Source: an uncultured Candidatus Saccharibacteria bacterium
GTDB taxonomy: Bacteria; Patescibacteriota; Saccharimonadia; Saccharimonadales; CAZVRA01
NCBI GenBank assembly: GCA_964630055.1
Contig: CAZVRA010000001.1
Coordinates: 174,483-238,482, forward strand
Direction: 5' to 3'
DNA: 64,000 bases
The notes beneath the pieces are model-generated. The model was not told the DNA's origin. It made no database searches and saw only the letters and a program-made list of their open reading frames with translations. Made by a program: the position numbers and the translations under genes. Positions 1 to 64,000 of this stretch are shown here, one piece after another (the stretch's first letter is position 1; every line of letters starts with the position of its first letter).

Positions 1-362
1 CCGTACAGCGAGGTAATCACATTACCACAGATGCCTTTGCTGGGTACCATGACCTAGAGTTCTATGGCTACTCTCATGAACGCTGTAACCATAGCAATGG
101 CCATTTTGGTCCCACCAACATGATCGAGAACTTCTGGGGCGTACTGAAACGCTCACTCAGAAGACTGTACGGCAAGCTAATGCTTGCCGACCTACCAAAC
201 ATACTAAAGGAATGGGAACAAAGTGTTAGACCGCTCGATGTCTATCTCCGACCACTTCCGAAATTTTTTGGTTGGCTGCAGCACGAGCCTATTTTTAGTG
301 GCTGGAATTATTATTGTACGTTACAGATTTTTAAAGTTTTTGATAAGCCTTTAAGCAGGTGA
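1..362 (+). mobile_element. Truncated IS1595-family (ISXO2-like) DDE transposase, C-terminal fragment; the 5' part lies outside the window
   Basis: The frame of the 120..362 ORF is open back to nt 3. The translation ...TDAFAGYHDLEFYGYSHERCNHSNGHFGPTNMIENFWGVLKRSLRRLYG matches the conserved C-terminal part of ISXO2-like transposases (HxxVNHS ... NxIExFWSxLKR). No terminal inverted repeat was identified. Confidence 0.45.
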
Positions 363-381
363 GCAACCAGTGGCCGGTAGT

Positions 382-1227
382 TTAACTCTTCCTCCGATTG
401 CTCCAGAGCTCGGCGGCCATTGAAACGGCTGCCACACCCAGCCACAAGCGGCTATCGCCTACAAAGTTTTGAACATCTAGGGCTAGTTCTGGGTGCCCAG
501 AGCTGGCTAGCTGCATTACGGATTCAGCTGCGCCTCCTGCTACCACTGCAGCTAGTGCTCCACCGTCAGCAGAGGCCACGGCGTTAATTTTTAAAACATC
601 TTTAGGGGTGTGGCCATTAACGGCCGCGGTGCCTGCGTAAGCCGTAGTGCCTATCCCCATCACAGAAAAAGATCGCCTTATGTGAGTCATAAAACGCCCA
701 AACCGAGACGATTTTTGATCAAAGGTTTGGTCTATAGGGTCAATAATTTTCTGCTCTTGAGCAGGCTTTTCCATACCAGGGAGGGCATTGTTAAAAGTAT
801 CTATCAAGCGAGGGAAACTTTCGGTAACAGTTTGGTTGGTGCGAGGAAAACGCGATATGCCTTGACCAAATGCCGAACCTACAACTACGTTCCAGGCTGT
901 AAATGCTGCGCCCGTGACAGCAGCTGTGGCCAGGCTGTTGTGAGTTTGCTCCATAACCTCAACTGCCATGGGGGGTATCAATACAACACCTAGACGTAAC
1001 CTGTCTATGATCTGTGTACCGGCAGTAAGTGCGCCCCAGCTAGCCGTACCAATCTTGCTATATTCGTCGCTTCTGTAATCTGCAGCCACTGAGCCGCATA
1101 AAAGTCGGCCAGTTTGTTTGAGCCTGCTAAGTCTAGAACTGCTCAAGCTGCCCACATGGGGCGTAGACTTATCTGTTACTTCAGTTAAATCTACAGATTC
1201 TTTGCCAGAATTAATGATTTTCATCAT
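382..1227 (-). CDS. Hypothetical Ala/Gly-rich protein (281 aa)
   Basis: Long ORF with an AT-rich promoter-like region upstream (1228-1347). No recognisable motifs. Confidence 0.3.
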   Translation of the reverse strand: MMKIINSGKESVDLTEVTDKSTPHVGSLSSSRLSRLKQTGRLLCGSVAADYRSDEYSKIGTASWGALTAGTQIIDRLRLGVVLIPPMAVEVMEQTHNSLATAAVTGAAFTAWNVVVGSAFGQGISRFPRTNQTVTESFPRLIDTFNNALPGMEKPAQEQKIIDPIDQTFDQKSSRFGRFMTHIRRSFSVMGIGTTAYAGTAAVNGHTPKDVLKINAVASADGGALAAVVAGGAAESVMQLASSGHPELALDVQNFVGDSRLWLGVAAVSMAAELWSNRRKS

Positions 1228-1347
1228 ATAATTATAGCATAATTTAGTATATTATACAATATTTAAATTTATCTAGATCTACTATAAACTAATAGCGCAG
1301 CGCTATAATGGACAGTATAATCTAAATTTAGTGGTTAATATAAAATT

Positions 1348-1839
1348 ATGAAGAAATTTACTCAAAAATATACCATTGTTCAGTTTTTCGATCCCATTGA
1401 CGAAGGGTACGAGTATTCATCAGACAGTTGGCCGCTTCACTCTACAATTGTTGATACATTTGCGATTGATTGGTCTGTTGATGAGATGGTTGCAAAACTA
1501 AGAGAGCAGTTAGGTAGTCACGCACCAGCTGAGTCGGTAGCGGAAGACGATAGATTCTTCGGTGAAAATGGACAAGTTCAAGTAGTTCTTCTTAACCGAT
1601 CAGAGAGCCTAGTTAACCTGCACCTCGATGTATTAACAGCGCTAGTGGACGGCGGGCTTACACTCAATGATCCACAATTTGCGCGTAATGGATTTCTGCC
1701 ACATGCAACCGTACAGAAGCACTCACGCCTCAATAAAGGTGACGAGGTTAAATTCACGGCTCTAAGTATCGTAGACATGTTCCCAGACGAGGATGCATAC
1801 AAGCGGAAGGTACTTAAGACCATCAAGATCGGCGTCTAG
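1348..1839 (+). CDS. 2H phosphoesterase superfamily protein (LigT / 2'-5' RNA ligase-like)
   Basis: Two H-x-T/S-x motifs (PLHSTIV and LPHATVQ) about 80 aa apart in a 163-aa protein, as is typical of the 2H fold. Confidence 0.4.
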   Translation: MKKFTQKYTIVQFFDPIDEGYEYSSDSWPLHSTIVDTFAIDWSVDEMVAKLREQLGSHAPAESVAEDDRFFGENGQVQVVLLNRSESLVNLHLDVLTALVDGGLTLNDPQFARNGFLPHATVQKHSRLNKGDEVKFTALSIVDMFPDEDAYKRKVLKTIKIGV

Positions 1840-1843
1840 AAAA

Positions 1844-2789
1844 CTATAGTTCTTTTTGACCTCGAGAAGTAAGCATTGTAGCAGTTGAACGATGCGCCGA
1901 GCATACTGACTGTTCTGGTGACACTCCTTCAGATAGCTTGATCGTAAACTCTGCACTGAACATATCCCCAGCCCCTAAGGGGTTAATGATCTCTCTATCA
2001 CTCAATGGTCTATCTGTTGGTATGTCTGTGGATTCTCCATCCTGAACTAGAGTGGCTCCATGCTTTGCTCTCGTAACAGCAACTGCCGTGTTTGGACATT
2101 GTTTACTCCAAGACACAGTCGTCTCTAGAGCGTCATCGATATCCTCATCTGAAATAATGACCGCATCAAACAAGTTCAGGATATTCGGATTAGTTAATGT
2201 TCCCCGTGTGATACGAGCATCGTCCATCTTCCTTAGCAATCCTTGTGGTATAAGTATCTTTTTACATTCCATACTTGTGTGACTCACCGTTTCACTGATA
2301 TATGCGTCCGAATAATTAGGAATGTCGGGTGCTACAATAAGAATGTCAGCACTCGCTATAAGTGCACTTATAGTCCTGTCTATATGAACGGGTAGGCTGT
2401 TCTTAGGGTTTGGACATAGGGTTTGGACAGTATTGCGTGCGATGGCCATTCTCGACGATATTTCTGTAGATAAGGGTACTATCGCCTCTAGGCCTAGTCG
2501 CCATCACTGTAAGGTCACGAATATACTCTAAAAAATCTGTGCCGTGTTCAGTGATGATACGAGTCTTCAACCTGTACTGACGGGCGCAGTACGTCGCAAT
2601 ATATATCGGAGGAGGTCCCATGAGCGATGCGGCACACCCTCTATTATGATTGTTATCGGTGTATACATGGCCAATAGTAACGACAGTAGGAGTGTGCGCT
2701 ACTTGCATCTGGTTACCAATGTCGTCCATCCTCCTCAATCTCTGCGATGACAACACGGTGATCTGAGACCTTGTCTTCAAGGCGAACAA
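1844..2789 (-). pseudogene. PfkB-family carbohydrate kinase split by a frameshift (ORFs 2403..2789 and 1844..2449 overlap by 47 nt in different frames)
   Basis: The downstream ORF carries the PfkB C-terminal signature (INPLGAGDMFSAEF, compare DTxGAGD). The upstream ORF has an N-terminal GG-type region (TIGHVYTDN...GCAAS). The two frames overlap at CPNP. Confidence 0.35.
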
Positions 2790-3414
2790 CTGACCTAAAA
2801 GAGAATTTTTTAGGTATAGCGATGTAATCTAGCGTGATATTATTTTTCGGAATTGATATACTCCAGTTCGTCTGAAGACAAGGCATAACTCTTCAGCAGC
2901 TAGCTTGAACATGCTGAAGTCACTCGTGATTACTGGCTAAACATCCTTCGCTATGCAAAGCTCGACCAGCTCCCCTGAGTGCTCGCTCGACTCTTGATCG
3001 ATGTTACCAAAGTGTATATTACATACACTCGTTATCTGGCCATCAATATCGATGACTGCGAATAGTGCAAAACATGGCTCACTGAAGTTAGTTCCTTGCG
3101 AAAGAAGGTATAATTCACTTGAGACTACAGGATGTCTGGATAGTAAGGCTAGTCCATGTGAGTGGCCTTTTGTTAAGGTTCGTCGTCTTGGGTGTCGATC
3201 TTTTCGAAACGAAGGCGTGTATATTATATAAGGAAAGCTACCTTCTCTTGTTAAGTAAGTGGCTTGCGAGATAGGTGACCTCGCCACATCAAATTGGACC
3301 TCCTGTAGCGCAACGACATCTGGCGACTGTCTATCAAGGAGAGGGCCGCTTTTTTACAAGCACCCTATTGCTCGTACCCCCCAAAAAAAATTTAGCGTCA
3401 TCAATTTGGTCATG

Positions 3415-4770
3415 CTAGATGATTATCTCCTTGTCTCCGTAGTACTGAATGGCCTTACTCCTAGTCTCGGGGGATGTGTTGGTGTTACGTGTAACAAGTT
3501 TTGTAAGGTATGCCCCTTTTTCGTTTTCATACAACCAATCAGCCAATGATGACAGTATAGAGTCGAATACGTAAGGGCAGCAGGCAACCGCCATTAATGC
3601 GCCCCATGAGCGATCGAGCGATTGTTCCATCAACTCGTTGGCGATCTTCCTCATACCCTCCCCGTCTACTCGGCCTGTAGATGCATACCACACACAAAAG
3701 GAAGCTATGGAATGAGGATATTCAGACTCTCCGCGAATCAGTTCGAGGCAGAGTTCTGGCAATTCTTCGGGCGTAGCTTGTAAGACTTTATTAAAAGATG
3801 TTGCAGCAGGATGTTCAGAGAGCACCTTAGTTAACATAGTGTCGACGGTATATTCAAGCTCTTGTCGTGCAGCTGAGTATGCTTCGATAAACTGTTTACT
3901 ATCGTTGATACCCCACGCCTGGAACTTGTCTTTACAGAATTCGTAAATAGCCTCTAGGCTCACTGGGGATACGTACCGGTTGCGCACATCACCGGTCATA
4001 TCATAGACAGATATTGCCGCGTTCTTGACCGTAAATAGTAAATTAGTTGCCTCAAATGGAGCGCGCAGGCCATATCGCTCCTTGGCGTCCATCATGACTT
4101 CTGGCAGTTCTGGGCTTTCACCTCTTATGGCGGGAAAATTACCAGTACTCATGCGTGAGATCATATTAAAGAAAATAGTATCTCTGCTAGACCCAGTACT
4201 GTATTTTAGATTTGGCCCCATGTTTGTCGTTTTATTCGGAAAGTCAAAATAACGATAGAAGAAATATTCACTAATATTGTTTGCAAGCTGATGGTCAGCC
4301 GTATTCGCCTCAAGAATCATCTCGCTTATATCGTCAGCCGGAACATGCCCGACCATTCGTCCATCAATGAAGCGATTGGCATCTACGAGCGAGTAGTTTA
4401 ATAAATTGTGCAGCCGCTCCTTATTAATATGCCCCACCTCAAACTTATCAACGCCGTCAACTCTAATATCACTCTCAACATAATTATCGTCGTTATATAC
4501 AACAAAGAGGTCGATATCAGAATTCGGCAACATCTCACGACGCCCAAGTGAGCCTCCGACCCATAGCTTCAAGCCAGGATACTGATTTGAAAGCTTATTG
4601 ATATACTCTTCGGCTGCGGTAGACATCTCTGCCATTGCATCGAATGTCGTGTAAGACGGATCTTTAAAAAGGCGCTCAGCAACATCTCGCCGTATCTCGC
4701 CAAAATCACCCGGTACTTCCTGAGCGTGTTCAATATCAAAAGTAGTCGACGGTTTTTCAATTCCATTCAT
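3415..4770 (-). CDS. Pol-beta superfamily nucleotidyltransferase with a large C-terminal helical domain (451 aa)
   Basis: GSLGRREMLPNSDIDLFVV fits the GS-x9-DxD nucleotidyltransferase motif. Confidence 0.5.
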   Translation of the reverse strand: MNGIEKPSTTFDIEHAQEVPGDFGEIRRDVAERLFKDPSYTTFDAMAEMSTAAEEYINKLSNQYPGLKLWVGGSLGRREMLPNSDIDLFVVYNDDNYVESDIRVDGVDKFEVGHINKERLHNLLNYSLVDANRFIDGRMVGHVPADDISEMILEANTADHQLANNISEYFFYRYFDFPNKTTNMGPNLKYSTGSSRDTIFFNMISRMSTGNFPAIRGESPELPEVMMDAKERYGLRAPFEATNLLFTVKNAAISVYDMTGDVRNRYVSPVSLEAIYEFCKDKFQAWGINDSKQFIEAYSAARQELEYTVDTMLTKVLSEHPAATSFNKVLQATPEELPELCLELIRGESEYPHSIASFCVWYASTGRVDGEGMRKIANELMEQSLDRSWGALMAVACCPYVFDSILSSLADWLYENEKGAYLTKLVTRNTNTSPETRSKAIQYYGDKEIII

Positions 4771-5479
4771 TACAGAGCCTCTCTATAATGTTTTCATAAT
4801 CCGTAAGAAGATGAGCCATCTCTTCACGCGTGTAGTTTTTGTCATATTTAGTAATTTCTATCAGTGCAGCTCGCGAACCCTTACTGAAAGGATAAAGTCG
4901 TTTTATGTCATCCTGAGCAGACCTATTAGTGATGTGCGAGATGTTCTCGGCTTTTTCTTCACCAAGATAGACAAGAACGTCCTTGAATAATTTGAGACTG
5001 TACTTCTTGAACCCAAGCGTATCGTTCGTCTGCTGGATGGCCATTACGCGAAGTCTCGATAGGTATTCTCGTGTCGTAATTAGCAATGATGGACGTATGT
5101 CCTCTAGCTTCAGCCGACTTACGATATTTTCATAGACATTTTCCCCGTACAGAACCTCTCCAGCGGCGAGTACGTACATAAAGAAAAGGCTCTTCGTACC
5201 ATCATGGAATATAATGTCGCCATTCTGATTGTATATGTCTTGCATATACATAATGCTTAGGTCGAGACTTGGATAATCCTCTAGGATTGTGTTTATTGCA
5301 ACTGTGAGCGCATACGAGGGTTTATCAAGTACAATCTGCAAGTCGCAGTCTGAACGACTATGTACATCTTGATTATTCCTAACAGAGCCAAAATAAATAA
5401 CTGATTTAAGGCTTGCTTTAACAAGCGCATTAGCCGTTAGGCGAGACGTGATCTCTTTAGGGAGTCCTCTATTTGCCAT
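4757..5479 (-). CDS. Nucleotidyltransferase-domain protein (ANT/LinB-like, 240 aa)
   Basis: FGSVRNNQDVHSRSDCDLQIVLD fits the GS...SDxD NTase motif. The gene overlaps the upstream gene by 14 nt, so the two are probably co-transcribed. Confidence 0.45.
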   Translation of the reverse strand: MANRGLPKEITSRLTANALVKASLKSVIYFGSVRNNQDVHSRSDCDLQIVLDKPSYALTVAINTILEDYPSLDLSIMYMQDIYNQNGDIIFHDGTKSLFFMYVLAAGEVLYGENVYENIVSRLKLEDIRPSLLITTREYLSRLRVMAIQQTNDTLGFKKYSLKLFKDVLVYLGEEKAENISHITNRSAQDDIKRLYPFSKGSRAALIEITKYDKNYTREEMAHLLTDYENIIERLCNEWN

Positions 5480-6094
5480 TTAATTAATCTTCTCCACGTT
5501 TTTTCCTACATACTGCAATGCCCAGCCATCCCTGCTACGAGTAAACAAACTTATTGATGTATTATCAGGGCGTGTTTGATATGTCTGTGGGTGTGACCAA
5601 AATTCGATTTTTGATGCAAGGCAGCGTATAGCACCTCCATGTGTGAAAGCAAACACGCGCCCACTGTCTGATATTGAGTTAGCCCATTCATACATTCGAT
5701 TACCTACATCGTTAAACGACTCGCCGCCAGGAGACCTAAATTCTTTTCCTAGCCTGTCAATCTCGGCAACTTGTTCATCTGTAAACACCTCGGTCGCTAC
5801 GCGTCCGACCCATTCACCGACATGCTGTTCCTGTAGACGATCGTCTTCAGTGATTGGAATATCGGTCATCATAGCATCGAGTGTATAGCGAGCTGTCTGG
5901 GCGGCTCGTACTGCTGGCGAAGCATACACTACATCAGGGAGTAGCTCGGCTCTTAGCAAGGCCGCGCCTAGTCTGCGTGACTGTTCAACGCCTCTTTCTG
6001 TCAGTGGAAAGTGATTACTACGGCCCGCAATGTAGTTATGACGAACATTATTTGCCGCCTCTCCATGTCGTATGAGATATAGCTCCGTACCCAT
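5480..6094 (-). CDS. Histidine phosphatase (phosphoglycerate mutase family)
   Basis: N-terminal LYLIRHGEAANN carries the RHG catalytic motif. A second His lies in the C-terminal FTHGGAIR segment. Confidence 0.6.
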   Translation of the reverse strand: MGTELYLIRHGEAANNVRHNYIAGRSNHFPLTERGVEQSRRLGAALLRAELLPDVVYASPAVRAAQTARYTLDAMMTDIPITEDDRLQEQHVGEWVGRVATEVFTDEQVAEIDRLGKEFRSPGGESFNDVGNRMYEWANSISDSGRVFAFTHGGAIRCLASKIEFWSHPQTYQTRPDNTSISLFTRSRDGWALQYVGKNVEKIN

Positions 6095-6099
6095 GGTTG

Positions 6100-7104
6100 T
6101 TAGATAAGTCGTCCTAAATTAGTAACGCCCAGCACCTTGCGATCCTCGAAGGACTGTCGAGCTAGCAGGGCAAGATGAAGTGCGATTCGAGCATCTTCAA
6201 TATCTGGTGCTGGTTGAGTGTTGTTCTTGATGGCAAGCGCGAATGCATCTATCTCTGCGGCATATGAGTCGCGAAATATGTCGATCACCCCGGGTGCTAG
6301 CTTATTACGAAGTTTGAGCGTTACGCCATCATCTTGTCCATGACCTATTTGTATAATTCCATCAGTTCCAATAATCTCAGCGGCTATATCGTATCCGTAT
6401 GAAGCGTAGCGACTCCATTCGGTGATCGCCATAGTATCATTGGTCATATATAAGGTAGTAGAGCAAGTATCTATATCGCTATACTCTCTTAGGCCAGTGT
6501 GAACTAGCGCTGCACCCGTTGCAGAGATTTCCAAAACCTCTTGACCTAGCAAGAACCTAGCCGCATCATAATCATGAATAGCTGCGTTCAGGAAAAGGCC
6601 ACCATTCTTACCTAAGCCCCAGTTTGCTGCGTTCGATGCGTTCGGGTCGCGGCCGTGGGCCTTAAAAAGAACAGGCTTGCCAATCTTACCGTTGACAATA
6701 GCTTCTTTTGCAGCTAGGTAGCGAGGATCCCAGCGACGCTGGAAGCCAATCTGAAACTTAACTCCAGCATCTACGACATATTGCAATGCGTCATCAGTTT
6801 CTCGCATCGTGAGACCAATCGGCTTCTCGGTAAATATATGCTTACCTGCTCTAGCTACTGATTTTATATGCTCAACATGAAGGTAAGTGTTTGATGCAAT
6901 CACAACACCGTCAATTGGTTGGTTCAGGAAATTGTCCAAGTTGTCGCAAGTAAGTGTATCGTATTGTTCTTTAACGCTATTTAACGATTCAGGATTCGTG
7001 TCGCACACGGCAAAAAGTTCAGAGTACTTTGAATTGTTGATATTCTTCGCGTGGATGGAGCCAAGACGACCGTATCCAATTAACCCAAGACGAACCCCAC
7101 TCAT
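6100..7104 (-). CDS. Gfo/Idh/MocA-family NAD(P)-dependent oxidoreductase
   Basis: N-terminal Rossmann segment VRLGLIGYGRLGS and the family EKP motif (IFTEKPIGL). Confidence 0.65.
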   Translation of the reverse strand: MSGVRLGLIGYGRLGSIHAKNINNSKYSELFAVCDTNPESLNSVKEQYDTLTCDNLDNFLNQPIDGVVIASNTYLHVEHIKSVARAGKHIFTEKPIGLTMRETDDALQYVVDAGVKFQIGFQRRWDPRYLAAKEAIVNGKIGKPVLFKAHGRDPNASNAANWGLGKNGGLFLNAAIHDYDAARFLLGQEVLEISATGAALVHTGLREYSDIDTCSTTLYMTNDTMAITEWSRYASYGYDIAAEIIGTDGIIQIGHGQDDGVTLKLRNKLAPGVIDIFRDSYAAEIDAFALAIKNNTQPAPDIEDARIALHLALLARQSFEDRKVLGVTNLGRLI

Positions 7105-7215
7105 CTACCCGACCTCCGTACCATTAACTTTAATACTTGTTTCTGTGGACTTGATATTTTCGCTATTATAGCATATCATTGTACTATATACAACCCCTGA
7201 CAGAGAAGGAAAACT

Positions 7216-8433
7216 ATGGCTGGACCAGGTGCATACAGCTTTGGTGACGAAGAGCGAAAAGAAGTAATAGATGTCCTCGAAAGCGGACACTTATCTCGTT
7301 ATGGCAGCCTCGACGATCCAAAGTTTAAGCATAAGGTCTACTCTTTAGAGCAAGAGTTTGCCAGCTATATTGGCGTGCAACATGCTATAGCAAATAGCTC
7401 GGGGACGGGCTCGCTGTTCATATCACTACTTGCACTTGGACTACAGGAGGGTGACGAGGTACTGGTTCCTGGATATACATTTGTAGCATCGATCGGATCA
7501 ATAATTTATTCTCGTGCTACACCCGTATTGGTTGAAGTAGATGAATCACTCACAATGGATCCGATCGATCTCGAGGAGAAGATTACAGAGAGGACAAAGG
7601 CGATTATGCCCGTCCATATGCTCGGTAATCCTTGCGATATGAATGCTATTATGCATATTGCCGAGAAACATAATCTCTTTGTGATCGAAGATGGTTGCCA
7701 GGCTGCTGGAGGATCATTCAAAGGGAAGAAGCTTGGCACCTTTGGTGATATAGGCGCATTTTCTCTGAATCAGCACAAGAATATCGCTGCTGGCAGTGGA
7801 GGTATAATCGTTACCAACGACAATGCTCTGTACGAGAAGGCATTTGCCATTAGCGACCAAGGTCACATGCCAAACAGAAGTGGCAAGGAAGTTGGTAGCA
7901 GGAGTATTGTAGGTCTCAATTTCCAAATGAATGAACTATCTGGTGCAGTTGCGTTAGCTCAAGTAAGAAAACTAGACGGCATGCTTCAGGTTTTGCGCGA
8001 CAAGAAGTGCCAACTGAAAAATCTCATCAAGGAAGCAGACATCCCCGGCGTTGCCTTTAGAAAAATTAACGATATCAATGGTGAATGTGCGACAATGCTG
8101 ACTATAATTTTCGACACCAAAGAAATGGCGGATAGAGTCAGTAAACAGCTTGGCAGCATGCCCTTGTCAGAATCTGGCTGGCATGTCTATAGCAACATGG
8201 AGCAAATTAGCGGGCATAAAACACCTACAGATGGCTGGTCTTCTCGAGGAAGGTTTGTCAATGCAGGCGATCTGCCTAAAACAGATGATATTCTAAGTCG
8301 TAGCATTAATATTAGCGTAGGTGTTGTTGACGGAGGACTTGGATCAGCATTTGGCATCAATATTCATTCAAGTGATGACGATATAAGAAGTGTAGCAAAC
8401 AGCTTTATAGCCGCATGTCGGTATTCGTTATAA
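7216..8433 (+). CDS. DegT/DnrJ/EryC1/StrS-family PLP-dependent sugar aminotransferase
   Basis: Family-typical GDIGAFSLNQHKNIAAGSGGIIVTND segment with the PLP lysine. The overall length is about 405 aa. Confidence 0.7.
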   Translation: MAGPGAYSFGDEERKEVIDVLESGHLSRYGSLDDPKFKHKVYSLEQEFASYIGVQHAIANSSGTGSLFISLLALGLQEGDEVLVPGYTFVASIGSIIYSRATPVLVEVDESLTMDPIDLEEKITERTKAIMPVHMLGNPCDMNAIMHIAEKHNLFVIEDGCQAAGGSFKGKKLGTFGDIGAFSLNQHKNIAAGSGGIIVTNDNALYEKAFAISDQGHMPNRSGKEVGSRSIVGLNFQMNELSGAVALAQVRKLDGMLQVLRDKKCQLKNLIKEADIPGVAFRKINDINGECATMLTIIFDTKEMADRVSKQLGSMPLSESGWHVYSNMEQISGHKTPTDGWSSRGRFVNAGDLPKTDDILSRSINISVGVVDGGLGSAFGINIHSSDDDIRSVANSFIAACRYSL

Positions 8434-8472
8434 ATAGACTTAAGTGGGTGAGCTAGTTTATAATAATATCCA

Positions 8473-10167
8473 ATGGTAAATTTAATACAAATTGACAAAC
8501 TCTATAAGAAGTATATAGATACCTACTCGGATGATGCAAATAAACTGAACTTGTTAGCGGAACAACTTCAACAAGCCGATGAAGATATAGTGTCTCGCAA
8601 GAACTTTGTCGGACACGTTACTGCCAGTGCTTTTGTTGTCAATAAATACACTCGTCAAGTACTGTTACTTCGTCATAAATCACTTGGTAAATTACTACAG
8701 CCAGGAGGACATATTGATGAGAGTGATGGGTCGCCCCTCGAAGCAGCGTTACGTGAGGTTGAAGAAGAAACTGGTTTAAAGAGTGAAGATTTGGAACTAA
8801 GAACCGTTTTCAAACACTTTCCTAACGTGCCTTGTCACATTGACACGCATTTTATCCCCGAGAATCACCGCAAGAATGAGCCGGGGCATTATCATCATGA
8901 CTTTCGTTACTTATTTGTGACAGAAAAATCCGATATAACAGTAGATATTAGAGAGTCGAGTGGTTTTCGGTGGATTGATTGGGGTGTTTTTGTTGATGAC
9001 CCACATTTTACTACTGTTGTTGATAGGATTGAAGGATTGCTTGAGTCAAATCCTCGTGAATTTTTCAGATCAATAGTCGATAGAAGTGGTAAAAATATAT
9101 CTGTGATAGCCGTATCTCACATTATACCAAGCTCAGAGAACTACATCCTTGCTTTACAGGAAAATTTTAACCTCATAGGTATTATCCCGAAGCCAAATTC
9201 AATAAATAAAAAAACTTTATCTTTATTAAAAGATCATGATGTAGCTATACTAGATCAATTTACGCGTCAAAACATAGCTGATAACTCCGGGGAGCTAACA
9301 GACATGCTTATAAGTTACAATAATATATGCATGATAGATATTGGGGGGTATTTTAGTGAAAGTATTAGAGTGATCAAGAAGAGACTGGGCAAGAGGCTCA
9401 TTGGGATTGTGGAAGACACCGAGAATGGACATCAAAAGTATGAAAAGAGTATGACAGACGGTATTCGTATTATATCTGTTGCACGTAGCCCCCTGAAAAG
9501 CTTTGAAGACCAACTCGTTGGTAATGGAGTTGCTCATGCTGCTGAGACTGTCTTACGTAATCTAAACATCCTAATTAATTATAGAACCTGCGGTATCATA
9601 GGTTATGGTAAAATCGGAAGGGGCATATTTCAATACCTACAACAGCGTGGTATACGTCCTTATATATGCGAAATCAATCCGATGCGTGCCGTGCAAGCAT
9701 CTTGTGACGGTGCGATAGTGGTATCAATTCATCGCCTTTTGAGAAATAGTGATGTTGTTTTTTGCGCTACAGGATCTAGAGCCATCAATATCCTTAAATT
9801 TCGTGACTTGAAAAGGGGTGCATTCTTGGCATCAGTAACATCCTCGGATGATGAATTTGATTTACGATTTATTGATAGCGAATATGTTAATGAAAAGATA
9901 ACAAGTGATATCACAAAATATTCAAAACTTGGTCATCATTTTCATATCATTAATGACGGAAATGCTATAAATTTCTTGTATTCTGCGGCCGTTGACCAAT
10001 ATATTTATTTAGTTCAAGGTGAATTAGTCGCTAGTATAGTAAGTTTATTCCAGGATAAAAATAAAAAACCAAGGATAAAAAGTATCCTAACTAATCCTAT
10101 AGAAGTTCAGTATCATATAGCAGATAACTGGTTTAGTCATATCATCAAAGGAGACAAGGCATCTTAA
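8473..10167 (+). CDS. Fusion protein: N-terminal Nudix hydrolase plus C-terminal S-adenosylhomocysteine-hydrolase-like (NAD-binding) domain
   Basis: Nudix box GGHIDESDGSPLEAALREVEEETGL. The C-terminal GIIGYGKIGRGIFQYLQQRGIRPYICEINPMRAVQASCDGAIVV aligns with the AdoHcyase NAD domain (GYGDVGKG...ITEIDPINALQA). The mid-region IVEDTENGHQKYEK / SVARSPLKSFEDQLVGNGVAHAAE resembles AdoHcyase VSEETTTGVHRL / [21 protein letters not shown]. Confidence 0.5.
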   Translation: MVNLIQIDKLYKKYIDTYSDDANKLNLLAEQLQQADEDIVSRKNFVGHVTASAFVVNKYTRQVLLLRHKSLGKLLQPGGHIDESDGSPLEAALREVEEETGLKSEDLELRTVFKHFPNVPCHIDTHFIPENHRKNEPGHYHHDFRYLFVTEKSDITVDIRESSGFRWIDWGVFVDDPHFTTVVDRIEGLLESNPREFFRSIVDRSGKNISVIAVSHIIPSSENYILALQENFNLIGIIPKPNSINKKTLSLLKDHDVAILDQFTRQNIADNSGELTDMLISYNNICMIDIGGYFSESIRVIKKRLGKRLIGIVEDTENGHQKYEKSMTDGIRIISVARSPLKSFEDQLVGNGVAHAAETVLRNLNILINYRTCGIIGYGKIGRGIFQYLQQRGIRPYICEINPMRAVQASCDGAIVVSIHRLLRNSDVVFCATGSRAINILKFRDLKRGAFLASVTSSDDEFDLRFIDSEYVNEKITSDITKYSKLGHHFHIINDGNAINFLYSAAVDQYIYLVQGELVASIVSLFQDKNKKPRIKSILTNPIEVQYHIADNWFSHIIKGDKAS

Positions 10168-10248
10168 TGATAGTAGGCGGGATATCCCACAAATTATGCT
10201 CTAAAACCTTTCAAGCCATAAGAGTAAACCAATACCACAGTATAAAAT

Positions 10249-11328
10249 ATGAGTATAGATCAACACTACCGACCAACTCCCGAAAAAGAATTAGGTAAAT
10301 TTGACCAAGACCCACAGCTTCTAGGCCTTATAGACCAAGAGAGTCTTGAAGTATCTATGCAGGATCCGTCATCAATTCTTAATGAGCGCTCAGGTTTTCC
10401 TGCTATAGTCCCCCTGAAGTACGCTACTGAAGCCAACCAGGTTTTTTTGCAAGATGGCTATGAACCATTTTTTATCGACTTCTACAACTCTGGGCTTAGC
10501 GAAGACGCAGAAGGTTTGAAGGGGGTTTTGAGCAAAATTACTCCTAAATCATCAATTGCGATCGAACTTAGGCATGAAGACACCGGGAAAGTGGAAGAGA
10601 TAAAGCAGGCCATGATTAGTATGGATCGACGTGCTGTGGTGAGCCCGGGTGTTTACGATGCAGAGTACGGCACTTTGGCGTCGGTTACTCACTTTTTTAG
10701 CGATTTAAACTTTGAAGATAGGCCAGGTCCGGATTTCGAGAGCTTGGATCAATCTTATGAGCATTTAGGATCGTCTGGCGAATGGCAGAAAATGTTCGGT
10801 GACAGTGTTAAATATGTGAGCGGAGATAAGATTGATCCAGATCTGCTGGAAAAACTGTGGTATACATACGACAAAACATTCGATAAACTTACACAAAACC
10901 ATCCTTCGGCACAGAAGCAGCCTCGAGAATATTTTGATCAGCAGATCTTACTACCCGAGTCCAAGATCATATATGTAGAGAAGGAAGGACGAGTAGTTAG
11001 CGAGCTCTTTTTAATAGATGGCCTAGAAGTTTGCCCATGGTTAAATAAAGACTACTTCGACAAGCTAAACCCTAGAGGCAGGACAGTTTTTAGCCCAGGA
11101 ATATCTACAACCTTAGACATGCAAGGTATGAACTTTAGCGAACTTACCATTCGAGCCATGTCTGAACTTGGCCGCAGAGTACCAGGCTTGACGGGCTTTG
11201 CAACGCAATGCACTAATCGCTCAGAGAATTACGTACCCGTTTTAGCCAACAAATTCACTGAAGGAAGTGCCAACTTGCAACTTAAAGAGACGGCTTGCTA
11301 TGACTATCCAGTGCTACTTATTGACTGA
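10249..11328 (+). CDS. Hypothetical protein (359 aa)
   Basis: Long ORF with no recognisable motif. Confidence 0.3.
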   Translation: MSIDQHYRPTPEKELGKFDQDPQLLGLIDQESLEVSMQDPSSILNERSGFPAIVPLKYATEANQVFLQDGYEPFFIDFYNSGLSEDAEGLKGVLSKITPKSSIAIELRHEDTGKVEEIKQAMISMDRRAVVSPGVYDAEYGTLASVTHFFSDLNFEDRPGPDFESLDQSYEHLGSSGEWQKMFGDSVKYVSGDKIDPDLLEKLWYTYDKTFDKLTQNHPSAQKQPREYFDQQILLPESKIIYVEKEGRVVSELFLIDGLEVCPWLNKDYFDKLNPRGRTVFSPGISTTLDMQGMNFSELTIRAMSELGRRVPGLTGFATQCTNRSENYVPVLANKFTEGSANLQLKETACYDYPVLLID

Positions 11329-12262
11329 GATTAACAGTATACATTTTATGAATTTCTACTGGTTTCAATAGTTCTTTGTGCCTGCGTATACCAGGAATAT
11401 TCGCGTCACGCTCAAAGTTTATATAGTCAATTCCTTCTTTCTCCATCTCTTTAGAGAGCAAATGCCAAAAATAGTCACTTGCATTCTTAAACTTGTATCC
11501 TGATCGAGCATGGTGAATATTTATATACTTTTTACCACCGTTATTTAAGTATGAAAATATATAAATATATTGAGGTTCATCATCAATCTTTCCTATTAAT
11601 GCACTAACGTTATACTCTTCTGAGAAAGCTACAATGTTAGCAAGTACGTTACCTTCCGCCCGGTCTGGGTCATTACCAAATATAAAAGTACTATCCCACA
11701 GATGATGCGCGTTAATGATTTCTACTTTACCTCTATGTGAATGTATGTCAATCTTATCCAGTCTTATGTCTGTTTCAGGGTTGTCGCGTTTAAACAGATT
11801 TATCTCACGTCTTATTCTGCGGTAGCTCGGGTCCGCAAGAGACGAATGTTCTTTAACGCTATAGATATAGTCACATAAACCCAAGTCATATTTTACTTGA
11901 GCATTATCCCCTAACATGGTTTGGATTTTATCCAAATGAGGCTCTGATATAACAAGCTGAGTTCTGGGTACGATTAGTAAATTTCTTACAAACAATAAGG
12001 CTTCAGGTGTTAATTCGCCTATGTTGCCAATAGTTGTTAGGTTGACAACATCGGTGTCACTACCGAGTATATCTCTGAAGTATACTAAAAGTAAATTTTT
12101 TGAAAGGGAACAAACTTTAGCTGGCTCCAAATAAGATAGCCATGTATTTAGTTCTGCAAAAGAATAGTCTGCACTAGGATGGGGATGCTTAGAATAATAA
12201 TGCATATACGCGTCATAATCATTCTTAGAAATATCTTTAAAATATGGATATTTTGGCAACAT
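11318..12262 (-). CDS. Hypothetical protein (314 aa)
   Basis: Long ORF that converges on the previous gene. No motif recognised. Confidence 0.3.
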   Translation of the reverse strand: MLPKYPYFKDISKNDYDAYMHYYSKHPHPSADYSFAELNTWLSYLEPAKVCSLSKNLLLVYFRDILGSDTDVVNLTTIGNIGELTPEALLFVRNLLIVPRTQLVISEPHLDKIQTMLGDNAQVKYDLGLCDYIYSVKEHSSLADPSYRRIRREINLFKRDNPETDIRLDKIDIHSHRGKVEIINAHHLWDSTFIFGNDPDRAEGNVLANIVAFSEEYNVSALIGKIDDEPQYIYIFSYLNNGGKKYINIHHARSGYKFKNASDYFWHLLSKEMEKEGIDYINFERDANIPGIRRHKELLKPVEIHKMYTVNLSQ

Positions 12263-12301
12263 CTTTGCTATGTTTAACTTTTAAGTTAAGCTAATAATAA
12301 C

Positions 12302-14500
12302 ATGATAAGTTTATTAATATACATTACCTCTATATTTCTGATACTCATTTTGAGTTTCTTCATATTTTCTAGACGTTACGATAAGTCAGGTTTTTACTTC
12401 AGTATAATGACGGCTCTATTAGCTGTCTGGCAAGCAATACAAATAATTGCTATAAAATTCCCAAATTTAGCCCATCAAGTTGTAGCAATGGGGCTAATTG
12501 TTTTTTCTATGCTACCTGTATTACTAGTGCTATTTGTTATCGAATTCATAAAATACCAGCCCAATAAAACTAAATTTAGACCAGTCTTTCTAAGTATTTT
12601 GTGGTCGATACTACTAATTCTAGGAATATTCCCTGGTACATTAAAAAGTGTCCGAGTAGTCGAAGGTAATCTAGCGATTAGTGCAGGCATTACCTATACC
12701 CTCCAATCAGTTCTAGCTGTAATAATCTCTATCTTTGCGTTAGGGCTATTAGTTGCCAATTATAGGTCATTAGATAGGTTAAAGCGTCAATCTGTAAGAT
12801 ATTTATTTTTAGGAATGGCCATAGTAATTGCTGTAGGCTTTGTCACAGGCTTTGTGTTCGCAAATAATCCTAATATTCAAGTTCTAGCCCCTATAAGTAT
12901 GCTTATTATGACTGCTCTGACTGCATATACAATAACTCGACATAAGCTGTTTGATATTAGGTTGCTAGCTGTGCGCTCCTTAGGTTACATTTTAACTCTA
13001 AGCGCTGTTGGTATGCTTTATTCTTTGGTGGTTTTTGGAGTCTTTGCTAGCAATTTAGGCACAAAAGATCTAAGTGGTGTACAGCGCATGAGCTATGCCG
13101 TTTTGGCGATTGGGTTTGGACTGAGCTTGACTCCTCTGAAACGCTTTTTTGATCGTCTAACCAACAAATTATTTTATAAAGACGCCTACGATGCCGCCAA
13201 CTTCCTAGACCATTTTAACAAAACTCTAGTTAGTAATATCCAAATTGAGCCGTTATTGCAGCAGTCCGCTGAACATATTAATAACACTTTAAAATCAGAA
13301 TATTGTTTATTTTCTATAAAAGAAACCGCCCATAATCCTAAAAGAACCTTTGGAACAAAAAACTTCAAATTTACAGAGGAAGATATTAGTAACGCTGCCT
13401 CACAGTCTCCAAAAATTCATCAAAAGTTGATAAAAGTCGACGAATTGGAAGATAGATATGCCAAGTTACGGGACAGTTTAAATATCAATGAGGTGGCTGT
13501 CTTAGGTAGACTAATATCGACTCTAGACCAAGAAAATGGGCAAGGTTATTTGATTCTGGGTCAAAAAAAGAGCGGTAACCCTTACAACAAACAGGACCTT
13601 CAGGTTTTAGAAATCGTTATTAATGAGCTGGTAATCGCCATCCAAAATGCCTTGCGGTTCGAGGAGATCCAGGCCTTCAATGTCACCCTGCAAAAGAAGG
13701 TCGACGACGCTACGCGGCAGCTGCGGGTGACCAACGACAAGTTGCGCAAGCTGGATGCTACCAAGGATGAGTTTATCAGCATGGCTAGCCATCAGTTGCG
13801 GACGCCGCTGACGGCGATTAAGGGTTACGTTAGCATGATGGCCGAGGGCGACGCTGGCAAGGTTACGCCGCAGCAGAAGGACATGCTGGGCCAGACCTAC
13901 GTTAGTACGCAGCGGATGGTTTACCTGATTGCCGACCTGCTCAATGTGTCGCGGCTGCGTAGCGGCAAGTTTGTGATCGAAAACAAGCCAACTCAGCTGG
14001 CTGCCGTCATAGAGGGCGAGGTGGCTCAGTTAACAGAGGCGGCAAGGGGCAAAAAGCAGACTCTAACCTACAAAAAACCGGCTAACTTCCCGATGCTTAT
14101 GCTAGACGAAAACAAAATCCGCCAAGTAATCATGAACTTCGCCGACAACGCCATTTACTACACGCCCCGCGGCGGCACAATTGACCTGATCCTAGAAGAC
14201 AAGGGCTCAAGCATCGAATTTAGGGTTGTAGACAACGGCATTGGCGTGCCCAAAACCGAGCGGCACCACATGTTTACCAAGTTTTACCGCGCCCGCAACG
14301 CCCAGCGCGCCCGCCCCGACGGCACCGGCCTGGGCCTGTTTATGGCCAAAAAGGTTATCATTGCCCAGGGTGGCTCGGTAATTTTCGACAGCACCGAAGG
14401 CAAGGGCAGCACCTTCGGCTTCACCTTCCCCAAAGCCAAACTGGCCGTGCTGGCCGGTAAGGCTTCTGTTGGCAAGGCCGCAAGCAAAGCCGCCAAATAG
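12302..14500 (+). CDS. Sensor histidine kinase with a multi-pass N-terminal membrane domain (orphan; no response regulator adjacent)
   Basis: Multiple hydrophobic helices across the N-terminal half. HisKA H-box ISMASHQLRTPLTAIKGY. HATPase G-boxes DNGIGVP and GTGLGLFMAKKV. Confidence 0.7.
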   Translation: MISLLIYITSIFLILILSFFIFSRRYDKSGFYFSIMTALLAVWQAIQIIAIKFPNLAHQVVAMGLIVFSMLPVLLVLFVIEFIKYQPNKTKFRPVFLSILWSILLILGIFPGTLKSVRVVEGNLAISAGITYTLQSVLAVIISIFALGLLVANYRSLDRLKRQSVRYLFLGMAIVIAVGFVTGFVFANNPNIQVLAPISMLIMTALTAYTITRHKLFDIRLLAVRSLGYILTLSAVGMLYSLVVFGVFASNLGTKDLSGVQRMSYAVLAIGFGLSLTPLKRFFDRLTNKLFYKDAYDAANFLDHFNKTLVSNIQIEPLLQQSAEHINNTLKSEYCLFSIKETAHNPKRTFGTKNFKFTEEDISNAASQSPKIHQKLIKVDELEDRYAKLRDSLNINEVAVLGRLISTLDQENGQGYLILGQKKSGNPYNKQDLQVLEIVINELVIAIQNALRFEEIQAFNVTLQKKVDDATRQLRVTNDKLRKLDATKDEFISMASHQLRTPLTAIKGYVSMMAEGDAGKVTPQQKDMLGQTYVSTQRMVYLIADLLNVSRLRSGKFVIENKPTQLAAVIEGEVAQLTEAARGKKQTLTYKKPANFPMLMLDENKIRQVIMNFADNAIYYTPRGGTIDLILEDKGSSIEFRVVDNGIGVPKTERHHMFTKFYRARNAQRARPDGTGLGLFMAKKVIIAQGGSVIFDSTEGKGSTFGFTFPKAKLAVLAGKASVGKAASKAAK

Positions 14501-14501
14501 C

Positions 14502-15185
14502 TTAGTCCTGAGACCGCATTTTTGGGGTGCAGATCAGAATGGCCAAATCATTATGCTCGGTAACTCTGAGATCAAGGTAGCGACTTATACGATCCGCCTC
14601 ACTGGACACATCAATGGCGGTATTGATTTTATTTTTGGCGACTCTATCTACTGTGGGGGTGACAATAATGAGCTTACCAGCGGGCTTTAGTAATTCTGCT
14701 ACGTCTTGTAAAAATGCGTCTTTATTTTTTACAAAAGCATATACCAGCCTGCATATGACCAGGTCATATTTTGCTGTTTTTGGCATATCTTCTGCACTGC
14801 AAACCCAAAATTCTGCTCCCGTCACTGGGGTTGACCGAGCTAAACTTATTGCTTCTATGCTCCAATCGATCCCGTCACTGCGAATTCCTTTAGATGCAAG
14901 TTTTTTGACTAATTGACCATCACCGCAGCCAATATCTAGAGCACAGCAAGTTTTCTTGCATCCAGGCTGCACATCTAGCGCCGTAAGGTATATCTGTAAT
15001 TCCTCGTTCGACACCGGCCTAAAGCGGCCACCTTTGGCGAAAAAGTCATCCCATTTTTCTTTCTTTATCACAAATACCATTGTATAGTAAAAATACATAA
15101 ATAAGGAGGTGCGCATGTCAAATATTGAGCGGCTAGGAGGCCTATCTAACAGATAGATTTGACCAAAAACTGAATAATTCGCCAC
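14502..15185 (-). CDS. Class I SAM-dependent methyltransferase (true start probably internal, near 15080)
   Basis: Motif I ALDIGCGDGQLV and post-motif LLKPAGKLII. Confidence 0.5.
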   Translation of the reverse strand: MANYSVFGQIYLLDRPPSRSIFDMRTSLFMYFYYTMVFVIKKEKWDDFFAKGGRFRPVSNEELQIYLTALDVQPGCKKTCCALDIGCGDGQLVKKLASKGIRSDGIDWSIEAISLARSTPVTGAEFWVCSAEDMPKTAKYDLVICRLVYAFVKNKDAFLQDVAELLKPAGKLIIVTPTVDRVAKNKINTAIDVSSEADRISRYLDLRVTEHNDLAILICTPKMRSQD

Positions 15186-15354
15186 ACAAAAATATCGTTA
15201 GCAATGAGAGTAGGAGAATTTGTACTACTAGACAATCGAAATGTTTTGCATGGGAGGACAGCTTTTTCTGACACTCAGAGAAAAATTCTACGCGTGCGCG
15301 CGTGGTAGAAGCTGATATACCTTATAAAAACCGAAATATTTTACTCACATATTA

Positions 15355-16179
15355 TTACTGTTTTTCCAATATTGTCTCCCACTGCGCCCAGTTGGTGCCA
15401 TTGGCTCTGGGTATAAATTCTTCACGCAGGGGTAGAATTACCCTATATTTACCTCTTGTTAGTGCACAGATTTCTTCGGCCGAATAGAAGTGTATACGCT
15501 GACCCTTTTTTGCCCCTGTGGAGTAGCAAATGTCAAAACCACCTTCCGGATTGGTCCGTTTGTCTTGGAACTCTTCGACCACTTGCGTGTGAATCGAATT
15601 TACCCTTAACGCAAAAATACCACCGGGCCTTAATAGATTAAAAGCATGATCAAATAGTTGCATGGGCGATTGACTGCCAATATGTTGGAAAAGCTGCAAA
15701 GAAATTAAAAAATCATACTGGTTACTTGCTGAATAAGCCAAAAAATCACCTTGCCATGCCTTTAAGCCCGAACATTTTGCGTGCAACTGTTGGATCGCCT
15801 CGGCCGATATGTCGATTGCCTCAATATTTAACCCTGTAGCCAGCAGGGGCAAGAGGTTACGGCCATTACCGCATCCAGGGTAAAAGCCGAGACCTTTGTG
15901 AAGCTTTTTGCTACGTAGGGTGTTGACAATATCACTAACAAAAGCCACCGGATCCTCCTGCTCGTACTTACCGCTCCGATAGGCCTTGTCCCAGTTGGAC
16001 CTAGCTATGTCGTAGTCGTAGCCATGGCCGTATTCGGTCATCTTTTGATCTGCAGAGCCTTGTCTCGAAGCTTGTTTCATATCTGTAATAATTGTAGCAC
16101 TTTCATTAAAACTCGACCCAGTAGCCATAAGCAAAATAATCTTGACAAAAGCACACTTTTGATGTATTATTGCACCCAT
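15355..16179 (-). CDS. Class I SAM-dependent methyltransferase (TehB-like)
   Basis: Motif I GFYPGCGNGRNL and LLRPGGIFAL. Confidence 0.5.
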   Translation of the reverse strand: MGAIIHQKCAFVKIILLMATGSSFNESATIITDMKQASRQGSADQKMTEYGHGYDYDIARSNWDKAYRSGKYEQEDPVAFVSDIVNTLRSKKLHKGLGFYPGCGNGRNLLPLLATGLNIEAIDISAEAIQQLHAKCSGLKAWQGDFLAYSASNQYDFLISLQLFQHIGSQSPMQLFDHAFNLLRPGGIFALRVNSIHTQVVEEFQDKRTNPEGGFDICYSTGAKKGQRIHFYSAEEICALTRGKYRVILPLREEFIPRANGTNWAQWETILEKQ

Positions 16180-17143
16180 GAATCAGATTGTTCAGACCAT
16201 TGGTGAAAATGCTTCTTACATCGGTGCAGCCGTCGGCTACACCGCTGGATTAGTGGCCGAATCGCGTGCTGCTGCTCAGGTGGCAGCCAACGAACAGCAG
16301 CTTGCTGCTGTTTGGGGCGCCGAAGTTGTTGGCCAAAGCACCCATCAGGCAAGTCGCTTGCGTCGCCTAGGCGTAGCAGCCGTTAGCGCATTGGCACTTG
16401 GTGGTGGCATTGCTGGCGCCCTAAACGGCGAAGCCTGGGCAACCCAAACAGAGCAGGCCGCTCCGCCTTTTGTTGGTGTGGTGGTCGACCGCTCAGGCGC
16501 AACTGCTTTTAGCGGCCCAGACGCCAATGCTCAAGCTCCAAACCAGCAAATTGATCGTATTGCCGGTATTTTTACCGAAGAAGATGGCATAAAGACCGAA
16601 GGTTTTGTGGCTGTTGCTGGCGAAGTTCGCCCAACACGCGTTGATCAGCTTAACAGTGTGTCACCCAGTGGCGATGCACCTATTGGCCAGGCACTAACCG
16701 TTGCTATGGGTCGAATAGGCGAGCAACGAGCCAAGGCTGGAGCGATTGCGCCTAAAAGCGCTATAGTTGTGACCACCAATGGCAACACATTGGGCGACCC
16801 GGCTACTATTGCCGCCGCTGCCAAAGCCAATAACACCCCTGTTTATGTGGTTAATGTCGAAGGCGCTAGCGACCCCACAGCCGTCACCCAGCTGCAAGAG
16901 GTGGCCAAGCAAACCGGTGGTCAGTATTGGGATGTGAATAGTCAGAATACAGATAAAATGCGCGGAACAATTCAGAAAAAGCTAGAAGATAGCGAAGTTT
17001 TTGATACTGGTAACAGCCGGAGTTCATGGCCAAAGCGAGTAGCTTATGCTGCCGCGAGCGCCGCCTTCTTGGGCGTTGGCTACCAGGGCCGCCGCAAAAT
17101 GACCTTGCGCCACACAAGCACCAGCCGTAAGGCACAGGGCTAA
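16178..17143 (+). CDS. vWA-domain protein with a C-terminal membrane anchor
   Basis: VVVDRSGAT (MIDAS DxSxS-like), SGDAPIGQAL, VVTTNGNTLGD and VYVVNVEG follow the vWA strand pattern. Ala-rich. Confidence 0.4.
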   Translation: MNQIVQTIGENASYIGAAVGYTAGLVAESRAAAQVAANEQQLAAVWGAEVVGQSTHQASRLRRLGVAAVSALALGGGIAGALNGEAWATQTEQAAPPFVGVVVDRSGATAFSGPDANAQAPNQQIDRIAGIFTEEDGIKTEGFVAVAGEVRPTRVDQLNSVSPSGDAPIGQALTVAMGRIGEQRAKAGAIAPKSAIVVTTNGNTLGDPATIAAAAKANNTPVYVVNVEGASDPTAVTQLQEVAKQTGGQYWDVNSQNTDKMRGTIQKKLEDSEVFDTGNSRSSWPKRVAYAAASAAFLGVGYQGRRKMTLRHTSTSRKAQG

Positions 17144-17174
17144 TCAGGAATTTTAGGAGTTAAAGGAGATAATT

Positions 17175-18167
17175 ATGAGTGAATTTGCATACGGACGAGA
17201 ATTTACCAACGAAGCCATGCACCAGTTAAACGGTGTTATTGCCGGCCGAGAAGACGCCAAAATTGCCGCCATTACTGGTATGGTTGCTGGCGTAAACACT
17301 GTTTTTAGCGGTGGTACTGGTCGTGGTAAGACCGAGCTTATGCAGGCATTGCCTCGCTTGGTTCATGACATTTACCCCGAAAACGTGGCTAACGTGCCAA
17401 TTATGAACGACCTCACCGGCATGCAGTTAATTGGTGGTTCGGCTTCTATAGAAAAAACTACTGTTAGCCCCGATGGCACAAGCACAACCGAGCGTACTCT
17501 AACACAGGTCCCCGGTATTGTTAAGCCAGATACCCAGGTTATTAATATAGACGAGTTTAACCGAATGCCACCCCAGGCTATGAACAGTTTGGTAGATGCG
17601 CTGGAGCACCGACGAGTAACTACTCTGGATGGCGCTAGGGAGCTGCCAAGCCTAGAATATGTTTTGGCTGGTATGAACGCCCGCGAAAGTTACGAATCGA
17701 CGCGCCCAGTGGCGCATGCCCTGATTTCTCGATTTGCTATTGGCGCTATATTTAACAGAGGTACAATCGAGCAACGGACCGACAGGCTAGCTGCTATACA
17801 AGCTATTCGACCAGGCAAGGTTGAACCAATTACCGATGTCAATGCTTTGCACGCCATGCGTAATGCTGCCGATCATAAGGCTATTCCAGCCTCTTTGGAC
17901 GACAAAATTGCTCGAATGACCATTGATGCTTCCGACCGTTTGTGGGAAATAGCTAAGCTGGACGACGGTGAAGAGCGTATGTTTAGCCAGGTGCGCCGAA
18001 TTGCTCGTGTATTAACTGTTTTGGCCAACGAACAATCTGTTAACGAAGTAGCTGTAAACAACGCTATGGCGATGGTGGTGAGTGCTCGTATTGGTATGGC
18101 CGACGCCGATGCCGTTAACACCGGCCCAGCAACAGTTAAGCAGATATTGAGTGCCAACCAGGCCTAA
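17175..18167 (+). CDS. MoxR-like AAA+ ATPase
   Basis: Walker A FSGGTGRGKTELM, with a Walker B-like INIDEFNRMP. Sits between a vWA protein and a DUF58-like protein, as is usual for MoxR operons. Confidence 0.5.
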   Translation: MSEFAYGREFTNEAMHQLNGVIAGREDAKIAAITGMVAGVNTVFSGGTGRGKTELMQALPRLVHDIYPENVANVPIMNDLTGMQLIGGSASIEKTTVSPDGTSTTERTLTQVPGIVKPDTQVINIDEFNRMPPQAMNSLVDALEHRRVTTLDGARELPSLEYVLAGMNARESYESTRPVAHALISRFAIGAIFNRGTIEQRTDRLAAIQAIRPGKVEPITDVNALHAMRNAADHKAIPASLDDKIARMTIDASDRLWEIAKLDDGEERMFSQVRRIARVLTVLANEQSVNEVAVNNAMAMVVSARIGMADADAVNTGPATVKQILSANQA

Positions 18168-18206
18168 TTTAGAGTCAAAAAGTAGTTAGCAGAGGTTGTT
18201 AGCACT

Positions 18207-19034
18207 ATGAACTATCCAAATACAATACAAGCATTTAAGACATTACCGCCCAATCGTGATTTTGGGTCTGGCGGTCACACCGATCGCCGAGAGCAGGCTG
18301 GTTGTAGTGGCTCTGTGGCCGAGGATGTGCGTTTTACCCCTGGCAGGCATACGGCGGCCGATGTTAATCCGTTGTCGTTCTTGGGTGCTATGATGGGTGA
18401 TGATTACGTCCGGCAGGTTCAGCCTGACCGGCCGCTGCACACTAATGTGGTGCTCGACTCGTTGGGTGAGGGCGATGGCCTAGCCTTGGCTCGTGTTAAG
18501 CGTGTAGCTGCTAATGCTTTGGCTTTTGGGCTGTTTAGCGACTTGGCGCAAACTTCTGGCTCGGTGCGAATGTTTACTATGAACGGAGCCGTTGAAACCA
18601 GCTTAACAGGGGTAGAACGAGCCTCTACTTTGTTTAGTAGTGGCGAAATGCTAGATATTTGCCGCAATGGCCTAACAGTAGTGGTTAGCGATTTTAAGGC
18701 TACGGCCGATGAGTTTGCTGCCGCTGGGCGCCTGGGCGGCGACGTGGTTGGCGTGAAGCTGTATCATCCTGCCGAACGACGCCTACCTGGCAATGTGGGA
18801 ACCATCAGCCTGGGCTCTGGAATAGAGGTCGACACCAACAATAGCCGCTTGTTAGCCTCTGTAAATAGTCGTTTAGAAGCTTGTCATCAGCGGATAGTAG
18901 GTGATTTAAGCGGTGTTGGTATGAGTTTGGCCGAAGTGGAATTGACCCCGCAAGTACAGGGTAATTGTGCGAGCATGCTACCCCAAGAGACTGCCGATGC
19001 CGTCATGGCTCAAGCAGTAAAAAGCTTACGCTAA
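18207..19034 (+). CDS. DUF58-like protein
   Basis: VVVSDFKAT resembles the DUF58 hallmark (L/V)xSDF. Genomic context supports the call. Confidence 0.35.
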   Translation: MNYPNTIQAFKTLPPNRDFGSGGHTDRREQAGCSGSVAEDVRFTPGRHTAADVNPLSFLGAMMGDDYVRQVQPDRPLHTNVVLDSLGEGDGLALARVKRVAANALAFGLFSDLAQTSGSVRMFTMNGAVETSLTGVERASTLFSSGEMLDICRNGLTVVVSDFKATADEFAAAGRLGGDVVGVKLYHPAERRLPGNVGTISLGSGIEVDTNNSRLLASVNSRLEACHQRIVGDLSGVGMSLAEVELTPQVQGNCASMLPQETADAVMAQAVKSLR

Positions 19035-19179
19035 AAACAAGCATAAAAACAATATTGACATTTTACGTAATTAGTGATATCATGTAGCGGTAATTATTGG
19101 AAGATCACTCTTCGGGTTAATTCATCAGAATTGACAGGGGTGGGGATCAACCAATAAGGAGTAATAAGGAGTTTATTTT

Positions 19180-20517
19180 ATGACAAATCCAGAAATGACT
19201 GCCGGTGTTATGCCTTCTATTGAGGCTGCTAACGCTCCAGAGCAGGCTGGTCGTAGCCACAAGCTGCGTGCAGCTCTTGCAGGAGTAGTAATATTGGCTA
19301 CTGGTGGTAGTGTTTACGCTTGCAGCGGCGACAGCGACAAGGCTGGCCGCGAAGCAGCAGCCAACGCTAACACTATCGAGATGTGTGCTAACAGCACATT
19401 TAGCGAAGTGTCTACCAATGCCGAGCATTACGCTACCGAGGCATTTTTGCCAAAGGGCGAAATTAAGGACGCTAAATCGGCCGATGCTTATGTTAACACT
19501 TTGTTCGACAAAGACGGCCCATTGGCTGGCGAACAAGACCAAGTAAGTTTGGGCGCCTTTATGGCAACAATTGTTAACCCTGCCCACGACGGCGCAGCTG
19601 TTAACCCCAACTACGACTACCTAGGCACTTTTAAGAGTAATGTTGCAGCTTATCGCGCACCTGGTGGTGACGCAAAAGCCAAAGAAGACTGTAAAACTGC
19701 TTTCCAGACTGCCAAGCAAACTGTTCAGTACAATGGTGACTGGGCCCAAGCTGGCGAGACTGTAACTCAGTTCACAGCAGTCCGCAACGAAGCTAACAAA
19801 ATTACTGGCATGAAGCTAGACCAAGTTGTTACTAACGACAAATTGGCCGGTGCAGCTATGGCTCTTCGAGCAACAGCTAAAGGCCTGGACGGCTTTACCG
19901 AAGTTTTGATTACCCCAGATGGCAAAATGTACGTCAAGGGTGTAACTGCCGGTAATGGTGGTTCGGTAAGTCTAGAGGGCGAAAACCCAGAGCAGGTTAA
20001 TCCTGATGCTCAAACTTCTATTGCTCCTACTCCTGAAGACCAGGCTCCTGCTGGTGGCGCAAATGCTGCCGAGGCGAATAGCCAGGACAGTAAAGATGGA
20101 CAAGCCCAAACTAACGACAACAAGGGTACTAACAAGAGCCAGGCCAGCGCAGGCGCTGGCGGCGGCTCGACTGGTGGTGCCAGCAATGGTGCTGCTAGCG
20201 GTTCGGGCAGCAGTAACGGTAACGGACCTAGCGGTTCGGCCGGTACTTGCGGCACGGCTGGTAGCGGCTGCGTAGGCACAACCCCTGGTGGTTCTGGTGC
20301 CGGCGGCGGTTCAGGTGGTGGCAGTAACGGTAACGGCGGTGGTAACGGCGGCGGCAGTGGTACAACTGCTCCAAAGCCAACCAATCCTCCTGTAACTCAG
20401 GCTCCAACAACTCGACCCCCACAGACTACTATTCCTGCAACAACTCGACCCCCACAGACTACTATTCCTCCAATTAAACCCCCCATTGAGTGCGATCCAG
20501 CGATCGATGCTTGTTGA
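19180..20517 (+). CDS. Secreted or membrane-anchored protein with a Gly/Ser/Asn low-complexity C-terminal region and Pro/Thr repeats
   Basis: N-terminal hydrophobic segment. C-terminal GGSGAGGGSGGGSNGNGGGNGGGSG, then TTRPPQTTIPATTRPPQTTIPP. Confidence 0.45.
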   Translation: MTNPEMTAGVMPSIEAANAPEQAGRSHKLRAALAGVVILATGGSVYACSGDSDKAGREAAANANTIEMCANSTFSEVSTNAEHYATEAFLPKGEIKDAKSADAYVNTLFDKDGPLAGEQDQVSLGAFMATIVNPAHDGAAVNPNYDYLGTFKSNVAAYRAPGGDAKAKEDCKTAFQTAKQTVQYNGDWAQAGETVTQFTAVRNEANKITGMKLDQVVTNDKLAGAAMALRATAKGLDGFTEVLITPDGKMYVKGVTAGNGGSVSLEGENPEQVNPDAQTSIAPTPEDQAPAGGANAAEANSQDSKDGQAQTNDNKGTNKSQASAGAGGGSTGGASNGAASGSGSSNGNGPSGSAGTCGTAGSGCVGTTPGGSGAGGGSGGGSNGNGGGNGGGSGTTAPKPTNPPVTQAPTTRPPQTTIPATTRPPQTTIPPIKPPIECDPAIDAC

Positions 20518-20546
20518 GTAAGAGAAAGTATTAAGGAGATAAGACA

Positions 20547-21683
20547 ATGAAATTTGCAAAATTCATCAAAAATACAGTACTTGCTCTTGCAGTAACTACT
20601 GTATCTATGGCGGCTATGACTGGCCGCGTTGCAGCCGGTGTGCCTTATGGTGCGAATGGTACTACAACTAGCGCTACGCCAATATTTAACAACTTCTATG
20701 ACGTGCCAAATGCTGTAGGTAACGAGGCTGACTTTGTTCGCGTTAAGCCAAAAGCTGGTGGTAACGCCGACTATGTAGACACACTAAATTCTGCTTGTAA
20801 CAACGGTGATTCGTACAACGTTCGTACTTATGTGCACAACAGTGCCAGTCCAGACTACAACAATAACGGTTCTGGTAGCGCTGTAGCGCACAACGTAGTT
20901 GTGGCTATGACTGCTCAGCTTGGTAGCGGTAGCACCTTCCGTTTTGGTAGCACAATTAGTGCTAGCAATGCTGGTAGCGTTAACGACAGCGGTTTCCTGA
21001 AATGTGGTGACAAAACCGTTAAGCTAACTCTAGTTCCAGGCACTGTTCAGACTTACAGCAAGCCAATTGGCTTTCAGACTGTGGCCGACAGTTCAGTTAA
21101 CGGCTCGCTAAAAGTTGGTAGCCGCGCACAAGGTAGTGGCGACCAGTGGGCCTGCTGGGAAGATCGCATAATTGTTGTTTACGAAGTAAAAGTTGAGGAA
21201 GTAAAAACACCTCCTCCTACACCAGTTAGCGAAGCTATTTGTAAAGTAGCAGATGGCGACATTGTGGCCAGCGATAACCGCACAATTAAGGTAACTGCCA
21301 AGGGAGAAACTACCAACGCAACGGTTATTGGCTACGAAATTAACTGGGGTGATGGTAGCAAGGTTAGCACCAAGCAGACCGATACTCACACCTATGCCAA
21401 GGATGGTAGCTACACTATAAAAGTTCGGGTTCAGGTCAAAATGGCCGACGGTACTACTAAGTGGGTAGACGGCGGTAGCTGTACTCGCCAGGTAACCTTT
21501 AAGCCAGGCGAGAAGCCAGAAATCCCCGTTACTCCAACAACACCTACTACTCCTAGCCAGCCAACACCAACTCGTTTGGTTAACACTGGTCCTGGTAACT
21601 TGTTTGGTATCTTTACAGTCGTAAGCGTTTTGGGTGCAATTTTGCATCGTCGTTTTGCAGCTGTTCGTAACCTAATCGGTTAA
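20547..21683 (+). CDS. Cell-surface protein with a PKD-like domain and an LPXTG-type (LVNTG) sortase sorting signal
   Basis: Signal peptide. INWGDGSKVSTKQTDTHTYAKDGSYTIKVRV matches the PKD pattern WxxGDG...HxY..GxYxV. C-terminal LVNTG, then a hydrophobic stretch, then HRRF. Confidence 0.55.
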   Translation: MKFAKFIKNTVLALAVTTVSMAAMTGRVAAGVPYGANGTTTSATPIFNNFYDVPNAVGNEADFVRVKPKAGGNADYVDTLNSACNNGDSYNVRTYVHNSASPDYNNNGSGSAVAHNVVVAMTAQLGSGSTFRFGSTISASNAGSVNDSGFLKCGDKTVKLTLVPGTVQTYSKPIGFQTVADSSVNGSLKVGSRAQGSGDQWACWEDRIIVVYEVKVEEVKTPPPTPVSEAICKVADGDIVASDNRTIKVTAKGETTNATVIGYEINWGDGSKVSTKQTDTHTYAKDGSYTIKVRVQVKMADGTTKWVDGGSCTRQVTFKPGEKPEIPVTPTTPTTPSQPTPTRLVNTGPGNLFGIFTVVSVLGAILHRRFAAVRNLIG

Positions 21684-21755
21684 CAATCCTAGCTGTGACG
21701 GCTGCATTGGCCCCGCTCTATACCTGCATAGGGTAAAAGGAGCGGGGCTTTTTGC

Positions 21756-23255
21756 TTGTCATTGCGCTGCCAAGCACGCATAATTAAAGGTATGGGCAAG
21801 GTTAAAAGAGGTGTGGCCTGGTTATTGGGGCGCTGTAAACACAGTGTTTGGCTGTGGCTGAGCGGCGTTTTGGTGGGCCTGTGCATGGTGTTGTACCGGA
21901 GCGAAGGGCTACTATTTTGGTGTTTGTGGCCCTGTTTTTGGTATTTGCTGCGGGTGTCGCGGAGTTGGCCCAAAAATCGTCATCGCTTGCCGGCCGATTT
22001 GTACGTTCTTGGACTTATCATTTGCTTTTTTGGTAATTTCTTTATTTTACAGGTTTCGGCTGGCAATTGGACCATGAATCTAAGCAGTTGGCTAGCAGTA
22101 TGGGCGCCCCGGCTGTCGCTGTTGCTGATTTGCTTGTTTTGCGCGCTTAGTTTTTGGCTGATAGGTTGGTTGTTGCAACATATTAACAACTCATGGCACA
22201 GAATTGCTAGCTTAGTTTTTTTGTGGCCGTTGGCCGAGCTGCTACGTAGTTATTTGTTTGCCATCATGGCTTATGCGCCGCATGGCAGCCTAAGTCCAAA
22301 TTTTAATTGGGGTGCTTTGGCAGTTCCGGCCGCTGGCACTGATCTGGTTTATGCTTCGACCTTGGTTGGATTTTTTGGTTTGTCGGCAGTGGTCGTAGCT
22401 GTTAACCTGGGACTTTGGATTTTTTTGCAATCAGCTGTTGGCTGGGTGTGGCACAGGTTTAGGCCAGCTGTAAAAAATGAATCAACACCTTTAGGTCCTG
22501 TATCCCGCGTTTACATATTGAAGCTGGGCATGGTACTTTTGGCCACCAGTGGTCTGCTGACGCTTGGCGGACGGAGCCTTTTCCGCCATAGATTTCCGGC
22601 CAAAACCAACGACCTAAAAATTGTGGTGGTGCCGCTAAACGAGGACCAGGCTCTAAACGACTGGCCAGAATCGGACTGGCCGCCTGTGGGCACTGATCTG
22701 TTGGTGACGCCGGAGTATTCGGAGCTAATGTCCAATCCTCGCTACAAAGAAATTTTGAGCCGTTTGTCCGAAAACGGGGTTGCCATAACCACTATTCGAG
22801 CTGGCCGTTCGCCGGGTGGTACTAACCAGCTGGTATTTTTGAACCGCCAGGGCGAGGTGGTCGAGCGACAAGACAAAACCTTTTTAATACCCACCGGCGA
22901 GACATTACCGTATAGCTTGCAGATTAGTTTTAGAGCGCTGCACAAATCTCATACGAGCCAGAGTTTTCGCTACATCCAGCAAGTGACGGCTGGCAAGCAG
23001 CCCGAGCGGCCCTACGATACCGGCAAGTTTAAGGTGGGCGCTTTGGCCTGCAGTGGTGTTAGTGCACTGAGCGAATATAGTCGTTTAACAAAAGAAGGCG
23101 CTGATGTTTTGGTCAACAGCGCCTCTTTGTCCTTTTTGCAGCCCGACAGTTTTTACCATGTTTATGCCGGCAACATGGCCCGCTTTCAGGCGGTGTCGAA
23201 CAGCCGGCCACTAGCTCAGGCCAGCCGCAGCGGCCAGAGCTATGTTATCTACTAG
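21756..23255 (+). CDS. lnt: Apolipoprotein N-acyltransferase-like protein (CN-hydrolase domain, multi-pass N-terminus); true start may be the internal Met near 21792
   Basis: N-terminal TM helices. LLVTPE, DKTFLIPTGE and GALACSG correspond to the Lnt Glu/Lys/Cys triad motifs (LVIWPE, KxxLVPFGE, ICYE). Confidence 0.45.
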   Translation: MSLRCQARIIKGMGKVKRGVAWLLGRCKHSVWLWLSGVLVGLCMVLYRSEGLLFWCLWPCFWYLLRVSRSWPKNRHRLPADLYVLGLIICFFGNFFILQVSAGNWTMNLSSWLAVWAPRLSLLLICLFCALSFWLIGWLLQHINNSWHRIASLVFLWPLAELLRSYLFAIMAYAPHGSLSPNFNWGALAVPAAGTDLVYASTLVGFFGLSAVVVAVNLGLWIFLQSAVGWVWHRFRPAVKNESTPLGPVSRVYILKLGMVLLATSGLLTLGGRSLFRHRFPAKTNDLKIVVVPLNEDQALNDWPESDWPPVGTDLLVTPEYSELMSNPRYKEILSRLSENGVAITTIRAGRSPGGTNQLVFLNRQGEVVERQDKTFLIPTGETLPYSLQISFRALHKSHTSQSFRYIQQVTAGKQPERPYDTGKFKVGALACSGVSALSEYSRLTKEGADVLVNSASLSFLQPDSFYHVYAGNMARFQAVSNSRPLAQASRSGQSYVIY

Positions 23256-23261
23256 GCTGTT

Positions 23262-24845
23262 TTATCTAATTTGTTTGCCGTCCCATTTTGCATGGTAATT
23301 GGTTGCCTCCGCTTCGAAAAATCCTCTTTTAACGTACATAGATTGATTTGTGAAATAAGTATTGCACTCACTTAATGTTGTGTTGTGGTATATGGTTGAT
23401 CTATTGCCACCACCTCCTAGTGCGTTATAGAGACCTGCATCTTGTTTCCAGCTTATCACGCAATCAGCTCTTTTTTCTGGCGCCTTGACTACGCCGTTAT
23501 TAATCTCACCAGTTGACACGGTAGTGCTTGTTCGGCCACTAACACTATCGGCATTTAATGCGCCTGGAGCGCCGTTCTTGGCTTTAACACGTCGCTCATT
23601 TGCTGCACTGGTTCTTTCTTTCTCCGCTGCTTGAGCAGGGGCGCTGTTATTATCGGCATTTTGGAAGCCTGGAGGGCCGTTATTTTTAGCGTTGATTCGG
23701 CGTAGGGCAGCTCCGCCGTCGTTGGCTGGAGGCGCAATCGTGGTTTTAGGCGCGACCGTGGGATTTACTGGCTTAGCCGTGGCAGAACTAGCTGCTTTTG
23801 CGGCTGCTGCGGGGTCGTTTGGGTTAGCCTTAACGGCTGCTTGAGCGGCAATTATTTTAGCATTTTCGTTAGCTTTAGCCTGTCTTTCGGCCACACAGGT
23901 CGGTCGGTTCATGATTTCTGGTGCGGAACAGTCACGCATGTAGGCGTTCCATCTATCGTTACAGGCTTGGTCAAACTGTGATGGCTGGGCTTTTTGGTAA
24001 TCTGTTAGGTTGTTAGGGCAGGTGGGACCAACAGGCATGCCGTTAGCGATGGATTTATTGAGGTTTGCCCACTGGGCGGTGCATCTTGAGGCGTTCTCTA
24101 ATAAAGAGCAGTCATAGAGATCAGGCTTGGGCTGTTCGTTTGGAGGGGTCTTGACCTGGTAGTTAGGCGGGTATGCCCAAAAAGCTATACCAGGCATGAC
24201 GGCATCTATTCTCCAGCCATCAGGCTCGGTGGCGCCTTCGGCCAACCTTTGATCAATCCAGGTTTTATCTACAGAATAGATAGACTTAGACTTTGCGCCG
24301 CCCGAAGTTATTCGATAAACTGGTACAGTACCGGGGCGGTGGCCATCGGTCCAGGCAAAGAAGGCAACTCCTTCTTGCTGTATGTCGCCATTACCGTTAT
24401 ATTTGGCTTCTTTTTGGCTTTTTTGGTCGGCGGTTGCCCATTCATGCCAAGTAAGCTTGGCATTGTACAGTCTGTAAACCGGCACTGCGCCATCTAACGG
24501 AGTGGTCGGTGCTTTAAAAATAGCGCCATATGCTTCACCCCATCCCTGCTCGCCAAGCGCCTTGTACTCGCCATCAACACTCAGAACTGAATCATAGGCT
24601 TGGTAGACGAGGTTGACATGGCAAATATTGGCTCCATCTTCCACTTGACAGTAATTTGGCTCTGCTCCGGCAAAAAACATAAAGTAGGCACCAATGCCGG
24701 CAACCAGGGCAGCGGCAATTAGTATAACTTTTTTGCTAAATTTGGGACGCGATGACAAGAGTGTCCCAATACCGCCACTACGCACAGCTGGGCTGGACGA
24801 CACCTTGCGGACGGGCTTATTTTTTATTGGGCGAGATGAAGGCAT
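23262..24845 (-). CDS. Membrane-anchored extracytoplasmic protein of unknown function (527 aa)
   Basis: N-terminal basic region plus a TM helix. Repeated VPVYR(L/I) motifs. Ala/Pro-rich linker. Confidence 0.4.
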   Translation of the reverse strand: MPSSRPIKNKPVRKVSSSPAVRSGGIGTLLSSRPKFSKKVILIAAALVAGIGAYFMFFAGAEPNYCQVEDGANICHVNLVYQAYDSVLSVDGEYKALGEQGWGEAYGAIFKAPTTPLDGAVPVYRLYNAKLTWHEWATADQKSQKEAKYNGNGDIQQEGVAFFAWTDGHRPGTVPVYRITSGGAKSKSIYSVDKTWIDQRLAEGATEPDGWRIDAVMPGIAFWAYPPNYQVKTPPNEQPKPDLYDCSLLENASRCTAQWANLNKSIANGMPVGPTCPNNLTDYQKAQPSQFDQACNDRWNAYMRDCSAPEIMNRPTCVAERQAKANENAKIIAAQAAVKANPNDPAAAAKAASSATAKPVNPTVAPKTTIAPPANDGGAALRRINAKNNGPPGFQNADNNSAPAQAAEKERTSAANERRVKAKNGAPGALNADSVSGRTSTTVSTGEINNGVVKAPEKRADCVISWKQDAGLYNALGGGGNRSTIYHNTTLSECNTYFTNQSMYVKRGFFEAEATNYHAKWDGKQIR

Positions 24846-25121
24846 ATTAATTACCTGCGATTCTTTCGTATTTATCTTTTAGTTTATGTTAATAATTTAA
24901 GCGTAAGCGGGGGGGTGACTTTGTCAATAGCTAACCTTACGAAAAAGCGCGCAAAAGCTTGCAAAAAGCAGAGAAAACACAGATTAGCTGTGGATAACTG
25001 CTGGTAAAATGTTAGTGTTTGTGCTAGAGTGCCTGTAGAGTTATCGTGACTGACCGCTCGCATGTTTAAATAAAAAAACAAAAGTTGACACCATTACGAT
25101 TAACTGATCAACGGGTGTTAA

Positions 25122-25754
25122 TTATTCTGTTGCCAGATTATATAGCTGGTCTAATATTTCTTTGGTGACTTTTGCTACGCTGCCGGAGCCGTCGACCTCT
25201 AATAGTAGGCCTTTGCTGCGATAGTAATCTATAACTGGACCGGTGCCATTTTGGAATTCTTGTAGTCTGGTGCTAAGAGTTTCTGGCGTGTCATCGGTCC
25301 GGCTGCCGCGTGAATTGTTGCCAGCTGCCGCTCGCAGCCTTTTTAAAGCCTCTTGGTGATTGATCTTGATTAATATAGCTGACTTAATAGGGTGGTTGGA
25401 TTTTTGAGCGGCTTCTGTAACGGCGTCTTCTTCGCCACTTAAGCGCCCGATAGAGCTCAGTATAAGAGGCTGCTTATTAAATTTACTCTGCGAAAAATAG
25501 GGCAAAACGGCTTGTAAATAATATTCGGTAGGAATAAGTTTTCCCTGACCTTGAACAGCAGATATTTCTGTAGGAACTGCCTGATTACGCAGAATGTCGC
25601 CGCCACTAATTAGCGGCCCATTAAACATTGCCGCCAGTATGGCCCCCTGGGTATCCTTGCCCGCTAGCGGCATACCAAACAGGTTAATCGAACCGGTCCC
25701 AAGCCATTTTTTAATCACCTCAATGGCCTTTTTTTGCTCCGCGGACTCTTCCAT
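25122..25754 (-). CDS. Adenylate kinase-family protein with a deviant P-loop
   Basis: GMPLAGKDTQG (compare GxPGxGKGTQ), LISGGDILR (NMP-binding ISTGDxLR) and GKLIPTEYYL. Confidence 0.5.
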   Translation of the reverse strand: MEESAEQKKAIEVIKKWLGTGSINLFGMPLAGKDTQGAILAAMFNGPLISGGDILRNQAVPTEISAVQGQGKLIPTEYYLQAVLPYFSQSKFNKQPLILSSIGRLSGEEDAVTEAAQKSNHPIKSAILIKINHQEALKRLRAAAGNNSRGSRTDDTPETLSTRLQEFQNGTGPVIDYYRSKGLLLEVDGSGSVAKVTKEILDQLYNLATE

Positions 25755-25921
25755 GTGCGGATTATAACATATTTACATCAGCCAAACTTGAATGTTGGTG
25801 GCTTGCCCCAAAATCACTGATAGTAACTAACCATAACTAGTATGTTAATATATACAAGAACAACAGGATCTAATTTTGTTGAGGTAAATGGCAATAGAAT
25901 TATCATAGGGAGGGGCAAAAA

Positions 25922-28291
25922 ATGTATAAGTACTTAAGGTTTTTTGATGAGGTAACTATAAAGGATATTCCTCAGGTGGGTGGCAAAAATGCTTCGCTCG
26001 GTGAGATGCGCCGTACTCTGGCGCCGAAGGGCGTTAACTTGCCTGATGGTGTGGCCACAACTGCCGATGCCTATAGGTATTTTTTACAACATACCGGTTT
26101 AGACCAACGTATTCGCGAAACTATTGAGGGTCTAGATGTTAAAGATGTGCGCGAGCTAGCGCGGCGCGGGGAGATTATCCGCGATATGATCACTGACGCC
26201 GAATTTCCCGACGATTTTAGGGACGAAATTTTGCGAGGCTACCATGAACTTAGCGAGCGTTGCGGTCGCAAAAACCTGGTTGTGGCTGTTCGATCTAGCG
26301 CTACTGCCGAGGACTTGCCTGATGCCTCGTTTGCTGGCCAACAGGCGACCTTCCTAAATATTAAGGGTGACCACGACGTTTTGATGGCCACCAAAGAATG
26401 TATCGCCTCACTTTTTACCGACCGAGCAATTGTTTATAGGGACCAAAATGGTTTTGACCACATGAAGGTGGCCTTGAGCGTGGGGATTCAGCAGATGGTG
26501 GCGGTTCGCAGCGAATGCGCTGGCGTAATGTTTACTATCGACACCGAAAGCGGCTTTAATAACGCCGTTGTAGTCAGCTCTATTTATGGACTGGGCGAAA
26601 ATATTGTGCAGGGCCACGTTAGCCCAGACGAATTTATTGTTTTTAAGCCTACAATGGCTATTTTAAAGCGCAAAATAGGCACTAAAAAGCTTAAAATGGT
26701 GCCAATTTCGGGCAGCCGCACCAAAAACATGCCGGTATCACCCGGCGACCAGAAGCGGTTTTCTATAACTGACGATCAGGTAAAAACACTGGCCAGCTGG
26801 GGCATAGCAATCGAAAAACACTACGGTCATCCGATGGATATAGAATGGGCCCTGGACGAAGACGACGGCAAGCTGTATATCGTGCAGGCGCGCGCCGAAA
26901 CGGTGCAATCGCGCCGCGACACCAATGTCATAGAAGAATACAAGCTGACCGAGACCGGCGATTTGTTGGCCACGGGAACCAGCGTGGGCAGCAAAATTGG
27001 TGTTGGCCGAGCCAACAAAATTATGAGCGTCAAAGACATCCACGACTTTAAAAAGGGCCAAGTATTGGTAACCGAAATGACCGACCCGGACTGGGTACCA
27101 ATCATGAAGCTAGCCAGCGCTATTGTGACCGACAAAGGTGGCCGCACATGCCACGCCGCTATTGTGTCGCGCGAGCTGGGAATTCCTTGCGTGGTTGGCA
27201 CGGGCGACGCTAGCGAGCATATAGACGATGGAGCGCCGTTGACTGTCCACTGTAGTGGTAGCGACGAAGGCTATGTTTACGCCGGAGAATTAAAATACGA
27301 ACTAAAGACCACCAATATTAGCAACCTTGAACGACCCAAAACCAAAATAATGCTCAACGTTGGCTCGCCTGATCAGGCTTTTGCGTATTCGCACCTGCCT
27401 AACGACGGTGTTGGCCTGGCCCGCGAGGAGTTCATTATTAATGAGCACATCAAGATTCATCCTTTGGCGCTGCTGCACTTTGACAAGGTCAAGGACAAAA
27501 AGACGCGCGCTGCCATTTTGGACCTAACAACTGGTTACAGCCAAAAAGACCTGGGGCAATATTTTGTCGACAAGTTGGCCGAAGGCATCGCCATGATTGG
27601 CGCCGCCTTTTACCCCAACGACGTGATTATTCGTTTTAGCGACTTTAAAACCAACGAGTACGCCAACCTAATTGGTGGCAAGCAGTTTGAGCCAAGCGAG
27701 GAAAACCCGATGATTGGCTGGCGCGGCGCCAGCCGCTACTACAGTGATGCCTACAAGGAAGCCTTTGCGCTCGAATGTCAGGCGTTTAAAAAGGTCCGCG
27801 ACGAAATGGGCATTGTTAATGTCAAGGCAATGGTGCCATTTTGCCGAACCCTGGAAGAGGCGCACAAGGTGCTTAGCATTATGTCCCAAAACGGCCTCAA
27901 GCGCGGGCATAACGGTTTTGAGGTTTATGTCATGGCCGAAATACCATCTAACATTATTTTGGCCGAGCAATTTGCCGACTTGTTCGACGGCTTTTCGATT
28001 GGCAGTAACGACCTGACCCAGTTGATGCTGGGTGTTGACCGCGACAACTACATGGTGGCCCACGACTACAACGAAAACAACGACGCCGTGAAAGCCATGA
28101 TTAGTCATCTAATACATATAGGCAAGCGTAAGCGTGTTAAGGTTGGCATTTGCGGCCAAGCACCATCCGACTACCCTGAGTTTGCCCGATTTTTGGTTGA
28201 ACAGGGTATAGACAGCGTATCGCTGGCGCCCGATACCATCATTAAAACCACAATTGACCTAAAAAAGACCGAAGACAAACTGGGGCGATAA
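25922..28291 (+). CDS. ppsA: Phosphoenolpyruvate synthase (pyruvate, water dikinase)
   Basis: N-terminal VGGKNASLGEM. PEP-utilising phospho-His domain GGRTCHAAIVSRELGIPCVVG. C-terminal PEP/pyruvate domain. 789 aa. Confidence 0.9.
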   Translation: MYKYLRFFDEVTIKDIPQVGGKNASLGEMRRTLAPKGVNLPDGVATTADAYRYFLQHTGLDQRIRETIEGLDVKDVRELARRGEIIRDMITDAEFPDDFRDEILRGYHELSERCGRKNLVVAVRSSATAEDLPDASFAGQQATFLNIKGDHDVLMATKECIASLFTDRAIVYRDQNGFDHMKVALSVGIQQMVAVRSECAGVMFTIDTESGFNNAVVVSSIYGLGENIVQGHVSPDEFIVFKPTMAILKRKIGTKKLKMVPISGSRTKNMPVSPGDQKRFSITDDQVKTLASWGIAIEKHYGHPMDIEWALDEDDGKLYIVQARAETVQSRRDTNVIEEYKLTETGDLLATGTSVGSKIGVGRANKIMSVKDIHDFKKGQVLVTEMTDPDWVPIMKLASAIVTDKGGRTCHAAIVSRELGIPCVVGTGDASEHIDDGAPLTVHCSGSDEGYVYAGELKYELKTTNISNLERPKTKIMLNVGSPDQAFAYSHLPNDGVGLAREEFIINEHIKIHPLALLHFDKVKDKKTRAAILDLTTGYSQKDLGQYFVDKLAEGIAMIGAAFYPNDVIIRFSDFKTNEYANLIGGKQFEPSEENPMIGWRGASRYYSDAYKEAFALECQAFKKVRDEMGIVNVKAMVPFCRTLEEAHKVLSIMSQNGLKRGHNGFEVYVMAEIPSNIILAEQFADLFDGFSIGSNDLTQLMLGVDRDNYMVAHDYNENNDAVKAMISHLIHIGKRKRVKVGICGQAPSDYPEFARFLVEQGIDSVSLAPDTIIKTTIDLKKTEDKLGR

Positions 28292-28358
28292 ATTGGTGCG
28301 CTAGCCTGGTATTGACGGCCATAATGTGTTAAAATTATACCTGTTTTTTAGCATTTAT

Positions 28359-28433
28359 GGCCTCATCGTCTAACGGTTAGGACACCAGGTTTTCATCCTG
28401 GCAATCGGGGTTCGATTCCCCGTGAGGTCACCA
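28359..28433 (+). tRNA. tRNA-Glu (anticodon TTC), CCA encoded
   Basis: Cloverleaf folded by hand. Acceptor stem 7 bp with one G-T pair, D-stem 4 bp, anticodon stem CCAGG/CCTGG, loop TTTTCAT, T-arm CGGGGTTCGATTCCCCG, discriminator A then CCA. Confidence 0.85.
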
Positions 28434-30126
28434 TAAGGTCTTTATGACCGGCCATCAAGTCTAGCAGCGAATTCACCCCTGTAAAAAGGGGTGTTTTCGT
28501 GTTTCCAGTTTTTAAATCTTCGTAAGTTGGCATTTTGTTGAAAAGTGCTCGGAATAACAGCGATTTTTTAACCTGTGACCCCTGTTTTAACAGTAGTTCA
28601 TCGAGGTTTTCCAGGAAATATTGGACTCTGGTTATCGCACGCTCAATTTTTTGGTCCTTTTCGTCTTCTGTACCAGCGACTTTTTTGGCCTCCAGCGCCA
28701 GTACTTGTTTTTCTATACGCTCCAGATCCTGCTCTAAATATGTCAGTGCTGTTCGGTTTGTTAGGACTTTGAGTTTGTTAATAACCATCTCTGCCTCGGT
28801 ACGTAATGCAGCTATTCGGTCATCTGTGTTCTGTATTTCTTCCAAGGCCTCTTCGCGGTGTTTCTCGTACAGTTTTCTAACCAGCGCCATAACGTTCTCT
28901 ACGTGCTCCTTGGGTACAGTGAACTGTTTTATAAACGCATCGACACTGTCCTCAAGCTCGTTTTTCGACACCCTAAAGTAGTGGCCGTGGTTACTGCAGT
29001 GGTAGGCTGGGTAATACTTACCGTTACGACCTTTTGATGCACTGCCCAGCAGGGGTCGCTCACACTCAGGACACAAAACAAAGCGTCTGAACGCGAATTC
29101 ATCCGACTTCTTGCCACGATTTATGACATTCTGTGGAGCTTTGGCCTTGGAGATGACATAATCTCCTTGCTCGTCCACTGCAATAATTTTTTTGCCACGA
29201 TTAGCCTTATTGAATAGAGATATGCTGACCAGGCTATCGAAGGCACTTTTTATAGGTTTGCCATCAGTCCACTTCTCACAAAGTATCCCAGCATATAAGG
29301 GGTTATTGAGCAGTTTATGCATAGCTTTAATGGTAAGGGGATCACCACCTATATGCCTGACTATTTTTGTCTTGTCGTGTTTGTCACGAATGTTCCGAGT
29401 GCGCGTCTTGAAGCCCAGGTTGTTTAGTTTGTCCACAATTTGCTGGTCAGTTAGGTAGTTCTCGGCACGCATTGTAAACATCTTTGTTATAAACTTCGCC
29501 TCATCTGGATGTGGTCTGAGCACCGTTCGTTTGCCGTGCTGCGTATCTACTTTTTCACTAGTAAAACCATAGGGCGATTGGCGCATCCAATAACCAAGTT
29601 GGGTGTAGCGTATTTCTGCACCTATGACTCGGCTCAATATGTCTCTGAGCTCATCCTTAGACCGCTCAGCCTCCAGTATCTCCGACTTCTTGGTGGGAGA
29701 ATACACGCTCCAGTTGTACTCAAAGCCCAAGTGGTCTAGGGTATTTACCTTCTGGTTACTTATGACTCCATAGATGTCTACCAGCGATACGCCGGCACGC
29801 TCCAATTGCAGTTTGAGCGGGTTATACGTATCCGAGCCGCCACGCGTGAACCTGTCGATTGATTTGATGATAAATAGGTTTATACCGTTCTTTGGGTTCT
29901 TGCAGTAATCTATAGCCTGCTGTATGGGTTGCTGTTCTTTGCTGGCCGACTCCAGGAACACGAAATACTGCTTAATGGTAATGCCGCGGCTTTCAGCAAA
30001 ACGTTCTATCTGCTCACGTTGGGCCTCGGGCGAGTCTCCATCGGTGCCTTGTTTGGTGGTTGAAACTCGGATTGCCGCTACCGCGTTTACGTTAGCCTTC
30101 TGCAACATGCCCAGCCTCCAGTTCAT
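28393..30126 (-). CDS. Large serine recombinase (integrase); the last 13 codons lie inside tRNA-Glu
   Basis: N-terminal resolvase catalytic motif AIRVSTTKQ...SPEAQ. About 577 aa with a Cys-rich zinc-ribbon segment (CPECERP...CSNHGH) and a C-terminal coiled coil. The C-terminal ...MVTSRGIEPRLPG* is the reverse translation of the tRNA T-arm and acceptor region. Confidence 0.8.
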   Translation of the reverse strand: MNWRLGMLQKANVNAVAAIRVSTTKQGTDGDSPEAQREQIERFAESRGITIKQYFVFLESASKEQQPIQQAIDYCKNPKNGINLFIIKSIDRFTRGGSDTYNPLKLQLERAGVSLVDIYGVISNQKVNTLDHLGFEYNWSVYSPTKKSEILEAERSKDELRDILSRVIGAEIRYTQLGYWMRQSPYGFTSEKVDTQHGKRTVLRPHPDEAKFITKMFTMRAENYLTDQQIVDKLNNLGFKTRTRNIRDKHDKTKIVRHIGGDPLTIKAMHKLLNNPLYAGILCEKWTDGKPIKSAFDSLVSISLFNKANRGKKIIAVDEQGDYVISKAKAPQNVINRGKKSDEFAFRRFVLCPECERPLLGSASKGRNGKYYPAYHCSNHGHYFRVSKNELEDSVDAFIKQFTVPKEHVENVMALVRKLYEKHREEALEEIQNTDDRIAALRTEAEMVINKLKVLTNRTALTYLEQDLERIEKQVLALEAKKVAGTEDEKDQKIERAITRVQYFLENLDELLLKQGSQVKKSLLFRALFNKMPTYEDLKTGNTKTPLFTGVNSLLDLMAGHKDLMVTSRGIEPRLPG

Positions 30127-30358
30127 TTTCTATGGTTTCAATTAGGAGTTCGGCCAGTATATTAAGTCGCTCTTCTAGCGAAAGCTCTGGTGGCGGCTGG
30201 TTGATTGACCCTTTTTTACGACCCATTTTATCCTCAATATACCTACCTATATAAGTATAGTTTACTACCTTGTGTAGTATTGTTTCAAGGATAATATGTT
30301 GTAGTTTTTTATAATTACGAAATTATAAGTTTTTATATATTTTCTATCTGTTAATGCT

Positions 30359-31099
30359 TTGTTTTACTGTTCTCTCTTTATATACTACGTAGAGAGTATG
30401 AGTGGAAGAAGACTAAATAAGAAACAAACTGACCTACTCGCTATTGTGTGTAAGTTTAGATATGTCACGACAGATAATGTAGCCAAACAAAAAAGTATAA
30501 CTAGTAATGCAGCTTACAGTGCCTTAGAGATTCTACATAGTAATGGTTATCTGGGTAAAATTCATAAAAAGAGCTATCGGTTACAGAACAAATCAGCTCG
30601 TTATTATTTGGATCCCAAGGCCATTAAATATATCAAACAGGCTATGCCAGATATTGACCCAGAAAGCCTACAAAACCGCGCAAGGGACAGGCAGAAGTCA
30701 GAAGACTTCATAGACCAGCAGGTGGCCATACACGCGGCCTACATCGCCCTGCAGGGCAAGTATGGGGCTAAGGCAGCTATTATGACCGGTGCCGAGATGC
30801 AGAGCATGGAGGGCATTATTAAGCCGCTGCCAAGCCTATACATAAAACCTGCGGGCAAGAAACATTTCTTTGTCGAGCTGACTGACGGACAGCACCTGTT
30901 TATTGTTAAAAAGCGCATTAGAAAATACATAGATAATCACGAAGCCGGTGAATGGGATTGGGAACACTACCCGGATGTCCATATTGTTCGCAGCTCCAAG
31001 GCCGATAGACACAAGTTAGAGGCCTATGTGGAAGAAAAAATGGACGATGCTTACCTGGATAATGATGATTTTTCTTTTAAGATGTTAGATGAGTTGTAG
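30359..31099 (+). CDS. Replication-relaxation-family-like winged-helix protein (hypothetical)
   Basis: KKQTDLLAIVCKFRYVTTDNV and AAYSALEILHSNGYLGKIHKKSYRLQNKSARYYL fit the pattern of the replication-relaxation family found on plasmids and ICEs. The similarity is weak. Confidence 0.35.
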   Translation: MFYCSLFIYYVESMSGRRLNKKQTDLLAIVCKFRYVTTDNVAKQKSITSNAAYSALEILHSNGYLGKIHKKSYRLQNKSARYYLDPKAIKYIKQAMPDIDPESLQNRARDRQKSEDFIDQQVAIHAAYIALQGKYGAKAAIMTGAEMQSMEGIIKPLPSLYIKPAGKKHFFVELTDGQHLFIVKKRIRKYIDNHEAGEWDWEHYPDVHIVRSSKADRHKLEAYVEEKMDDAYLDNDDFSFKMLDEL

Positions 31100-31130
31100 A
31101 GCAGTTTTTAGTCTTACTCAGGACTGACGC

Positions 31131-31346
31131 CTACTCGGTGTCCAGTATCCAGTCTTGGGTTAGGCCCTCATACGAAATGCTATCCGCGACTTCACCGTCC
31201 TGGTCAACCCAGACCTGAATGAAAAACGGCTGGGTGTACCAGCCGTGTTCTTTTGCGATTTTCGCCCACCATTTCCGGTGTTCCTCGATTTGTATTTCTG
31301 TCGGAACGCTTTCGGCAGTTGCTACCGCTGGTGCTGTTGGGTTCAT
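31131..31346 (-). CDS. Small hypothetical acidic protein (71 aa)
   Basis: ORF that starts 1 nt after the upstream ORF ends, so the two are co-directional. Confidence 0.25.
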   Translation of the reverse strand: MNPTAPAVATAESVPTEIQIEEHRKWWAKIAKEHGWYTQPFFIQVWVDQDGEVADSISYEGLTQDWILDTE

Positions 31347-31347
31347 G

Positions 31348-31641
31348 TCAGACCTCCTGATCTGCTACGTGACTAGTTACTATTGCGATCCAGTCAATAC
31401 GGTCAAAAGCCGTACCAAGTAAGTCCTGCCAGATGCTGGCGGTGTCTATCTCGTCCTCAAGCTGCCACCTGAGTTCCTGCTCGATGTATTGAGCTGTCTC
31501 CCAGATGGTGTTGTTCTCTTTGATGGCACGACAGAGCAGATCGTACATACCCTCATCGTTGTTAAGCCAGAGATTGCCTAACCACGTTTCACGGTTTGTC
31601 CAACCGTTGTACGTTTGAGTTTGTATTGTTGCTTCAGACAT
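31348..31641 (-). CDS. Small hypothetical protein (97 aa)
   Basis: ORF abutting the previous one on the same strand. Confidence 0.25.
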   Translation of the reverse strand: MSEATIQTQTYNGWTNRETWLGNLWLNNDEGMYDLLCRAIKENNTIWETAQYIEQELRWQLEDEIDTASIWQDLLGTAFDRIDWIAIVTSHVADQEV

Positions 31642-31867
31642 ATGCTGTCCTCCTCTTTACTTTTAGTAACGAGGTTCAAGCACGGAGCCGCACGGCCGGG
31701 CTGTCAGGGTGGAGATTCCCCTTAAGAGTTCCTTTAGAAGATTTTTATTTCTTAAGGGCGAATACTACCTTGATAGTTCGGCTCGGCTCGTACACTTAAG
31801 AACCTACGGAAAGTAAAGCCCTCCAATCCTGCGTGTCTTTTGTCTTTTACAGGGATATAATGTACCT

Positions 31868-32365
31868 ATGGGCGTTAGATATTCGTTTGACGACTTCTCT
31901 ACAAAAGGACACGGCGTTATTGAGTACGCCGATCCGCATTATTACGAAGACGGCCAGAAACCTAAGCGCCGCACTAAATCCAAATCAAAGTTCGCTACTC
32001 GCTGGCCCGGTCCAGCACCGATGAAGTTTAAGGCTTCAAAGAGTAAGGCCGAATCAAAATTATTAGCACAGGCAGAGGCGCAGAAAATCTTTAAGCGGCG
32101 TTATCCAGGCCAGAAGCCGAAAAAGGGTCAGATTAAAGAAATTATGCGCGAACTGCAAGCGAAACCTCAAAAGCAAAAGGTCAAAAAGACCAAAACAGGT
32201 AGCATAACCAGTGTCAAAGTGAAAAAGCCCAACCCTAACCAGAAGATTGATGAGCTGACACTAGCAGTCTTTAAGCGGCGTTACCCTGGACAACAACCCC
32301 AAGCTGGACAGATCCAAGAAATCAAACAAGAGGTTATTAACGCAAGAAACAAATTGGGCGTATAA
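31868..32365 (+). CDS. Lys-rich basic protein with an internal duplicated motif (probably nucleic-acid binding)
   Basis: Two copies of (I/V)FKRRYPGQ-P--GQI-EI. A high K/R/Q content. Confidence 0.35.
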   Translation: MGVRYSFDDFSTKGHGVIEYADPHYYEDGQKPKRRTKSKSKFATRWPGPAPMKFKASKSKAESKLLAQAEAQKIFKRRYPGQKPKKGQIKEIMRELQAKPQKQKVKKTKTGSITSVKVKKPNPNQKIDELTLAVFKRRYPGQQPQAGQIQEIKQEVINARNKLGV

Positions 32366-32486
32366 TTTGGCTTAAGAGGTTTGTGTCGGGAGTCGCCGTT
32401 TGCGAGAGGACGCAAGCCTCTTTAATGTTTATAATGTTTATGCATATCTTGTAACTTTATATACTTTGTGATAACATTATAAAGTT

Positions 32487-33407
32487 ATGACAGTAAAGCA
32501 GCGCCTTAATGCTATTCAGAAAGCCTCTGGTTGGTCACAAGAACAGCTAGCATCCAAGCTAGGGGTTAGCTTTGCTACGCTCAACGCCTGGATAAACGAA
32601 CGCTCAGAACCACGCACCAAAGCTGAGCAGAACATAGAGCGTTTATACCTGGATATTGTTGGCGTAGACGCAGTAGATGCCGAGGTGCTTAAGAAGTCTA
32701 AGCAAGCAGCCCTGAAACTAAAAGCCAGTGCCAAAACAATCGCCAAAAATAAAGAACAACTTGACGCACTGACTTTGCACCTGACGTACCACACCAATAC
32801 CATTGAGGGCAGTACCATGACCCTGTCGGACGTTGAAGAGGTACTGTTTGACCACAAGGTACTAAGTAACCGTACCGCCATAGAGCAAGCTGAGGCACGT
32901 AATCACCAAGCGACACTGTATTGGCTACTAGACGAACTAGCCAGCAAGGGCAAAGACTTCGTTATAGATGAGCAACTTATTTTAGGTATCCACCTGCGTC
33001 TTATGAACGGCATTATTGGTACTGCCGGACAATACCGCACGCACTCAGTACGGATCATGGGTGCGAACGTGCCGCTCGTAAACTGGCAAAAAGTACCAGA
33101 ACGAGTAAAAGAGCTGGTAGGACACATAGCTAATCAATCTGACGATACTATTGCTGACATAGCCAAGATTCATGCGGAGTTTGAACAGATTCACCCATTC
33201 GCCGACGGCAACGGCCGTACCGGGCGGCTTATTATGCTAGCACAAGCACTAAAAGCCGGCATACTACCACCACTGGTAGTCAAGGAGCGCAAATATGCTT
33301 ATTACAAATACCTGGAGCTGGCGCAGACCAAACGGGATTTTTCGCCACTGGAGCTATTCGTGGCTGAAAGCATTGAGTTCTCTGGCGAGCTATTCGCTGG
33401 CCCATAG
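32487..33407 (+). CDS. Fic/Doc-family protein with an N-terminal XRE-type HTH
   Basis: Fic motif HPFADGNGRTGR. N-terminal QEQLASKLGVSFATLNAWINERSEP is a helix-turn-helix. Confidence 0.75.
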   Translation: MTVKQRLNAIQKASGWSQEQLASKLGVSFATLNAWINERSEPRTKAEQNIERLYLDIVGVDAVDAEVLKKSKQAALKLKASAKTIAKNKEQLDALTLHLTYHTNTIEGSTMTLSDVEEVLFDHKVLSNRTAIEQAEARNHQATLYWLLDELASKGKDFVIDEQLILGIHLRLMNGIIGTAGQYRTHSVRIMGANVPLVNWQKVPERVKELVGHIANQSDDTIADIAKIHAEFEQIHPFADGNGRTGRLIMLAQALKAGILPPLVVKERKYAYYKYLELAQTKRDFSPLELFVAESIEFSGELFAGP

Positions 33408-33424
33408 GCTGAGTACGCGCATTG

Positions 33425-33461
33425 TTTTCGCGCCATATATGCGCCGCTTTTCGCGCCATAT
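33425..33461. repeat. Two 14-bp direct repeats, ttttcgcgccatat, at 33425-33438 and 33448-33461
   Basis: Read directly from the sequence. The repeats lie in the Fic / defence-operon intergenic region, 23 bp apart start to start. Confidence 0.6.
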
Positions 33462-33696
33462 TTTCAAATCCTGTTTCTGCCAGAAACGGAAGTTGGTTAC
33501 ATGTGCAGTTTTGGACTTATGTTGAATAGTTCTCAGTATATGGACCACGCCCAACCACTAAAGGTGTCTGGGGCTCAATAATATCGTAGCTGGTATTGCG
33601 TATGTAGGTTCATAACATAAGTTTTTTGACCGGTGTTAGATTTCTAATGATTGGTATTAACAGAGGTCAAGAATATACAAAACAGATGTAAAAAAG

Positions 33697-33702
33697 TATA
33701 AT
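33697..33702 (+). promoter_or_regulatory. Candidate -10 box (TATAAT) for the 33723-43211 operon
   Basis: Perfect TATAAT 21 nt upstream of the ATG. A weak -35 (tataca) lies 17 bp upstream. An AGGA RBS lies 8 nt before the ATG. Confidence 0.25.
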
Positions 33703-33722
33703 CTACCTTAGCAGGAACACAT

Positions 33723-36311
33723 ATGTCCATAGTAATAGACGATATCCGCACTGATTTTCGTGAGTTTTGGAATCTTCCTATTGTTAAGGGCGGCGTGAAT
33801 TATAAGAAATCCTACTTTGATGAACTAAACGCATCCTTGCTATTTGAGAGGCTGGCTGAATCATCCACGTCAGATGATCTGGCCATTGTGCTCCCTCAAG
33901 ACTCGACAACACTACCACTGGTAATAATAGAGAGCCTGCTATCGCTATTCAAATACGATTTAATGAGTTCTAGTGGGTCACTAGACAACCTAGAGCCTGA
34001 AGAATCGGTAGGCCTAATGCGTGATCGTACGATGACACCTGGCATTTACAAAGGCACCGAGTATAGGGATGGCAAGAAGTTCTATCGAGTTTGGGATATT
34101 TCTGAAAAGGGTCATGTGCTAATACCTGAGGAGAGAAAATGGAGGATACAGCCGTATAACACAGAAATCTCAGCTAAGCGCAAGCTGACGACTGAAGTAC
34201 GCGGAAAAGTTTTAGAGGAACTGGCAGGAGTGGAAGCTGGGGGTCTGTTTGCATATCAGAATACAAAAGGGCTACTAGTCACATCTAACAAAGGTAAGCT
34301 CAAGGACGACATACAGGAAATATCCTTGGGTGGTGACCCTATAGAATCTATATTCCCAATAGCAGACTATTCAGATGTAGAAAACTATAAACCTTTGCTT
34401 ACAGACAGCCTACGAAGAGACTTTGTGCTTGGCTTGGTCTCTTATGCCGACACAGCGGTTGATATAGCCCTACGAGATCCAAAATATAGGCTCTTAATTA
34501 TAGAAGGTGCAGCTAAGGTACGCTCTGCGTATGGCAGTATAGAGCGTCTCAATGCAGATAATAATCCACGTAAAATAATCTGCGTCCTAAATAGTTCAGA
34601 TGAAGAAGAAATAAGTACACTTTCCCGTATGGGCTTCCGTTGCTGGGTGTGGAAGAGAGATGACTTCAAGCGCATGCACATTGACGATACGCTCGATAGT
34701 GAATTGTCCGGTAACAATTTTGAACTACACGACTCAATCATTAGCGCATTGTCTGAATCCAATTCCGTTACTCACACAATTGATGGTAGCGAAGAACTTG
34801 ATGGGCTATTCACCGTGCTATTCCAGAGCATACGTAAAATTGCTAAAGCCACGCCCGTGAATGAAGACGCCGGTATTATCATCCGAAGGCTATACGCATA
34901 CTTAAAATTCTTTATGCAGCTACCTGTGACCGTAAAGGAGTATGAGCAGTATTTGTTTCTTAACCAGCGCACATTACTTACTGATCAAATTGATGAACTC
35001 GCAGCCAGGATGCAAGCTGGGTACGGTGTTATATTCCCGCGCGATATACAGCAGGACTGCACAAAAATAATAGAAACAATAAAAAGCATCTACTCTTACC
35101 TTGAGCAGAGTAATCCGAGGAAAAATCAATTAATGCAGCTCCTGGGTGACAAGACGCATAAAAAGACAACGATAGTCTGCTCACGTTCCGAGTTCGCCGA
35201 AATACTACGGGAACAAAAGTCCATATCCCAAAACACTACTATTATCAGTGCTAACGAGATAAAGTGGGTTCCAAGCGACAGGGTCATAGTTTGCGGCCAC
35301 TTTACTAAACTCTTTGTGTCAAAGACTTTTCTAGCACCTTTCAAAAGCTTGGAGTTCCAGCTGTATAAAGATGAAAAACGTGCGTATGAGTATGTGCTTG
35401 CAAGGCACCCAGCCTCCCCACGCAGTAGGATAGACACAAGCTTACGCAAACAATACATACCGGAACAGGATCAAGTAGTCGATCCTAGTGCTGTCACCAA
35501 AGATAACTCCACGGGCGATGATCTCGAGAATCTTATTAAGTCTGTGAATGAGCGTTTTGGCGAGACCACAGATTTTAGCGGCACATTCTCTAGCGGTTAC
35601 AGACCCTCCGCTGATTATGTGGATGCCAGGAGAATCATATTTGATAACGAATCGTTCACATATTTGAACTCCGGTCACCAAGTCAACAGAATAGACCGTA
35701 TTAAGAACGAGATCGAACGTTGTTCTATTGGTGAGCTTGAGACTGGTGATGAGCTAATTTTTACACATAACTCAAGAGATCTTTTCGATGACTTAATGAA
35801 TAGTATGAAGGAAGCTGACACGTATAAGCTACTCGAGCAAGAGTCTTCAGTATGGTGGAGGGCACTCAGGGACTACGCAAGGGACAACAATATGGATGAG
35901 GATAAGCTTGCAGAAAAACTTGAAGATCTTGGCTGTAAACGACATCCCTTTACCATTAAGCAATGGACTAACGGCAAGATGATAAGTCCGACCCATATTT
36001 CCGAAACGCTTACTGCCATAGCATCACTAACTGGGGACAAAAGACTTGAGGGCGACCATGCCTCTATTATTGCCGCCTGTAAGACGCTTTTCGCTCTTCA
36101 TATCCAGACCGGACGACTGCTCATTAGAAGAATAGTTAGCTCAGCCGTGACCACAGAAGAGGACGAGGAAATCGATGAAGAAACCAAAGGTAGAATAGAT
36201 GCTTATGCGAAGCAGGCAATACTTGTGAATGTCGCGTATATATCTGATAACACTGCATCTGTACCTGACAATGCTATTGGACAGCTTTTTACGGCACAGG
36301 GGCAGCTATGA
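33723..36311 (+). CDS. Large protein of unknown function (862 aa), first gene of the defence-like operon (possible DrmE analogue)
   Basis: Long ORF. Its stop overlaps the next gene's ATG (ATGA). No motif recognised. Confidence 0.45.
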   Translation: MSIVIDDIRTDFREFWNLPIVKGGVNYKKSYFDELNASLLFERLAESSTSDDLAIVLPQDSTTLPLVIIESLLSLFKYDLMSSSGSLDNLEPEESVGLMRDRTMTPGIYKGTEYRDGKKFYRVWDISEKGHVLIPEERKWRIQPYNTEISAKRKLTTEVRGKVLEELAGVEAGGLFAYQNTKGLLVTSNKGKLKDDIQEISLGGDPIESIFPIADYSDVENYKPLLTDSLRRDFVLGLVSYADTAVDIALRDPKYRLLIIEGAAKVRSAYGSIERLNADNNPRKIICVLNSSDEEEISTLSRMGFRCWVWKRDDFKRMHIDDTLDSELSGNNFELHDSIISALSESNSVTHTIDGSEELDGLFTVLFQSIRKIAKATPVNEDAGIIIRRLYAYLKFFMQLPVTVKEYEQYLFLNQRTLLTDQIDELAARMQAGYGVIFPRDIQQDCTKIIETIKSIYSYLEQSNPRKNQLMQLLGDKTHKKTTIVCSRSEFAEILREQKSISQNTTIISANEIKWVPSDRVIVCGHFTKLFVSKTFLAPFKSLEFQLYKDEKRAYEYVLARHPASPRSRIDTSLRKQYIPEQDQVVDPSAVTKDNSTGDDLENLIKSVNERFGETTDFSGTFSSGYRPSADYVDARRIIFDNESFTYLNSGHQVNRIDRIKNEIERCSIGELETGDELIFTHNSRDLFDDLMNSMKEADTYKLLEQESSVWWRALRDYARDNNMDEDKLAEKLEDLGCKRHPFTIKQWTNGKMISPTHISETLTAIASLTGDKRLEGDHASIIAACKTLFALHIQTGRLLIRRIVSSAVTTEEDEEIDEETKGRIDAYAKQAILVNVAYISDNTASVPDNAIGQLFTAQGQL

Positions 36312-38029
36312 GACTTATACCGAATTACATAGATGAAAAGAACTCTAGTAACGCCGAGAAAAAACTGTTTAAGCTGTTTTCTAAGACAGACAGGCTGAAT
36401 GACTGGGTATGTCTACATTCATTGGGTGTTAGCCAACATATAAACAAACGAGAAGGTGAAATAGACTTTTTATTGATCGGCCCAGCGGGTATCTTTGCTT
36501 TAGAGGTGAAGGGCGGACGAGTTGAGAGACGCAATGGCATCTGGTACTTCACCGACAGATTTAGCAGGGTTAGCAAAAAGCACGAATCTCCATTCACTCA
36601 AGCAAAAACTGCGCTTTACTCAATCAGATCTGATGTTACAGAGCGATTCGGTAAAACATTATACAGTTCGGTATTCGGATATGGGGCTATGTTTCCAGAT
36701 ATTCAATTTGGAGTAGAGTCCCCCGAGTGGCATGCTGATATGGTTTTTGACCATAATGATATGCAGTCAGATATTGCTGACTATGTAGAACGATTGAGTG
36801 AGTATTGGACGTTACAGCAGCGGTCTAGGAGACAGTTAACTCGCCGAGAGATCAGTGAGGTCGTTAATTATCTACGCGGTGACTTTGAGATCATTAGACC
36901 ACTCTCTGAAACTATAGAGGAAACCGAGGACTCTATTATACGACTCACTGAAGAACAATATACTTGCTTGGACGCAATGGAACTCAACCCAAGAACCATT
37001 TTCTTTGGCGCTGCAGGAACCGGTAAGACACTGTTGGCAGTAGAGAAGGCTAGGCGAAATAAAATCAAAGGAATCCCTACACTATTCCTATGTTTCAATC
37101 GCTTACTAGCGGATTATGTTAATGATTTACTCTCGCGTGAACCTGGTAGCGGAGTGCAAGTATATTCACTGCATAGTTTTCTAAATAAGTTGATTAAACA
37201 GGCCGATCTTGAAGGTGGCTTAAACACTGGCGTATCTAGTCAGAGTGAGTTATATGAACGTATCTATCCCCATCTAGCATTACAAATAAAGGAGTTGCCG
37301 AAGTTTGAAGAACTCATCATAGACGAGGCTCAGGACGTGTTGTCGGAGCAGTACCTAAAGGTTCTGGATCGTCTAGTCGACGGTGGTGTTGATCATGGTA
37401 AGTGGCTTATGTGTATGGATCCAGAAAACCAAGACATATATCAAAAAGCTGACAGTAAGATGCTGGGCGATGTAAAAAGCCTCGCTTCATCATATGTGCT
37501 GACGATAAACTGTAGAAACACCAAACCTATCGCTATTCAGACTGAACTCATCACCGGTATATCAGCCGGTGCTACAACTAGGATCGAAGGAGTACCCGTT
37601 AATTACATATGGTACGAAGACCAGCAAGACCAAGCCAGACAACTTAGCGACAAGATAAATGTCATGCTCAAAGAAGGTGTAGAGCCTGACGATATTACTA
37701 TACTGTCGCACAAAAGTGGAACCCCATCCTTAGCAGGTAGTGGCAGGTTGCGTATCGATGCACCTACTCATCTCATAGATACAAGGAGCGGTTCCATAAA
37801 GATTAACGGGCATATAGGATACTGCACCATATCATCATTCAAAGGATTGGAAAGCAAGGTCATTGTCATTACTGATACGGCTGAGCTAGAAGGAGATGCG
37901 TACAGGTTGCTAAACTATGTGGGCTTCACGAGGGCACGCGCCCTACTTGTCGTGTGCATGAACAAAGAGCTGAAGAAGCAGTACAAAGCAAAAATTGCTA
38001 AACTTACTATAGCCGACGGTAAACTATGA
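36308..38029 (+). CDS. NERD-domain plus UvrD/PcrA-like SF1 helicase
   Basis: N-terminal ...HSLGVSQHINKREGEIDFLLIGPAGIFALEVKGG matches the NERD pattern. Walker A FFGAAGTGKT, Walker B LIIDEAQD. C-terminal ...LNYVGFTRARALLVV is UvrD_C-like. Both junctions with its neighbours are ATGA overlaps. Confidence 0.6.
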   Translation: MRLIPNYIDEKNSSNAEKKLFKLFSKTDRLNDWVCLHSLGVSQHINKREGEIDFLLIGPAGIFALEVKGGRVERRNGIWYFTDRFSRVSKKHESPFTQAKTALYSIRSDVTERFGKTLYSSVFGYGAMFPDIQFGVESPEWHADMVFDHNDMQSDIADYVERLSEYWTLQQRSRRQLTRREISEVVNYLRGDFEIIRPLSETIEETEDSIIRLTEEQYTCLDAMELNPRTIFFGAAGTGKTLLAVEKARRNKIKGIPTLFLCFNRLLADYVNDLLSREPGSGVQVYSLHSFLNKLIKQADLEGGLNTGVSSQSELYERIYPHLALQIKELPKFEELIIDEAQDVLSEQYLKVLDRLVDGGVDHGKWLMCMDPENQDIYQKADSKMLGDVKSLASSYVLTINCRNTKPIAIQTELITGISAGATTRIEGVPVNYIWYEDQQDQARQLSDKINVMLKEGVEPDDITILSHKSGTPSLAGSGRLRIDAPTHLIDTRSGSIKINGHIGYCTISSFKGLESKVIVITDTAELEGDAYRLLNYVGFTRARALLVVCMNKELKKQYKAKIAKLTIADGKL

Positions 38030-41000
38030 GCGATATTAAGACAAAAGATTATATTGAGTTCCGAACCCAAATCCTGGACTTTGTGCGAAGAGATCTTCAG
38101 GGTCCTTATGAAGAATCCGAACTTATAGACGAGTCTCCAGCGTCCAAGTACTCCACGGGGATAATTTTCCCTCAGATTTCTCTAGAAGTGCCAGACGACG
38201 GCTCTCTTGATACGCGCGAACAAGACGACGAGGAAGTCGGTGCCATTGAGCAGGCGTCTTCCTTCTATCCATCGGCAACCGGCCTTAGCTTCGCGGTAAG
38301 TAATGGTGTAAATACGATAAATATAAAGCTTCGCTATGGTAAGTATAGGAAGATCACTGCGAAAGACTACGGTGATGTGGTGGTCAAAGTGTCCGGTTTT
38401 GAAGCAACATATCAAGGAAACCTTACAGTACAGAGCTTCTTTGATTTAGGCGACGGGTACCTTACTTTAAAGCGACCTATGGAAATGCACGACAGGGACA
38501 CACTGCTATCTATGGCCGAGGACAATCAGCAGTTCAAAGATGTTATTTATAGAGCCTTTAAGTTATGTAAATCTGGGTGGATTCGAACTCAGCACGAACA
38601 AGATATAAAACTCAGCCCAGATAGCGATTTAAAAGAACAGATTATTGAGGGCGAAACACTAAAGTTGGTTCTGGCAGTAAAAAATATACCAAAATCACAG
38701 AAGAAAATCTGTACTATCTCTGTAGTCAACACTTCGAAAACAACCAAACCTCAAAGCGACTCAGATAAGGCATACTACCAACTACATCTAGCCTTAACGT
38801 TAGATAACGGCAGACCGTTTGAAGATTTAAACGACAAATCTTTTGAGGAATCATGGTTTGACGATTTCGAGGAGGAGTCTCTTCATCTCTTATACCATAA
38901 GAGGAAACTCTATGGTGTGGGGCATGGTATCTCCGTGGACTGGAAAACCAATACGGAGTCAGATGATGCCGTGGAAGTTTATACCACAACTCTGCCAAGC
39001 TATATTGTCCCGCAAATGGAATTTACCCTTGCGGGTTCTAGCCAGAAACCAGATCTTTCCATTGCGACATATGCATATAAAGAGAGAGGCGAGATTATCG
39101 ATAACCTGCGGCTTCTCACCAGTAGCTACAGTGAGTGGATTGAAGCGATTGAGCAAGAATCTAAAGCTCTGCCAAGCAATTTACAGAATATAGCCGCCAA
39201 GCACGTAGAAAAGTGCAAGGACTCACTGACAAGAATGCTAAATGGTATAGAGATTGTGTCTAAGAATGACGATGTGTTTAGAGCATTTCAGCATGCAAAT
39301 GAAGCGATGTTAATGCAAAGAAGTCATACACGACTTCAAAACACAAAATCATTTGCTGATGAGAATGTATCCATGCCAGAAAGCTATAGAAATGAGAAAG
39401 ATGAATGGCGACCATTTCAGATTGCATTCATCATCATGAATTTGGTCTCCATGTCAGACACCGATTCATCAGAGAGGGACATAGTAGACTTAATTTGGTT
39501 CCCTACGGGTGGCGGAAAGACGGAGGCATATCTCGGGCTAACTGCGTTCACCATATTTTTTAGGCGTATCAAATACAAAGACAGAGCTGGAGGCACCACT
39601 GTTATTATGCGCTATACCCTCCGACTGCTTACGTCACAACAGTTTCAGCGAGCATGCACACTTATATGTGCATGCGAAAATATCAGAAAGTCTACGAGTC
39701 TATACGGAGACGAGCCCATAACTGTTGGGCTTTGGCTAGGTAGCGCATCAACTCCTAATACGCTTGAGGATGCAAAATATCGTGTTGGCGAACTCCACAG
39801 GGGAGGTAGTCAGGCAGAAAATCCGTTCCAAGTTATTGATTGCCCGTGGTGTGGCACCCACATGACGAAGGTTGATAGAAGAGGCATCTTTTGCTACGAA
39901 ATTAAGAGTAGGCCTAAACAATTCTATATGTGGTGTCCCAATGGTAACTGCACCTTTTCGGATAAACAAGGCGGGCTTCCTATAATTGTAGTGGATGATG
40001 ATATCTATAACAGACCGCCAACTCTATTGTTTGGAACCGTAGATAAGTTTGCTATGTTGCCGTGGAAGAAGGAGGCATCCTCTCTATTCGCCCTGAATAA
40101 TGGTAACCAGAATATATCCCCCTCGCTTATTATTCAGGATGAGTTACATCTTATATCTGGGTCTCTGGGTACGGTTGTAGGGCTTTATGAAACAGCTATA
40201 GATATCTTATGTTCCGCCAAGAGCATTAAGCCAAAAATTATAGCTTCAACGGCAACTATTAGAAAGGCACAGGAGCAATGCAAATCACTATATGCAAGGG
40301 ACGTTGCACAGTTTCCATCGCCTGGCATAGATGCCTCTGACTCATTCTTTGCCAGAGAAGCCCCAGTGGACGACAACACGCCGGGACGTTTATACGTCGG
40401 TGTAATGCCATCAGGTAAAACATCTACTACCATGCAGGTACGCCTCATGGCTGACGTTATTCAGGGGGTAGAAATATTAGATACAGATGACGCAGTGAAA
40501 GATACGTACTGGACGCAGGTCGTTTATTGTAACAGCATTAGGGAGTTGGGTTCATCAAAAAGCATAGTCTTTGACGACGTAAAGGAATACTCGAAGTCAC
40601 TGGCCAAGTATTATGGCAAAAAACCAAGATTCTATGGTGACCGTAACGTTCAAGAACTGACATCCAGAATTAGTGCCGAAAATATACCAGAGATACTTAG
40701 GATGCTTGAGAATAGTTATCCAAGTAAAGATGCTGTGGATGTTTTGCTGGCAACGAATATGATATCGGTCGGCGTGGACATAAACCGTTTTGGCATCATG
40801 ACAGTTCTTGGTCAACCCAAAACTACCTCGGAGTACATACAGGCGTCTAGTCGTGTCGGTCGTAAAAACCCGGGGCTAGTACTTACTCTGTATAGTCCAG
40901 TGAAAAGCCGTGACCGATCACACTATGAGCAATTCTTGAGATATCACCAGTCTCTTTATAGATTTGTTGAGCCTACGAGCGTTACCCCATTCTCCGCACC

Positions 41001-41391
41001 CGTGCGTGACAAGGCACTACATGCGGTAGTTATCATACTCATAAGACATTACCTCGGCCTACATGATAGTGAGGACTTAGAGAGTATAGATATAAATTCG
41101 CCGGAAGTCAGACAAGTAGTTGGGCTTATTCTTGATAGAACCAGGATAGTGGATTCTGTGGAGGCAAACAGTACGGATGAAGAGATTAACAAGATTTTGG
41201 CCAGAATAGACGAATTGAAGCGAGAGACTGCCGGTATAACCTATGGAACACAATCGCACGTAAAATCTGCAACGGATAAGCTTCCATTAATGCGACCTGC
41301 GCAAGACAAAAAAGGCCTTGGGGAGTACCCCACACTACAGTCGATGAGAAGTACTGACTCTGAATGCTATGTAACTTTGGATCACTCGTAA
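38026..41391 (+). CDS. Large SF2 DEAH-box helicase with an inserted Zn ribbon (DrmA-like)
   Basis: Motif I FPTGGGKTEAY, motif II IIQDELHLISG, motif III IIASTAT, motif VI QASSRVGRKNPG. The Zn-ribbon insert is CPWCGTH...CPNGNC. 1121 aa. Confidence 0.6.
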   Translation: MSDIKTKDYIEFRTQILDFVRRDLQGPYEESELIDESPASKYSTGIIFPQISLEVPDDGSLDTREQDDEEVGAIEQASSFYPSATGLSFAVSNGVNTINIKLRYGKYRKITAKDYGDVVVKVSGFEATYQGNLTVQSFFDLGDGYLTLKRPMEMHDRDTLLSMAEDNQQFKDVIYRAFKLCKSGWIRTQHEQDIKLSPDSDLKEQIIEGETLKLVLAVKNIPKSQKKICTISVVNTSKTTKPQSDSDKAYYQLHLALTLDNGRPFEDLNDKSFEESWFDDFEEESLHLLYHKRKLYGVGHGISVDWKTNTESDDAVEVYTTTLPSYIVPQMEFTLAGSSQKPDLSIATYAYKERGEIIDNLRLLTSSYSEWIEAIEQESKALPSNLQNIAAKHVEKCKDSLTRMLNGIEIVSKNDDVFRAFQHANEAMLMQRSHTRLQNTKSFADENVSMPESYRNEKDEWRPFQIAFIIMNLVSMSDTDSSERDIVDLIWFPTGGGKTEAYLGLTAFTIFFRRIKYKDRAGGTTVIMRYTLRLLTSQQFQRACTLICACENIRKSTSLYGDEPITVGLWLGSASTPNTLEDAKYRVGELHRGGSQAENPFQVIDCPWCGTHMTKVDRRGIFCYEIKSRPKQFYMWCPNGNCTFSDKQGGLPIIVVDDDIYNRPPTLLFGTVDKFAMLPWKKEASSLFALNNGNQNISPSLIIQDELHLISGSLGTVVGLYETAIDILCSAKSIKPKIIASTATIRKAQEQCKSLYARDVAQFPSPGIDASDSFFAREAPVDDNTPGRLYVGVMPSGKTSTTMQVRLMADVIQGVEILDTDDAVKDTYWTQVVYCNSIRELGSSKSIVFDDVKEYSKSLAKYYGKKPRFYGDRNVQELTSRISAENIPEILRMLENSYPSKDAVDVLLATNMISVGVDINRFGIMTVLGQPKTTSEYIQASSRVGRKNPGLVLTLYSPVKSRDRSHYEQFLRYHQSLYRFVEPTSVTPFSAPVRDKALHAVVIILIRHYLGLHDSEDLESIDINSPEVRQVVGLILDRTRIVDSVEANSTDEEINKILARIDELKRETAGITYGTQSHVKSATDKLPLMRPAQDKKGLGEYPTLQSMRSTDSECYVTLDHS

Positions 41392-43211
41392 TGGCGTACA
41401 GCTCTGACAAAAAACCAACTCTAAGACGTAGTCAAACCATAACCACATTTGGCGTGGGCGCAATAGTAGACTTGCCCGATGCATCTGCGATGGTATGTGG
41501 AATTGAGAAATGGAATACTAAAGGTTGCATACCCCTGCACGATGCTCGGCTAGAAACAAAACTTAATGCCAGCCATTTTTATATGCCTCCTAGCACAGAG
41601 GAGTCGGCAGAGGGTGTTATAGCTGTAAGATTCCCGAGATATTTGAGATGCCGCAAATGTAACTACATTAGAGATATAAATGTATGGCGTGATAGAGCCG
41701 CTGCCGGTAATTTCTACAAAGACTTTGACGTACAACCTTACTGTGACATAGATAAGATACAGCTCATACCTTCCAGGTTTGTTGTTGCCTGTCGTAGGGG
41801 TCATATAGACGATTTTCCTTATGAACAGTGGGTTCATGGTGATGCCTTATGTAACAACCCATCTCTAAAATACATCGAAACAGCTAGCACAGTTGGGCTT
41901 GGCGGTATCCTAATAAAATGTGACTGTGGGAAGAGCCAAAGCATGGCAGCTTCATTTAATAAGGATAAGTTGGCTAACATAGCCTCTTGTAGAGGCGCAA
42001 AACCTTGGGTTATGGAATGGAGTTCGCAGTGTGGGGAGCAGCTGGTTGCGCTACAGCGTGGTGGCACTAACGTACACTTCCCCATACTCCGTAGTTCAAT
42101 ACTCATCCCACCCTACAGTTCTGAGGGGTTGAGGAAGAAGATAGTATCATCAGATTTATGGGGCGTATATGAATCCCAAAGCGGAGGCATAGAGATAGAT
42201 ACTTTGATACCTGCAATTGCCCAGGAAATAGGCGAATCCACTGAAGATGTGCGGACAGAAATTGGTTCTATGCTCAATACAGAAGAACAAGACGATAAGG
42301 CGATACCTGAAGAAGAGTATAGATTTGAAGAGTATGAAGCGTTTACCGGTAATGTGACGATAGACAAACAATACGAAAAAGATTTTCTTATTGAGAAAGT
42401 TCCGACAGAGGGATACAAGATACCACTGATAAAGAACGTGGTTCTTGCTAAGCGTCTGAGGGAGGTCAGGGTGCAGGTTGGGTTTTCGCGCATTAAACCT
42501 CCTACATCTCACGATGAGACGGGGCAAGCTATCCCAGACGAAGAAAAGATTGATGCTGTACCAGTATCACAAAACCGAAGGATTCGTTGGTATCCAGGCT
42601 ATGAGGTTCGTGGGGAAGGTATATTCTTGGAGTTTGATACAAAGGAGTTAAAATCGTGGGCTGCAACAGCCCCAGTGCAGAAACGCCTAAAAGATATGCT
42701 AGACAGGAGCAGCAAGCACCCAGACTCTTTTGGCGTATTAGATACCCTAACTCCAGAGTATCTTGCCCTACACACACTATCTCATTTGCTCATAAAACAA
42801 CTTAGTTTTGAGTGTGGCTACTCGAGTTCTGCACTTAGAGAGCGAATATACGCATCATCGCCACGTAACAGTAGTGTGAAACCTATGTCTGCAATTCTGA
42901 TATACACAGCCGAGGGGGACTCTGACGGTACTCTTGGTGGACTCGTGCGTCAGGGTAAAGCTGATTTATTTAATGACACTTTCAGAAAGGCCATACACCA
43001 AGCCGAATGGTGTGCATCAGATCCATTGTGCATTGAGTCCGATGGTCAGGGTTATCTAGGTATGAACCTTGCAGCATGTCATGCATGCACTATGTTACCC
43101 GAAACCTCATGCGAGATGCTGAACAGATATCTAGACCGAGGTACTATCGTTGGCACCCTAACTTACCCCAATACTGGGCTGTTTTCTGGAATGACACGTG
43201 GCGCAAAGTGA
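41391..43211 (+). CDS. DUF1998-like protein with Cys clusters (DrmB-like); start taken at the TAATG overlap (the ORF track gives 41364)
   Basis: C-terminal WCASDPLC...LAACHACTMLPETSCEM four-Cys cluster as in DUF1998 / MrfB-like domains. A second cluster in the middle, CRKCNY...CDC. Genetically linked to the upstream helicase. Confidence 0.45.
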   Translation: MAYSSDKKPTLRRSQTITTFGVGAIVDLPDASAMVCGIEKWNTKGCIPLHDARLETKLNASHFYMPPSTEESAEGVIAVRFPRYLRCRKCNYIRDINVWRDRAAAGNFYKDFDVQPYCDIDKIQLIPSRFVVACRRGHIDDFPYEQWVHGDALCNNPSLKYIETASTVGLGGILIKCDCGKSQSMAASFNKDKLANIASCRGAKPWVMEWSSQCGEQLVALQRGGTNVHFPILRSSILIPPYSSEGLRKKIVSSDLWGVYESQSGGIEIDTLIPAIAQEIGESTEDVRTEIGSMLNTEEQDDKAIPEEEYRFEEYEAFTGNVTIDKQYEKDFLIEKVPTEGYKIPLIKNVVLAKRLREVRVQVGFSRIKPPTSHDETGQAIPDEEKIDAVPVSQNRRIRWYPGYEVRGEGIFLEFDTKELKSWAATAPVQKRLKDMLDRSSKHPDSFGVLDTLTPEYLALHTLSHLLIKQLSFECGYSSSALRERIYASSPRNSSVKPMSAILIYTAEGDSDGTLGGLVRQGKADLFNDTFRKAIHQAEWCASDPLCIESDGQGYLGMNLAACHACTMLPETSCEMLNRYLDRGTIVGTLTYPNTGLFSGMTRGAK

Positions 43212-44197
43212 GAGAATGATTCTTCCTCGCTAATTGTAGGAACTCGCGGAATCTGCGTCATCAGTGCTTTAGCCATTTCGTTCACTAGCGGCACACATAC
43301 AGAATTGCCGAACTGCCTATAAGCAGGCGTTTTAGTATCTGGGAGGATGAAGGTTTCAGGGAAGCCCATCAACCTGGCGCACTCCCTAGGTGTAAGCATG
43401 CGAGGATTTTTACCCTTCTGCTCTATGAGGTTCTCCCTACCATCCTTACCGTAACGTGACGTGAGTGTACTTGCAATACCGTTGATATCAACAATATGAT
43501 GTCTAAATCCATTGCCTTTTAGTCTATTACGTTCAGAGCGGGCTTTATGCGACTCCCAAAGTCGATCACTAATCGTGTATTGTTCGTCAGGCTTATCTTC
43601 AAGGATATCTTTTAGCCTATGCTTTCTCTGCTTTACCATAGGGAATTTGAAAACAATATCATCACGCATAGCTACCATGAATATTCTTTTTCTTCTGTGG
43701 GGTACCATTAGGGATGCATCAAACACCTGTGAGTTAAACGAATATCCAAGTTTTGTTAGCTCGTCTTTTACTATGGCGAGACTTCTACCCCCGTCATGCC
43801 GTTCGAAGTTGGCTACATTTTCAAGAAATATAACTTTTGGTTTGTGGTACTTAGCTATCCTAACTATCTCGTAGAATAGGTTGCCCTGTTTTTCATCCTG
43901 GAAACCATGTTTTCTTCCAAGTCCTGAGCGTGCCGACACCCCAGCCCTTGAGAATGGCTGACAAGGAAACCCAGCACATAGTATGTCGTGCGAAGGTATC
44001 TCGCTGGCTTTTACCTGCCTTATGTCGCGTGTATCTATTTCATTGCCGTGGTTGCGGCGGTAAGTAGCGACAGCAGAACTATCCACTTCGTTTGTGTACA
44101 CACAGTTAAAACCAGCCTGTTCAAATCCCAGTCTAATACCGCCTATGCCGGCGAATAGATCTATAAAGGTCAGCTTTTGGTCGTCGTCCTGTGTCAT
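43163..44197 (-). CDS. DNA cytosine-5 methyltransferase
   Basis: Motif I FIDLFAGIGG, motif IV GFPCQPFS, motif VI FLENV, motif VIII PHRRKRIF, motif X QFGNSV. Converges on the DUF1998 gene and overlaps it by 49 nt. Confidence 0.85.
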   Translation of the reverse strand: MTQDDDQKLTFIDLFAGIGGIRLGFEQAGFNCVYTNEVDSSAVATYRRNHGNEIDTRDIRQVKASEIPSHDILCAGFPCQPFSRAGVSARSGLGRKHGFQDEKQGNLFYEIVRIAKYHKPKVIFLENVANFERHDGGRSLAIVKDELTKLGYSFNSQVFDASLMVPHRRKRIFMVAMRDDIVFKFPMVKQRKHRLKDILEDKPDEQYTISDRLWESHKARSERNRLKGNGFRHHIVDINGIASTLTSRYGKDGRENLIEQKGKNPRMLTPRECARLMGFPETFILPDTKTPAYRQFGNSVCVPLVNEMAKALMTQIPRVPTISEEESFSHFAPRVIPENSPVLG

Positions 44198-44297
44198 ATG
44201 TGTTTAGGTCTTAAACCATTCTAGCATTAGTAGCGGCTCTCATGGAACATAAGCTCTACCAATTTTTAATAGCCGTAAATAGTTATAAAATTGGGCT

Positions 44298-45068
44298 ATG
44301 AAGCAAGGGCAACGGGCTTGGACGCGTGAAGAACTGATTCTGGTAGTAAACCTATATCTAAAACTACCCTTTGGGAGACTACATAAGCTTAATCCGGAAG
44401 TTGTCGAACTTGCTAGCCTCCTCAACAGAACAACCAATTCAATTGCGCTCAAGTTAGTTAATTTTGCCAGCCTTGACCCCAGTATCAAGGCTCGTGGTTT
44501 CAGCGGTATGAAAAACGCAAGCAAGCTTGATGTCCAGGTATGGCATGAATTCTTCGATAACTGGGAATCCCTTCCTTTCGAAAGCGAAGAACTTCTCGCT
44601 AAACATAGACACACTACTGTTGAGGAGCTGAATCACATCTCGGAGGAAGAATTGCCGAAAGAAGGAATTGATAGAGAACGAATTGTTAAGACTAGGGTCA
44701 ACCAATCACTCTTCAGAAGTTCAATTCTAGCCGCCTACAACAATACATGCTGTATCACCGGTATTAACAAGCCTGAGCTGTTAGTGGCTGGGCATATACG
44801 ACCGTGGGGCATTGATGAAAAAAACAGATTAAATCCGCGAAACGGTTTGGCAATTAACGCACTTCACGACAGGGCATTTGAGTCTGGGCTTCTTACGGTA
44901 ACTCCAGACTATAGAGTACATATATCCTCCGCACTCCTTAAACAGAAAGATGAATTTATTAAAGAATACTTTGGCAGGTACGATAATCAACCAATTATTC
45001 TTCCATCAAGATTCTTACCAGACATCAAGTTCCTTGAATACCATAACAAAGAGAGGTTTATTGCCTAA
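44298..45068 (+). CDS. HNH endonuclease-family protein (HNH_2-like putative restriction endonuclease)
   Basis: CCITGINKPELLVAGHIRPW...NGLAINALHDRAFESGLLTV is the HNH core. Divergent from the C5-MTase. Confidence 0.6.
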   Translation: MKQGQRAWTREELILVVNLYLKLPFGRLHKLNPEVVELASLLNRTTNSIALKLVNFASLDPSIKARGFSGMKNASKLDVQVWHEFFDNWESLPFESEELLAKHRHTTVEELNHISEEELPKEGIDRERIVKTRVNQSLFRSSILAAYNNTCCITGINKPELLVAGHIRPWGIDEKNRLNPRNGLAINALHDRAFESGLLTVTPDYRVHISSALLKQKDEFIKEYFGRYDNQPIILPSRFLPDIKFLEYHNKERFIA

Positions 45069-45148
45069 AGTTTTCCATAAGTTTATACAGAAAAGTCATC
45101 TTATCATCTAGTTCCGGCGAGGTTTGATGAACCAAAAACAAGGGTAGC

Positions 45149-47524
45149 TCAGAGAACTAACGTCTCACCACTCGTTGGTTCGCTAATTTTGGTGCCAGAG
45201 ATACGGCAGTAGAAGTTGTAGGCAGGCAGGTTGCTAATCTCGCCCTTTTCTATGTACGGCTCAAACAATGGTAGCAGCAACTCCTCGTCCTTAGGACTAC
45301 CAGTCCTAAAGGTAACAATTGTCCCTACATTAGCTAGGATGATATCAATCAACTTTTGATTATCCTGTTGCTGGGTGCTTTGTTCTGCCATGGTGACGTA
45401 AACCTTATATTTTCTGGCCTCGCTGAGCATCTGAGTAAACGAAACCGTCGCAAAGTTCTGGAACTCATCTACGTACAGGTGGAACGGCTTGCGCGTAGTC
45501 TGTTTTTGTTCTGAACGCTTCAATGCCGCTAGCTGGAGCTTGGCTAGTATGGTCGTTCCAAATAATGACGATGTGTCCTCTCCCAGGCGTCCTTTAGAAA
45601 AGTTGCACACCAGTATCTTGCCGTCCAACACCTCGCTGAAGTCTATGTCTGATTTTTCTTTCTCTAACATAGTGCGTGCACTGGCTGAGAACAGGAATCG
45701 ACCTATTTTGGCCGTGATACCAGCCGCCATCTTTACCTTCTGCATACTACCAGCCTTGCCCAGCTCGTTCTTCCAAAATGCCTTGAGGTCTTCATTCTTG
45801 AGATCTTTGATGACCTTCTTGGCATACTTGCCGTCGTTTAGTAACCGGAAAATAGTAAACAGTGTAGGATTATCAGTAGTGAATGCCGTATGTATGGTGT
45901 TGCGCAGTATGTACTCTATCCTGTGACCGCCGGTGTCATCATCTGAAAACACTTTGCGCATAACAGATATAACCGACTCCGTAACCCTATCTTTCTCGCG
46001 CAGTAGGTCGTTGCCGCTCAAGCCCTCTGGTAACTCCAGTAGGTTCACACCAATGGGGTGGTCTAGGTCGTCGGGGTTGAGGTAGATTAAATCTTTTTCG
46101 CGCTCTTTTGGAACATACTCGAGCAATTCTTCTGCCAGATCACCGTGTGGATCAATAATAGCCACGCCTTTGCCAGCACGTATATCCTGTACAATCTGGT
46201 ATTTGAGCATAGTGGTCTTGCCGCTGCCGGTGCCACCGACTATGTACATGTGCCGTTCTCGCTCTGCCGCAGTTAGCCCAATGGGTGTTTCTTCTTCGTG
46301 ATGTTTGTTTACCCCAATGATTACATCAAAGTTTTGATTGCTCCTCAGGCTCATAGGAGCCGCTAGCGTCTTGTTGTGCGAGCGCACCATACCCTCTACC
46401 TTCATAACACCGTGCGGAAAATGGTATAGACTGCCCAACTCCGCGGCACTAAGTATCAGGGAGTTTTTGTTAATGATTGCTGACAGGCGACTATTGAACA
46501 GTTTGTTTTTGTAGTTTTGCCAACCATTACCACCAAACGGGTTGAACAAGATAATTGACTGAAAACCAGGCCTGTCTAGGACCTTAAGTGATCCGACAAA
46601 GTCATCGACTATTTCCTGGCTATCTCGGGCATTTATGCTCAAGCGCATGTCTACCTTAGCCAGTGGCTGGTCAAGCTTCTGGATAATCTCTTCGTATAGC
46701 TTCTCTTCTGCCTGAGTCAAAGGTGCTGGCGGTTCGTTATTGCTAAAATAGCCAATCGCTCCAATAACCAGCGCTGATATAAGTCCTAGAGCCCAGTTCT
46801 TTGCCAAAATACCAATAATTGCACCAGGCAACCACACCCATGCATACGCCAGCAGATAATACTTAATGCCGCCTCCTACGTGGGTGCGACCATCTTTGAG
46901 AAGCCTGTTATACAGGCGACCAACACCCCTTGAGCCAAACGGCCTCACTACAAGCTGGAGCGACACATTGTCCTTACCGCCAAGCCGAGTGAAGGTGCTG
47001 GCGATAAAGCCTATGGGGTCGGTTTTGGCAGCGTCAGTGTAAGTCTTGAGCGGATATGCAAAGTGCTGCCTAAGCTTGAATGTGTAGACTCGTGAGTTGG
47101 TGTTTATCTGCGGAACCTCTGTGGTAGATATCCTAACCTCGGGCATATATGAACTGATTTGTTTCTTGATGCCCTTAGCCGAGTGCTTTTCGGCAATTAT
47201 CAGATACCTGACACCTTTAGACTTGTTGCTGGTTATCTCTAGCGATAGACGCTCTTTTGCGTATATGCGCTGTAATACGCGCATAAAGTTCTGGGTATGC
47301 TCGGGATCGACCTGATTCTTATGAGGCGGCGTTATTTCTATGCAGACTAGCTCACGCCCTTTGAATAATGCCAGAATGTCTTGGAGCAAAGAGTAGGTTG
47401 GTATCAGTACGTATTTGTACAAAATATACGCCAGAATAGATATCACTACCGCATTCACGATAACCTCGGTGGTCGTATCACCGAATATTCTAGTGAATAG
47501 TGAGGTAGAAAATATGCCGTACAT
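45149..47524 (-). CDS. Membrane-anchored FtsK/HerA/TraD-superfamily P-loop ATPase (type IV coupling protein-like)
   Basis: N-terminal TM helices. Walker A YIVGGTGSGKTT, then IIDPHGD. Walker B LYVDEFQNF. 791 aa. Confidence 0.5.
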   Translation of the reverse strand: MYGIFSTSLFTRIFGDTTTEVIVNAVVISILAYILYKYVLIPTYSLLQDILALFKGRELVCIEITPPHKNQVDPEHTQNFMRVLQRIYAKERLSLEITSNKSKGVRYLIIAEKHSAKGIKKQISSYMPEVRISTTEVPQINTNSRVYTFKLRQHFAYPLKTYTDAAKTDPIGFIASTFTRLGGKDNVSLQLVVRPFGSRGVGRLYNRLLKDGRTHVGGGIKYYLLAYAWVWLPGAIIGILAKNWALGLISALVIGAIGYFSNNEPPAPLTQAEEKLYEEIIQKLDQPLAKVDMRLSINARDSQEIVDDFVGSLKVLDRPGFQSIILFNPFGGNGWQNYKNKLFNSRLSAIINKNSLILSAAELGSLYHFPHGVMKVEGMVRSHNKTLAAPMSLRSNQNFDVIIGVNKHHEEETPIGLTAAERERHMYIVGGTGSGKTTMLKYQIVQDIRAGKGVAIIDPHGDLAEELLEYVPKEREKDLIYLNPDDLDHPIGVNLLELPEGLSGNDLLREKDRVTESVISVMRKVFSDDDTGGHRIEYILRNTIHTAFTTDNPTLFTIFRLLNDGKYAKKVIKDLKNEDLKAFWKNELGKAGSMQKVKMAAGITAKIGRFLFSASARTMLEKEKSDIDFSEVLDGKILVCNFSKGRLGEDTSSLFGTTILAKLQLAALKRSEQKQTTRKPFHLYVDEFQNFATVSFTQMLSEARKYKVYVTMAEQSTQQQDNQKLIDIILANVGTIVTFRTGSPKDEELLLPLFEPYIEKGEISNLPAYNFYCRISGTKISEPTSGETLVL

Positions 47525-47631
47525 TTTTGTCCTCTAGTCTCATTTTATGCCACCCCTGTAACAATTACGAGCATGAGCAATATGAGGCCCGGAAATCTCC
47601 TATACTTTTCTTGAGGTAACAAGGAGTTTTT

Positions 47632-49080
47632 ATGGCAAAAATTAACACCAATGCAGTGATACTTGCGAGAGTATCCAGTAAAGCCCAGGAAGACGGTTAT
47701 TCGTTGGACGCCCAGACCAAACTGATACGTGCTTACTGTGCGAGAAACAAACTAGACATAATCAAAGAGTTTCGTATATCCGAAACAGCCTCTAAAAATG
47801 AGCAGAGGAACATATTCAGAGAGATGCTGGCCGAGATTAACCGCAGGGGCATAAACCACCTTGTAGTGGAGAAAACTGACCGCCTAACACGTAACTTCAA
47901 AGACGCTGTCGTGGTAGATGACTGGCTGGAACAGGACGAGAATCGGCGGCTACATATGGTCAAGGAGAGCCTGATCATCCATAAACACGCCAAGTCTGAC
48001 ACGAAGCTAATGTGGAACATATTCTTAGCCATCGCCAAGAAATACACTGATAATCTCAGAGAAGAAGTCATGAAAGGCTGGGATGAAAAGCTGGCGCAAG
48101 GATGGATGCCAGCAGTGCCTCCGCCTGGCTATAAAACTATCACAGAGAATGGTAGGAAGATTCACGTTATAGATGAAGACACAGCGTTTATGGTCGAGAG
48201 GGCCTTTAAGTATTTTCTGTTGCCCGAGGGTTGCGTACGAACTGTTGCAGAAGAATTAAGGAGGTGCGGCTTAACAACTGGCAAGGGTAATCCGCACTCC
48301 AAAAGTGCCGTACACAAAATACTTACCAATAAGTTTTATGTGGGGACAATACAATTCAACGGCAATGAGTATCCGGGTGCTCACGAGCCACTGATAGATA
48401 AAGCTCTTTTCAGCAGGGTGCAGAAAAAGATGAATAGAAGAAACGGCATTAAATCTAGTGACTTAAAGTTCTTGTTCAAGGGGTTTATAAGATGTTCAAC
48501 ATGCGGTGCTTTAGTGACTTGGCAGAGGCAAAAAGGACGCCACTACGGCTCCTGCCAGCGCAGAAGTGAGGCATGCAAAAAAGGCTTCATGAGAGAAGAT
48601 CGGGTCGAAGAAATCATCATAGATAGGCTGGGCAAAATTGACGACAAAGACGGTGTACTGTTTGAATCTGTAAAGACAACGTTACTCGAGTACAGGAATC
48701 CATTCTCGGGTACTGATGTGACCAAAATGGAGAGGCTACTCACTGCTCAACTAAGGCGGCTCAAGATGATGGATACAGCCTTGTATGACGATAAGCTTAC
48801 GGGGCTAATTGACCAATCTGTCTACGTGCAAAAAGCTGAGCGCATCAAGCTAAGGGTAGATAGAGTCGAGGCAAGGCTCAGCGAGCTAGAGCTACATGTA
48901 AAAAATATTGAGGACATAACAACGCGCAAAAAATCCAGGTATGCGATGAGAAAACTATATATGCAGTCTGGTTTTGCCGAAAAGCGGCTGATTATCGATA
49001 ATCTGCTCCGTCTAACCTCAAAAGACAATGAAGTGCATATTGACTTGCTACCTATGACAAAGGCCGCCTCTGGAGTATAA
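47632..49080 (+). CDS. Large serine recombinase
   Basis: N-terminal AVILARVSSKAQEDGYSLDAQ catalytic Ser motif. Recombinase domain, Cys-rich zinc ribbon (CSTCGAL...CQRRSEAC) and a C-terminal coiled coil. 482 aa. Confidence 0.8.
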   Translation: MAKINTNAVILARVSSKAQEDGYSLDAQTKLIRAYCARNKLDIIKEFRISETASKNEQRNIFREMLAEINRRGINHLVVEKTDRLTRNFKDAVVVDDWLEQDENRRLHMVKESLIIHKHAKSDTKLMWNIFLAIAKKYTDNLREEVMKGWDEKLAQGWMPAVPPPGYKTITENGRKIHVIDEDTAFMVERAFKYFLLPEGCVRTVAEELRRCGLTTGKGNPHSKSAVHKILTNKFYVGTIQFNGNEYPGAHEPLIDKALFSRVQKKMNRRNGIKSSDLKFLFKGFIRCSTCGALVTWQRQKGRHYGSCQRRSEACKKGFMREDRVEEIIIDRLGKIDDKDGVLFESVKTTLLEYRNPFSGTDVTKMERLLTAQLRRLKMMDTALYDDKLTGLIDQSVYVQKAERIKLRVDRVEARLSELELHVKNIEDITTRKKSRYAMRKLYMQSGFAEKRLIIDNLLRLTSKDNEVHIDLLPMTKAASGV

Positions 49081-49089
49081 TATTAGACA

Positions 49090-49305
49090 ATGATTGATAA
49101 GGAAATTAAAGCTTCGCTGAAAACGACACTCCGCAAGGCGCGTAGAATTGTTGACATGAGCCAGCGTGAAGTTGCCGAAAAGATTGGCACAAGCGAAGTT
49201 TATTACGCCAAGATAGAACGTGGCGAGGCTGTGCCATCACTAAGAATGCTTGGTAAGATCGTGCGTGCCATTGGCGTATCGTCAAAAGATGTACTGCCGT
49301 TTTAG
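49090..49305 (+). CDS. XRE-family HTH transcriptional regulator (71 aa)
   Basis: MSQREVAEKIGTSEVYYAKIERGEAVPS is a helix-turn-helix. Confidence 0.55.
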   Translation: MIDKEIKASLKTTLRKARRIVDMSQREVAEKIGTSEVYYAKIERGEAVPSLRMLGKIVRAIGVSSKDVLPF

Positions 49306-49306
49306 G

Positions 49307-49504
49307 CTATTCTTCAGTTTCTTTGTGTAGATTTTCCAGCATATTTTCCAGCTGGTCGGGGTCGGTTTGAGCTAGCTCACGGACTTCCATTTTGGTCTTG
49401 AGTAGCAGGTTGATTGCATCCTCACGGGTTGCATCAGGCTGTACGCGCTGGAGGCTCTCCAGCACGGTTTCTATATCTTTGTCGTTCAACTCATATCCAC
49501 TCAT
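49307..49504 (-). CDS. Small acidic hypothetical protein (65 aa)
   Basis: ORF converging on the XRE gene. Confidence 0.3.
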   Translation of the reverse strand: MSGYELNDKDIETVLESLQRVQPDATREDAINLLLKTKMEVRELAQTDPDQLENMLENLHKETEE

Positions 49505-49646
49505 GTATGCTCCACGATATACTTACGGTTCAAAATTTCCCCTGTTAGTATAGCAGTCCTCGATGCGTAAACCAGCATCCTCAAGCAACCTGTCCATTTC
49601 CTCTATAGAAGACGCAAGATGTTTCCAGTATAATCCCCTAGAGCTC

Positions 49647-49689
49647 ACCAAATTAAGATACCCACCATAGGTGGGTATCTTAATTTGGT
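49647..49689. repeat. Perfect 20-bp inverted repeat (accaaattaagatacccacc / ggtgggtatcttaatttggt) with a 3-nt spacer
   Basis: Read directly from the sequence. Three further hairpins follow (49691-49710, 49715-49728, 49781-49806). Confidence 0.75.
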
Positions 49690-49780
49690 AGGTTTCGCTC
49701 TGGCGAAACCAAAGCGAACTCCGGTTCGAAGAACAAGGCAGCGCGCAGGAGCTTGCTGCGAGCACTGCTGAAGTTCGCAA

Positions 49781-49806
49781 GCCCAAAATACTAAAGTATT
49801 TTGGGC
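49781..49806 (+). terminator. Terminator-like hairpin gcccaaaatact-aa-agtattttgggc followed by TTATT
   Basis: 12-bp perfect stem. The T-rich tail is only on the + strand. Confidence 0.35.
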
Positions 49807-49837
49807 TTATTCCCATCCCGTGGCTGGCTATTAATTT

Positions 49838-50959
49838 TTAGCCGCTGCAGGTGCCGGTGCTGATGAGTTCCATGTAGACATTGCGGTCGGCGCCGGTGTC
49901 GGAATCGGCTCCGCTGGGCCTTGGTGCTTGTAGATCAATTTTGGCTGCTGGGGTGCCTTGGGCTAGTAGCTGATCGTAAATTAACTTGGCGCGGGCTACC
50001 GACAGTTTGTAGCCGCTGGCTGTTGGTGTGACGTCTCGGGCTTTGCCAGATATTGTGATTTTAAAATCTTTGCTAGCAAAATTTTTGGCAAACCTGGAGT
50101 ACTTGGCGGTTATATCTGCTGTTTGACTGGGGTACGAGTCCTTGGTGCTGTCTGGCTCAAAAAAGAATGTCTGATGGTCGTATACTTTGTAGCCGCTTAA
50201 GTTTTTACTGTCCGAAAAACCTAAACTTTGGGAGCTGGTGTCGGCCTGAGCCACGCAGTTGCCGGCCGGCGTGCTGGCCACTGATGGGGCTGATTGGGGC
50301 TGCGGGGTTGTTTTGGTATCGGTGCTGGCGCCAGCGCCGGGCACTAAAGCTAGCTCGTTTTGGCTATAAACTATGTTGGTGACTCTGTATTTGCCGTCCT
50401 TTTTTTCGACTATTGTGCGGGCAAACTTGGATTTGGCACCACTTAGGGTATACAAATAGTAGTATTTACTGTCTTTTAAGGTCGAATCTTTTTGCTGGAA
50501 GTTGCCTTTGAGGTTGTCGGCCACATCTTTCATGAATGATTTGTCTTCTTCGGTCGAGGATTCGTTCAGTTTATTAAGCGTGTTGGTGTCGCCGGCAGCG
50601 GCTGCGTTCATGAAGGTTCGTGACGCTCCATTGGCCTGAAGACCGGGCAAAGCCGTAAGCACGATAAAGCCAATGATTGCCAGCAAACAGGCCACGGCAA
50701 TGCCAATAAATAGCGGCGCTTTTGATTTTTTAACTGTTGCCGGTGGCACGACTTGGCTATTAAGCGGTGCGCCTGGCTGCTGCATGGTTGGTCCAGCTGG
50801 GCTGGGCTCTGTGCCAAAACCAGTGCCTGCAGTGTTTGTATTGCCTGGCTGGCTATTTATGCCGCTGGGGTTGTTGGTGTCTGCCGGCCTTGTTTGCTCG
50901 TCCATAAAATTCCTTAATAATTGCTTAGCGTTTATGTTTATAAGATAAATATAGCACAT
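49838..50959 (-). CDS. Membrane-anchored extracytoplasmic protein, possibly with an OmpA-like C-terminus (true start probably the internal Met near 50905)
   Basis: Pro/Gly/Thr-rich N-terminal region, then a TM helix. C-terminal LSVARAKLIYDQLLAQG weakly resembles the OmpA/MotB motif. Confidence 0.35.
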   Translation of the reverse strand: MCYIYLININAKQLLRNFMDEQTRPADTNNPSGINSQPGNTNTAGTGFGTEPSPAGPTMQQPGAPLNSQVVPPATVKKSKAPLFIGIAVACLLAIIGFIVLTALPGLQANGASRTFMNAAAAGDTNTLNKLNESSTEEDKSFMKDVADNLKGNFQQKDSTLKDSKYYYLYTLSGAKSKFARTIVEKKDGKYRVTNIVYSQNELALVPGAGASTDTKTTPQPQSAPSVASTPAGNCVAQADTSSQSLGFSDSKNLSGYKVYDHQTFFFEPDSTKDSYPSQTADITAKYSRFAKNFASKDFKITISGKARDVTPTASGYKLSVARAKLIYDQLLAQGTPAAKIDLQAPRPSGADSDTGADRNVYMELISTGTCSG

Positions 50960-51014
50960 TCAGACTTGTTTTGTTGGTTTGCTATGGCGCCATTAGTAGT
51001 GGTATAGTAATGAA

Positions 51015-51257
51015 ATGAGTATTCCTATTATCCACGGTGCGATTGGTTTGGTAAGCTTGTCGGCTGCTTTTGGCACTTATAAGATTAAGTCCTCGTCATA
51101 TTATTGGCTGGCTGTGGTGCTGACGGCACTAATGGTAATTAGTGGTTTTGCGATTAAATTTATTGGCAAAACGACTTGGTTGCGAATTGCTATGGAAACC
51201 ACGGCCACGGCTTTGGTGTATGGTCTAATTTTGTACAAAAACGCACCAAAAGCATAG
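51015..51257 (+). CDS. Small membrane protein (80 aa, two helices)
   Basis: Hydrophobic ORF. Confidence 0.3.
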   Translation: MSIPIIHGAIGLVSLSAAFGTYKIKSSSYYWLAVVLTALMVISGFAIKFIGKTTWLRIAMETTATALVYGLILYKNAPKA

Positions 51258-51423
51258 CAGCTTTTGGTTAGGCAAACAGTAGTGCGCCCTAATGGTGTCG
51301 AGATTTAGCTGACTGATTTTTTTGGAAATCAGCGATATTCTTGACTTAATCCGTGAACTTATGTTAGGTTCAGGATAGGATATTATTAAAAATAAAAACA
51401 ATCATAAAAATAAAACAATCACA

Positions 51424-53130
51424 ATGAAAAAAATAAATACAAAAAATGAAAACTTTGCTCAAAAATATTTAAAACCAAAAATAATTTTTCCGGTATTGTT
51501 TGCGGTTATTGGGGTCGGCTTGCTTGTGAAAAGTTTTGCCGCCACATCAATATTTTCGGACAATTTCAACAGCTATGCTGCCAACTCTTGCCCTGGCTAC
51601 TCCGATGGCAAAACATTCAATAAGTGGCAGACGGTTTTTTCTAGTTATGGTTGTGTTAATATTAAGCGTTCATCTACCAATCGCTGGCTAAATTTGGCAC
51701 CCAGAGCTGCAACTAGTGATAACGATACGGCATCGGCGCTGGTTGTTGGCCCCAGCTTTACTCAGCCGTTTAGCTTTAGCGCCAAAACTTATACCAATAA
51801 ACAGTTGCGCCAAAATTCAGCGCCAAACGCTTGGGAGACGTCGTGGTTTGTTTGGAACTATACCGACAACGAACATTTTTATTATTTTATACCCAAGGCC
51901 AACGGCTGGGAGCTAGGCAAGCGTGATCCGGCCTATCCTGGTGGGCAGCGGTTTTTAGCTACGTCTGATGTGCAAAAGTATGGTTTGAACACATGGAAAA
52001 AGTTTAAGGTTGACCAACTCGTCGATAACACCATGAAGGTTTATGTTAATGGCGCTTTATTGACCACATTTAAGGATACAGAGCGCCCATACTCGGGCGG
52101 CCGGATCGGCTTTTACACCGAGGATGCCGATGTGCGATTCGACGATGTTGACGTGTCGATTCCTGACGCTACTCCTGCGCTAACTCCCCCCCCGACCCCA
52201 ACTTCTAGACCAGCACCAACGCCTACTCCAACTCCATCGCCAACGACATTTAACACCGCTCCGGGCCGCGCGCTGCCCGACACCTTGTACGGTGTTACCA
52301 CCGAGTCGGTAGGAAATTTGACTTCACTCAGCGATTCTCTAACCAGGCACGCCAAGCGGCCAACGACACGCATCGTTTTTCAACAGGGGACAAATCCTGC
52401 CGACTACACATCGGCCATCAGTAATCTTAGGAACACTAGTTACGTAATGGGCGAAATTTTGGACTCGACTGCGCTCAAAAACACATCGGTCGATAACTAC
52501 CGAACCAGGACTCGCAGCTTTGTTAACCAGTTCAAAAACAACATCGATATTTACGAAATCGGCAACGAGCTCAACGGTGAATGGGTGGGCACGCCGGCTG
52601 ATATTAACGCCAAGGTTCAGGCGGCCTACGATGTTGTCGAGAAAGAAAACGCCTCACTTAACTTAAAGTCGGCGGTGACGCTGAACTATTGGCCCAGCAG
52701 CAATTGCTATTCTTACCCCTGGGAGGCGACCGAAAGTTTTGCGCAGCAGATGCCTGCCGAGGTTAGAAACGGCGTCGATTACGCGCTACTTAGTTTCTAT
52801 GAAACGGCTTGTTCGCCGCGCGCCAAGCCTACCGATCAGCAGTTTATCGACATTTTTAGCAAGCTAAAGACGATTTTCCCAAATGCCAAGATTGGCATGG
52901 GCGAGGTTGGAGCCCAGGGCAAAGCCGATGGTCTGCCTGCCGACCCAACATTGGCCGAAAAGCAACAGCTAATTAGCCGATATTACGGTATGCACAACAG
53001 CCTTAAAAGCGCTCTAGGCCCACGCTATGTTGGTGGCTACTTCTGGTGGTATTACTACCAGGATGCGGTTCCATACAACCGATCGGGCTCTATCTGGCCA
53101 GCGCTAGAAGACGCCTTCAACAAGTACTAA
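51424..53130 (+). CDS. Secreted protein: lectin-like (DUF1080/LamG-like) domain, Pro/Thr linker, clan GH-A (GH5-like) glycoside hydrolase domain
   Basis: Signal peptide. GRIGFYTEDADVRFDDVDV resembles the C-terminal strand of DUF1080. Linker PTPTSRPAPTPTPTPSP. YEIGNELNGEW (NE acid/base) and IGMGEVGA (nucleophile-like). Confidence 0.4.
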   Translation: MKKINTKNENFAQKYLKPKIIFPVLFAVIGVGLLVKSFAATSIFSDNFNSYAANSCPGYSDGKTFNKWQTVFSSYGCVNIKRSSTNRWLNLAPRAATSDNDTASALVVGPSFTQPFSFSAKTYTNKQLRQNSAPNAWETSWFVWNYTDNEHFYYFIPKANGWELGKRDPAYPGGQRFLATSDVQKYGLNTWKKFKVDQLVDNTMKVYVNGALLTTFKDTERPYSGGRIGFYTEDADVRFDDVDVSIPDATPALTPPPTPTSRPAPTPTPTPSPTTFNTAPGRALPDTLYGVTTESVGNLTSLSDSLTRHAKRPTTRIVFQQGTNPADYTSAISNLRNTSYVMGEILDSTALKNTSVDNYRTRTRSFVNQFKNNIDIYEIGNELNGEWVGTPADINAKVQAAYDVVEKENASLNLKSAVTLNYWPSSNCYSYPWEATESFAQQMPAEVRNGVDYALLSFYETACSPRAKPTDQQFIDIFSKLKTIFPNAKIGMGEVGAQGKADGLPADPTLAEKQQLISRYYGMHNSLKSALGPRYVGGYFWWYYYQDAVPYNRSGSIWPALEDAFNKY

Positions 53131-53142
53131 CAAACGACCAAA

Positions 53143-53625
53143 CTACTGTTTTTGAGCCGGGTTCTTGATGGCCTTAACAACCTGAGAATCGTCCTTGAGA
53201 TTTTCCCAGAATAGAACTTGTTTGCTTTCTATATACATAGCATTTTCGGGGCCATGAAGTTCGTTGCCTAGCTTGGCCAAAGACAAACTTTGCGGTTGAT
53301 TTTGGTTCTGATTTTGAGCTTGGTTTTTGTTGGTGTCGGGTTGTACGCTTTGTTGAACTTGCAAATAATAGATGTCGCTCAGCTTGTAGCCATTGCCGGT
53401 AATGGCATTGATTTTGCCAAAATAAACCTGGCCGTTTGTTAGGAATACAGCCTGGTATCTGTCTGCCTGAACGGCGCTGGCAAAGCTGCTTTGGCGCTGC
53501 ATGAAATATCGCGTAACGGCCAACCCCAGCAGGGCAGCTATAAGTAGCATTATTAGGATGGTTCGCCCAGAGGCAGCGGTTAGGGCATTGCGCCTTCGAT
53601 TGGTACGAATATTAGCTTGATCCAT
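53143..53625 (-). CDS. Membrane protein with a Q/N-rich segment (160 aa)
   Basis: One TM helix. QNQNQNQPQ low-complexity stretch. Confidence 0.3.
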   Translation of the reverse strand: MDQANIRTNRRRNALTAASGRTILIMLLIAALLGLAVTRYFMQRQSSFASAVQADRYQAVFLTNGQVYFGKINAITGNGYKLSDIYYLQVQQSVQPDTNKNQAQNQNQNQPQSLSLAKLGNELHGPENAMYIESKQVLFWENLKDDSQVVKAIKNPAQKQ

Positions 53626-53835
53626 AGTTATAAAATCCCCTCTCTTATTGTGTCTTATTTTGTTTACAAAACCCCTAATGGTCAGAGTTTAGTTTACCCG
53701 ACGAGGCCGACTAATGCAACCAAAGTAAGTTAAAAAAAGGTGCGCCGTTTCCTTTATTAGTCGGCAACAATTATGGTATATTTATGAGCATAAGCATCAT
53801 GTTTTCAGATAGAAGAAGGGCGTGCAAAAAAGCAA

Positions 53836-54666
53836 ATGAAATTTTTAACTAAGCGTCTATGGTTATATGCAGTAGTCGCCACAGCTTTTATTTTTGCTTT
53901 GTCGCCAGTGGCGCTAGCTCGTCAGCAAACATCTCAGGGCTATGTTGCCACCGAAAAGCTTAAGGACGGCTCTTTGGTCAGCCTTGGTCAGGGTAGTAGC
54001 CAAAATGTTGAGCATAGTACCGTAGACAATCGAGGCCGTCTGTTGGGAGTTGTTGTAAATCCTACACAGACTGTTGTAAATTTTGCTGAAGGCCAAAATA
54101 AGGTACAAGTTGCAACAACGGGCGAAGCGCCGCTCTATGTTTCGGATGTAAATGGTGTTATTAATGCCGATGACCCGCTGACGGTGTCGCCAGTTAGCGG
54201 AGTGGCCATGAGAGCGAGCACTGCCGGTAAGATTATTGGTTTTGCGCGGCAAAATTTTGATAGCACCAAAGCAAACAATATTCAAGATGTTGAACTGATG
54301 TCCAATGATGGCCAAAAAAAGACCACCAAAGTAGGCCTGATTCAGGCTCAAATAAATGTCCAAGATTGGGTGCCAAGCGGTACTCAAAACAGTGCTATAT
54401 TGAACGGTCTGCGGGGTGTGGTTGGCAACATGGCTGGCCGACCGGTGTCTAATATTCAGGCTACAGCAGTAGTGGTTATGGTGCTTTTTGCGCTCATTGC
54501 GTCAAGTATTATTTTGTATAGCTCAGTATCGTCTAGTATTCATTCTATTGGTCGCAATCCGCTGTCCAAGGGTATTATCCGCCGCAGCTTGGTGCTTATG
54601 GTTGGGCTTGCTATTATGTTATGGATAGGTACTGCATTAGCAGTTTATGCAATTTTAGGAGGGTAA
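53836..54666 (+). CDS. Membrane protein: secreted N-terminal domain plus a C-terminal two-helix hairpin resembling ATP-synthase subunit c but lacking the carboxylate; first gene of the atp operon
   Basis: Signal peptide. C-terminal ...SIGRNPLSKG (compare the c-subunit RQP loop), then LMVGLAIMLWIGTALAVYAILGG, which aligns with E. coli c helix 2 ([22 protein letters not shown]) with Ala at the Asp61 position. Lies 5 nt upstream of atpF. Confidence 0.35.
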   Translation: MKFLTKRLWLYAVVATAFIFALSPVALARQQTSQGYVATEKLKDGSLVSLGQGSSQNVEHSTVDNRGRLLGVVVNPTQTVVNFAEGQNKVQVATTGEAPLYVSDVNGVINADDPLTVSPVSGVAMRASTAGKIIGFARQNFDSTKANNIQDVELMSNDGQKKTTKVGLIQAQINVQDWVPSGTQNSAILNGLRGVVGNMAGRPVSNIQATAVVVMVLFALIASSIILYSSVSSSIHSIGRNPLSKGIIRRSLVLMVGLAIMLWIGTALAVYAILGG

Positions 54667-54671
54667 GGTAA

Positions 54672-55292
54672 ATGTATTTTGAAATGTTGGTTTTGGTGGC
54701 ACTGTTACTGCTTAACTCTGGTTTGCTTGTTGTGTGGTTGTCTGTGCGTTCGCATAAGTCCAAGTTAGAAGCCGACTACAAGCGGCAGTTGGAGGCAGCC
54801 ATCCTTAAACCAGAGTTTGTAGCTGGTTTGCGCCGCGAGCTAGAACAACAAATGCAAGATAAATTCACTACTGCACTTAAGCCTATCGACACCGAGACCA
54901 AACGATTTATCGAGGCAGTCAACAAAGAAGCGGCTTCGTCGCTTAAAACATCGACCGAATCGAACCGCAGTTTAATAGAACAGTCTTTGCAGAAATATAC
55001 TCAAGAAATACAGGCATTGCTCAAAGAGGATATTGCTAGTTTGCAAGCCGGTGTTAGCAACGCCCAAAATTCCTTAAACGGCATAGAGCGCGATTACAAA
55101 ACGGCGTTGGACCAGCAGCGGCAGGTTTTGGTGGCGCGGGCGCAAACATTGGCCAGGGATCAATTGGCTGATCTTTTGGTAGAATATTTGCACGCCAGTG
55201 TAGCCGGGCTAGAAATTGGTGATCAACAGGAGTTTATACTAAGTAAGCTCGAAGAAAACAAACAGACGCTACTACAGGAGCTAGCACAGTGA
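54672..55292 (+). CDS. atpF: F-type ATP synthase subunit b-like (N-terminal TM plus a long coiled coil)
   Basis: Single N-terminal TM helix, Q/L/E-rich helical remainder. Positioned ahead of the delta gene. Confidence 0.45.
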   Translation: MYFEMLVLVALLLLNSGLLVVWLSVRSHKSKLEADYKRQLEAAILKPEFVAGLRRELEQQMQDKFTTALKPIDTETKRFIEAVNKEAASSLKTSTESNRSLIEQSLQKYTQEIQALLKEDIASLQAGVSNAQNSLNGIERDYKTALDQQRQVLVARAQTLARDQLADLLVEYLHASVAGLEIGDQQEFILSKLEENKQTLLQELAQ

Positions 55293-55753
55293 AAAAGAGT
55301 GAGTCTAGAGCTGACTGCAATCTGCCTTGGCAGCTAGCTAGTCGGGAGACATGCAGTCGCTTGTTGTTAGAAATCGACGAGAGGCTGGCGGGCATAGTAG
55401 ATAGCGATACACCTGTTAGCGATGAAATGTTGCAACTGCTAAGCGCCAACGGTCTAGCATCTAGCGCTAAAACTAATTTAACAGAACTGAGCCGATGCTT
55501 GTCGCAAACCACACGCCATCGCAGTTATCTAAAAATAACAACAGCAACGCCCTTAACAGTTGAATCCCAGCAATCAATTTTGCAATGGGTGGATCGTAAT
55601 ATCGGCAACAACCAAATTTTAGTAAGCTTTATAACCGATAGTAGCGTCATTGGCGGAGCCATCATACAAACCCCAACTAAACGGCTTGACTATACTATAG
55701 ACGGCAATAGCTCTAGTGGGCGGCAGCGTATTGCGGCAATGGTGGCGGCATGA
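55289..55753 (+). CDS. atpH: F-type ATP synthase subunit delta (OSCP), GTG start
   Basis: C-terminal VIGGAIIQTPTKRLDYTIDGN resembles the delta LIGGVVIRIGDRVIDGS. Coupled to its neighbours by GTGA/ATGA overlaps. Confidence 0.5.
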   Translation: MKKSESRADCNLPWQLASRETCSRLLLEIDERLAGIVDSDTPVSDEMLQLLSANGLASSAKTNLTELSRCLSQTTRHRSYLKITTATPLTVESQQSILQWVDRNIGNNQILVSFITDSSVIGGAIIQTPTKRLDYTIDGNSSSGRQRIAAMVAA

Positions 55754-57165
55754 GTCAGTTATTTAAGACTTTGGCCAAACAGAACAACCAAGTCGGCGAA
55801 GTTCGGCTAGTAAAAAGTTTTTTGATAACAGTAGTTGGTTTGGGCAATGCTCAGGTAAGAGCTCGAGTTTTGTTTGATAACGGCGCCATAGGCATGGTCC
55901 GCTCATTTAGTGGTGACGAAACAATTGTTTACTTGCTATCATCCGACGATGACACCATAACTGTTGGTCAGCAGGCGGTCATACAATCTGATGATATGAC
56001 TATTCATCCTAGTACTAAGTTAAAGGGCAGAGTTGTAGACCCGCTGCTAAGGCCCCTAGATGATGGCCCGGAGATTGTTGCTAAGTCTAGTCAGCAGATT
56101 TTTGGCGAGGCTCCGCGGTTTGACCAGCGCCTGCTATTAGACCAGCAGCTGGAAACTGGTGTGACTATTATCGATACGCTATTTCCAATTGTAATGGGTC
56201 AGCGTATTGCGCTAATGGGGGACCCTAAGTCGGGTAAAACAACCTTTGCTGCTCAGTTGGCAATTCATCAGGCAAAATTTGGCCGAACAGTTGTGTTTGT
56301 GCTGATTGCCAAGCGCCGTACCGATGTTGAACGACTAATTGGTATTTTGACTAGGGCTGGCACTATGGACAAAGTGGTTCTAGTAGTGGCAGATAGTTTT
56401 GCAGCTTTGCCAATGGCCTATCTGGCACCGTACAGCGGTTGTTCGGTGGCCGAGTATTTTTGGCAGCATGGAGAAGACGTGGTAATAATTTACGATGATC
56501 TAACCAACCATGCCAAAATTTACCGAGAAATGTCATTGCTGGAAGGTGCTTCGCCGGGCCGAGAGTCTTACCCAGGAGACATGTTCTATCGGCATTCGTC
56601 ACTTTTGGAACGAGCCGGAAGGCTAGCGTCCAATCAGCGAACCCTGACGGCTTTACCTATTATAACTATTGCCAACAACGATATAACTAGCTTTTTGTCT
56701 ACTAGTATTATATCGATTACTGACGGGCAATTGGTGTTCGATACCGAAGAAATGCAGCGTGGAGCTGCGCCGCCGATTAATACGGGTATATCGGTATCGC
56801 GTGTTGGTGGGCGGGCTCAGCAGATGCTGCAAAAACAGATGGCCCAGGATATTTTTAAGGCTTTGGCCGACTACCGACAAGCCAGCCAATTTTCGCACTT
56901 CGGCCAAGAGCTACCCGAGCATTACCGTGAAGCGCTGCGTTTGGGCGAGCGTTTGCAGCAGATGTTTAACCAGGAACCGAACGAATTTTTCTCGCTGGCT
57001 GAACAGCAAATCATACTCAAAACGGCCTTTTTGGCTGGCGAGTCTTCGCTGGATATACCCGAAATTAAGAGGCGGGTGCGGGCAACTATGGATGCGGCCT
57101 TGGCCACTCAGACTCACGAAGATATGGCTAACGAATTAATAAAAATGCAACGAGGTAAAAAATAA
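55750..57165 (+). CDS. atpA: F-type ATP synthase subunit alpha (divergent P-loop GDPKSGKT)
   Basis: N-terminal beta-barrel region, P-loop, and overall alpha-like length and topology (471 aa). Confidence 0.75.
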   Translation: MSQLFKTLAKQNNQVGEVRLVKSFLITVVGLGNAQVRARVLFDNGAIGMVRSFSGDETIVYLLSSDDDTITVGQQAVIQSDDMTIHPSTKLKGRVVDPLLRPLDDGPEIVAKSSQQIFGEAPRFDQRLLLDQQLETGVTIIDTLFPIVMGQRIALMGDPKSGKTTFAAQLAIHQAKFGRTVVFVLIAKRRTDVERLIGILTRAGTMDKVVLVVADSFAALPMAYLAPYSGCSVAEYFWQHGEDVVIIYDDLTNHAKIYREMSLLEGASPGRESYPGDMFYRHSSLLERAGRLASNQRTLTALPIITIANNDITSFLSTSIISITDGQLVFDTEEMQRGAAPPINTGISVSRVGGRAQQMLQKQMAQDIFKALADYRQASQFSHFGQELPEHYREALRLGERLQQMFNQEPNEFFSLAEQQIILKTAFLAGESSLDIPEIKRRVRATMDAALATQTHEDMANELIKMQRGKK

Positions 57166-58028
57166 TGTTTAATGATCCGCGGGTTTTAAAACGCGAGCTA
57201 CAAACTATCCGCGATATCAGTACTTTAACAGAGGTATTCGAACACACTGCTAGTATAAAAATTAAAGCTGTGCGTCAGCGAGTTTTGAGCGCAAAAGTGT
57301 TTTTTAATGATTTGTGGCAAATTTATAGTCAGCTTCGGGTTGATGTACCGCACGGTTTGCATGACCGAGTAAATCGCAAAGATCTATTGATTTTTATTGC
57401 TTCGCCGGCGGGGCTGTCGGGACAACTGGACCAGCAAAACTTTGAAGAAATGATGCGAGTTTACAAACAGGATGAGCACGACGTGCTGGTGATTGGCTCG
57501 CATGGGGCGCAGCTGCTTAGGCAGGCTGGCATAAAACCAGTGCGAGCTTTTGAGACGCCCGATACGGCTGGCGCCTTTACGGTTCAGCCCATAGTGGAGG
57601 CAATTGCTAACTATAACTTTGCAACTGCTTTTTACCAGTCTTATGTGTCGCTAACAGTTCAGCACGGCGCAAAGTTACAGCTACTGCTTAACGCGCTAGA
57701 ACTAAGCCAAGAAGAACGAGACATGCTCGATAGGGGAGATGTAGAGATAATCTCGCCAGAAAACTTTTTGTTTGAGCCGTCAATTGGCGAGGTGGTTAGG
57801 GCCATGGAGCGTGTTATGCTCAACACCTCGATTGATCATTTGCTTCAGGAGTCGCGTCTTGCTCAACTGGCTGGTAGATTTACGACCATGACACTGGCTA
57901 ATCAGCGAGCCGAGGAGGCCACAAAGCGCACGTTCTTGCGTTATCTGAGCGCTAAAAGGTCTAAACGCGATGAAATGACTCGCCAAATTATGGCCGCAAC
58001 TATGGCCACAAAAGGAGCCGCAGCATGA
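57165..58028 (+). CDS. atpG: F-type ATP synthase subunit gamma
   Basis: N-terminal LKRELQTIRDISTLTEVFEHTASIKIKAVRQR matches the gamma N-helix pattern. C-terminal ...MTRQIMAATMATKGAAA matches the gamma C-helix. Confidence 0.6.
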   Translation: MFNDPRVLKRELQTIRDISTLTEVFEHTASIKIKAVRQRVLSAKVFFNDLWQIYSQLRVDVPHGLHDRVNRKDLLIFIASPAGLSGQLDQQNFEEMMRVYKQDEHDVLVIGSHGAQLLRQAGIKPVRAFETPDTAGAFTVQPIVEAIANYNFATAFYQSYVSLTVQHGAKLQLLLNALELSQEERDMLDRGDVEIISPENFLFEPSIGEVVRAMERVMLNTSIDHLLQESRLAQLAGRFTTMTLANQRAEEATKRTFLRYLSAKRSKRDEMTRQIMAATMATKGAAA

Positions 58029-59344
58029 GCACCACCAAAGCCATCAATGCTAATCAACTTGGATTTGTCATAGCCGTAAATGGCCTAGTGGTGACTGTTC
58101 GGCTGTCTGGGCGTCAACCAGCCGTTGGCGAAATGCTTACCATCAACGAAAAACCGGGCGTAGTACTTTTTGTGGAATCGGTCAATGATACCGAAGCCGA
58201 ATGCCTGAATATCCGCGGCAGTAACAGCATCTGCCGTGGAGACAAAATTTCTGGTCAGGGCATCAGCCTAGGCCTGCCTGCTGGCAAGCCGGTTCTGGGG
58301 CGAGTTTTTAATGCGCTTGGTGAAGTTATGGATGGCCAAGCCACACTTAAAAAAACCGACTTAGTGCCATACAATGCGCCAATTCAGCAAAAGCTGCGCA
58401 AACTGCATAAGCCAGAAGTTTTAGAGACTGGTATTAAGGTGATCGATTTTTTGGCACCTTTTGTAAAAGGCCGCCGAATAGGCATTATTGGTGGTGCCGG
58501 TGTTGGCAAGACTGTTCTGACAACCGAAATGATCCACAACGTAGCCGACAAAAAAACCGCACTCAACTTTTTTGTTGGTATTGGTGAGCGTATCCGCGAA
58601 GGTCACGAGTTATTTCATGCTCTGCAAAAACGAGGTCTAGTCGACAACACGGTTATGTATATGGGTCAAATGAACGACAATGCTGCGCTGCGTTCTATGG
58701 TTGGCCCTTCTGCGGCGACAGTGGCGCGTAGTTTTAGCGACGAAGGCAAAGATATTTTGTTTTTCATAGACAATATTTTTCGTTTTGTTCAGGCTCGCAA
58801 TGAGCTGGCCGCTATGCGTGGTGGTATCCCGTCGGAGGGTGGTTACCAGGCGAGCATGTTTTCGGATCTGCATTGCTTTGAGGACTCGTTAGTCAGTAGC
58901 GGCAAGGGATCTATTACGAGCATTCAGTCTATTTACATTCCGGCCGATGATTTAGGCGACCCAGCCGTGGTTGAAATTAGTCAGCAGTTAGATTCGACCA
59001 TTGTGCTGTCGCGCGATATTTTTGAGCGAGGTGTCTTCCCGGCAGTTGATTTGCTGGCTACTACTAGCACACTGATTACTCCGGAGGTTTTGGGTGAGCG
59101 GCACTATCGACTAGTGGGCAGAGTTAAGGCAATTATGCGCAAATATTACAATTTACGAACCATTACGGCCATTGTTGGCGAAAATGAATTATCGCCAGAG
59201 GATCGTGCCGACTTCTTGCATGCTCAGGAAATAACCAAGTTTTTCTCGCAGGATATGTTTGTAACCGAAGATCTAACTGGCAAAAAAGGCCAGTATTTTA
59301 CCCGAGAGCAAACACTAAAAGGTCTCGAAGCAATTTTGCAGTAG
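58025..59344 (+). CDS. atpD: F-type ATP synthase subunit beta
   Basis: P-loop GGAGVGKT. Catalytic GIGERIREG. DELSEED-like ENELSPEDR. 439 aa. Confidence 0.85.
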   Translation: MSTTKAINANQLGFVIAVNGLVVTVRLSGRQPAVGEMLTINEKPGVVLFVESVNDTEAECLNIRGSNSICRGDKISGQGISLGLPAGKPVLGRVFNALGEVMDGQATLKKTDLVPYNAPIQQKLRKLHKPEVLETGIKVIDFLAPFVKGRRIGIIGGAGVGKTVLTTEMIHNVADKKTALNFFVGIGERIREGHELFHALQKRGLVDNTVMYMGQMNDNAALRSMVGPSAATVARSFSDEGKDILFFIDNIFRFVQARNELAAMRGGIPSEGGYQASMFSDLHCFEDSLVSSGKGSITSIQSIYIPADDLGDPAVVEISQQLDSTIVLSRDIFERGVFPAVDLLATTSTLITPEVLGERHYRLVGRVKAIMRKYYNLRTITAIVGENELSPEDRADFLHAQEITKFFSQDMFVTEDLTGKKGQYFTREQTLKGLEAILQ

Positions 59345-59355
59345 GATAGACCAAA

Positions 59356-59625
59356 GTGAAGCATTTTACCGCAACGCCAGAATTGACCGTCCGGGCTCAT
59401 AGTATGAGGGGTATGCTGTACGAAGGCCAGGCTTTTTCGGTTTCGGCCAAAAACAAGCTGGGACCCTTTGATATACTGCCCGGACATGCAAATTTGATAT
59501 CTATTCTGCTAGATTGCAGTATAAATATAGAAACCCCAACCGGCTCTAAGCAATTTGCTATTGACAGCGGGCTGATTAAAGTTTCGGATAATGCTATCGA
59601 TTTGTTTGTTGATACCACCGTTTAA
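59356..59625 (+). CDS. atpC: F-type ATP synthase subunit epsilon (short form, beta-sandwich only)
   Basis: GPFDILPGHANLISIL matches the epsilon GIYPGHAPLLTAI. 89 aa, lacking the C-terminal helical hairpin. Confidence 0.6.
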   Translation: MKHFTATPELTVRAHSMRGMLYEGQAFSVSAKNKLGPFDILPGHANLISILLDCSINIETPTGSKQFAIDSGLIKVSDNAIDLFVDTTV

Positions 59626-59716
59626 ACTGTGGATAACTGCTTGCTACATAAGCGTATTGTAGCTACAATAAGCGTAAGCTAACTAGAGCTAACTTGGCCG
59701 AACATTGGGAAAATAA

Positions 59717-62700
59717 ATGGATATCAAAAAAAGTGGGGCCGATAAAGGCACCGATAACTACGGTTTAGAAAGTCTACAGGTCACGCCCAATCAGTCAGGG
59801 CGCTCTTTTACTTCTACTCCAGATAGCGAAGCCTTTATACCTAGGCGACCGCCGGTTTGGAAAAATCGGCTATTTTTGGGCGCGCTGTTGCTGCTGATAG
59901 TTTTATTTTTTTTGCTTGGCTTGTGGCTATTTGGTCGCCGTATCAAGCAGGGTGGCACTCAGTCGGGCGATATACTAGGCACATATAAGCAAACTTCTGC
60001 ACCTGTTTTGGGCGATACCGCTAACAAACCAGCCCAATCTTTGCTAGACGACAAAGTGTCTATTAACGGCAGTTTGTTACTAAATGGCGATTTAGCGTTA
60101 TCGAACCAGGCGGTTCAAAGCCTGGCTAACCGTCTGCGACCAGTTTTGTTGGGGCCGCCGGCTGGTGGAGCGCAGCAAGTTGGTAGTATTAATTTGTCTG
60201 GACGGATTGTCGCTAACAATTTTCAGGGCAATGGTTCGGCGTTGACTAGCCTAAACGCCAACAATATAAATTCCGGTACGCTTAGCAATGATCGGCTTGA
60301 TCCAAGTGTTACGCGGCTAGGCCAGAACATTCCGGTTGCGGCTATTCAGGGTAACGTACTGGGGTCAATTAATAATATTACGTCTAATTCGGGCGGGAAT
60401 GTCAATGTAGTTGGTGGCTTTGGCATAGATATACTGAACGATTCTGCTACCAAAACCATTACCATTTCTAACTCAAGCACCGGGGGCGATATAACAGCGG
60501 TTATCGCCGGCACGGGCTTAACGGGTGGCGGGACGTCTGGCGACGTGACGCTTAGCATGGATGCTTCCACGGTCACCTTGCAAGGTAACAATTTTAATGG
60601 CGCCAATCAGCTGGTTCAGCTAGATGGTTCGAACAAGCTGCCGGTGGCCGATGGCTCTAATTTAACCAATCTAAATGCTAGCAACATTTCTGCTGGCACC
60701 TTGGCTGATGCTCGGTTGAGCAGCAATGTCGCCAGGTTAAATGCTAGCCAAACCTTTACTGGCAACAATACATATTCTGGAAATACTAAGTACCAAAACA
60801 GCGCTAATTCCACATCAGCCTTCCAAATCCAAAATGCCACTGGCACTAGCAACCTGTTTGTGGCCGACACTACCAACACTCGCATTGGCATTGGCACGGC
60901 TGCACCGGCTTACGCCCTAGATGTGGCGGGCGACATAAATTCCAGTACCGCCCTTAAGGTGGGCGGCAACACTGTTTGTACCTCTAGCGGCTGTGCCGTG
61001 GCGAGCGGATCTAGCTATTATATTCAGAATGGCACAGGCGTGCAGTCTAATGCCAACTTAAATATTCAGTCGGCCGCTGCTGGCAGCACGGTGGCCGTGC
61101 TCCAAGGTGCGGCTGGCCAAACCGCCGACATCTTAGAGGCTAAAAATTCTACGGGTACGGTTATGGCCAGTATCGACGCCGCTGGCAACATCAACACCAC
61201 TGGCCAGTACCGAGTTAATGGCAGCCAAATATCCAGCGCTAATCTTAGTAATAACTCTAATTTGGCTAAACTGAACGGTAACGAAACCTACACCGGCAAC
61301 AACACTTTTACTGGTACTGTAAAACAACAAAACGCTACCAACTCTACCTCGGCATTCCAGATCCAAAACGCTGCTGGTACCGGCACAGCACTAGTAGTTG
61401 ACACCACCAATCTTAGGCTTGGCGTTGGCAACAATACTCCCGCCTATGCCCTAGACGTTACCGGAGATGTTAACGCTAGCACTAGCCTTAAGGTTGGTGG
61501 TACTACTGTTTGTACCTCCACTGGCTGTACTATTAGCAGTGGCTCTGGCTACTATATCCAGAACGGCACTACCAAACAAGCGGCTAACTTTAACATTCAA
61601 AGTGCGGCGGCGAGTAGCGTGGCTGGCGTGCTGCAAGGCGCCACCAGCCAAACCGCCGACCTGCTCCAAGCCAAGAACGCCTCTGGCACGACTCTGGCTA
61701 GTATCGACGCTGCTGGCAACATTAATACCACTGGCCAGTACAAAGTCAACGGTAGTCAAATCGCTTCTAGTAACCTGTCAGATAGTTCTAATCTAGCTAA
61801 ACTGGATGCTAACCAAACCTTCACTGGCAACAATGCTTTCACTGGCACTGTAAAACAACAAAATACTACCAACTCTACATCAGCCTTCCAAATCCAAAAC
61901 GCTGCTGGCACTAGCAACCTCTTCGTGGCTGACACCACCAACACTCGCATTGGTATCGGCACGGCTGCTCCCGCCTACGCTCTGGACGTAACCGGAGACA
62001 TCAACGCTAGCAATAGTCTTAAGGTTGGTGGCACAACTGTTTGTACCTCCACTGGCTGTACTGCTGCTGGTGGTTCTGGCAGCTACATCCAAAACGGCAC
62101 TGCTAGCCAAACGGCTAACTTTAACATTAAATCTGCTGCCGCCGCCAGCACAGTAGCTGTACTGCAAGGTGCCACTAGCCAAACCGCCGACCTGCTTCAA
62201 GCCAAGAACTCTACCGGCACAACCCTAGCTAGCATTGATGCTGCTGGCAACATAAACACCACTGGTCAGTACAAAGTCAACGGCAGCCAAATTAGCTCAT
62301 CTGCCCTAAGCAACGACAGTAACCTAGCCAAGCTAAATGCTAGCCAGACGTTTAGTGGTGTCAATACGTTTAGCGGCGGAATCGTGACCAACAGTTTAAC
62401 GCCAACTGCGGCCTTAACAATTGGCGACAGCAGCCAGTCGTTTACTTTGCAGGGCACAGCGGCCTCTACTTTGACCGCCGCAGCCAGCGGCTTTAGTACT
62501 ACGGTTGGTTTTGCCGGAACCCCCGTAGCCAACTTGCAGTACAACTTTGACATGGCGGCGCCCTCGGGAACATACACTATTTGTACTACTTATGGTAACT
62601 GTGCTGGCACCGGTGGAGGCGTGACCACTACCGGCGGAACGGCCAACAAAGTGGCTAAATTCCAAAATGGCTCCGGTATAACCGACTCCAACATTACAGA

Positions 62701-64000
62701 TACTGGCAGTTTGATCACTCTTGGGTCGCGGTCGTTGGTCCAGCCGTCGGCCAACTCGACAACCGCCTTCCAAATCCAAAACGCTGCTGGCACTAGCAAT
62801 CTGTTTGTGGCTGACACCACCAATAACCGTGTTGGCATTGGCACGGCCAGCCCCGGCTACACGCTGGACGTTAATGGCACGGTCAATGCCAGCACCAACA
62901 TTTATGTTAACGGTACGGCTGTTTGTACGGTAACGGTCTGCGCCTCGTCGGTTGGCTCCGGCAATTATATTCAAAACAGTACGACTACTCAGACGGCCAA
63001 TCTGAGTATTCAGTCAGCCAACAACGCTTATGTTGCAGCTACTTTGCAAGGCGCCACCAGCCAAACCGCCGACCTGCTCCAAGCCAAGAACGCCTCTGGC
63101 ACGACTCTGGCTAGTATCGACGCTGCTGGCAACATTAATACCACTGGCCAGTACAAAGTCAACGGTAGTCAAATCGCTTCTAGTAACCTGTCAGATAGTT
63201 CTAATCTAGCTAAACTGGATGCTAACCAAACCTTCACTGGCAACAATGCTTTCACTGGCACTGTAAAACAACAAAATACTACCAACTCTACATCAGCCTT
63301 CCAAATCCAAAACGCTGCTGGCACTAGCAACCTCTTCGTGGCTGACACCACCAACACTCGCATTGGTATCGGCACGGCTGCTCCCGCCTACGCTCTGGAC
63401 GTAACCGGAGACATCAACGCTAGCAATAGTCTTAAGGTTGGTGGCACAACTGTTTGTACCTCCACTGGCTGTACTGCTGCTGGTGGTTCTGGCAGCTACA
63501 TCCAAAACGGCACTGCTAGCCAAACGGCTAACTTTAACATTAAATCTGCTGCCGCCGCCAGCACAGTAGCTGTACTGCAAGGTGCCACTAGCCAAACCGC
63601 CGACCTGCTTCAAGCCAAGAACTCTACCGGCACAACCCTAGCTAGCATTGATGCTGCTGGCAACATAAACACCACTGGTCAGTACAAAGTCAACGGCAGC
63701 CAAATTAGCTCATCTGCCCTAAGCAACGACAGTAACCTAGCCAAGCTAAATGCTAGCCAGACGTTTAGTGGTGTCAATACGTTTACGGGCACAGTCTTGC
63801 AGCAAAACGCCACCAACTCCACCAGCGCCTTCCAGATCCAGAATGCCACTGGCACTAGCAACCTGTTTGTGGCCGACACCACCAACACCCGAATTGGCAT
63901 TGGCACGGCTGCACCGGCTTACACCTTGGATGTGGCAGGCGATTTAAATGTGTCTAGCGGCTCAACTATCAGGATTGGTGGCACGGCTATTTGTGGCCCA
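59717..64000 (+). CDS. Giant repetitive Asn/Thr/Gly/Ala-rich surface protein, partial (runs off the window); absent from the ORF track because no stop falls within the window
   Basis: ATG at 59717, then an open frame to 64000. N-terminal TM helix (LFLGALLLLIVLFFLLGLWLF). Repeating roughly 140-aa units containing STSAFQIQNAAGTSNLFVADTTNTRIGIGTAAPAYALDV-GDINAS, LKVGGTTVCTSTGC, and VLQGATSQTADLLQAKN-SGTTLASIDAAGNINTTGQYKVNGSQI. Confidence 0.7.
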   Translation, partial: MDIKKSGADKGTDNYGLESLQVTPNQSGRSFTSTPDSEAFIPRRPPVWKNRLFLGALLLLIVLFFLLGLWLFGRRIKQGGTQSGDILGTYKQTSAPVLGDTANKPAQSLLDDKVSINGSLLLNGDLALSNQAVQSLANRLRPVLLGPPAGGAQQVGSINLSGRIVANNFQGNGSALTSLNANNINSGTLSNDRLDPSVTRLGQNIPVAAIQGNVLGSINNITSNSGGNVNVVGGFGIDILNDSATKTITISNSSTGGDITAVIAGTGLTGGGTSGDVTLSMDASTVTLQGNNFNGANQLVQLDGSNKLPVADGSNLTNLNASNISAGTLADARLSSNVARLNASQTFTGNNTYSGNTKYQNSANSTSAFQIQNATGTSNLFVADTTNTRIGIGTAAPAYALDVAGDINSSTALKVGGNTVCTSSGCAVASGSSYYIQNGTGVQSNANLNIQSAAAGSTVAVLQGAAGQTADILEAKNSTGTVMASIDAAGNINTTGQYRVNGSQISSANLSNNSNLAKLNGNETYTGNNTFTGTVKQQNATNSTSAFQIQNAAGTGTALVVDTTNLRLGVGNNTPAYALDVTGDVNASTSLKVGGTTVCTSTGCTISSGSGYYIQNGTTKQAANFNIQSAAASSVAGVLQGATSQTADLLQAKNASGTTLASIDAAGNINTTGQYKVNGSQIASSNLSDSSNLAKLDANQTFTGNNAFTGTVKQQNTTNSTSAFQIQNAAGTSNLFVADTTNTRIGIGTAAPAYALDVTGDINASNSLKVGGTTVCTSTGCTAAGGSGSYIQNGTASQTANFNIKSAAAASTVAVLQGATSQTADLLQAKNSTGTTLASIDAAGNINTTGQYKVNGSQISSSALSNDSNLAKLNASQTFSGVNTFSGGIVTNSLTPTAALTIGDSSQSFTLQGTAASTLTAAASGFSTTVGFAGTPVANLQYNFDMAAPSGTYTICTTYGNCAGTGGGVTTTGGTANKVAKFQNGSGITDSNITDTGSLITLGSRSLVQPSANSTTAFQIQNAAGTSNLFVADTTNNRVGIGTASPGYTLDVNGTVNASTNIYVNGTAVCTVTVCASSVGSGNYIQNSTTTQTANLSIQSANNAYVAATLQGATSQTADLLQAKNASGTTLASIDAAGNINTTGQYKVNGSQIASSNLSDSSNLAKLDANQTFTGNNAFTGTVKQQNTTNSTSAFQIQNAAGTSNLFVADTTNTRIGIGTAAPAYALDVTGDINASNSLKVGGTTVCTSTGCTAAGGSGSYIQNGTASQTANFNIKSAAAASTVAVLQGATSQTADLLQAKNSTGTTLASIDAAGNINTTGQYKVNGSQISSSALSNDSNLAKLNASQTFSGVNTFTGTVLQQNATNSTSAFQIQNATGTSNLFVADTTNTRIGIGTAAPAYTLDVAGDLNVSSGSTIRIGGTAICGP
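61632..62372 (+). repeat. 741-bp direct repeat copy 1 (identical at every position compared by eye to 63045-63785)
   Basis: A base-by-base comparison at several points shows identity from tgcaaggcgccaccagcc to gtgtcaatacgttta. Divergence follows immediately after. The offset is 1413 bp, which keeps the reading frame. Confidence 0.8.
63045..63785 (+). repeat. 741-bp direct repeat copy 2
   Basis: See copy 1. Identical minus-strand shadow ORFs at 61756..61962 / 63169..63375 and 61880..62200 / 63293..63613 confirm the match. Confidence 0.8.

Follow-up and report, generated by a model that had tools for sequence, protein, structure and literature searches.

A class-2-type DISARM operon with a NERD-SF1 nuclease-helicase and without drmC on a Saccharibacteria island

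What might serve as the nuclease of a DISARM locus that has no gene for DrmC? In the original definition of DISARM, DrmC (a PLD-domain nuclease) reportedly belonged to the "core triplet". DrmC is the sole predicted nuclease of DISARM and fails to co-purify with DrmAB (PMC9142583); furthermore, it is dispensable for defence, and the nuclease effector of DISARM is unresolved (PMC9142583; 10.1101/2021.12.28.474362; PMC12904381). A 2026 review still places DISARM among the systems whose mechanism of restriction is unknown (PMC12904381). We analysed a locus from an uncultured Saccharibacteria bacterium in which the genes for DrmE, DrmA, DrmB, and DrmMII are accompanied by a gene for a NERD-SF1 nuclease-helicase. 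From the sequences of this locus and its relatives, we propose (with a probability of roughly 0.6) that it would be a functional class-2-type DISARM system with the NERD-SF1 protein as an integral fifth component, not a passenger. We found no description in the literature of a DISARM sub-architecture with a NERD-SF1 helicase and without DrmC.

The cassette and its DISARM proteins

Five genes occupy positions 33723-44197 of the window (the whole 64-kb stretch of DNA that was analysed) and form a cassette of about 10.5 kb. These genes, a promoter-like site, and a neighbouring endonuclease gene are:

33674-33702, + strand: promoter-like site TATACA-17-TATAAT, about 20 nt 5' of the drmE start codon
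33723-36311, + strand: drmE, 862 aa; modelled SF2-helicase-like fold in which a canonical Walker A motif is missing; C-terminal DrmE domain
36308-38029, + strand: fusion of NERD (PD-(D/E)xK nuclease) and SF1 helicase, 573 aa; candidate nuclease-motor effector
38026-41391, + strand: drmA, YprA-like SF2 helicase of DISARM, 1121 aa
41391-43211, + strand: drmB, DUF1998/MZB zinc-binding partner of DrmA, 606 aa (TAATG start)
43163-44197, - strand: drmMII, C5 cytosine DNA methyltransferase, 344 aa; convergent with drmB
44298-45068: HNH endonuclease (PADLOC HNH models), adjacent to the methylase gene and divergent from it

Translational coupling joins the four + strand genes into one operon. Both junctions of the NERD-SF1 gene are ATGA overlaps (36308-36311 with drmE and 38026-38029 with drmA), so that it is coupled on both sides, and the junction of drmA and drmB is TAATG (41389-41393), although an alternative ATG for drmB at 41364 would give a protein of 615 aa. 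The stop codons of drmB (43211) and of the methylase gene (43163) delimit a convergent overlap of 49 nt. Both the coupling and the overlap are as originally predicted. The site upstream of drmE was the top-scoring promoter-like site (10/12) in a scan of 33300-45200, where such sites are not more numerous than expected from shuffling, so it is the position alone that is suggestive.

Curated HMMs (DrmA, DrmB_fam, DrmE_fam, and PADLOC's DrmMII) match four of the proteins, and the first three matches exceed the curated NCBIfam cutoffs. The 1121-aa protein is DrmA (PADLOC, 2.9e-233; NCBIfam DISARM_DrmAS equivalog, 985.7 bits with the cutoff at 950), with a Walker A motif (GGGKT) at 495 and a cysteine cluster at 606-642. 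It had been described as a DEAH SF2 helicase; it is an SF2 helicase, but motif II reads DELH (at 705). The 606-aa protein, encoded by a separate gene directly 3' of drmA, is DrmB (PADLOC, 6.2e-74; Pfam MZB/DUF1998, with MZB at 3.3e-09; DrmB_fam, 483 bits with the cutoff at 240). The 862-aa protein, previously an unknown that was suspected to be DrmE, is matched by DrmE_C (2e-13) and across its full length by DrmE_fam (3.1e-95, 320 bits with the cutoff at 80), while it scores 43 bits against the narrow DISARM_DrmE equivalog (NCBIfam; cutoff of 250). Its structural model suggests an SF2-like fold that lacks the Walker A motif. The 344-aa protein is a C5 methyltransferase (Pfam DNA_methylase, 3.7e-85) with the motifs FAGIG, PCQ, ENV, and GNSV, and PADLOC's DrmMII model (9.2e-114) outscores the best type II methyltransferase model (8.2e-105). 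Thus, the searches for DUF1998 and DrmA gave strong matches, and HMMs support all four members of the class-2 gene set named in the original prediction. Standard annotation models already give three of these proteins their DISARM names; what is new here is only the role of the NERD-helicase.

According to two sources that summarise Ofir et al. 2018 (10.1101/2021.12.28.474362; PMC9142583), class 2 DISARM of the Bacillus paralicheniformis type has the order drmE-drmA-drmB-drmC-drmMII. Our locus shares with it a split YprA-like SF2 DrmA, a DUF1998 DrmB, a C5 DrmMII, and DrmE, whose gene comes first. In contrast, our locus lacks the PLD nuclease DrmC; it has an additional NERD-SF1 nuclease-helicase gene between drmE and drmA; its methylase gene is convergent and overlaps drmB; and its DrmE fits the broad DrmE_fam rather than the canonical DISARM_DrmE equivalog.

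A nuclease-helicase between drmE and drmA

The 573-aa protein is matched by Pfam's NERD (4.9e-10), UvrD_C_2, PhoH, and SLFN-g3 helicase models and by PADLOC's RTasNERD-Hel (4.6e-55) and C3a187 NERD+UvrD (2.9e-21). In an alignment of 44 homologues, the motifs of the PD-(D/E)xK nuclease and of the SF1 motor are invariant: E17, D53, E66, and K68 on the nuclease side, along with G234/A236/G237/G239-K240-T241, D339-E340-x-Q342-D343, N401/R403-N404-T405, and R542. The AF2 model has a pLDDT of 87.3, and its top Foldseek matches are SLFN11/14, UvrD, Upf1, and Dna2. This protein is probably the integral nuclease effector of the system.

As expected from the original prediction, there is no PLD gene: the PLD family had no matches in the 19 ORFs scanned, and the HxKx4D motif is absent from all open frames of 100 aa or more across the window. 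No PLD gene was found in two Pfam-annotated sister loci (L001 and L005). The HKD motif is also absent from 84 neighbouring ORFs of 24 distant NERD-DrmAB loci, for which the absence of PLD rests on a motif regex and a Pfam summary listing 25 of 57 families. DrmC is missing from all of the examined loci that have the NERD-helicase.

The NERD-SF1 gene had been thought to occupy the expected position of drmC, which proved incorrect, as it lies between drmE and drmA. The canonical order of Ofir 2018 is said to have drmC 3' of drmB. The PLD gene comes after the DUF1998 gene (PMC12458937). Given where the NERD-SF1 gene lies, the replacement of DrmC is a functional hypothesis and not a positional fact.

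Several known systems resemble parts of this cassette. ARMADA type II (ArmA-D; PMC12458937) also combines a YprA-like helicase, a nuclease-SF1 (UvrD-like) helicase, and a methyltransferase. However, its ArmD joins a RelE-like RNase to a GajB-like UvrD, while our protein has a nuclease domain of the NERD/PD-(D/E)xK type; its YprA is unsplit and of the Druantia-like branch, while ours is split into DrmA and DrmB; and it includes an SNF2 helicase (BrxHII/RapA) as well as a PglX-like N6 methylase (PMC12458937). We ruled out ARMADA type II, as the island genes had no SNF2 or PglX matches and YprA is split. TALON (PMC12458937) likewise associates a YprA-family helicase with a NERD-type PD-(D/E)xK nuclease, but it has an ARMADA-like unsplit YprA, TPR-CSD and TBP genes, and no methylase, and it is largely confined to Chloroflexota; unlike our protein, the NERD protein of TALON has no described fusion to SF1.

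Nhi and Nhi-like systems, as summarised in PMC12904381 and PMC10952713, target DNA and also join an N-terminal nuclease to an SF1 helicase in one polypeptide, with NERD among the domains listed for Nhi-like systems. In contrast, the gene here is operonic and co-varies with DrmAB instead of standing alone. We rejected membership in Nhi: PADLOC's Nhi model covers the helicase core alone (residues 213-410, 5.1e-7), and the gene is coupled to both of its neighbours. Finally, DISARM-like operons of Pseudomonas include an embedded RmuC/ShdA nuclease (PMC10270631). This variant resembles ours in having an alternative, non-PLD nuclease whose copies in DISARM operons group as a separate clade; it differs in that the nuclease has an RmuC fold, is not fused to a helicase, and is restricted to Pseudomonas, while the association of NERD-SF1 with DISARM spans several phyla.

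Recurrence of the cassette and rival readings

By sequence comparison, the NERD-SF1 cassette is a conserved and phylogenetically broad sub-architecture of DISARM and not an isolated oddity. The composition had been called atypical; this is correct in that NERD is in and PLD is out, but it is not a one-off. The five-gene cassette, with its order and its convergent methylase gene, is found in other Saccharibacteria MAGs, and the arrangement is identical in a Paraperlucidibaca MAG and in a MAG labelled Verrucomicrobiae. In all of the loci with a full-length DrmE match among those recovered via DrmE (L009-L012), the NERD-helicase gene is directly 3' of drmE. It is followed by drmA, drmB, and a convergent methyltransferase gene in L010-L012, while L009 ends within drmA; in L013, the DrmE match is only a 55-residue fragment. 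The ATGA overlap of drmE and the NERD-helicase gene recurs in L001 and L005. Among the close relatives, identity declines in parallel across the five proteins. Thus, the co-localisation that the original prediction called for was found: all of the related loci that we recovered hold the genes together and in an unchanged order.

Beyond these relatives, we used the NERD-helicase alone as a query and recovered 56 metagenome loci; in 24 of these, DrmA/DrmB adjoin the NERD-helicase (which is 22-42% identical). In cultured bacteria, at least 6 of 12 plasmid matches also adjoin DrmAB (Deinococcus, Rhodococcus, Azospirillum, and Rhizobium). In a neighbour-joining tree built from BLOSUM distances, one clade holds 26 of the 27 DISARM-linked NERD-helicases. 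The pairwise distances of the NERD-helicase track those of DrmA (r = 0.964, Mantel p <= 5e-4) on par with DrmA and DrmB (r = 0.961), although the mirror-tree correlation is inflated by a bimodal sample of close and distant pairs from 14 taxa.

A less likely explanation is that the NERD-SF1 gene is an autonomous, Nhi-like single-gene defence that is embedded in the operon and shares its regulation but acts independently, in which case DrmE, DrmA, DrmB, and DrmMII would work without it and without any dedicated nuclease. Operons of DISARM, BREX, and type I RM commonly harbour unrelated defence genes, and 96.7% of these embedded genes are co-oriented with the host system (10.1101/2024.01.29.577857). 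Also, RTasNERD-Hel, C3a187, and the weakly-matching Nhi model all derive from contexts other than DISARM. A Saccharibacteria MAG (L007) has a 45% identical NERD-helicase that stands alone and nests within the DISARM-linked clade, and more distant (outgroup) clades are not linked to DISARM. This implies that the NERD-helicase can persist, and perhaps act, on its own. Conversely, some DISARM loci have no NERD-helicase: a plasmid of L. plantarum carries a class-2 MTase-DrmE-DrmA-DrmB locus with neither the NERD-helicase nor DrmC, so a dedicated nuclease gene is not a strict requirement of DISARM. Nevertheless, sporadic embedding predicts patchy presence and incongruent trees. Instead, the gene's presence, position, and translational coupling are kept in all close relatives and the 24 distant loci; its distances track those of DrmA as tightly as DrmB's do; the DISARM-linked copies are almost monophyletic; and DrmC is consistently missing where it occurs. 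These observations favour an integral component.

If the NERD-SF1 protein is integral to DISARM, then one could tentatively go further, at somewhat less than even odds, and view these loci as a third, phylum-spanning class of DISARM, with a DrmE-like protein, NERD-SF1, DrmA, DrmB, usually a C5 methylase, and never DrmC, and with NERD-SF1 as the missing DNA-degrading effector, to be recruited by DrmAB with the SF2-like, Walker-A-less DrmE as the adaptor. In the favoured reading itself, DrmMII would mark self by methylating C5 of cytosine in a short motif of the host's DNA, as expected from its family and from class-2 DISARM (summarised in 10.1101/2021.12.28.474362). The split YprA-like DrmA-DrmB would load on unmethylated DNA, incoming or replicating, at its single-stranded 5' ends; such loading was shown for the class-1 DrmAB of Serratia (PMC9142583). 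DrmE, which is essential in class 2 (10.1101/2021.12.28.474362, citing Ofir 2018), would be a non-catalytic adaptor or sensor, given its model and the loss of the motif. The NERD-SF1 protein would degrade DNA as a PD-(D/E)xK nuclease riding an SF1 translocase, as in Dna2, Nhi, and SLFN11. It would thereby stand in for the dispensable DrmC.

It is improbable that the C5 methyltransferase and the divergent HNH endonuclease are instead a type II restriction-modification pair, with the DISARM genes as mere neighbours. The HNH protein has strong PADLOC matches (8.4e-93 and 2.7e-46), one of them to a model labelled as a type II restriction enzyme, and the DrmMII model is only slightly ahead of the type II methyltransferase models. 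Furthermore, a 45% identical HNH homologue from N. gonorrhoeae lies beside a C5-MTase-like stretch, and a cluster of HNH, NaeI, Vsr, and C5-MTase flanks a NERD-DrmAB locus on pROB02 of R. opacus. However, the methylase gene lies convergent at the 3' end of drmB in L001, L005, L011, and L012 (overlapping drmB in the first two and immediately 3' of it in the others; methylases 59-62% identical), and none of these four loci has the HNH gene. For a Hymenobacter homologue of the HNH protein (55% identical), no methylase is annotated in the 4 kb to either side. In any case, such a pair is compatible with DISARM, as one methylase could protect against both.

The probable mobile island

The DISARM operon is probably cargo of a serine-recombinase island of about 21 kb at a tRNA-Glu gene of the Saccharibacteria chromosome. 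The other features of the island are:

28359-28433, + strand: tRNA-Glu(UUC) (ARAGORN); left boundary and presumed integration site
28393-30126, - strand: large serine recombinase 1 (Pfam Resolvase, Recombinase, Zn_ribbon_recom)
30359-31099, + strand: Replication-relaxation family protein, island backbone (Pfam Replic_Relax, 1.9e-07)
45149-47524, - strand: TraD/VirD4/HerA-like coupling ATPase, island backbone (Pfam TrwB_AAD_bind, DUF87, TraG-D_C)
47632-49080, + strand: large serine recombinase 2, provisional right end (Pfam Resolvase, 4.7e-21; Recombinase; Zn_ribbon_recom)

The first recombinase gene shares its last 41 nt with the 3' half of the tRNA gene. The same junction is present in L009 (a Saccharibacteria MAG), along with homologues of the recombinase (78% identical) and, in the same position, of Replic_Relax (68% identical). 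This bears out the predicted link to a tRNA gene. We found no att repeats for the island and recovered no empty integration site. The coupling ATPase also matches NCBIfam's SXT_TraD (2.6e-16, below the cutoff) and PADLOC's mad8 (4.6e-20). The island is indeed AT-richer than its flanks, as had been noted (GC of 0.445 versus 0.48-0.49), but the difference is weak and not diagnostic, as positions 1-14000 of the window are lower still (0.425).

The cassette is always found with serine recombinases, and some members of the YprA family, such as MrfA, are repair helicases (PMC12458937). A module for DNA repair or for maintenance of the mobile element (an MrfAB-like helicase with a nuclease-helicase) and not for anti-phage defence is nonetheless very unlikely: DrmA scores above the cutoff of the DISARM equivalog, the cassette includes DrmE and a cognate C5 methylase, and related loci are flanked by defence genes (AIPR/MzaE, restriction endonucleases, Vsr, and GmrSD).

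As a DISARM sub-architecture without DrmC, the locus offers a concrete and testable candidate effector, namely a nuclease-translocase that has intact catalytic motifs and co-varies with DrmAB, and its compact five-gene cassette could be used as a test system for the effector of DISARM. The modelled SF2-like fold of DrmE without Walker A narrows the hypotheses for its essential role. If these loci do represent a third class, then the NERD-SF1 protein would be the first tractable nuclease for DISARM, and genome-reduced Saccharibacteria episymbionts would acquire such systems on serine-recombinase islands. Here, a Saccharibacteria genome of roughly the 1-Mb class has a large defence system of several genes on a putatively mobilisable island, which bears on how episymbiotic CPR bacteria handle phages.

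Cassette structure and the putative NERD nuclease-helicase

The original prediction placed a class 2 DISARM operon in this DNA, and that reading was correct. Its five open reading frames are present exactly where they had been placed:

drmE: 33723-36311, + strand, 862 aa
NERD-SF1 helicase (the NERD-helicase): 36308-38029, + strand, 573 aa
drmA: 38026-41391, + strand, 1121 aa
drmB: 41364/41391-43211, + strand, 615/606 aa
drmMII: 43163-44197, - strand, 344 aa

As had been proposed, the + strand genes are coupled (their junctions are ATGA, ATGA and TAATG), and the last of them shares 49 nt with the 3' end of the methylase gene. Directly upstream of drmE, TATACA-17-TATAAT (33674-33702) is the best promoter-like site of a region where such sites overall are not above chance. 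The five ORFs are intact, are full-length relative to the profiles, and are conserved as a unit, and we therefore rejected the possibilities of a chimeric assembly and of pseudogenes.

Pfam, PADLOC, and NCBIfam are concordant on the gene identities. The 1121-aa protein is DrmA, as predicted (PADLOC, 2.9e-233; NCBIfam DISARM_DrmAS, 985.7 bits with an equivalog cutoff of 950), but its motif II reads DELH and not DEAH as first described; its Walker A motif is GGGKT. The 606-aa protein with MZB/DUF1998 similarity is indeed DrmB (DrmB_fam, 483 bits with a cutoff of 240). The - strand gene encodes a complete C5 methyltransferase with motifs I, IV, VI, and X, and its top PADLOC model is DrmMII (9.2e-114). 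The 862-aa protein belongs to the DrmE family (DrmE_fam, full-length, 3.1e-95; DrmE_C at residues 635-807), although it falls below the narrow DISARM_DrmE equivalog (43 vs 250 bits).

The 573-aa protein has the expected N-terminal NERD domain followed by an SF1 helicase core. Its top PADLOC models are RTasNERD-Hel (4.6e-55) and C3a187 "NERD+UvrD", and no NCBIfam model matches it. Its enzymatic motifs are intact: a comparison of 44-120 homologues shows no variation in the NERD catalytic residues E17, D53, and E66-x-K68, nor in the SF1 residues G234/A236/G237/G239-K240-T241, D339-E340-x-Q342-D343, N401/R403-N404-T405, and R542. The AF2 model (pLDDT 87.3) resembles proteins of the nuclease-helicase and SF1 kinds (SLFN11/14, UvrD, Upf1, and Dna2); sequence searches of the PDB with the NERD-helicase and DrmE gave nothing significant.

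In DrmE, a conserved "DDLALVxPxDPT" occupies the P-loop position, and "LIIDGASK" is found at the Walker-B-like strand. GK[ST] is missing from 19 of 21 DrmE homologues, and the two exceptions have it away from the P-loop position. Because the P-loop motif is replaced, DrmE is probably SF2-like but non-canonical, without a Walker A motif and possibly inactive. The family is sizeable: among 1.84 billion proteins, the DrmE profile matched 1588 cluster representatives at E <= 1e-3, of which 149 reach E <= 1e-30. Some distant representatives (P0327, P0342, P0344-P0346, P0352, and others) are longer, at ~1100 aa, and have ~250 additional N-terminal residues before the region that aligns to the window's DrmE.

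Conservation of the NERD-containing architecture

The cassette had been described as atypical in composition. The NERD gene is there and, as predicted, a PLD gene is absent (none was found in the scanned ORFs, and the HxKx4D motif occurs in no frame of the whole window), but the cassette is not an isolated oddity. The NERD-helicase homologues P0002 (57% identity) and P0009 (50%) both lie within the same five-gene cassette, with the ATGA overlap of drmE and the NERD gene, a convergent overlapping methylase, and a serine recombinase upstream. Genomes were also scanned with DrmE as the seed, which gave full-length DrmE matches at three loci from Saccharibacteria MAGs and one from a Paraperlucidibaca (Gammaproteobacteria) MAG, and in all four (L009-L012) the NERD-helicase gene is immediately 3' of drmE. 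After it come drmA, drmB, and the convergent methylase in L010-L012; the L009 contig stops within drmA. L013, a Microgenomates contig, contains no more than a 55-residue fragment. Identity to the window's proteins declines in parallel over the loci: 47/35/32% for DrmE, 57/50/48% for the NERD-helicase, and 59/54/52% for DrmA, with 65/56/55% for DrmB and 62/59/62% for the methylase. Circumstantial evidence also suggests that 14 of 20 non-self DrmE homologues share contigs with a NERD-helicase homologue, since the longest contig has exactly the same length for both.

More distant relatives came from a metagenome scan seeded on the NERD-helicase only, through generic helicase motifs. This gave 56 loci with 22-42% identity, and DrmA/DrmB adjoin the NERD-helicase in 24 of them, many of the others being too short to judge. 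The commonest order is NERD-DrmA-DrmB; six loci (L016, L017, L019, L029, L031, and L062) have DrmA-DrmB-NERD. A DrmE-like gene lies upstream of the NERD-helicase in L014, L015, L018, L021, L024, L030, and L033, and L028 has only a weak match to Pfam DrmE_C (6e-3). C5 methylases often adjoin these loci. Plasmids of cultured bacteria (Deinococcus gobiensis, Rhodococcus opacus B4, Azospirillum ramasamyi, and Rhizobium) also carry a NERD-helicase beside DrmAB. The HKD motif was found in none of 84 neighbouring ORFs from these 24 distant loci, and PLD is not among the families listed for the neighbours (25 of 57 Pfam families).

At the drmE position, the distant NERD-DrmA-DrmB loci L021, L035, L038, L042, L046, L050, and L075 have a pair of genes encoding ~300 and ~500 aa. 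Of these, only L021 matches DrmE models (4.8e-9 with the DrmE profile; 3.5e-4 with Pfam DrmE_C), and the others match no family. The pair may be a split or strongly diverged DrmE, or another partner. In one sub-clade of the NERD-type DISARM loci, an AIPR/MzaE-like abortive-infection gene (Pfam AIPR, 2.6e-101) separates the C5 methylase gene from the DrmE-like one:

L014: 2008-4050
L015: 2968-5010
L033: 5314-7368

The main rival explanation is that the NERD-helicase is an embedded defence gene that acts independently of its neighbours. Such genes are documented in DISARM, BREX, and RM operons (10.1101/2024.01.29.577857); furthermore, NERD-helicases have stand-alone relatives, and there are DISARM loci without NERD, such as that on an L. 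plantarum plasmid. Against this rival, the NERD-helicase is conserved in position and coupling, is nearly monophyletic, and co-varies with DrmA. In a neighbour-joining tree, one clade takes in 26 of the 27 DISARM-linked NERD-helicases, and the basal clades are unlinked. Across 14 taxa with bimodal sampling, its pairwise distances correlate with those of DrmA (r = 0.964; Spearman 0.88; Mantel p <= 5e-4) to the same degree as those of DrmA and DrmB do (r = 0.961).

A stand-alone NERD-SF1 helicase (45% identical) is found at 10001-11752 of L007/L008, from a Saccharibacteria MAG, next to glmS-like and unassigned genes. Since the L007 protein nests within the DISARM-linked clade, it may have escaped from the operon.

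The island and its other cargo

As predicted, the cassette lies on a tRNA-linked element; its left start is at a tRNA-Glu gene. The island is also AT-richer than its surroundings, as had been noted (GC 0.445, compared to 0.48-0.49 in the flanks). Besides the cassette, it carries, in order:

28359-28433: tRNA-Glu
gene 1: large serine recombinase, - strand; its 3' end overlaps the tRNA-Glu gene
gene 2: Replic_Relax protein
gene 3: DUF7249 protein
gene 4, 31868-32365: 165-aa ORF without an assigned function
32487-33407: HTH-Fic protein, just upstream of drmE (PADLOC candidate defence families PDC-S04, 5.4e-37, and SoFic, 3.9e-31)
44298-45068: HNH endonuclease, divergent from drmMII (PADLOC HNH PDLC04132, 8.4e-93)
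45149-47524: TraD/VirD4/HerA-like ATPase, which also matches the MADS component mad8 (PADLOC, 4.6e-20)
ending at 49080: second large serine recombinase, the last island gene

The ATPase is either the island's conjugative coupling protein or a defence ATPase. Within the 165-aa ORF, an imperfect 55-nt direct repeat (32088-32142 and 32268-32322; 75% identity, 180-nt spacing) implies that the protein is internally duplicated.

To the left of the island are ppsA and, further left, a histidine kinase gene; to its right is the chromosomal ATP synthase operon. The named top matches of PpsA (76-79% identity) are all from Candidatus Saccharimonadales or Saccharibacteria, which places the host among the Saccharibacteria. 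The AT-richest part of the window is 8000-13000 (GC 0.36-0.39), which is below the GC of the island. It encodes a NUDIX/AdoHcyase-NAD fusion, a 359-aa protein without an assigned function, and, next to a DegT aminotransferase, an LPG_synthase_C-like protein. This stretch may be a cell-envelope cluster acquired in a separate horizontal transfer.

The left end of L009 matches that of the window: a tRNA-Glu gene, here in a different chromosomal context, is overlapped by a recombinase (78% identical), followed by Replic_Relax (68%), DUF7249 (54%), and then drmE directly. This identifies the island backbone as a recurrent mobile element. Because the HTH-Fic gene is missing from this otherwise collinear element, it is likely to be additional cargo of the window's island, a separate defence or toxin gene. 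At 28393-28433, the stop-proximal 41 nt of the recombinase gene (- strand) cover the 3' half of the tRNA-Glu gene, from the anticodon loop onward. The overlap is kept at 6763-6837 of L009, where 137 nt, reaching 60 nt beyond the tRNA, are 84% identical to the window. This arrangement suggests that the element brings its own replacement 3' half of the tRNA.

The right boundary of the island is provisional. Searches for att-type direct or inverted repeats bounding it gave only short, chance-level repeats, and an empty integration site was not recovered, as the closest ppsA-bearing relative has only ppsA in common with the window. About 570 nt past the second serine recombinase is an inverted repeat (ACCAAATTAAGATACCCACC / GGTGGGTATCTTAATTTGGT; 49647-49689) with perfectly matched 20-nt arms and a 3-nt spacer, which could act as a terminator or, close to this boundary, as a site for a recombinase. 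Megablast of the 10.5-kb operon against plasmids gave no match, and matching by identical sequence led to no recorded contig for the NERD-helicase of the window or for P0080. A scan of viral contigs with the DrmE profile found nothing and thus gave no indication of phage-borne copies of the cassette.

A second rival explanation is that the methylase truly belongs with the adjoining HNH endonuclease. In N. gonorrhoeae, HNH homologues accompany a C5-MTase-like stretch, and on R. opacus pROB02, HNH, a NaeI-family REase, Vsr, and a C5 MTase lie beside the NERD-DrmAB locus. However, a Hymenobacter homologue of the HNH protein stands alone, and the rival is weakened because four sister cassettes retain the methylase and none of them has an HNH gene. 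One methylase could also serve both systems, in which case the HNH protein could be a second restriction activity that shares the DISARM methylase.

Proposed mechanism and relation to known systems

The best-supported reading of the cassette is a methylation-based self/non-self system. DrmMII would mark the host DNA, and DrmAB would engage unmodified invader DNA at single-stranded 5' ends, on which class 1 DrmAB has been shown to act (PMC9142583). DrmE would be an adaptor, and the NERD-SF1 protein would degrade DNA processively, taking on the effector role for which DrmC is not convincing in canonical systems. Defence does not require DrmC, and DrmC is not recovered with purified DrmAB (PMC9142583; 10.1101/2021.12.28.474362).

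Of the five genes that make up the content of class 2 DISARM, the locus has four and lacks DrmC. The locus is not ARMADA, because SNF2 and PglX are absent and the YprA helicase is split. Nor is it Nhi, because only the helicase core of the NERD-helicase matches and the gene is not stand-alone. The closest functional parallel to the NERD-SF1 gene is ArmD of ARMADA II, which combines a nuclease with a UvrD-like helicase and is encoded next to a YprA helicase (PMC12458937); another close parallel comes from Pseudomonas, where RmuC/ShdA proteins are embedded in DISARM-like operons (PMC10270631). A survey of YprA helicases mentions "many uncharacterized DISARM-like ... classes" (PMC12458937). A full-text literature search and the supplements of PMC12458937 gave no description of NERD-SF1 in DISARM; Ofir 2018 or Makarova 2011 might mention it.

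Standard tools would already label this locus as DISARM. Four things go beyond that label: the NERD-SF1 gene is the mark of a DISARM sub-architecture that lacks DrmC and is conserved in several phyla; the enzymatic motifs of its product are intact; DrmE probably has an SF2-like fold that lacks Walker A; and, in Saccharibacteria, the cassette is carried by a serine-recombinase island. The finding would be of greater importance if the effector of DISARM turns out to be the NERD-helicase.

Follow-up and report, generated by a model that had tools for sequence, protein, structure and literature searches.

A NERD-SF1 helicase fusion protein is a candidate nuclease-motor subunit of a DrmC-less DISARM operon in an uncultured Saccharibacteria bacterium

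Introduction

The DISARM helicase complex DrmAB has been characterized for a class 1 system, where it engages DNA through single-stranded regions, is activated by 5'-overhang single-stranded DNA and is otherwise autoinhibited (PMC9142583). The nuclease of the pathway is less clear: DrmC does not co-purify with DrmAB, is dispensable and is missing from many annotated DISARM operons, and the acting nuclease has been called a mystery (PMC9142583). YprA-family systems typically pair a helicase with a nuclease. In ARMADA type II, the SF1 helicase protein ArmD is essential for defence and requires its Walker A lysine (10.1101/2025.09.15.676423). NERD domains also take part in defence; ZwsA, the one NERD enzyme for which in vitro data exist, cuts RNA and needs its NERD catalytic residues for defence, and HEC-02B, also a NERD protein, belongs to a system that has been validated for defence.

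Here we describe a gene encoding a NERD domain fused to an SF1 helicase, found within a DISARM operon in a 64-kb stretch of DNA (64,000 nucleotides; hereafter the window) from an uncultured Candidatus Saccharibacteria bacterium. A search of the available literature returned no description of the gene arrangement DrmE-NERD-helicase-DrmA-DrmB.

Results

Gene and operon organization

The NERD-helicase gene starts with ATG, encodes 573 amino acids and has exactly the boundaries first described (Table 1). Its N-terminus (MRLIPNYI...) aligns with those of homologues from residue 1, and the start codon is therefore correct. An identical protein is already on record, and the sequence matches around 1,637 clusters at 50% identity (E <= 1e-30), nearly all of them full length at about 570 amino acids; the gene is real and is no chance open reading frame.

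The operon runs in the order drmE, NERD-helicase, drmA, drmB, and is followed by a convergent gene for the C5 methylase DrmMII. The first gene, which the preliminary description had left as unknown, encodes a DrmE family protein, with matches to NCBIfam DrmE_fam (NF038316, 320 bits against a cut-off of 80), Pfam DrmE_C (E 2e-13) and PADLOC DrmE (E 7e-10). As the product passes this broad family model and reaches only 43 bits with the equivalog DISARM_DrmE model, whose cut-off is 250, we assign it as a divergent DrmE. The identities of drmA (NCBIfam DISARM_DrmAS NF038325, 985.7 bits, cut-off 950; PADLOC DrmA, E 2.9e-233), drmB (NCBIfam DrmB_fam NF038324, 483 bits, cut-off 240; Pfam MZB; PADLOC DrmB, E 6e-74) and drmMII (Pfam DNA_methylase, E 3.7e-85; PADLOC DrmMII, E 9e-114) are supported by profile matches.

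The same description had reported 4-nt overlaps on both sides of the NERD-helicase, and the sequence bears this out, with an ATGA shared by the drmE stop and the NERD-helicase start (...cagctATGAgac at 36308) and another shared by the NERD-helicase stop and the drmA start (...aaactATGAgcg at 38026). The base composition of the gene (GC 0.43, GC3 0.42) is like that of drmE, drmA, drmB and drmMII and unlike that of the flanking island genes (GC3 0.51-0.54). The best sigma-70-like match, which lies upstream of drmE, is a candidate operon promoter by consensus only, and the region holds no more such sites than shuffling would lead one to expect.

Table 1. Features of the DISARM operon and of the NERD-helicase, in window coordinates.
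Feature	Coordinates	Strand	Evidence
Candidate operon promoter, TATACA-17-TATAAT (10/12)	33674..33702	+	Best sigma-70-like match, ~20 nt upstream of drmE
drmE, 862 aa, at the head of the operon	33723..36311	+	NF038316, DrmE_C, PADLOC
NERD-SF1 helicase fusion gene, 573 aa	36308..38029	+	ORF, Pfam, PADLOC, alignment, AlphaFold model
NERD / PD-(D/E)xK nuclease domain, aa 1-130	36308..36697	+	Pfam, invariant residues, model
Predicted catalytic residues E17; D53; E66-V-K68	36356..36358; 36464..36466; 36503..36511	+	Invariance
Helical linker, aa 131-210, conserved W167 and R190-G-D-F193	36698..36937	+	Alignment, model
Compact SF1 (UvrD/Rep-type) helicase core, aa 211-569	36938..38014	+	Invariant columns, Pfam/PADLOC, Foldseek
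Motif I (Walker A) GAAGTGKT, aa 234-241	37007..37030	+	Invariant
Motif II (Walker B) IIDEAQD, aa 337-343	37316..37336	+	Invariant
Motif III-like MDPENQ, aa 370-375		+	D371, Q375 invariant
Motif IV NCRNT, aa 401-405	37508..37522	+	N401, R403, N404 invariant
Motif V KGLES, aa 512-516	37841..37855	+	K512, G513, E515 invariant
Motif VI YVGFTRAR, aa 537-544	37916..37939	+	Y537, R542 invariant
drmA, 1121 aa, SF2 YprA-type helicase	38026..41391	+	NF038325, PADLOC
drmB, 615 aa as listed, DUF1998/MZB protein, separate gene after drmA	41364..43211	+	NF038324, MZB, PADLOC
drmMII, C5 cytosine DNA methyltransferase, convergent with drmB	43163..44197	-	Pfam, PADLOC

The NERD domain and the helicase core

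The conservation of motifs and residues was assessed in an alignment of 29 family sequences at 37-57% identity, across which no SF1 motif and none of the E..D..ExK residues varies. Pfam identifies a NERD domain (PF08378) at residues 15-110 (nt 36350..36637; E 4.9e-10, 40.3 bits, gathering score 22.1), and the same domain is matched in every one of the 29 aligned members, all of which retain E17, D53, E66 and K68. The equivalent E..D..ExK residues were mutated in ZwsA, and the D-13-ExK spacing is the same as that of D567, E580 and K582 among them. The AlphaFold (AF2) model of the protein is confident (pLDDT 84.6) and displays an apparent alpha-beta-beta-beta-alpha-beta core in the N-terminal domain, whose structural neighbours are nearly all PD-(D/E)xK nucleases, including Hjc, Bax1, RecU and Can2, although these matches are statistically weak (best E 0.012). 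Profile, residues and model alike speak for the nuclease-like character proposed for the N-terminus.

The complete UvrD-type SF1 core that was attributed to the protein from its Walker A and Walker B sequences and a UvrD_C-like end is likewise present. The SF1 motifs in Table 1 were named, and the protein placed in SF1A, by eye from the general pattern of SF1 helicases; on that pattern motif II corresponds to DExQD, and motifs III-VI to the UvrD-type GDxxQ-like, NYRS-like, KGLE and YVGxTRA sequences. Beyond NERD, the Pfam matches are to partial SF1 helicase models (PhoH, UvrD_C_2, SLFN-g3_helicase and AAA_19); the curated UvrD-related profiles fall short of their thresholds (UvrD_C_2 24.8 bits, cut-off 27.4; AAA_19 18.7 bits, cut-off 25.1), and some homologues match UvrD-helicase or UvrD_C. 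In PADLOC the helicase part matches the GajB profile (E 1.9e-8), and Foldseek returns SLFN11/14, UvrD (E 5.6e-13) and the SF1B enzymes Upf1 and Dna2.

Conservation of the cassette

The cassette DrmE-NERD-helicase-DrmA-DrmB was found in seven of the nine relatives at 39-57% identity for which contigs could be retrieved. In six of these it recurs as DrmE-NERD-helicase-DrmA-DrmB(-C5 methylase), and in the seventh DrmE lies upstream and the contig stops right after the NERD-helicase. When loci were instead found through DrmE alone, the NERD-helicase followed it in both cases (2/2). Its presence in homologous operons, on which the preliminary description had made its reading depend, is thus borne out. 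The drmE-side ATGA coupling is preserved in loci L024, L028 and L040, and drmMII is kept with the cassette, at 59-63% identity, in these three and in L033.

The association extends to relatives at 23-38% identity, which also flank DrmA/DrmB in several phyla; in some of them the gene comes right after drmB. Among loci fetched only by similarity to the NERD-helicase, DrmA/DrmB are adjacent in 8 of the 17 with informative flanks, and plasmid-borne copies adjoin DrmA/DrmB in Deinococcus, Rhodococcus, Azospirillum, Rhizobium and Shinella. Two gene orders occur, NERD-helicase-DrmA-DrmB and DrmA-DrmB-NERD-helicase; in most of the close cassettes, as in the window, the NERD-helicase precedes drmA. Pairwise identities of the NERD-helicase and DrmA across 18 loci correlate with a Mantel r of 0.87, a value that none of 5000 permutations reached and that is inflated by the shared ancestry of closely related cassettes; the corresponding value for DrmA and DrmB is 0.92.

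The family is also found outside DISARM. Two stand-alone Saccharibacteria orthologues, at 45-47% identity, nest inside the DISARM-linked clade, and for this reason the protein may be able to work without DrmAB. Among the distant members, roughly half lack a DrmAB within 10 kb; others adjoin unrelated partners, namely a Sacsin/NOV_C protein or UG34 reverse transcriptases, or lie beside other large proteins, one of which is a fused YprA-like helicase.

Absence of DrmC

No Pfam PLD match was found among the operon's four genes and 17 neighbouring open reading frames of at least 97 amino acids (23.2-53.1 kb). Neither the HxKx4D...GSxN motif nor a tblastn match to canonical DrmC (E <= 1) was found in the 64-kb window or in any NERD-linked locus. 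The 573-residue NERD-helicase itself contains no HxKxxxxD motif, and we therefore reject its membership of the DrmC/PLD family, though it may work like DrmC. Six loci carry the NERD-helicase immediately downstream of drmB, and in the canonical locus L045 that place belongs to drmC. A DrmAB operon on an L. plantarum plasmid carries neither DrmC nor a NERD-helicase; as such operons exist, DrmAB is not strictly in need of either.

Discussion

We propose that the NERD-helicase is a dedicated nuclease-motor subunit, acting as an ATP-driven nuclease effector, of a DrmC-less, class-2-like DISARM system carried on an integrative mobile element, and we put the probability of this reading at a little under 60%. 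The preliminary description had called the gene embedded in a defence operon. It does lie inside a DISARM operon; however, the label understates the relationship, since the gene is inherited along with the system like one of its core partners and not like a chance insertion or a guest. Being conserved in a DISARM operon from which the usual DrmC is absent, the protein is the best candidate for the missing cutter of such systems. The earlier suggestion that it substitutes for DrmC fits the lack of a PLD gene in the window and the NERD-linked loci and the occupation of the post-drmB slot in six loci, while the suggestion of a new sub-type agrees with the conserved cassette.

In the proposed mechanism, DrmMII would methylate host cytosines, as its family membership suggests, and DrmAB, a YprA-type SF2 complex, would engage unmethylated foreign DNA via single-stranded regions, by extension from the class 1 complex. 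The NERD-helicase may then act with or after DrmAB, its UvrD-type SF1 motor loading on the exposed single strand and translocating probably 3' to 5'. The putative NERD site (E17, D53, E66-x-K68) would cut the nucleic acid that is tracked, so that the invader would be degraded and not merely blocked. The protein would thereby take over the role that canonical DISARM gives to the PLD nuclease DrmC. As ZwsA cuts RNA, DNA as the substrate is not assured.

The main rival explanation is that of an autonomous single-gene defence, a Nhi-like nuclease-helicase that has its place within the DISARM operon, is independent of DrmAB and shares the regulation of the operon, perhaps with some synergy. Having motor and nuclease in one protein, it would be self-sufficient in principle; the stand-alone orthologues, the many distant members without nearby DrmAB and the weak PADLOC similarity to Nhi and AbiO are in keeping with such a role, and defence genes are often nested in the same orientation in DISARM, BREX and type I RM operons (10.1101/2024.01.29.577857). 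Such independence is nevertheless difficult to reconcile with an adjacency to DrmA/DrmB that persists as identity falls from 57% to 23%, in five or more phyla and in either gene order, with a co-divergence with DrmA almost as tight as that of DrmB, and with the ATGA coupling retained on the drmE side. DrmC, moreover, was not seen in any NERD-linked locus, and the architectural analogue ArmD is an essential subunit and no guest. On balance we regard autonomy as an unlikely explanation, albeit one to be taken seriously.

Two further explanations keep the protein within the DISARM pathway and give it a different task. It could work upstream of DrmAB, resecting or unwinding incoming DNA ends to yield single-stranded 5' overhangs that load and activate DrmAB, which would itself block replication. 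UvrD-like helicase motifs imply 3'-5' polarity, drmA comes after the gene both in the window and in the majority of close cassettes, and the response of class 1 DrmAB to 5' overhangs would suit this sequence of events; the polarity, though, is read from motifs only, and the gene order is not fixed, as the six loci with the NERD-helicase after drmB demonstrate, making this upstream role rather improbable in our estimation. Alternatively, the NERD domain could be an RNase or toxic abortive-infection effector, released when DrmAB senses an invader and directed at transcripts or at nucleic acids of the host instead of invader DNA. In vitro, ZwsA cuts RNA by means of the same E/D/E/K residues, ArmD bears an RNase-like (RelE) domain, and SLFN11 and SLFN14, two Schlafens that cut tRNA/RNA, are among the best structural matches of the whole protein. 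This Schlafen resemblance, however, comes from the helicase half; motors of the UvrD type translocate on DNA, the DNA methylase and DNA helicases of the operon point to discrimination at the level of DNA, and the mechanism of ARMADA is direct and non-abortive. We consider an abortive RNase very improbable, and favour the nuclease-motor subunit described above.

Comparison with known systems

Of the set that defines class 2 DISARM, the window contains DrmA, DrmB and the C5 methylase DrmMII, together with a divergent DrmE; DrmC was not found there. DrmC and the NERD-helicase are both candidate nucleases encoded with DrmA/DrmB. They share no sequence similarity and differ in predicted fold, PLD HxK in DrmC and PD-(D/E)xK in the NERD-helicase, and in size, the DrmC of the canonical locus having 244 residues and an annotation that names no motor, whereas the 573-residue NERD-helicase includes an ATP motor.

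The best full-length profile match is PADLOC RTasNERD-Hel (PDLC03813; E 4.6e-55, residues 2-555). It represents the UG34 reverse-transcriptase-associated NERD-helicase (PMC9226505), which has the same NERD and helicase architecture, but is partnered with a reverse transcriptase where the present protein is partnered with DrmAB. No reverse-transcriptase domain was detected in any scanned open reading frame of the island, and despite the strong profile match we reject assignment to the DRT/UG34-associated group, which would call for an adjacent reverse transcriptase. Nhi and AbiO also combine a nuclease and an SF1 helicase in one polypeptide used in phage defence. Their PADLOC matches (Nhi E 5e-7, AbiO E 1e-5) are weak and cover only residues 213-410, from Walker A to motif III; no homology to their nuclease domains was detected, and Nhi acts alone.

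The same logic, in which a nuclease of PD-(D/E)xK type or a related one, joined to an SF1 or SF2 motor, degrades the DNA that is tracked, is seen in AddAB/RecBCD, Dna2, Cas3 and HamAB of Hachiman; in HamAB, the helicase serves as sensor and the nuclease as effector. Dna2 and AddA are among the structural or sequence neighbours of the NERD-helicase. In contrast to these processive enzymes, it has an N-terminal nuclease of the NERD subtype and a minimal core without large 1B/2B inserts, and no iron-sulfur or Chi-recognition elements were seen in the protein; the likeness is one of analogy and distant superfamily membership only.

By analogy, the closest described counterpart is ArmD of ARMADA type II (10.1101/2025.09.15.676423). 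Identity with ArmD is rejected, as the N-terminal domain is NERD and not RelE-like, and the partners are DrmE, DrmA, DrmB and a C5 methylase in place of a PglX-like methylase and a BrxHII-like helicase. ArmD carries a RelE-like RNase domain, and its unsplit YprA partner, a member of the ARMADA/Druantia branch, is accompanied by a PglX-like (N6-A) methylase, while here the helicase is split into DrmA and DrmB and accompanied by DrmE, and the methylase is of the C5 type. Both proteins nevertheless join an N-terminal nuclease-type domain to a compact GajB/UvrD-like SF1 helicase, and the operon of each also encodes a DNA methylase and an SF2 helicase of the YprA family.

Domain architecture and predicted activities of the NERD-helicase

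The preliminary description of this DNA had proposed that the gene between drmE and drmA joins a nuclease-related NERD domain to an SF1 helicase core, and domain searches bear this out. Pfam matches the NERD domain at residues 15-110 (E 4.9e-10; 40.3 bits against a gathering score of 22.1), and residues 210-549 are covered by partial matches to the SF1 and P-loop models PhoH, SLFN-g3_helicase, AAA_19 and UvrD_C_2. Walker A (GAAGTGKT, residues 234-241) and motif II (IIDEAQD, residues 337-343) are present as described, and the gene overlaps both drmE and drmA by 4 nt, in each case through an ATGA. The assigned start codon is correct, since the homologues align from residue 1.

An alignment of 29 homologues that are 37-57% identical, all 29 of which match Pfam NERD, reveals invariant residues in both parts of the protein. 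In the N-terminal domain these are E17, H37, H44, E51, D53, E66 and K68; the above-threshold Pfam match and the invariant E...D...ExK set agree with the nuclease fold suggested for this region. On sequence grounds, the set is a PD-(D/E)xK signature, and its spacing is identical to that in the NERD enzyme ZwsA, where mutation of the corresponding residues impairs defence. The motor has invariant G234/K240/T241, D339/E340/Q342/D343, D371/Q375, N401/R403/N404, K512/G513/E515 and Y537/R542. DEAQD, NCRNT, KGLE and YVGFTRA, which were assigned by eye, we take to be UvrD/Rep-type motor motifs, and from these motifs we predict a DNA-dependent 3'-5' translocase.

Confident AlphaFold models of the full-length protein (pLDDT 84.6) and of residues 1-205 (pLDDT 84.6, pTM 0.83) predict an alpha-beta-beta-beta-alpha-beta core, a helical linker (residues 131-210) and a compact two-lobed motor. 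The structures nearest to the full-length model are the human Schlafens SLFN11 and SLFN14, which combine a nuclease with an SF1 helicase, followed by UvrD, Upf1 and Dna2. The isolated N-terminal model retrieves almost exclusively PD-(D/E)xK nucleases (Hjc, Bax1, RecU, Can2 and BstEII) in matches that are statistically weak (best E 0.012). Searches of PDB sequences returned no match to the N-terminal profile and only generic SF1 and P-loop matches to the full-length profile, with no sequence-close solved structure. At E <= 1e-30 the family comprises approximately 1,637 clusters at 50% identity, nearly all of about 570 residues and aligning end to end; judged by these alignments, it is a large and uniform family.

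A class-2-type DISARM operon with an extra NERD-helicase and no DrmC

DISARM is a widespread anti-phage system. The first gene of the window operon, previously described as unknown, encodes a member of the DrmE family (320 bits with NCBIfam NF038316, cut-off 80; Pfam DrmE_C), which clears the broad family model only and fails the equivalog model. The downstream gene, earlier called DrmA-like, is indeed drmA (NF038325, 985.7 bits against a cut-off of 950); it is followed by drmB (NF038324, 483 bits against a cut-off of 240; Pfam MZB/DUF1998) and by a C5 cytosine methylase gene in convergent orientation, a DrmMII according to PADLOC (E 9e-114). No PLD domain was found in the 17 ORFs of at least 97 residues scanned between 23.2 and 53.1 kb (the four operon genes apart), no strict PLD motif occurs across the entire 64-kb window, and canonical DrmC from a Rhodococcus ruber plasmid has no tblastn match in the window at E <= 1. 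Four of the five genes expected of class 2 DISARM are thus present and drmC is the missing one. From these matches and the three negative DrmC checks we conclude that this is a class-2-type DISARM system with two departures: an extra NERD-helicase is present and the PLD nuclease DrmC is missing. A single loose HxKx4D match in a histidine kinase gene (12302..14500) was dismissed as a chance occurrence rather than a hidden DrmC.

The top promoter-like site lies immediately 5' of drmE. The five cassette genes have a GC content of 0.43-0.45 and GC3 of 0.40-0.435, against GC3 of 0.51-0.54 for the flanking island genes and 0.575 for the chromosomal gene ppsA. As listed, the drmB ORF shares 28 nt (41364..41391) with the end of drmA; their counterparts at homologous loci share 4 nt or have a short gap between them, and a later codon may be the true drmB start.

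Features of the window operon and its surroundings (positions in the window)
Feature	Position	Strand	Remarks
NUDIX-fusion ORF	8473..10167	+	564 aa
tRNA-Glu	28359..28433		one end of the island
Large serine recombinase	28393..30126	-	3' end abutted and slightly overlapped by tRNA-Glu
Replic_Relax (relaxase-like) protein	30359..31099		
Small ORF	31868..32365		165 aa; just upstream of the Fic gene
55-nt direct repeat	32088..32142 and 32268..32322		75% identical; spacing 180 nt
HTH-Fic protein	32487..33407		
drmE	33723..36311		
NERD-helicase gene	36308..38029	+	ATG start; 573 aa
drmA	38026..41391		
drmB	41364..43211		
drmMII	43163..44197	-	
HNH_2 endonuclease	44298..45068	+	256 aa; divergent from drmMII
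TraD/VirD4-like ATPase	45149..47524	-	791 aa; coupling-protein-like; TrwB/TraD/HerA P-loop
Second large serine recombinase	47632..49080		23% identical to the first

The NERD-helicase is inherited with DrmA and DrmB

The preliminary description had placed the NERD-helicase gene, as an embedded one, within the defence operon, and its relatives show whether it is a guest there or a partner. Contigs were found for nine close relatives (39-57% identity), and seven of the nine proteins lie in DrmE-NERD-helicase-DrmA-DrmB cassettes, most with a C5 methylase (proteins P0002, P0005, P0055, P0036, P0077 and P0112, together with P0088, whose contig stops just past the NERD-helicase gene); P0036 was found on at least 24 contigs. 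The remaining two stand alone, both in Saccharibacteria and at a single syntenic site. When metagenome contigs were scanned with a DrmE alignment only, the NERD-helicase lay directly 3' of drmE in both loci recovered, too small a number for an unbiased census of DrmE operons. A scan of genome contigs with the family alignment gave, alongside matches to generic P-loop patterns, at least 23 loci, mostly distant; among the matches listed, distant NERD-helicases (23-38% identity) have DrmA/DrmB adjacent in 8 of the 17 loci with informative flanks. The same association occurs on plasmids of Deinococcus gobiensis, Rhodococcus opacus, Azospirillum ramasamyi, Rhizobium (several records) and Shinella; of 99 plasmid records with a DrmA relative, these make up at least 9.

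Two gene orders are seen, NERD-helicase-DrmA-DrmB and DrmA-DrmB-NERD-helicase. In the latter the NERD-helicase starts 2-13 nt past drmB (loci L005, L036 and L037), which is the slot that drmC occupies in the canonical class 1 locus examined. Pairwise identity among NERD-helicases correlates with that among the adjacent DrmA proteins (Mantel r 0.87 over 18 loci, reached by 0 of 5000 permutations), near the value of 0.92 for DrmA against DrmB, in a statistic that is inflated by the shared ancestry of related cassettes. No DrmC was detected in any NERD-linked locus by PLD motif or by tblastn with canonical DrmC. Taken together, the close and distant relatives, the loci found through DrmE, the plasmids, the gene order, the co-divergence and the absence of DrmC show that the NERD-helicase is a co-inherited partner of DrmAB and not a chance insertion.

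Variable partners of DrmAB operons and NERD-helicases

The association with YprA-family helicases extends beyond the split DrmA/DrmB pair, since on a plasmid of Leisingera sp. S132 (NZ_CP083555.1, 1554..9581; locus L048) the NERD-helicase lies directly 3' of a 2,094-residue unsplit YprA-like helicase (DEAD, Helicase_C and MZB domains). A SNF2 protein is encoded there on the opposite strand. In Sphingomonas the NERD-helicase follows a 1,618-residue Sacsin/NOV_C protein, in Thermomicrobium a lone copy lies near a type III-B CRISPR locus, and the best PADLOC match of the window protein is a NERD-helicase associated with UG34 reverse transcriptases (E 4.6e-55). On three Saccharibacteria-like contigs (L030, L031 and L042; gene at 10001..11750) NERD-helicases with 45-47% identity to the window protein stand alone in a conserved site (glmS, DUF1801, NERD-helicase); DISARM genes are absent up to 10 kb away. 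In a neighbour-joining tree that did not include L042, the nearest neighbour of L030 is the DISARM-linked L029. These stand-alone proteins are either functional by themselves or remnants.

Plasmids of Azospirillum (L036, 4481..14000) and Rhizobium (L037, 4916..13952) carry a four-gene form consisting of a UvrD-like helicase (787-929 residues), a DrmA-like protein, DrmB and the NERD-helicase. No methylase is listed within the displayed stretch of either locus, and this alphaproteobacterial form may be a methylation-independent relative. We considered whether the UvrD-like protein that takes the place of DrmE upstream of Azospirillum drmA is a DrmE relative and rejected this, similarity being undetectable. 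SF1/UvrD-like helicases of a non-NERD kind lie directly beside DrmA/DrmB on plasmids of Tsukamurella (L051, 4695..6488), Photobacterium (L052, 11691..13064) and Deinococcus (L034, 15738..16859), and the Azospirillum DrmAB operon also carries one lacking a NERD domain; the L. plantarum DrmAB operon has no extra genes. An SF1 partner may be a general trait of uncharacterised DISARM-like systems, and the picture is one of DrmAB as a sensor core that swaps accessory motor and nuclease modules. In the Tsukamurella locus a RelA/SpoT-domain protein and a C5 methylase are encoded upstream.

Genomic setting of the cassette

The cassette lies within an island of about 20 kb, from tRNA-Glu to about 49.1 kb, which is apparently an integrative mobilisable element; no convincing att-type direct repeats were found at its bounds. 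Three homologous cassettes (L024, L028 and L040) likewise adjoin a large serine recombinase. The TraD/VirD4-like ATPase also matches mad8 of the methylation-associated defence system MADS in PADLOC (E 4.6e-20) and is either a conjugation gene or a defence gene. In PADLOC the HNH_2 protein matches the HNH model PDLC04132 (E 8e-93); it also matches an HNH model of type II REases (E 2.7e-46) and, weakly and in part, a phosphorothioate-DNA restriction enzyme, and no domain is assigned to its N-terminal 115 or so residues. It could be the type II restriction partner of the C5 methylase or a modification-dependent enzyme. As a candidate for the core nuclease of the system it was rejected, because no homologous cassette carries a homologue. 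An SRA-HNH_2 gene lies near the L040 cassette.

The two copies of the 55-nt repeat fall inside the small ORF upstream of the Fic gene, for which Pfam gives no match, and suggest that its small product contains an internal duplication. Elsewhere in the window, within a stretch of lower GC (about 0.39) at 8-14 kb, one ORF encodes an unusual fusion of NUDIX with an AdoHcyase_NAD/2-hydroxyacid-dehydrogenase-type NAD-binding domain. Housekeeping proteins of the host are singletons at 90% identity, which marks the genome as novel.

Proposed role of the NERD-helicase

In class 1 the DrmAB helicase complex is autoinhibited, and unmethylated single-stranded 5' overhangs activate it; DrmC is dispensable, often missing and absent from DrmAB co-purification, and the authors of the structural study, who termed the identity of the nuclease in DISARM a mystery, proposed that activation is followed by recruitment of some nuclease (PMC9142583). 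In systems of the YprA family a nuclease nearly always accompanies the helicase, either in the same polypeptide or encoded next to it (PMC12458937). ArmD, the product of the fourth ARMADA type II gene, combines a nuclease-like domain and a GajB/UvrD-like helicase in one protein, and both ArmD and its Walker A lysine are essential (10.1101/2025.09.15.676423). By analogy with these systems, and given its intact catalytic and motor residues, we propose that this DISARM variant uses the NERD-helicase as its ATP-driven nuclease effector, a reading to which we assign a probability of roughly 0.6. DrmAB acting on unmethylated invader DNA would expose single-stranded DNA, on which the NERD-helicase would load before tracking along the DNA and cutting en route.

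The stand-alone orthologues, along with a precedent for guilt by embedding (10.1101/2024.01.29.577857), would fit an autonomous defence gene embedded in a DISARM operon, which we regard as unlikely for a protein co-inherited with DrmAB. It is more doubtful still that the NERD-helicase acts upstream as a loader or end-processing enzyme, making the overhangs that DrmAB requires. An RNA-directed or abortive effector recalls ZwsA, a NERD protein that is an RNase, and appears very improbable.

On the preferred reading of a nuclease effector, the window locus and at least 20 independent relatives represent a DrmAB system in which a different, self-motored nuclease is co-inherited with the core and translationally coupled to it. 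This supplies a candidate effector that can be mutated at K240 (motor) and at D53, E66 and K68 (nuclease), and suggests that annotation pipelines naming only DrmA-E and DrmM treat the NERD-helicase as a guest gene. More speculatively, and at somewhat less than even odds, the NERD-SF1 helicase, DrmA and DrmB may be the three core components of a distinct DISARM class, widespread but so far undescribed, with a motor-driven PD-(D/E)xK nuclease as obligate effector, accompanied by DrmE and a C5 methylase in the window lineage and by a UvrD-like protein or no methylase elsewhere; NERD-helicases of about 570 residues would then be interchangeable 'effector cartridges' for various large sensors, namely split or fused YprA helicases, Sacsin/NOV_C proteins and UG34 reverse transcriptases. 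If so, DISARM would have a component without which DNA degradation should cease, and whether the system destroys phage DNA or merely blocks it would become testable.

Relation to known systems

The NERD-helicase belongs to the NERD family and to the SF1 helicases. It lacks the defining features of DrmC and the PLD family and those of ArmD, and is a member of neither; nor does it have those of the reverse-transcriptase-associated systems, to which it does not belong in the strict sense. The window locus also ties DISARM to the ArmD-containing ARMADA systems by a common design, a YprA helicase with a nuclease-SF1 helicase fusion. In the searchable literature, which did not cover the original DISARM paper (Ofir et al. 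2018), we found no NERD-helicase described as part of DISARM, and the YprA survey speaks only of "many uncharacterized DISARM-like classes" (PMC12458937). A DISARM variant of this sort is not surprising in kind, yet it provides a concrete handle on the killing step.

Follow-up and report, generated by a model that had tools for sequence, protein, structure and literature searches.

A seven-gene operon of an ultrasmall, uncultured Candidatus Saccharibacteria bacterium probably encodes an ATP-burning cell-surface motor instead of an ATP synthase. On balance, we favour its interpretation as a second, non-canonical paralogous F-type ATPase of Saccharimonadia (TM7/CPR), in which an ion-blind ring of a protein derived from subunit c, here designated X, would serve as part of a surface motor and not of a proton-driven ATP synthase. 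The motor interpretation is drawn from X itself, since its hairpin lacks the proton-binding residue and its N-terminal domain faces outward. The original prediction had left two options, namely that the a and c genes of Fo lie elsewhere or that the complex is non-canonical. The second is favoured, given F1 subunits that score below curated cut-offs and a c-like X without the carboxylate, and both may be true together.

The operon was analysed in a window of 64,000 nucleotides. Seven plus-strand open reading frames (ORFs) occupy positions 53836-59625, in the order X, b-like, delta, alpha, gamma, beta and short epsilon. These genes, sites within X and the flanking genes are as follows.

53143..53625, minus strand: 'up', a 160-aa single-pass membrane protein, divergently transcribed, with a highly conserved C-terminal domain
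53836..54666, plus strand: X, a 276-aa membrane protein (ORF, AF2 model and family alignments)
54547..54567, plus strand: hairpin loop IGRNPLS of X (aa 238-244), invariant or nearly so in the family, counterpart of the gamma/epsilon-contacting R-Q/N-P loop of subunit c
54613..54615, plus strand: I260 codon of X, at +20 from the loop Arg, in the register of the ion-binding Asp/Glu of subunit c
54672..55292, plus strand: b-like peripheral-stalk candidate, 206 aa, with one N-terminal transmembrane (TM) helix and the remainder helical
55289..55753, plus strand: delta/OSCP-like subunit, 154 aa (PF00213)
55750..57165, plus strand: F1 alpha-like subunit, 471 aa, with GDPKSGKT as Walker A (56218-56241) and SVSRVGG as Arg-finger motif
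57165..58028, plus strand: F1 gamma-like subunit, 287 aa (PF00231)
58025..59344, plus strand: F1 beta-like catalytic subunit, 439 aa, with Walker A GGAGVGKT (58490-58513), the catalytic-Glu motif GERIREG and the DELSEED-like NELSPED
59356..59625, plus strand: short epsilon, 89 aa (PF02823 over aa 11-87)
59717..64000, plus strand: giant repetitive fibre-like protein of at least 1428 aa, with an N-terminal membrane anchor, continuing past the window end

The tight coupling of the atp-type genes described in the original prediction can be read directly in the sequence, with start/stop overlaps of GTGA (b/delta), ATGA (delta/alpha), TAATG (alpha/gamma) and ATGA (gamma/beta). X is separated from the b-like gene by 5 nt, with GGAGG, and beta from epsilon by 11 nt. 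The predicted delta, alpha, gamma, beta and epsilon subunits were likewise found by Pfam searching above the gathering score, and b stands as a candidate with no family match. OSCP matched delta at 34.8 bits against a cut-off of 22.3, covering only the C-terminal two thirds of the protein; ATP-synt_ab matched both alpha and beta (PF00006 at 214 and 200 bits), ATP-synt (PF00231) matched gamma at 76 bits, and ATP-synt_DE_N (PF02823) matched epsilon at 44.9 bits. In databases, such subunits carry the label F0F1 ATP synthase.

Scores against the NCBIfam equivalog models (atpA, atpD, atpG, atpH and atpC) were lower than the cut-offs throughout: 380 bits versus 554 for alpha, 391 versus 463 for beta, 62 versus 194 for gamma (TIGR01146), 25 versus 57.5 for delta, which falls below every delta cut-off, and 43 versus 67 for epsilon. 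Alpha lacks about 14 N-terminal and about 35 C-terminal residues of canonical alpha. Its P-loop (GDPKSGKT, aa 157-164), singled out earlier as unusual, is a family-wide trait, GD[TNAS]K[STVA]GK[TS], that still fits GxxxxGK[ST]. Epsilon is the short form, as had been proposed, and consists of the N-terminal beta-sandwich only, without the C-terminal helices; its length in the family is 87-102 aa. Judged by its motifs, namely the Walker A and catalytic Glu of beta and the Arg finger of alpha, the F1 head is catalytically intact. Together with the conservation described below, the scores below the curated ATP-synthase cut-offs support the view that the operon represents a distinct, conserved lineage.

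The gene directly before that of b had been predicted to encode a 276-aa protein with a secreted N-terminal domain and a C-terminal two-helix hairpin, and both the ORF and the AF2 model of X agree with this. A signal-peptide-like helix (residues 2-21 in the AF2 model) lies within the signal peptide (aa 1-28), for which a cleavage-type motif, VALA|R, can be read in the sequence. The signal peptide is followed by a beta-rich ectodomain of about 150 aa (aa ~32-178 in the model), a juxtamembrane helix (aa 187-200) and the hairpin (aa 206-275), modelled as helices 206-240 and 242-275; the AF2 model of X has a pLDDT of 80.7. The model and the alignments place both termini of this two-TM hairpin outside and its R-N-P loop, within the positive-inside stretch IGRNPLSKGIIRR, in the cytoplasm. 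X matches no family in Pfam, NCBIfam or PHROG and is an unannotated family, comprising 462 clusters at 90% identity and 720 representatives at 50% identity (E<=1e-30). Invariant motifs are kept despite overall identities of 28-50%, and the most conserved part is the cytoplasmic loop, which binds gamma and epsilon in c rings.

The kinship of the hairpin with subunit c that had been proposed was supported by profile searching, which did detect similarity to c. The X-hairpin profile had a single match among 177,635 PDB sequences, a Chloroflexus subunit c (E 0.069), in register, with the c loop AIGRNPE aligned to IGRNPLS of X (SIGRNPL register). In Foldseek searches, c subunits were the only matches to the hairpin part (TM 0.80-0.86, rmsd 1.4-2.4 A), and hhalign of the hairpin against c gave P = 0.002 at a probability of just 13%. 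X also shares the topology of c and occupies the atpE slot in the operon. The Pfam search of X with PF00137 gave nothing at E<=1, and our own c HMM gave E 0.14. The hairpin thus appears c-like, with the reservation that the sequence similarity is marginal and that the fold, a hairpin of two helices, is a simple one.

The original prediction was right that the essential carboxylate is missing from X, in that helix 2 contains no acidic residue, but the Ala that it placed at the site is A259, adjacent to the residue that actually aligns, I260. Of 191 family members, 190 have a hydrophobic residue at the carboxylate position (+20 from the loop Arg) and one has D/E. At +14 of helix 2, Gln is found in many members and Glu in 9%, so that a shallow polar site is present. 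Helix 1 has a Ser/Ala/Gly-rich face, and the family alignment showed that the GxGxGxG motif of c is absent from it.

A screen of the 647 ORFs with 40 aa or more in the whole 64-kb window revealed no subunit a or canonical c, nor was subunit a (PF00119) or a canonical c found across 88 related loci, in keeping with the earlier statement that no a subunit is encoded nearby. The b-like protein matched nothing in Pfam (PF00430 included) or NCBIfam, and is called b-like only from where its gene lies, from a TM helix at its N-terminus and from a single-sequence AF2 model that is all-helical but of low confidence (pLDDT 62). In 37 of 44 operon loci, X and delta flank a homologue of this gene.

From gene order, the operon may have originated by duplication of atpBEFHAGDC, with loss of atpB and rebuilding of atpE into X by combining a signal peptide, a secreted beta domain of about 150 aa and a c-type hairpin devoid of the carboxylate. 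Copies of X would then assemble into a c-like ring, with gamma and epsilon docking on its invariant cytoplasmic IGRNPLS loop. Because subunit a and the membrane carboxylate are both missing, such a complex would translocate no ions and would therefore run solely as an ATPase. ATP hydrolysis would turn or torque the ring of X, with its crown outside the cell, against the head held by b and delta. Mechanical energy would thereby be delivered to the cell surface, and the ATP-driven force would probably be passed on to surface structures; the likely targets are the adjoining giant fibre-like proteins, or the Pam pili that such epibionts deploy on hosts. As a counterpoint, a b-like stator without subunit a would have no evident anchor against the rotor.

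The ORF of the giant protein begins 92 nt after epsilon in the window. Giant ORFs also lie behind epsilon in the related loci L001 and L008 and in 8 of the 32 scan loci in which epsilon was found (about a quarter), and the ectodomain module of X recurs in large neighbouring proteins of three other loci (L047, L080 and L085). The giant fibre-like protein is thus a possible client of the motor. No Pam operon was found in the 64-kb window. On the other side of the operon, 'up' has homologues in 475 GTDB species genomes; of 80 species loci, 44 have it beside the operon, in four arrangements, and 14 with near-complete flanks (at least about 7.5 kb per side) have 'up' but not the operon. 'Up' is an uncertain candidate for a part of the ATPase system.

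The adjoining giant secreted or anchored proteins would also suit a complex with no rotary rotor, in which X is a static membrane anchor or stator, as has been put forward for the Type 3 protein of Mycoplasma with a signal peptide and two TM helices, and the head is a non-rotary or limited-stroke ATPase, serving for example the export or assembly of giant surface proteins, like FliI/FliJ at the export gate. Alpha and beta have homologues in FliI and SctN, with good scores, and the Mycoplasma study considered below weighs the two-TM protein as a possible stalk substitute. However, gamma, epsilon, delta-like and b-like genes in canonical order form a full rotor-stator parts list, unlike an export-gate ATPase; the conservation of X peaks in the very loop that binds gamma and epsilon in c rings; and no export-gate proteins were seen near the operon. 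We regard this explanation as possible but doubtful.

The set X-b-delta-alpha-gamma-beta-epsilon was also found in L001-L008, and the operon recurs across hundreds of Saccharimonadia lineages, with X kept in all cases seen. Other Saccharibacteria (Southlakia, TM7x and rhodopsin-bearing lineages) have only the canonical atpBEFHAGDC, intact and with an alpha of about 511 aa. Three complete Saccharimonadales genomes have two copies of alpha/beta/gamma but one of a/b/c (PMC12592800 Table S5), and we infer that their second sets are X-type operons. A canonical a/c pair, belonging to its own F1, is therefore plausible elsewhere in the source genome, because relatives have canonical operons as well as doubled alpha/beta/gamma with a single a/b/c.

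Such a pair could instead complete an ordinary ATP synthase with atpB and atpE elsewhere, X being an accessory or assembly protein (AtpI/AtpZ-like) upstream of atpF. Split atp operons occur in other bacteria, the window covers 64 kb of a 292-kb contig in a genome of roughly 1 Mb, and the database label of the subunits agrees with this explanation. It is nevertheless improbable: all F1 subunits fall under the equivalog cut-offs, the canonical operons of Saccharibacteria are intact and encode the longer alpha, complete relatives have the doubled F1 sets beside one a/b/c set, and X, which matches neither the AtpI nor the AtpZ family in Pfam or NCBIfam, stays with the operon wherever seen and has a c-type loop.

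An equally unlikely explanation is a hybrid, in which the F1 and stalk of this operon sit on a canonical c rotor and a from the other operon, and X is an ion-blind part of the ring, or a tether, that carries the ectodomain. Mixed c rings with inactive hairpins are known, for example from Acetobacterium woodii and from V-type rings, X is c-like, and related genomes hold canonical a/b/c beside a second F1 set. Against this, the operon still encodes b-like and delta-like stalk proteins of its own, yet no subunit a, and X lacks the GxGxGxG packing motif, so that nothing obvious favours its packing alongside c. Moreover, several near-complete CAILAD01 genomes are reported to have alpha/beta/gamma/epsilon but no a/b/c by BlastKOALA, a method of limited sensitivity (PMC12592800).

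A decaying leftover of a duplicated atp operon without present function is very improbable. In its favour, a and c are gone, some lineages have unrelated genes between gamma and beta, and one long-read genome (L063) has broken alpha and beta genes. Against it, none of the seven ORFs is disrupted here, their starts and stops are coupled, the catalytic motifs are preserved, and operon and X are kept with invariant motifs over hundreds of divergent lineages.

The proposed surface motor can be compared with several known systems. The N-ATPase (atpDCQRBEFAG) was rejected as a match: its gene order differs, the operon has no a or c, and the Alt_F1F0 models scored 306 against a cut-off of 750 for alpha and 381 against 752 for beta. 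Starting at the c slot, the operon has its genes in the order of canonical F1Fo (atpBEFHAGDC), with which it also shares the F1 catalytic motifs, recognisable gamma, delta and epsilon domains and, in X, the hairpin topology and R-N-P loop of c. It differs in having no subunit a, in a c slot filled by an ectodomain fusion with neither carboxylate nor GxGxGxG, in an alpha shortened at both ends, in an epsilon without its helical domain and in the sub-cut-off scores of every F1 subunit. The single PDB sequence match of the hairpin profile, subunit c of Chloroflexus aurantiacus (PDB 9itj/9itt), superposes on the hairpin with TM 0.86 and rmsd 1.4 A; it is however a free 76-aa protein with Glu in helix 2, whereas X is hydrophobic there and has a 200-aa N-terminal extension. 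Chloroflexota have been reported as the sister group of CPR.

In Omnitrophota, loci for a 'non-respiratory' F-type ATPase adjoin type-4a pili, their beta subunits cluster with those of Saccharimonadia, and they have been proposed to serve attachment to host cells or movement on them (Seymour et al., 2023; PMC10066038). Giant ORFs feature in Omnitrophota genomes too, although in the window the operon is flanked by 'up' and the giant fibre-like protein instead of type-4a pilus genes.

The F1-like X0 ATPases of Mycoplasma, which we regard as analogous to the TM7 system, comprise Type 2, the G1-ATPase of M. mobile gliding, and Type 3, of the MIB-MIP system. X matches none of the Mycoplasma families in NCBIfam, and alpha and beta score nearer to canonical F1 than to these families (266 versus a cut-off of 520 and 366 versus 570 for MSC_0619/MSC_0618; 305 versus 600 and 297 versus 850 for MMOB1660/1670). 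The TM7 cluster further differs in having b-like and delta-like genes and in lacking the 12-TM protein and the small cytoplasmic protein, and X differs in its size (276 aa versus 85-127 kDa) and in the c-type RNP loop of its hairpin. The likenesses are nonetheless several: host-dependent bacteria with reduced genomes; a seven-gene cluster that has alpha-, beta-, gamma- and epsilon-like genes but lacks a nearby a or c; the probable status of an extra cluster beside a canonical atp operon, as suggested for the TM7 group by the doubled alpha/beta/gamma with one a/b/c in related complete genomes (PMC12592800); and an X that, by architecture alone, fits the description of MMCAP2_0577 and MMOB1650. 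In the Mycoplasma systems, ATP hydrolysis energises a surface system.

The operon at positions 53836-59625 is very probably an F1-like ATPase cluster re-purposed from ATP synthase, with a likely and unusual conversion of subunit c to a surface protein. The original prediction, that this is an ATP synthase operon without subunit a or a canonical subunit c, led by a gene for a c-like hairpin lacking the ion-binding carboxylate, proved to describe a real feature. Its reading, that either the a and c genes lie elsewhere or the complex is non-canonical, is essentially right, the second alternative being favoured. The genes of the operon, of which the first encodes the protein here named X, and the reading frame that follows it are as follows.

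Genes of the operon and the downstream reading frame (coordinates, strand, description)
start of 53836-59625, plus strand, X, ORF of 276 aa
within 53836-59625, plus strand, b-like protein with one N-terminal transmembrane helix, ORF of 206 aa
within 53836-59625, plus strand, delta-like protein, ORF of 154 aa, Pfam OSCP
within 53836-59625, plus strand, alpha, ORF of 471 aa, Pfam ATP-synt_ab
within 53836-59625, plus strand, gamma, ORF of 287 aa, Pfam match
within 53836-59625, plus strand, beta, ORF of 439 aa, Pfam ATP-synt_ab
end of 53836-59625, plus strand, epsilon, ORF of 89 aa, Pfam match to the N-terminal domain
59717-64000, plus strand, giant fibre-like ORF with an N-terminal transmembrane segment and repeats of ~140 aa, at least 1428 aa, running off the window

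The tight coupling claimed for these genes was borne out, the overlaps GTGA, ATGA, TAATG and ATGA being read in the sequence; the b-like gene is preceded by a 5-nt gap with GGAGG and the epsilon gene by an 11-nt gap. A promoter and terminator scan gave no improvement over shuffled sequence. Pfam gathering scores were exceeded by delta, alpha, beta and gamma and, in the case of epsilon, by its N-terminal domain; X and the b-like protein were without any Pfam match. All five F1 subunits scored below the canonical NCBIfam equivalog cut-offs (alpha, 380 versus 554; beta, 391 versus 463; gamma, 62 versus 194; delta, 25 versus 57.5; epsilon, 43 versus 67), and also below the NCBIfam cut-offs for the N-ATPase and Mycoplasma F1-like families. 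Beta keeps the catalytic motifs GGAGVGKT and GERIREG, together with a DELSEED-like NELSPED, and alpha keeps SVSRVGG and the Walker A motif GDPKSGKT, which is unusual, as had been remarked, yet valid. Among relatives the alpha P-loop reads GD[TNAS]K[STVA]GK[TS] and that of beta is invariant. The F1 part is thus predicted from its motifs to be catalytically competent. Among solved structures, the nearest to beta was its canonical F1 counterpart, at 351 bits; the G1 beta of M. mobile was farther away, at 239 bits. The alpha alignments begin ~14 residues into canonical alpha, indicating that the N-terminal delta-binding helix is shortened; the N-domain of delta is shortened too.

Subunits a and c were searched for with a c-subunit HMM and E. 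coli subunit a, all heuristics being switched off. This showed no canonical a or c, either in the window (ORFs from 40 aa upwards) or in the 80 related loci L009-L088 (ORFs from 50 aa upwards), and neither was present in the Pfam gene tables of the eight loci L001-L008, retrieved through X or beta homologues. Every context retrieved through these homologues, including contigs of 0.3-1.2 Mb, contained the same seven-gene operon with X first. The operon is very probably a distinct, paralogous and non-canonical cluster. Identity with an N-ATPase was rejected on the wrong gene order, the absence of a and c and the scores below cut-off, and identity with a type III secretion or flagellar ATPase on the co-occurrence of alpha and beta with gamma, delta and epsilon.

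The AF2 model of X, built from 27 homologues (pLDDT 80.7), begins with a signal-peptide helix (residues 2-21); the sequence shows a cleavage-type site, VALA|R. A beta-rich domain (32-178) and a short helix (187-200) follow, and the last element is a tight hairpin of two helices (206-240 and 242-275). The loop IGRNPLSKGIIRR is positively charged, indicating that it is cytoplasmic; the ectodomain and the C-terminus are predicted to lie outside, an arrangement shared with subunit c. The motif IGRNPLS of this loop was invariant or near-invariant across all X alignments, and GRNP was found in 191 of 191 distinct family members, these having been chosen by the motif G[RK]NP. A Foldseek search of the PDB showed that the ectodomain resembles phage capsid decoration or cement proteins and a C-terminal fragment of phi29 gp12, with E values of 5e-5 to 1e-2 and modest TM-scores. 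Scans of PHROG, Pfam and NCBIfam gave no match for X or for the product of up, the divergent gene upstream of the operon (53143-53625, minus strand). A word-indexed search returned 462 clusters of X at 90% identity, and an exhaustive search of 1.84 billion representatives gave 12,794 matches at E<=1e-3, 720 of them at E<=1e-30. The named matches were all 'hypothetical protein' of Saccharibacteria or Patescibacteria, and a search with a broad X alignment listed unnamed or 'hypothetical' proteins only.

The only matches of the hairpin in a Foldseek search of the PDB were F-type c subunits, including that of Chloroflexus (9itt_I; TM 0.86, rmsd 1.4 A) and those of Bacillus PS3, spinach and Spirulina. 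A hairpin profile run against 177,635 distinct PDB sequences at E<=10 gave a single match, the c subunit of Chloroflexus aurantiacus (E 0.069), in which AIGRNPE pairs with SIGRNPL and the c-subunit Glu stands opposite a hydrophobic X column. An hhalign comparison with seven c subunits gave the same register (P = 0.002, probability 13%). With the c-subunit HMM built here, X was the top ORF of the window (E 0.14); the Pfam profile PF00137 did not match X. These matches, and the place of X at the atpE slot in a gene order that is canonical in other respects, make descent of the hairpin from subunit c likely. The counterpart of E. coli Asp61, at +20 from the loop Arg, is I260 in X, and this position is acidic in only one of the 191 family members. 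The GxGxGxG of subunit c is absent, a Ser/Ala/Gly-rich face being present instead. A polar residue is common in the family at +14 in helix 2 (Gln 66%, Glu 9%). This residue was rejected as a substitute ion site, as it is hydrophobic in the clade of the window and lies near the cytoplasmic face.

The up gene is conserved even better than X and is encoded by 475 GTDB species genomes, nearly all of Saccharimonadia. It specifies a single-pass membrane protein of 160-175 aa with the invariant motifs FLTNGQVYFG, DIYYLQVQQ and VLFWEN. The best 80 loci around up, none of them from S. aalborgensis, GWC2_44_17 or M. amalyticus, were examined. The results showed that the X operon adjoins up in 44 of them (37 divergent, 6 tandem, 1 convergent) and that in 14 others, whose flanks are nearly complete (~7.5 kb or more per side), up occurs by itself, indicating that it is a common but non-obligatory neighbour and not an obligatory subunit. 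Of the 44 operon loci, 37 have a homologue of the b-like protein and 34 one of the delta-like protein. The operon is split in L023, L053, L058, L063, L074 and L082, where 0.7-2.4 kb of unrelated sequence lies between gamma and beta. To judge by the sequences, the insert holds a gene resembling a sugar kinase in L023 and one resembling a histidine phosphatase in L082. Alpha and beta are each fragmented in L063, which comes from the long-read complete genome CP064960.1, and frameshift errors or decay could account for this. A second complete genome, OY970378.1 (L081), has the operon as well. A further pair of genes, some 1-4 kb past up, is shared by 20 of the 44 loci with the operon (among them L016, L023, L028 and L078); they encode a secreted protein of ~187 aa with a C-terminal transmembrane anchor and a multi-TM membrane protein of ~205 aa.

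The giant ORF starts 92 nt past epsilon, and giant ORFs also follow epsilon in L001, L008 and 8 of the 32 scan loci in which epsilon was found. Two identical antisense ORFs inside it (61756-61962 and 63169-63375) point to a putative near-perfect tandem duplication of ~1.4 kb; the repeat could alternatively be a point of assembly collapse or expansion. A profile of the X ectodomain (its first ~115 positions) matched domains lying internally or at the C-terminus of large proteins encoded nearby in L047 (E 9e-22) and L080 (7e-11), and BLASTP gave a match in a 3091-aa protein of L085 (1e-9), indicating that X and the fibre proteins have a common module, which hints that the two may interact physically. 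The large surface proteins with this homologue lie at L047:2-2689, L080:7294-9687 (minus strand) and L085:528-9800; that of L080, which has no GRNP hairpin, fills the divergent slot beside up, the usual site of the X operon. Directly upstream of the 3091-aa fibre protein, L085:2-535 encodes a divergent hairpin akin to the C-terminal one of X, its loop reading SMGRNPMAS. Neither an alpha nor a beta gene lies within 10 kb of it, and this locus may represent a variant with the hairpin protein separated from F1.

An operon for Pam, the pilus system of Saccharibacteria epibionts, was sought in the window and rejected, as the upstream region is taken up by a MoxR-vWA cluster, by a defence island and by genes for secreted enzymes. 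The first (16178-23255, plus strand; G+C higher, ~50%) encodes, as read from the sequences, a membrane protein of vWA type, an AAA ATPase resembling MoxR and a DUF58-like protein. Secreted proteins rich in Pro/Thr and Gly come next, one of which bears a sortase-like LVNTG motif. The mobile/defence island (28359-49305) lies beside tRNA-Glu (28359-28433), is flanked by large serine recombinases (28393-30126, minus strand; 47632-49080, plus strand) and carries a DISARM-like set (DrmE_C, 33723-36311; NERD/PhoH-like, 36308-38029; helicase, 38026-41391; MZB/DUF1998-type, 41364-43211), a Dcm methylase, an HNH nuclease, a TrwB/HerA-like ATPase and an HTH-Fic protein. Two secreted or anchored proteins (49838-50959, minus strand; 51424-53130, plus strand) are encoded in the interval from this island to the operon. 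One has a weak OmpA-like domain at its C-terminus, and the other, of 568 aa, combines a lectin-type domain resembling 3-keto-disaccharide hydrolase with a Pro/Thr linker; no equivalents were seen in the more distant loci L005-L008.

Canonical clusters are also known from this group. In rhodopsin-bearing Saccharibacteria the subunit genes lie side by side in the order a-c-b-delta-alpha-gamma-beta-epsilon (Jaffe 2022, Table S1), and Southlakia epibionticum has a single set only (AtpZ-a-c-b-delta-alpha and the rest), all components of which are dispensable by Tn-seq (Wang 2023). In a BlastKOALA table (PMC12592800), S. aalborgensis, GWC2_44_17 and M. amalyticus have two copies of alpha, beta and gamma and one each of a, b and c, TM7x and RAAC3 have one of each subunit, and several CAILAD01 genomes have alpha, beta and gamma (with or without epsilon) without a, b and c. 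The complete genomes CP005957, CP011211 and GCA_025273655.1 are among those with two alpha/beta/gamma sets by this table. We infer that the second alpha/beta/gamma sets are X-type operons. Most simply, a canonical F1Fo and an X-type second cluster would coexist in many Saccharimonadia, one of the two would be present alone in some, and the oral lineages would lack the second. The X cluster is widespread in Saccharimonadia and is mis-annotated as ATP synthase. In the literature covered, which was incomplete, no description of X, of the c-like hairpin or of the absence of a and c from the cluster was found.

The strongly conserved cluster combines its F1 with gamma, epsilon, a stalk of delta-like and b-like proteins and a membrane hairpin of predicted c topology with its loop, and has neither a hairpin carboxylate nor a nearby subunit a. 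Copies of X would form a ring, with the invariant loop docking gamma and epsilon. In the absence of an ion path the enzyme would be limited to ATP hydrolysis, and its output would be rotation or torque of the X ring with its external crown of ectodomains, directed at giant fibres, Pam pili or the wall. This rotating crown is put forward tentatively. The fuller proposal is likewise tentative, namely that F1 drives a ring of c-derived, ion-blind hairpins as an ATP-powered 'outboard rotor', passing torque across the membrane of an ultrasmall epibiont and operating giant fibres or Pam pili with which the host cell is gripped or attacked. If it were true, some of the puzzling 'ATP synthases' found in CPR bacteria that lack respiration would not be synthases. 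A large conserved share of the ATP-synthase annotations in Saccharimonadia very probably denotes a different machine, with no proton path and with subunit c converted to a surface-exposed protein. KEGG-style 'F-type ATPase completeness' scores in these genomes conflate two systems. 'ATP synthase components' were recently reported to be co-localised with the Pam pilus system and tail-fibre-like proteins, and this was interpreted as coupling to ATP production; the X cluster would instead imply energy delivery to surface structures.

Related machines have been described elsewhere. A 'non-respiratory homologue of F-type ATP synthase' lies beside type-4a pili in Omnitrophota, its beta clusters with that of Saccharimonadia, and a role in attachment or motility was proposed (Seymour et al. 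2023). In Mycoplasma, the Type 2 F1-like ATPase is the proposed driver of gliding, and the Type 3 enzyme is needed for MIB-MIP antibody cleavage. The X cluster would be a counterpart of these Mycoplasma motors, of separate or shared origin. Unlike them, it retains a peripheral stalk and a recognisable c-type hairpin, and is therefore a good system in which to study how rotary ATPases are re-purposed for mechanical work outside the cell.
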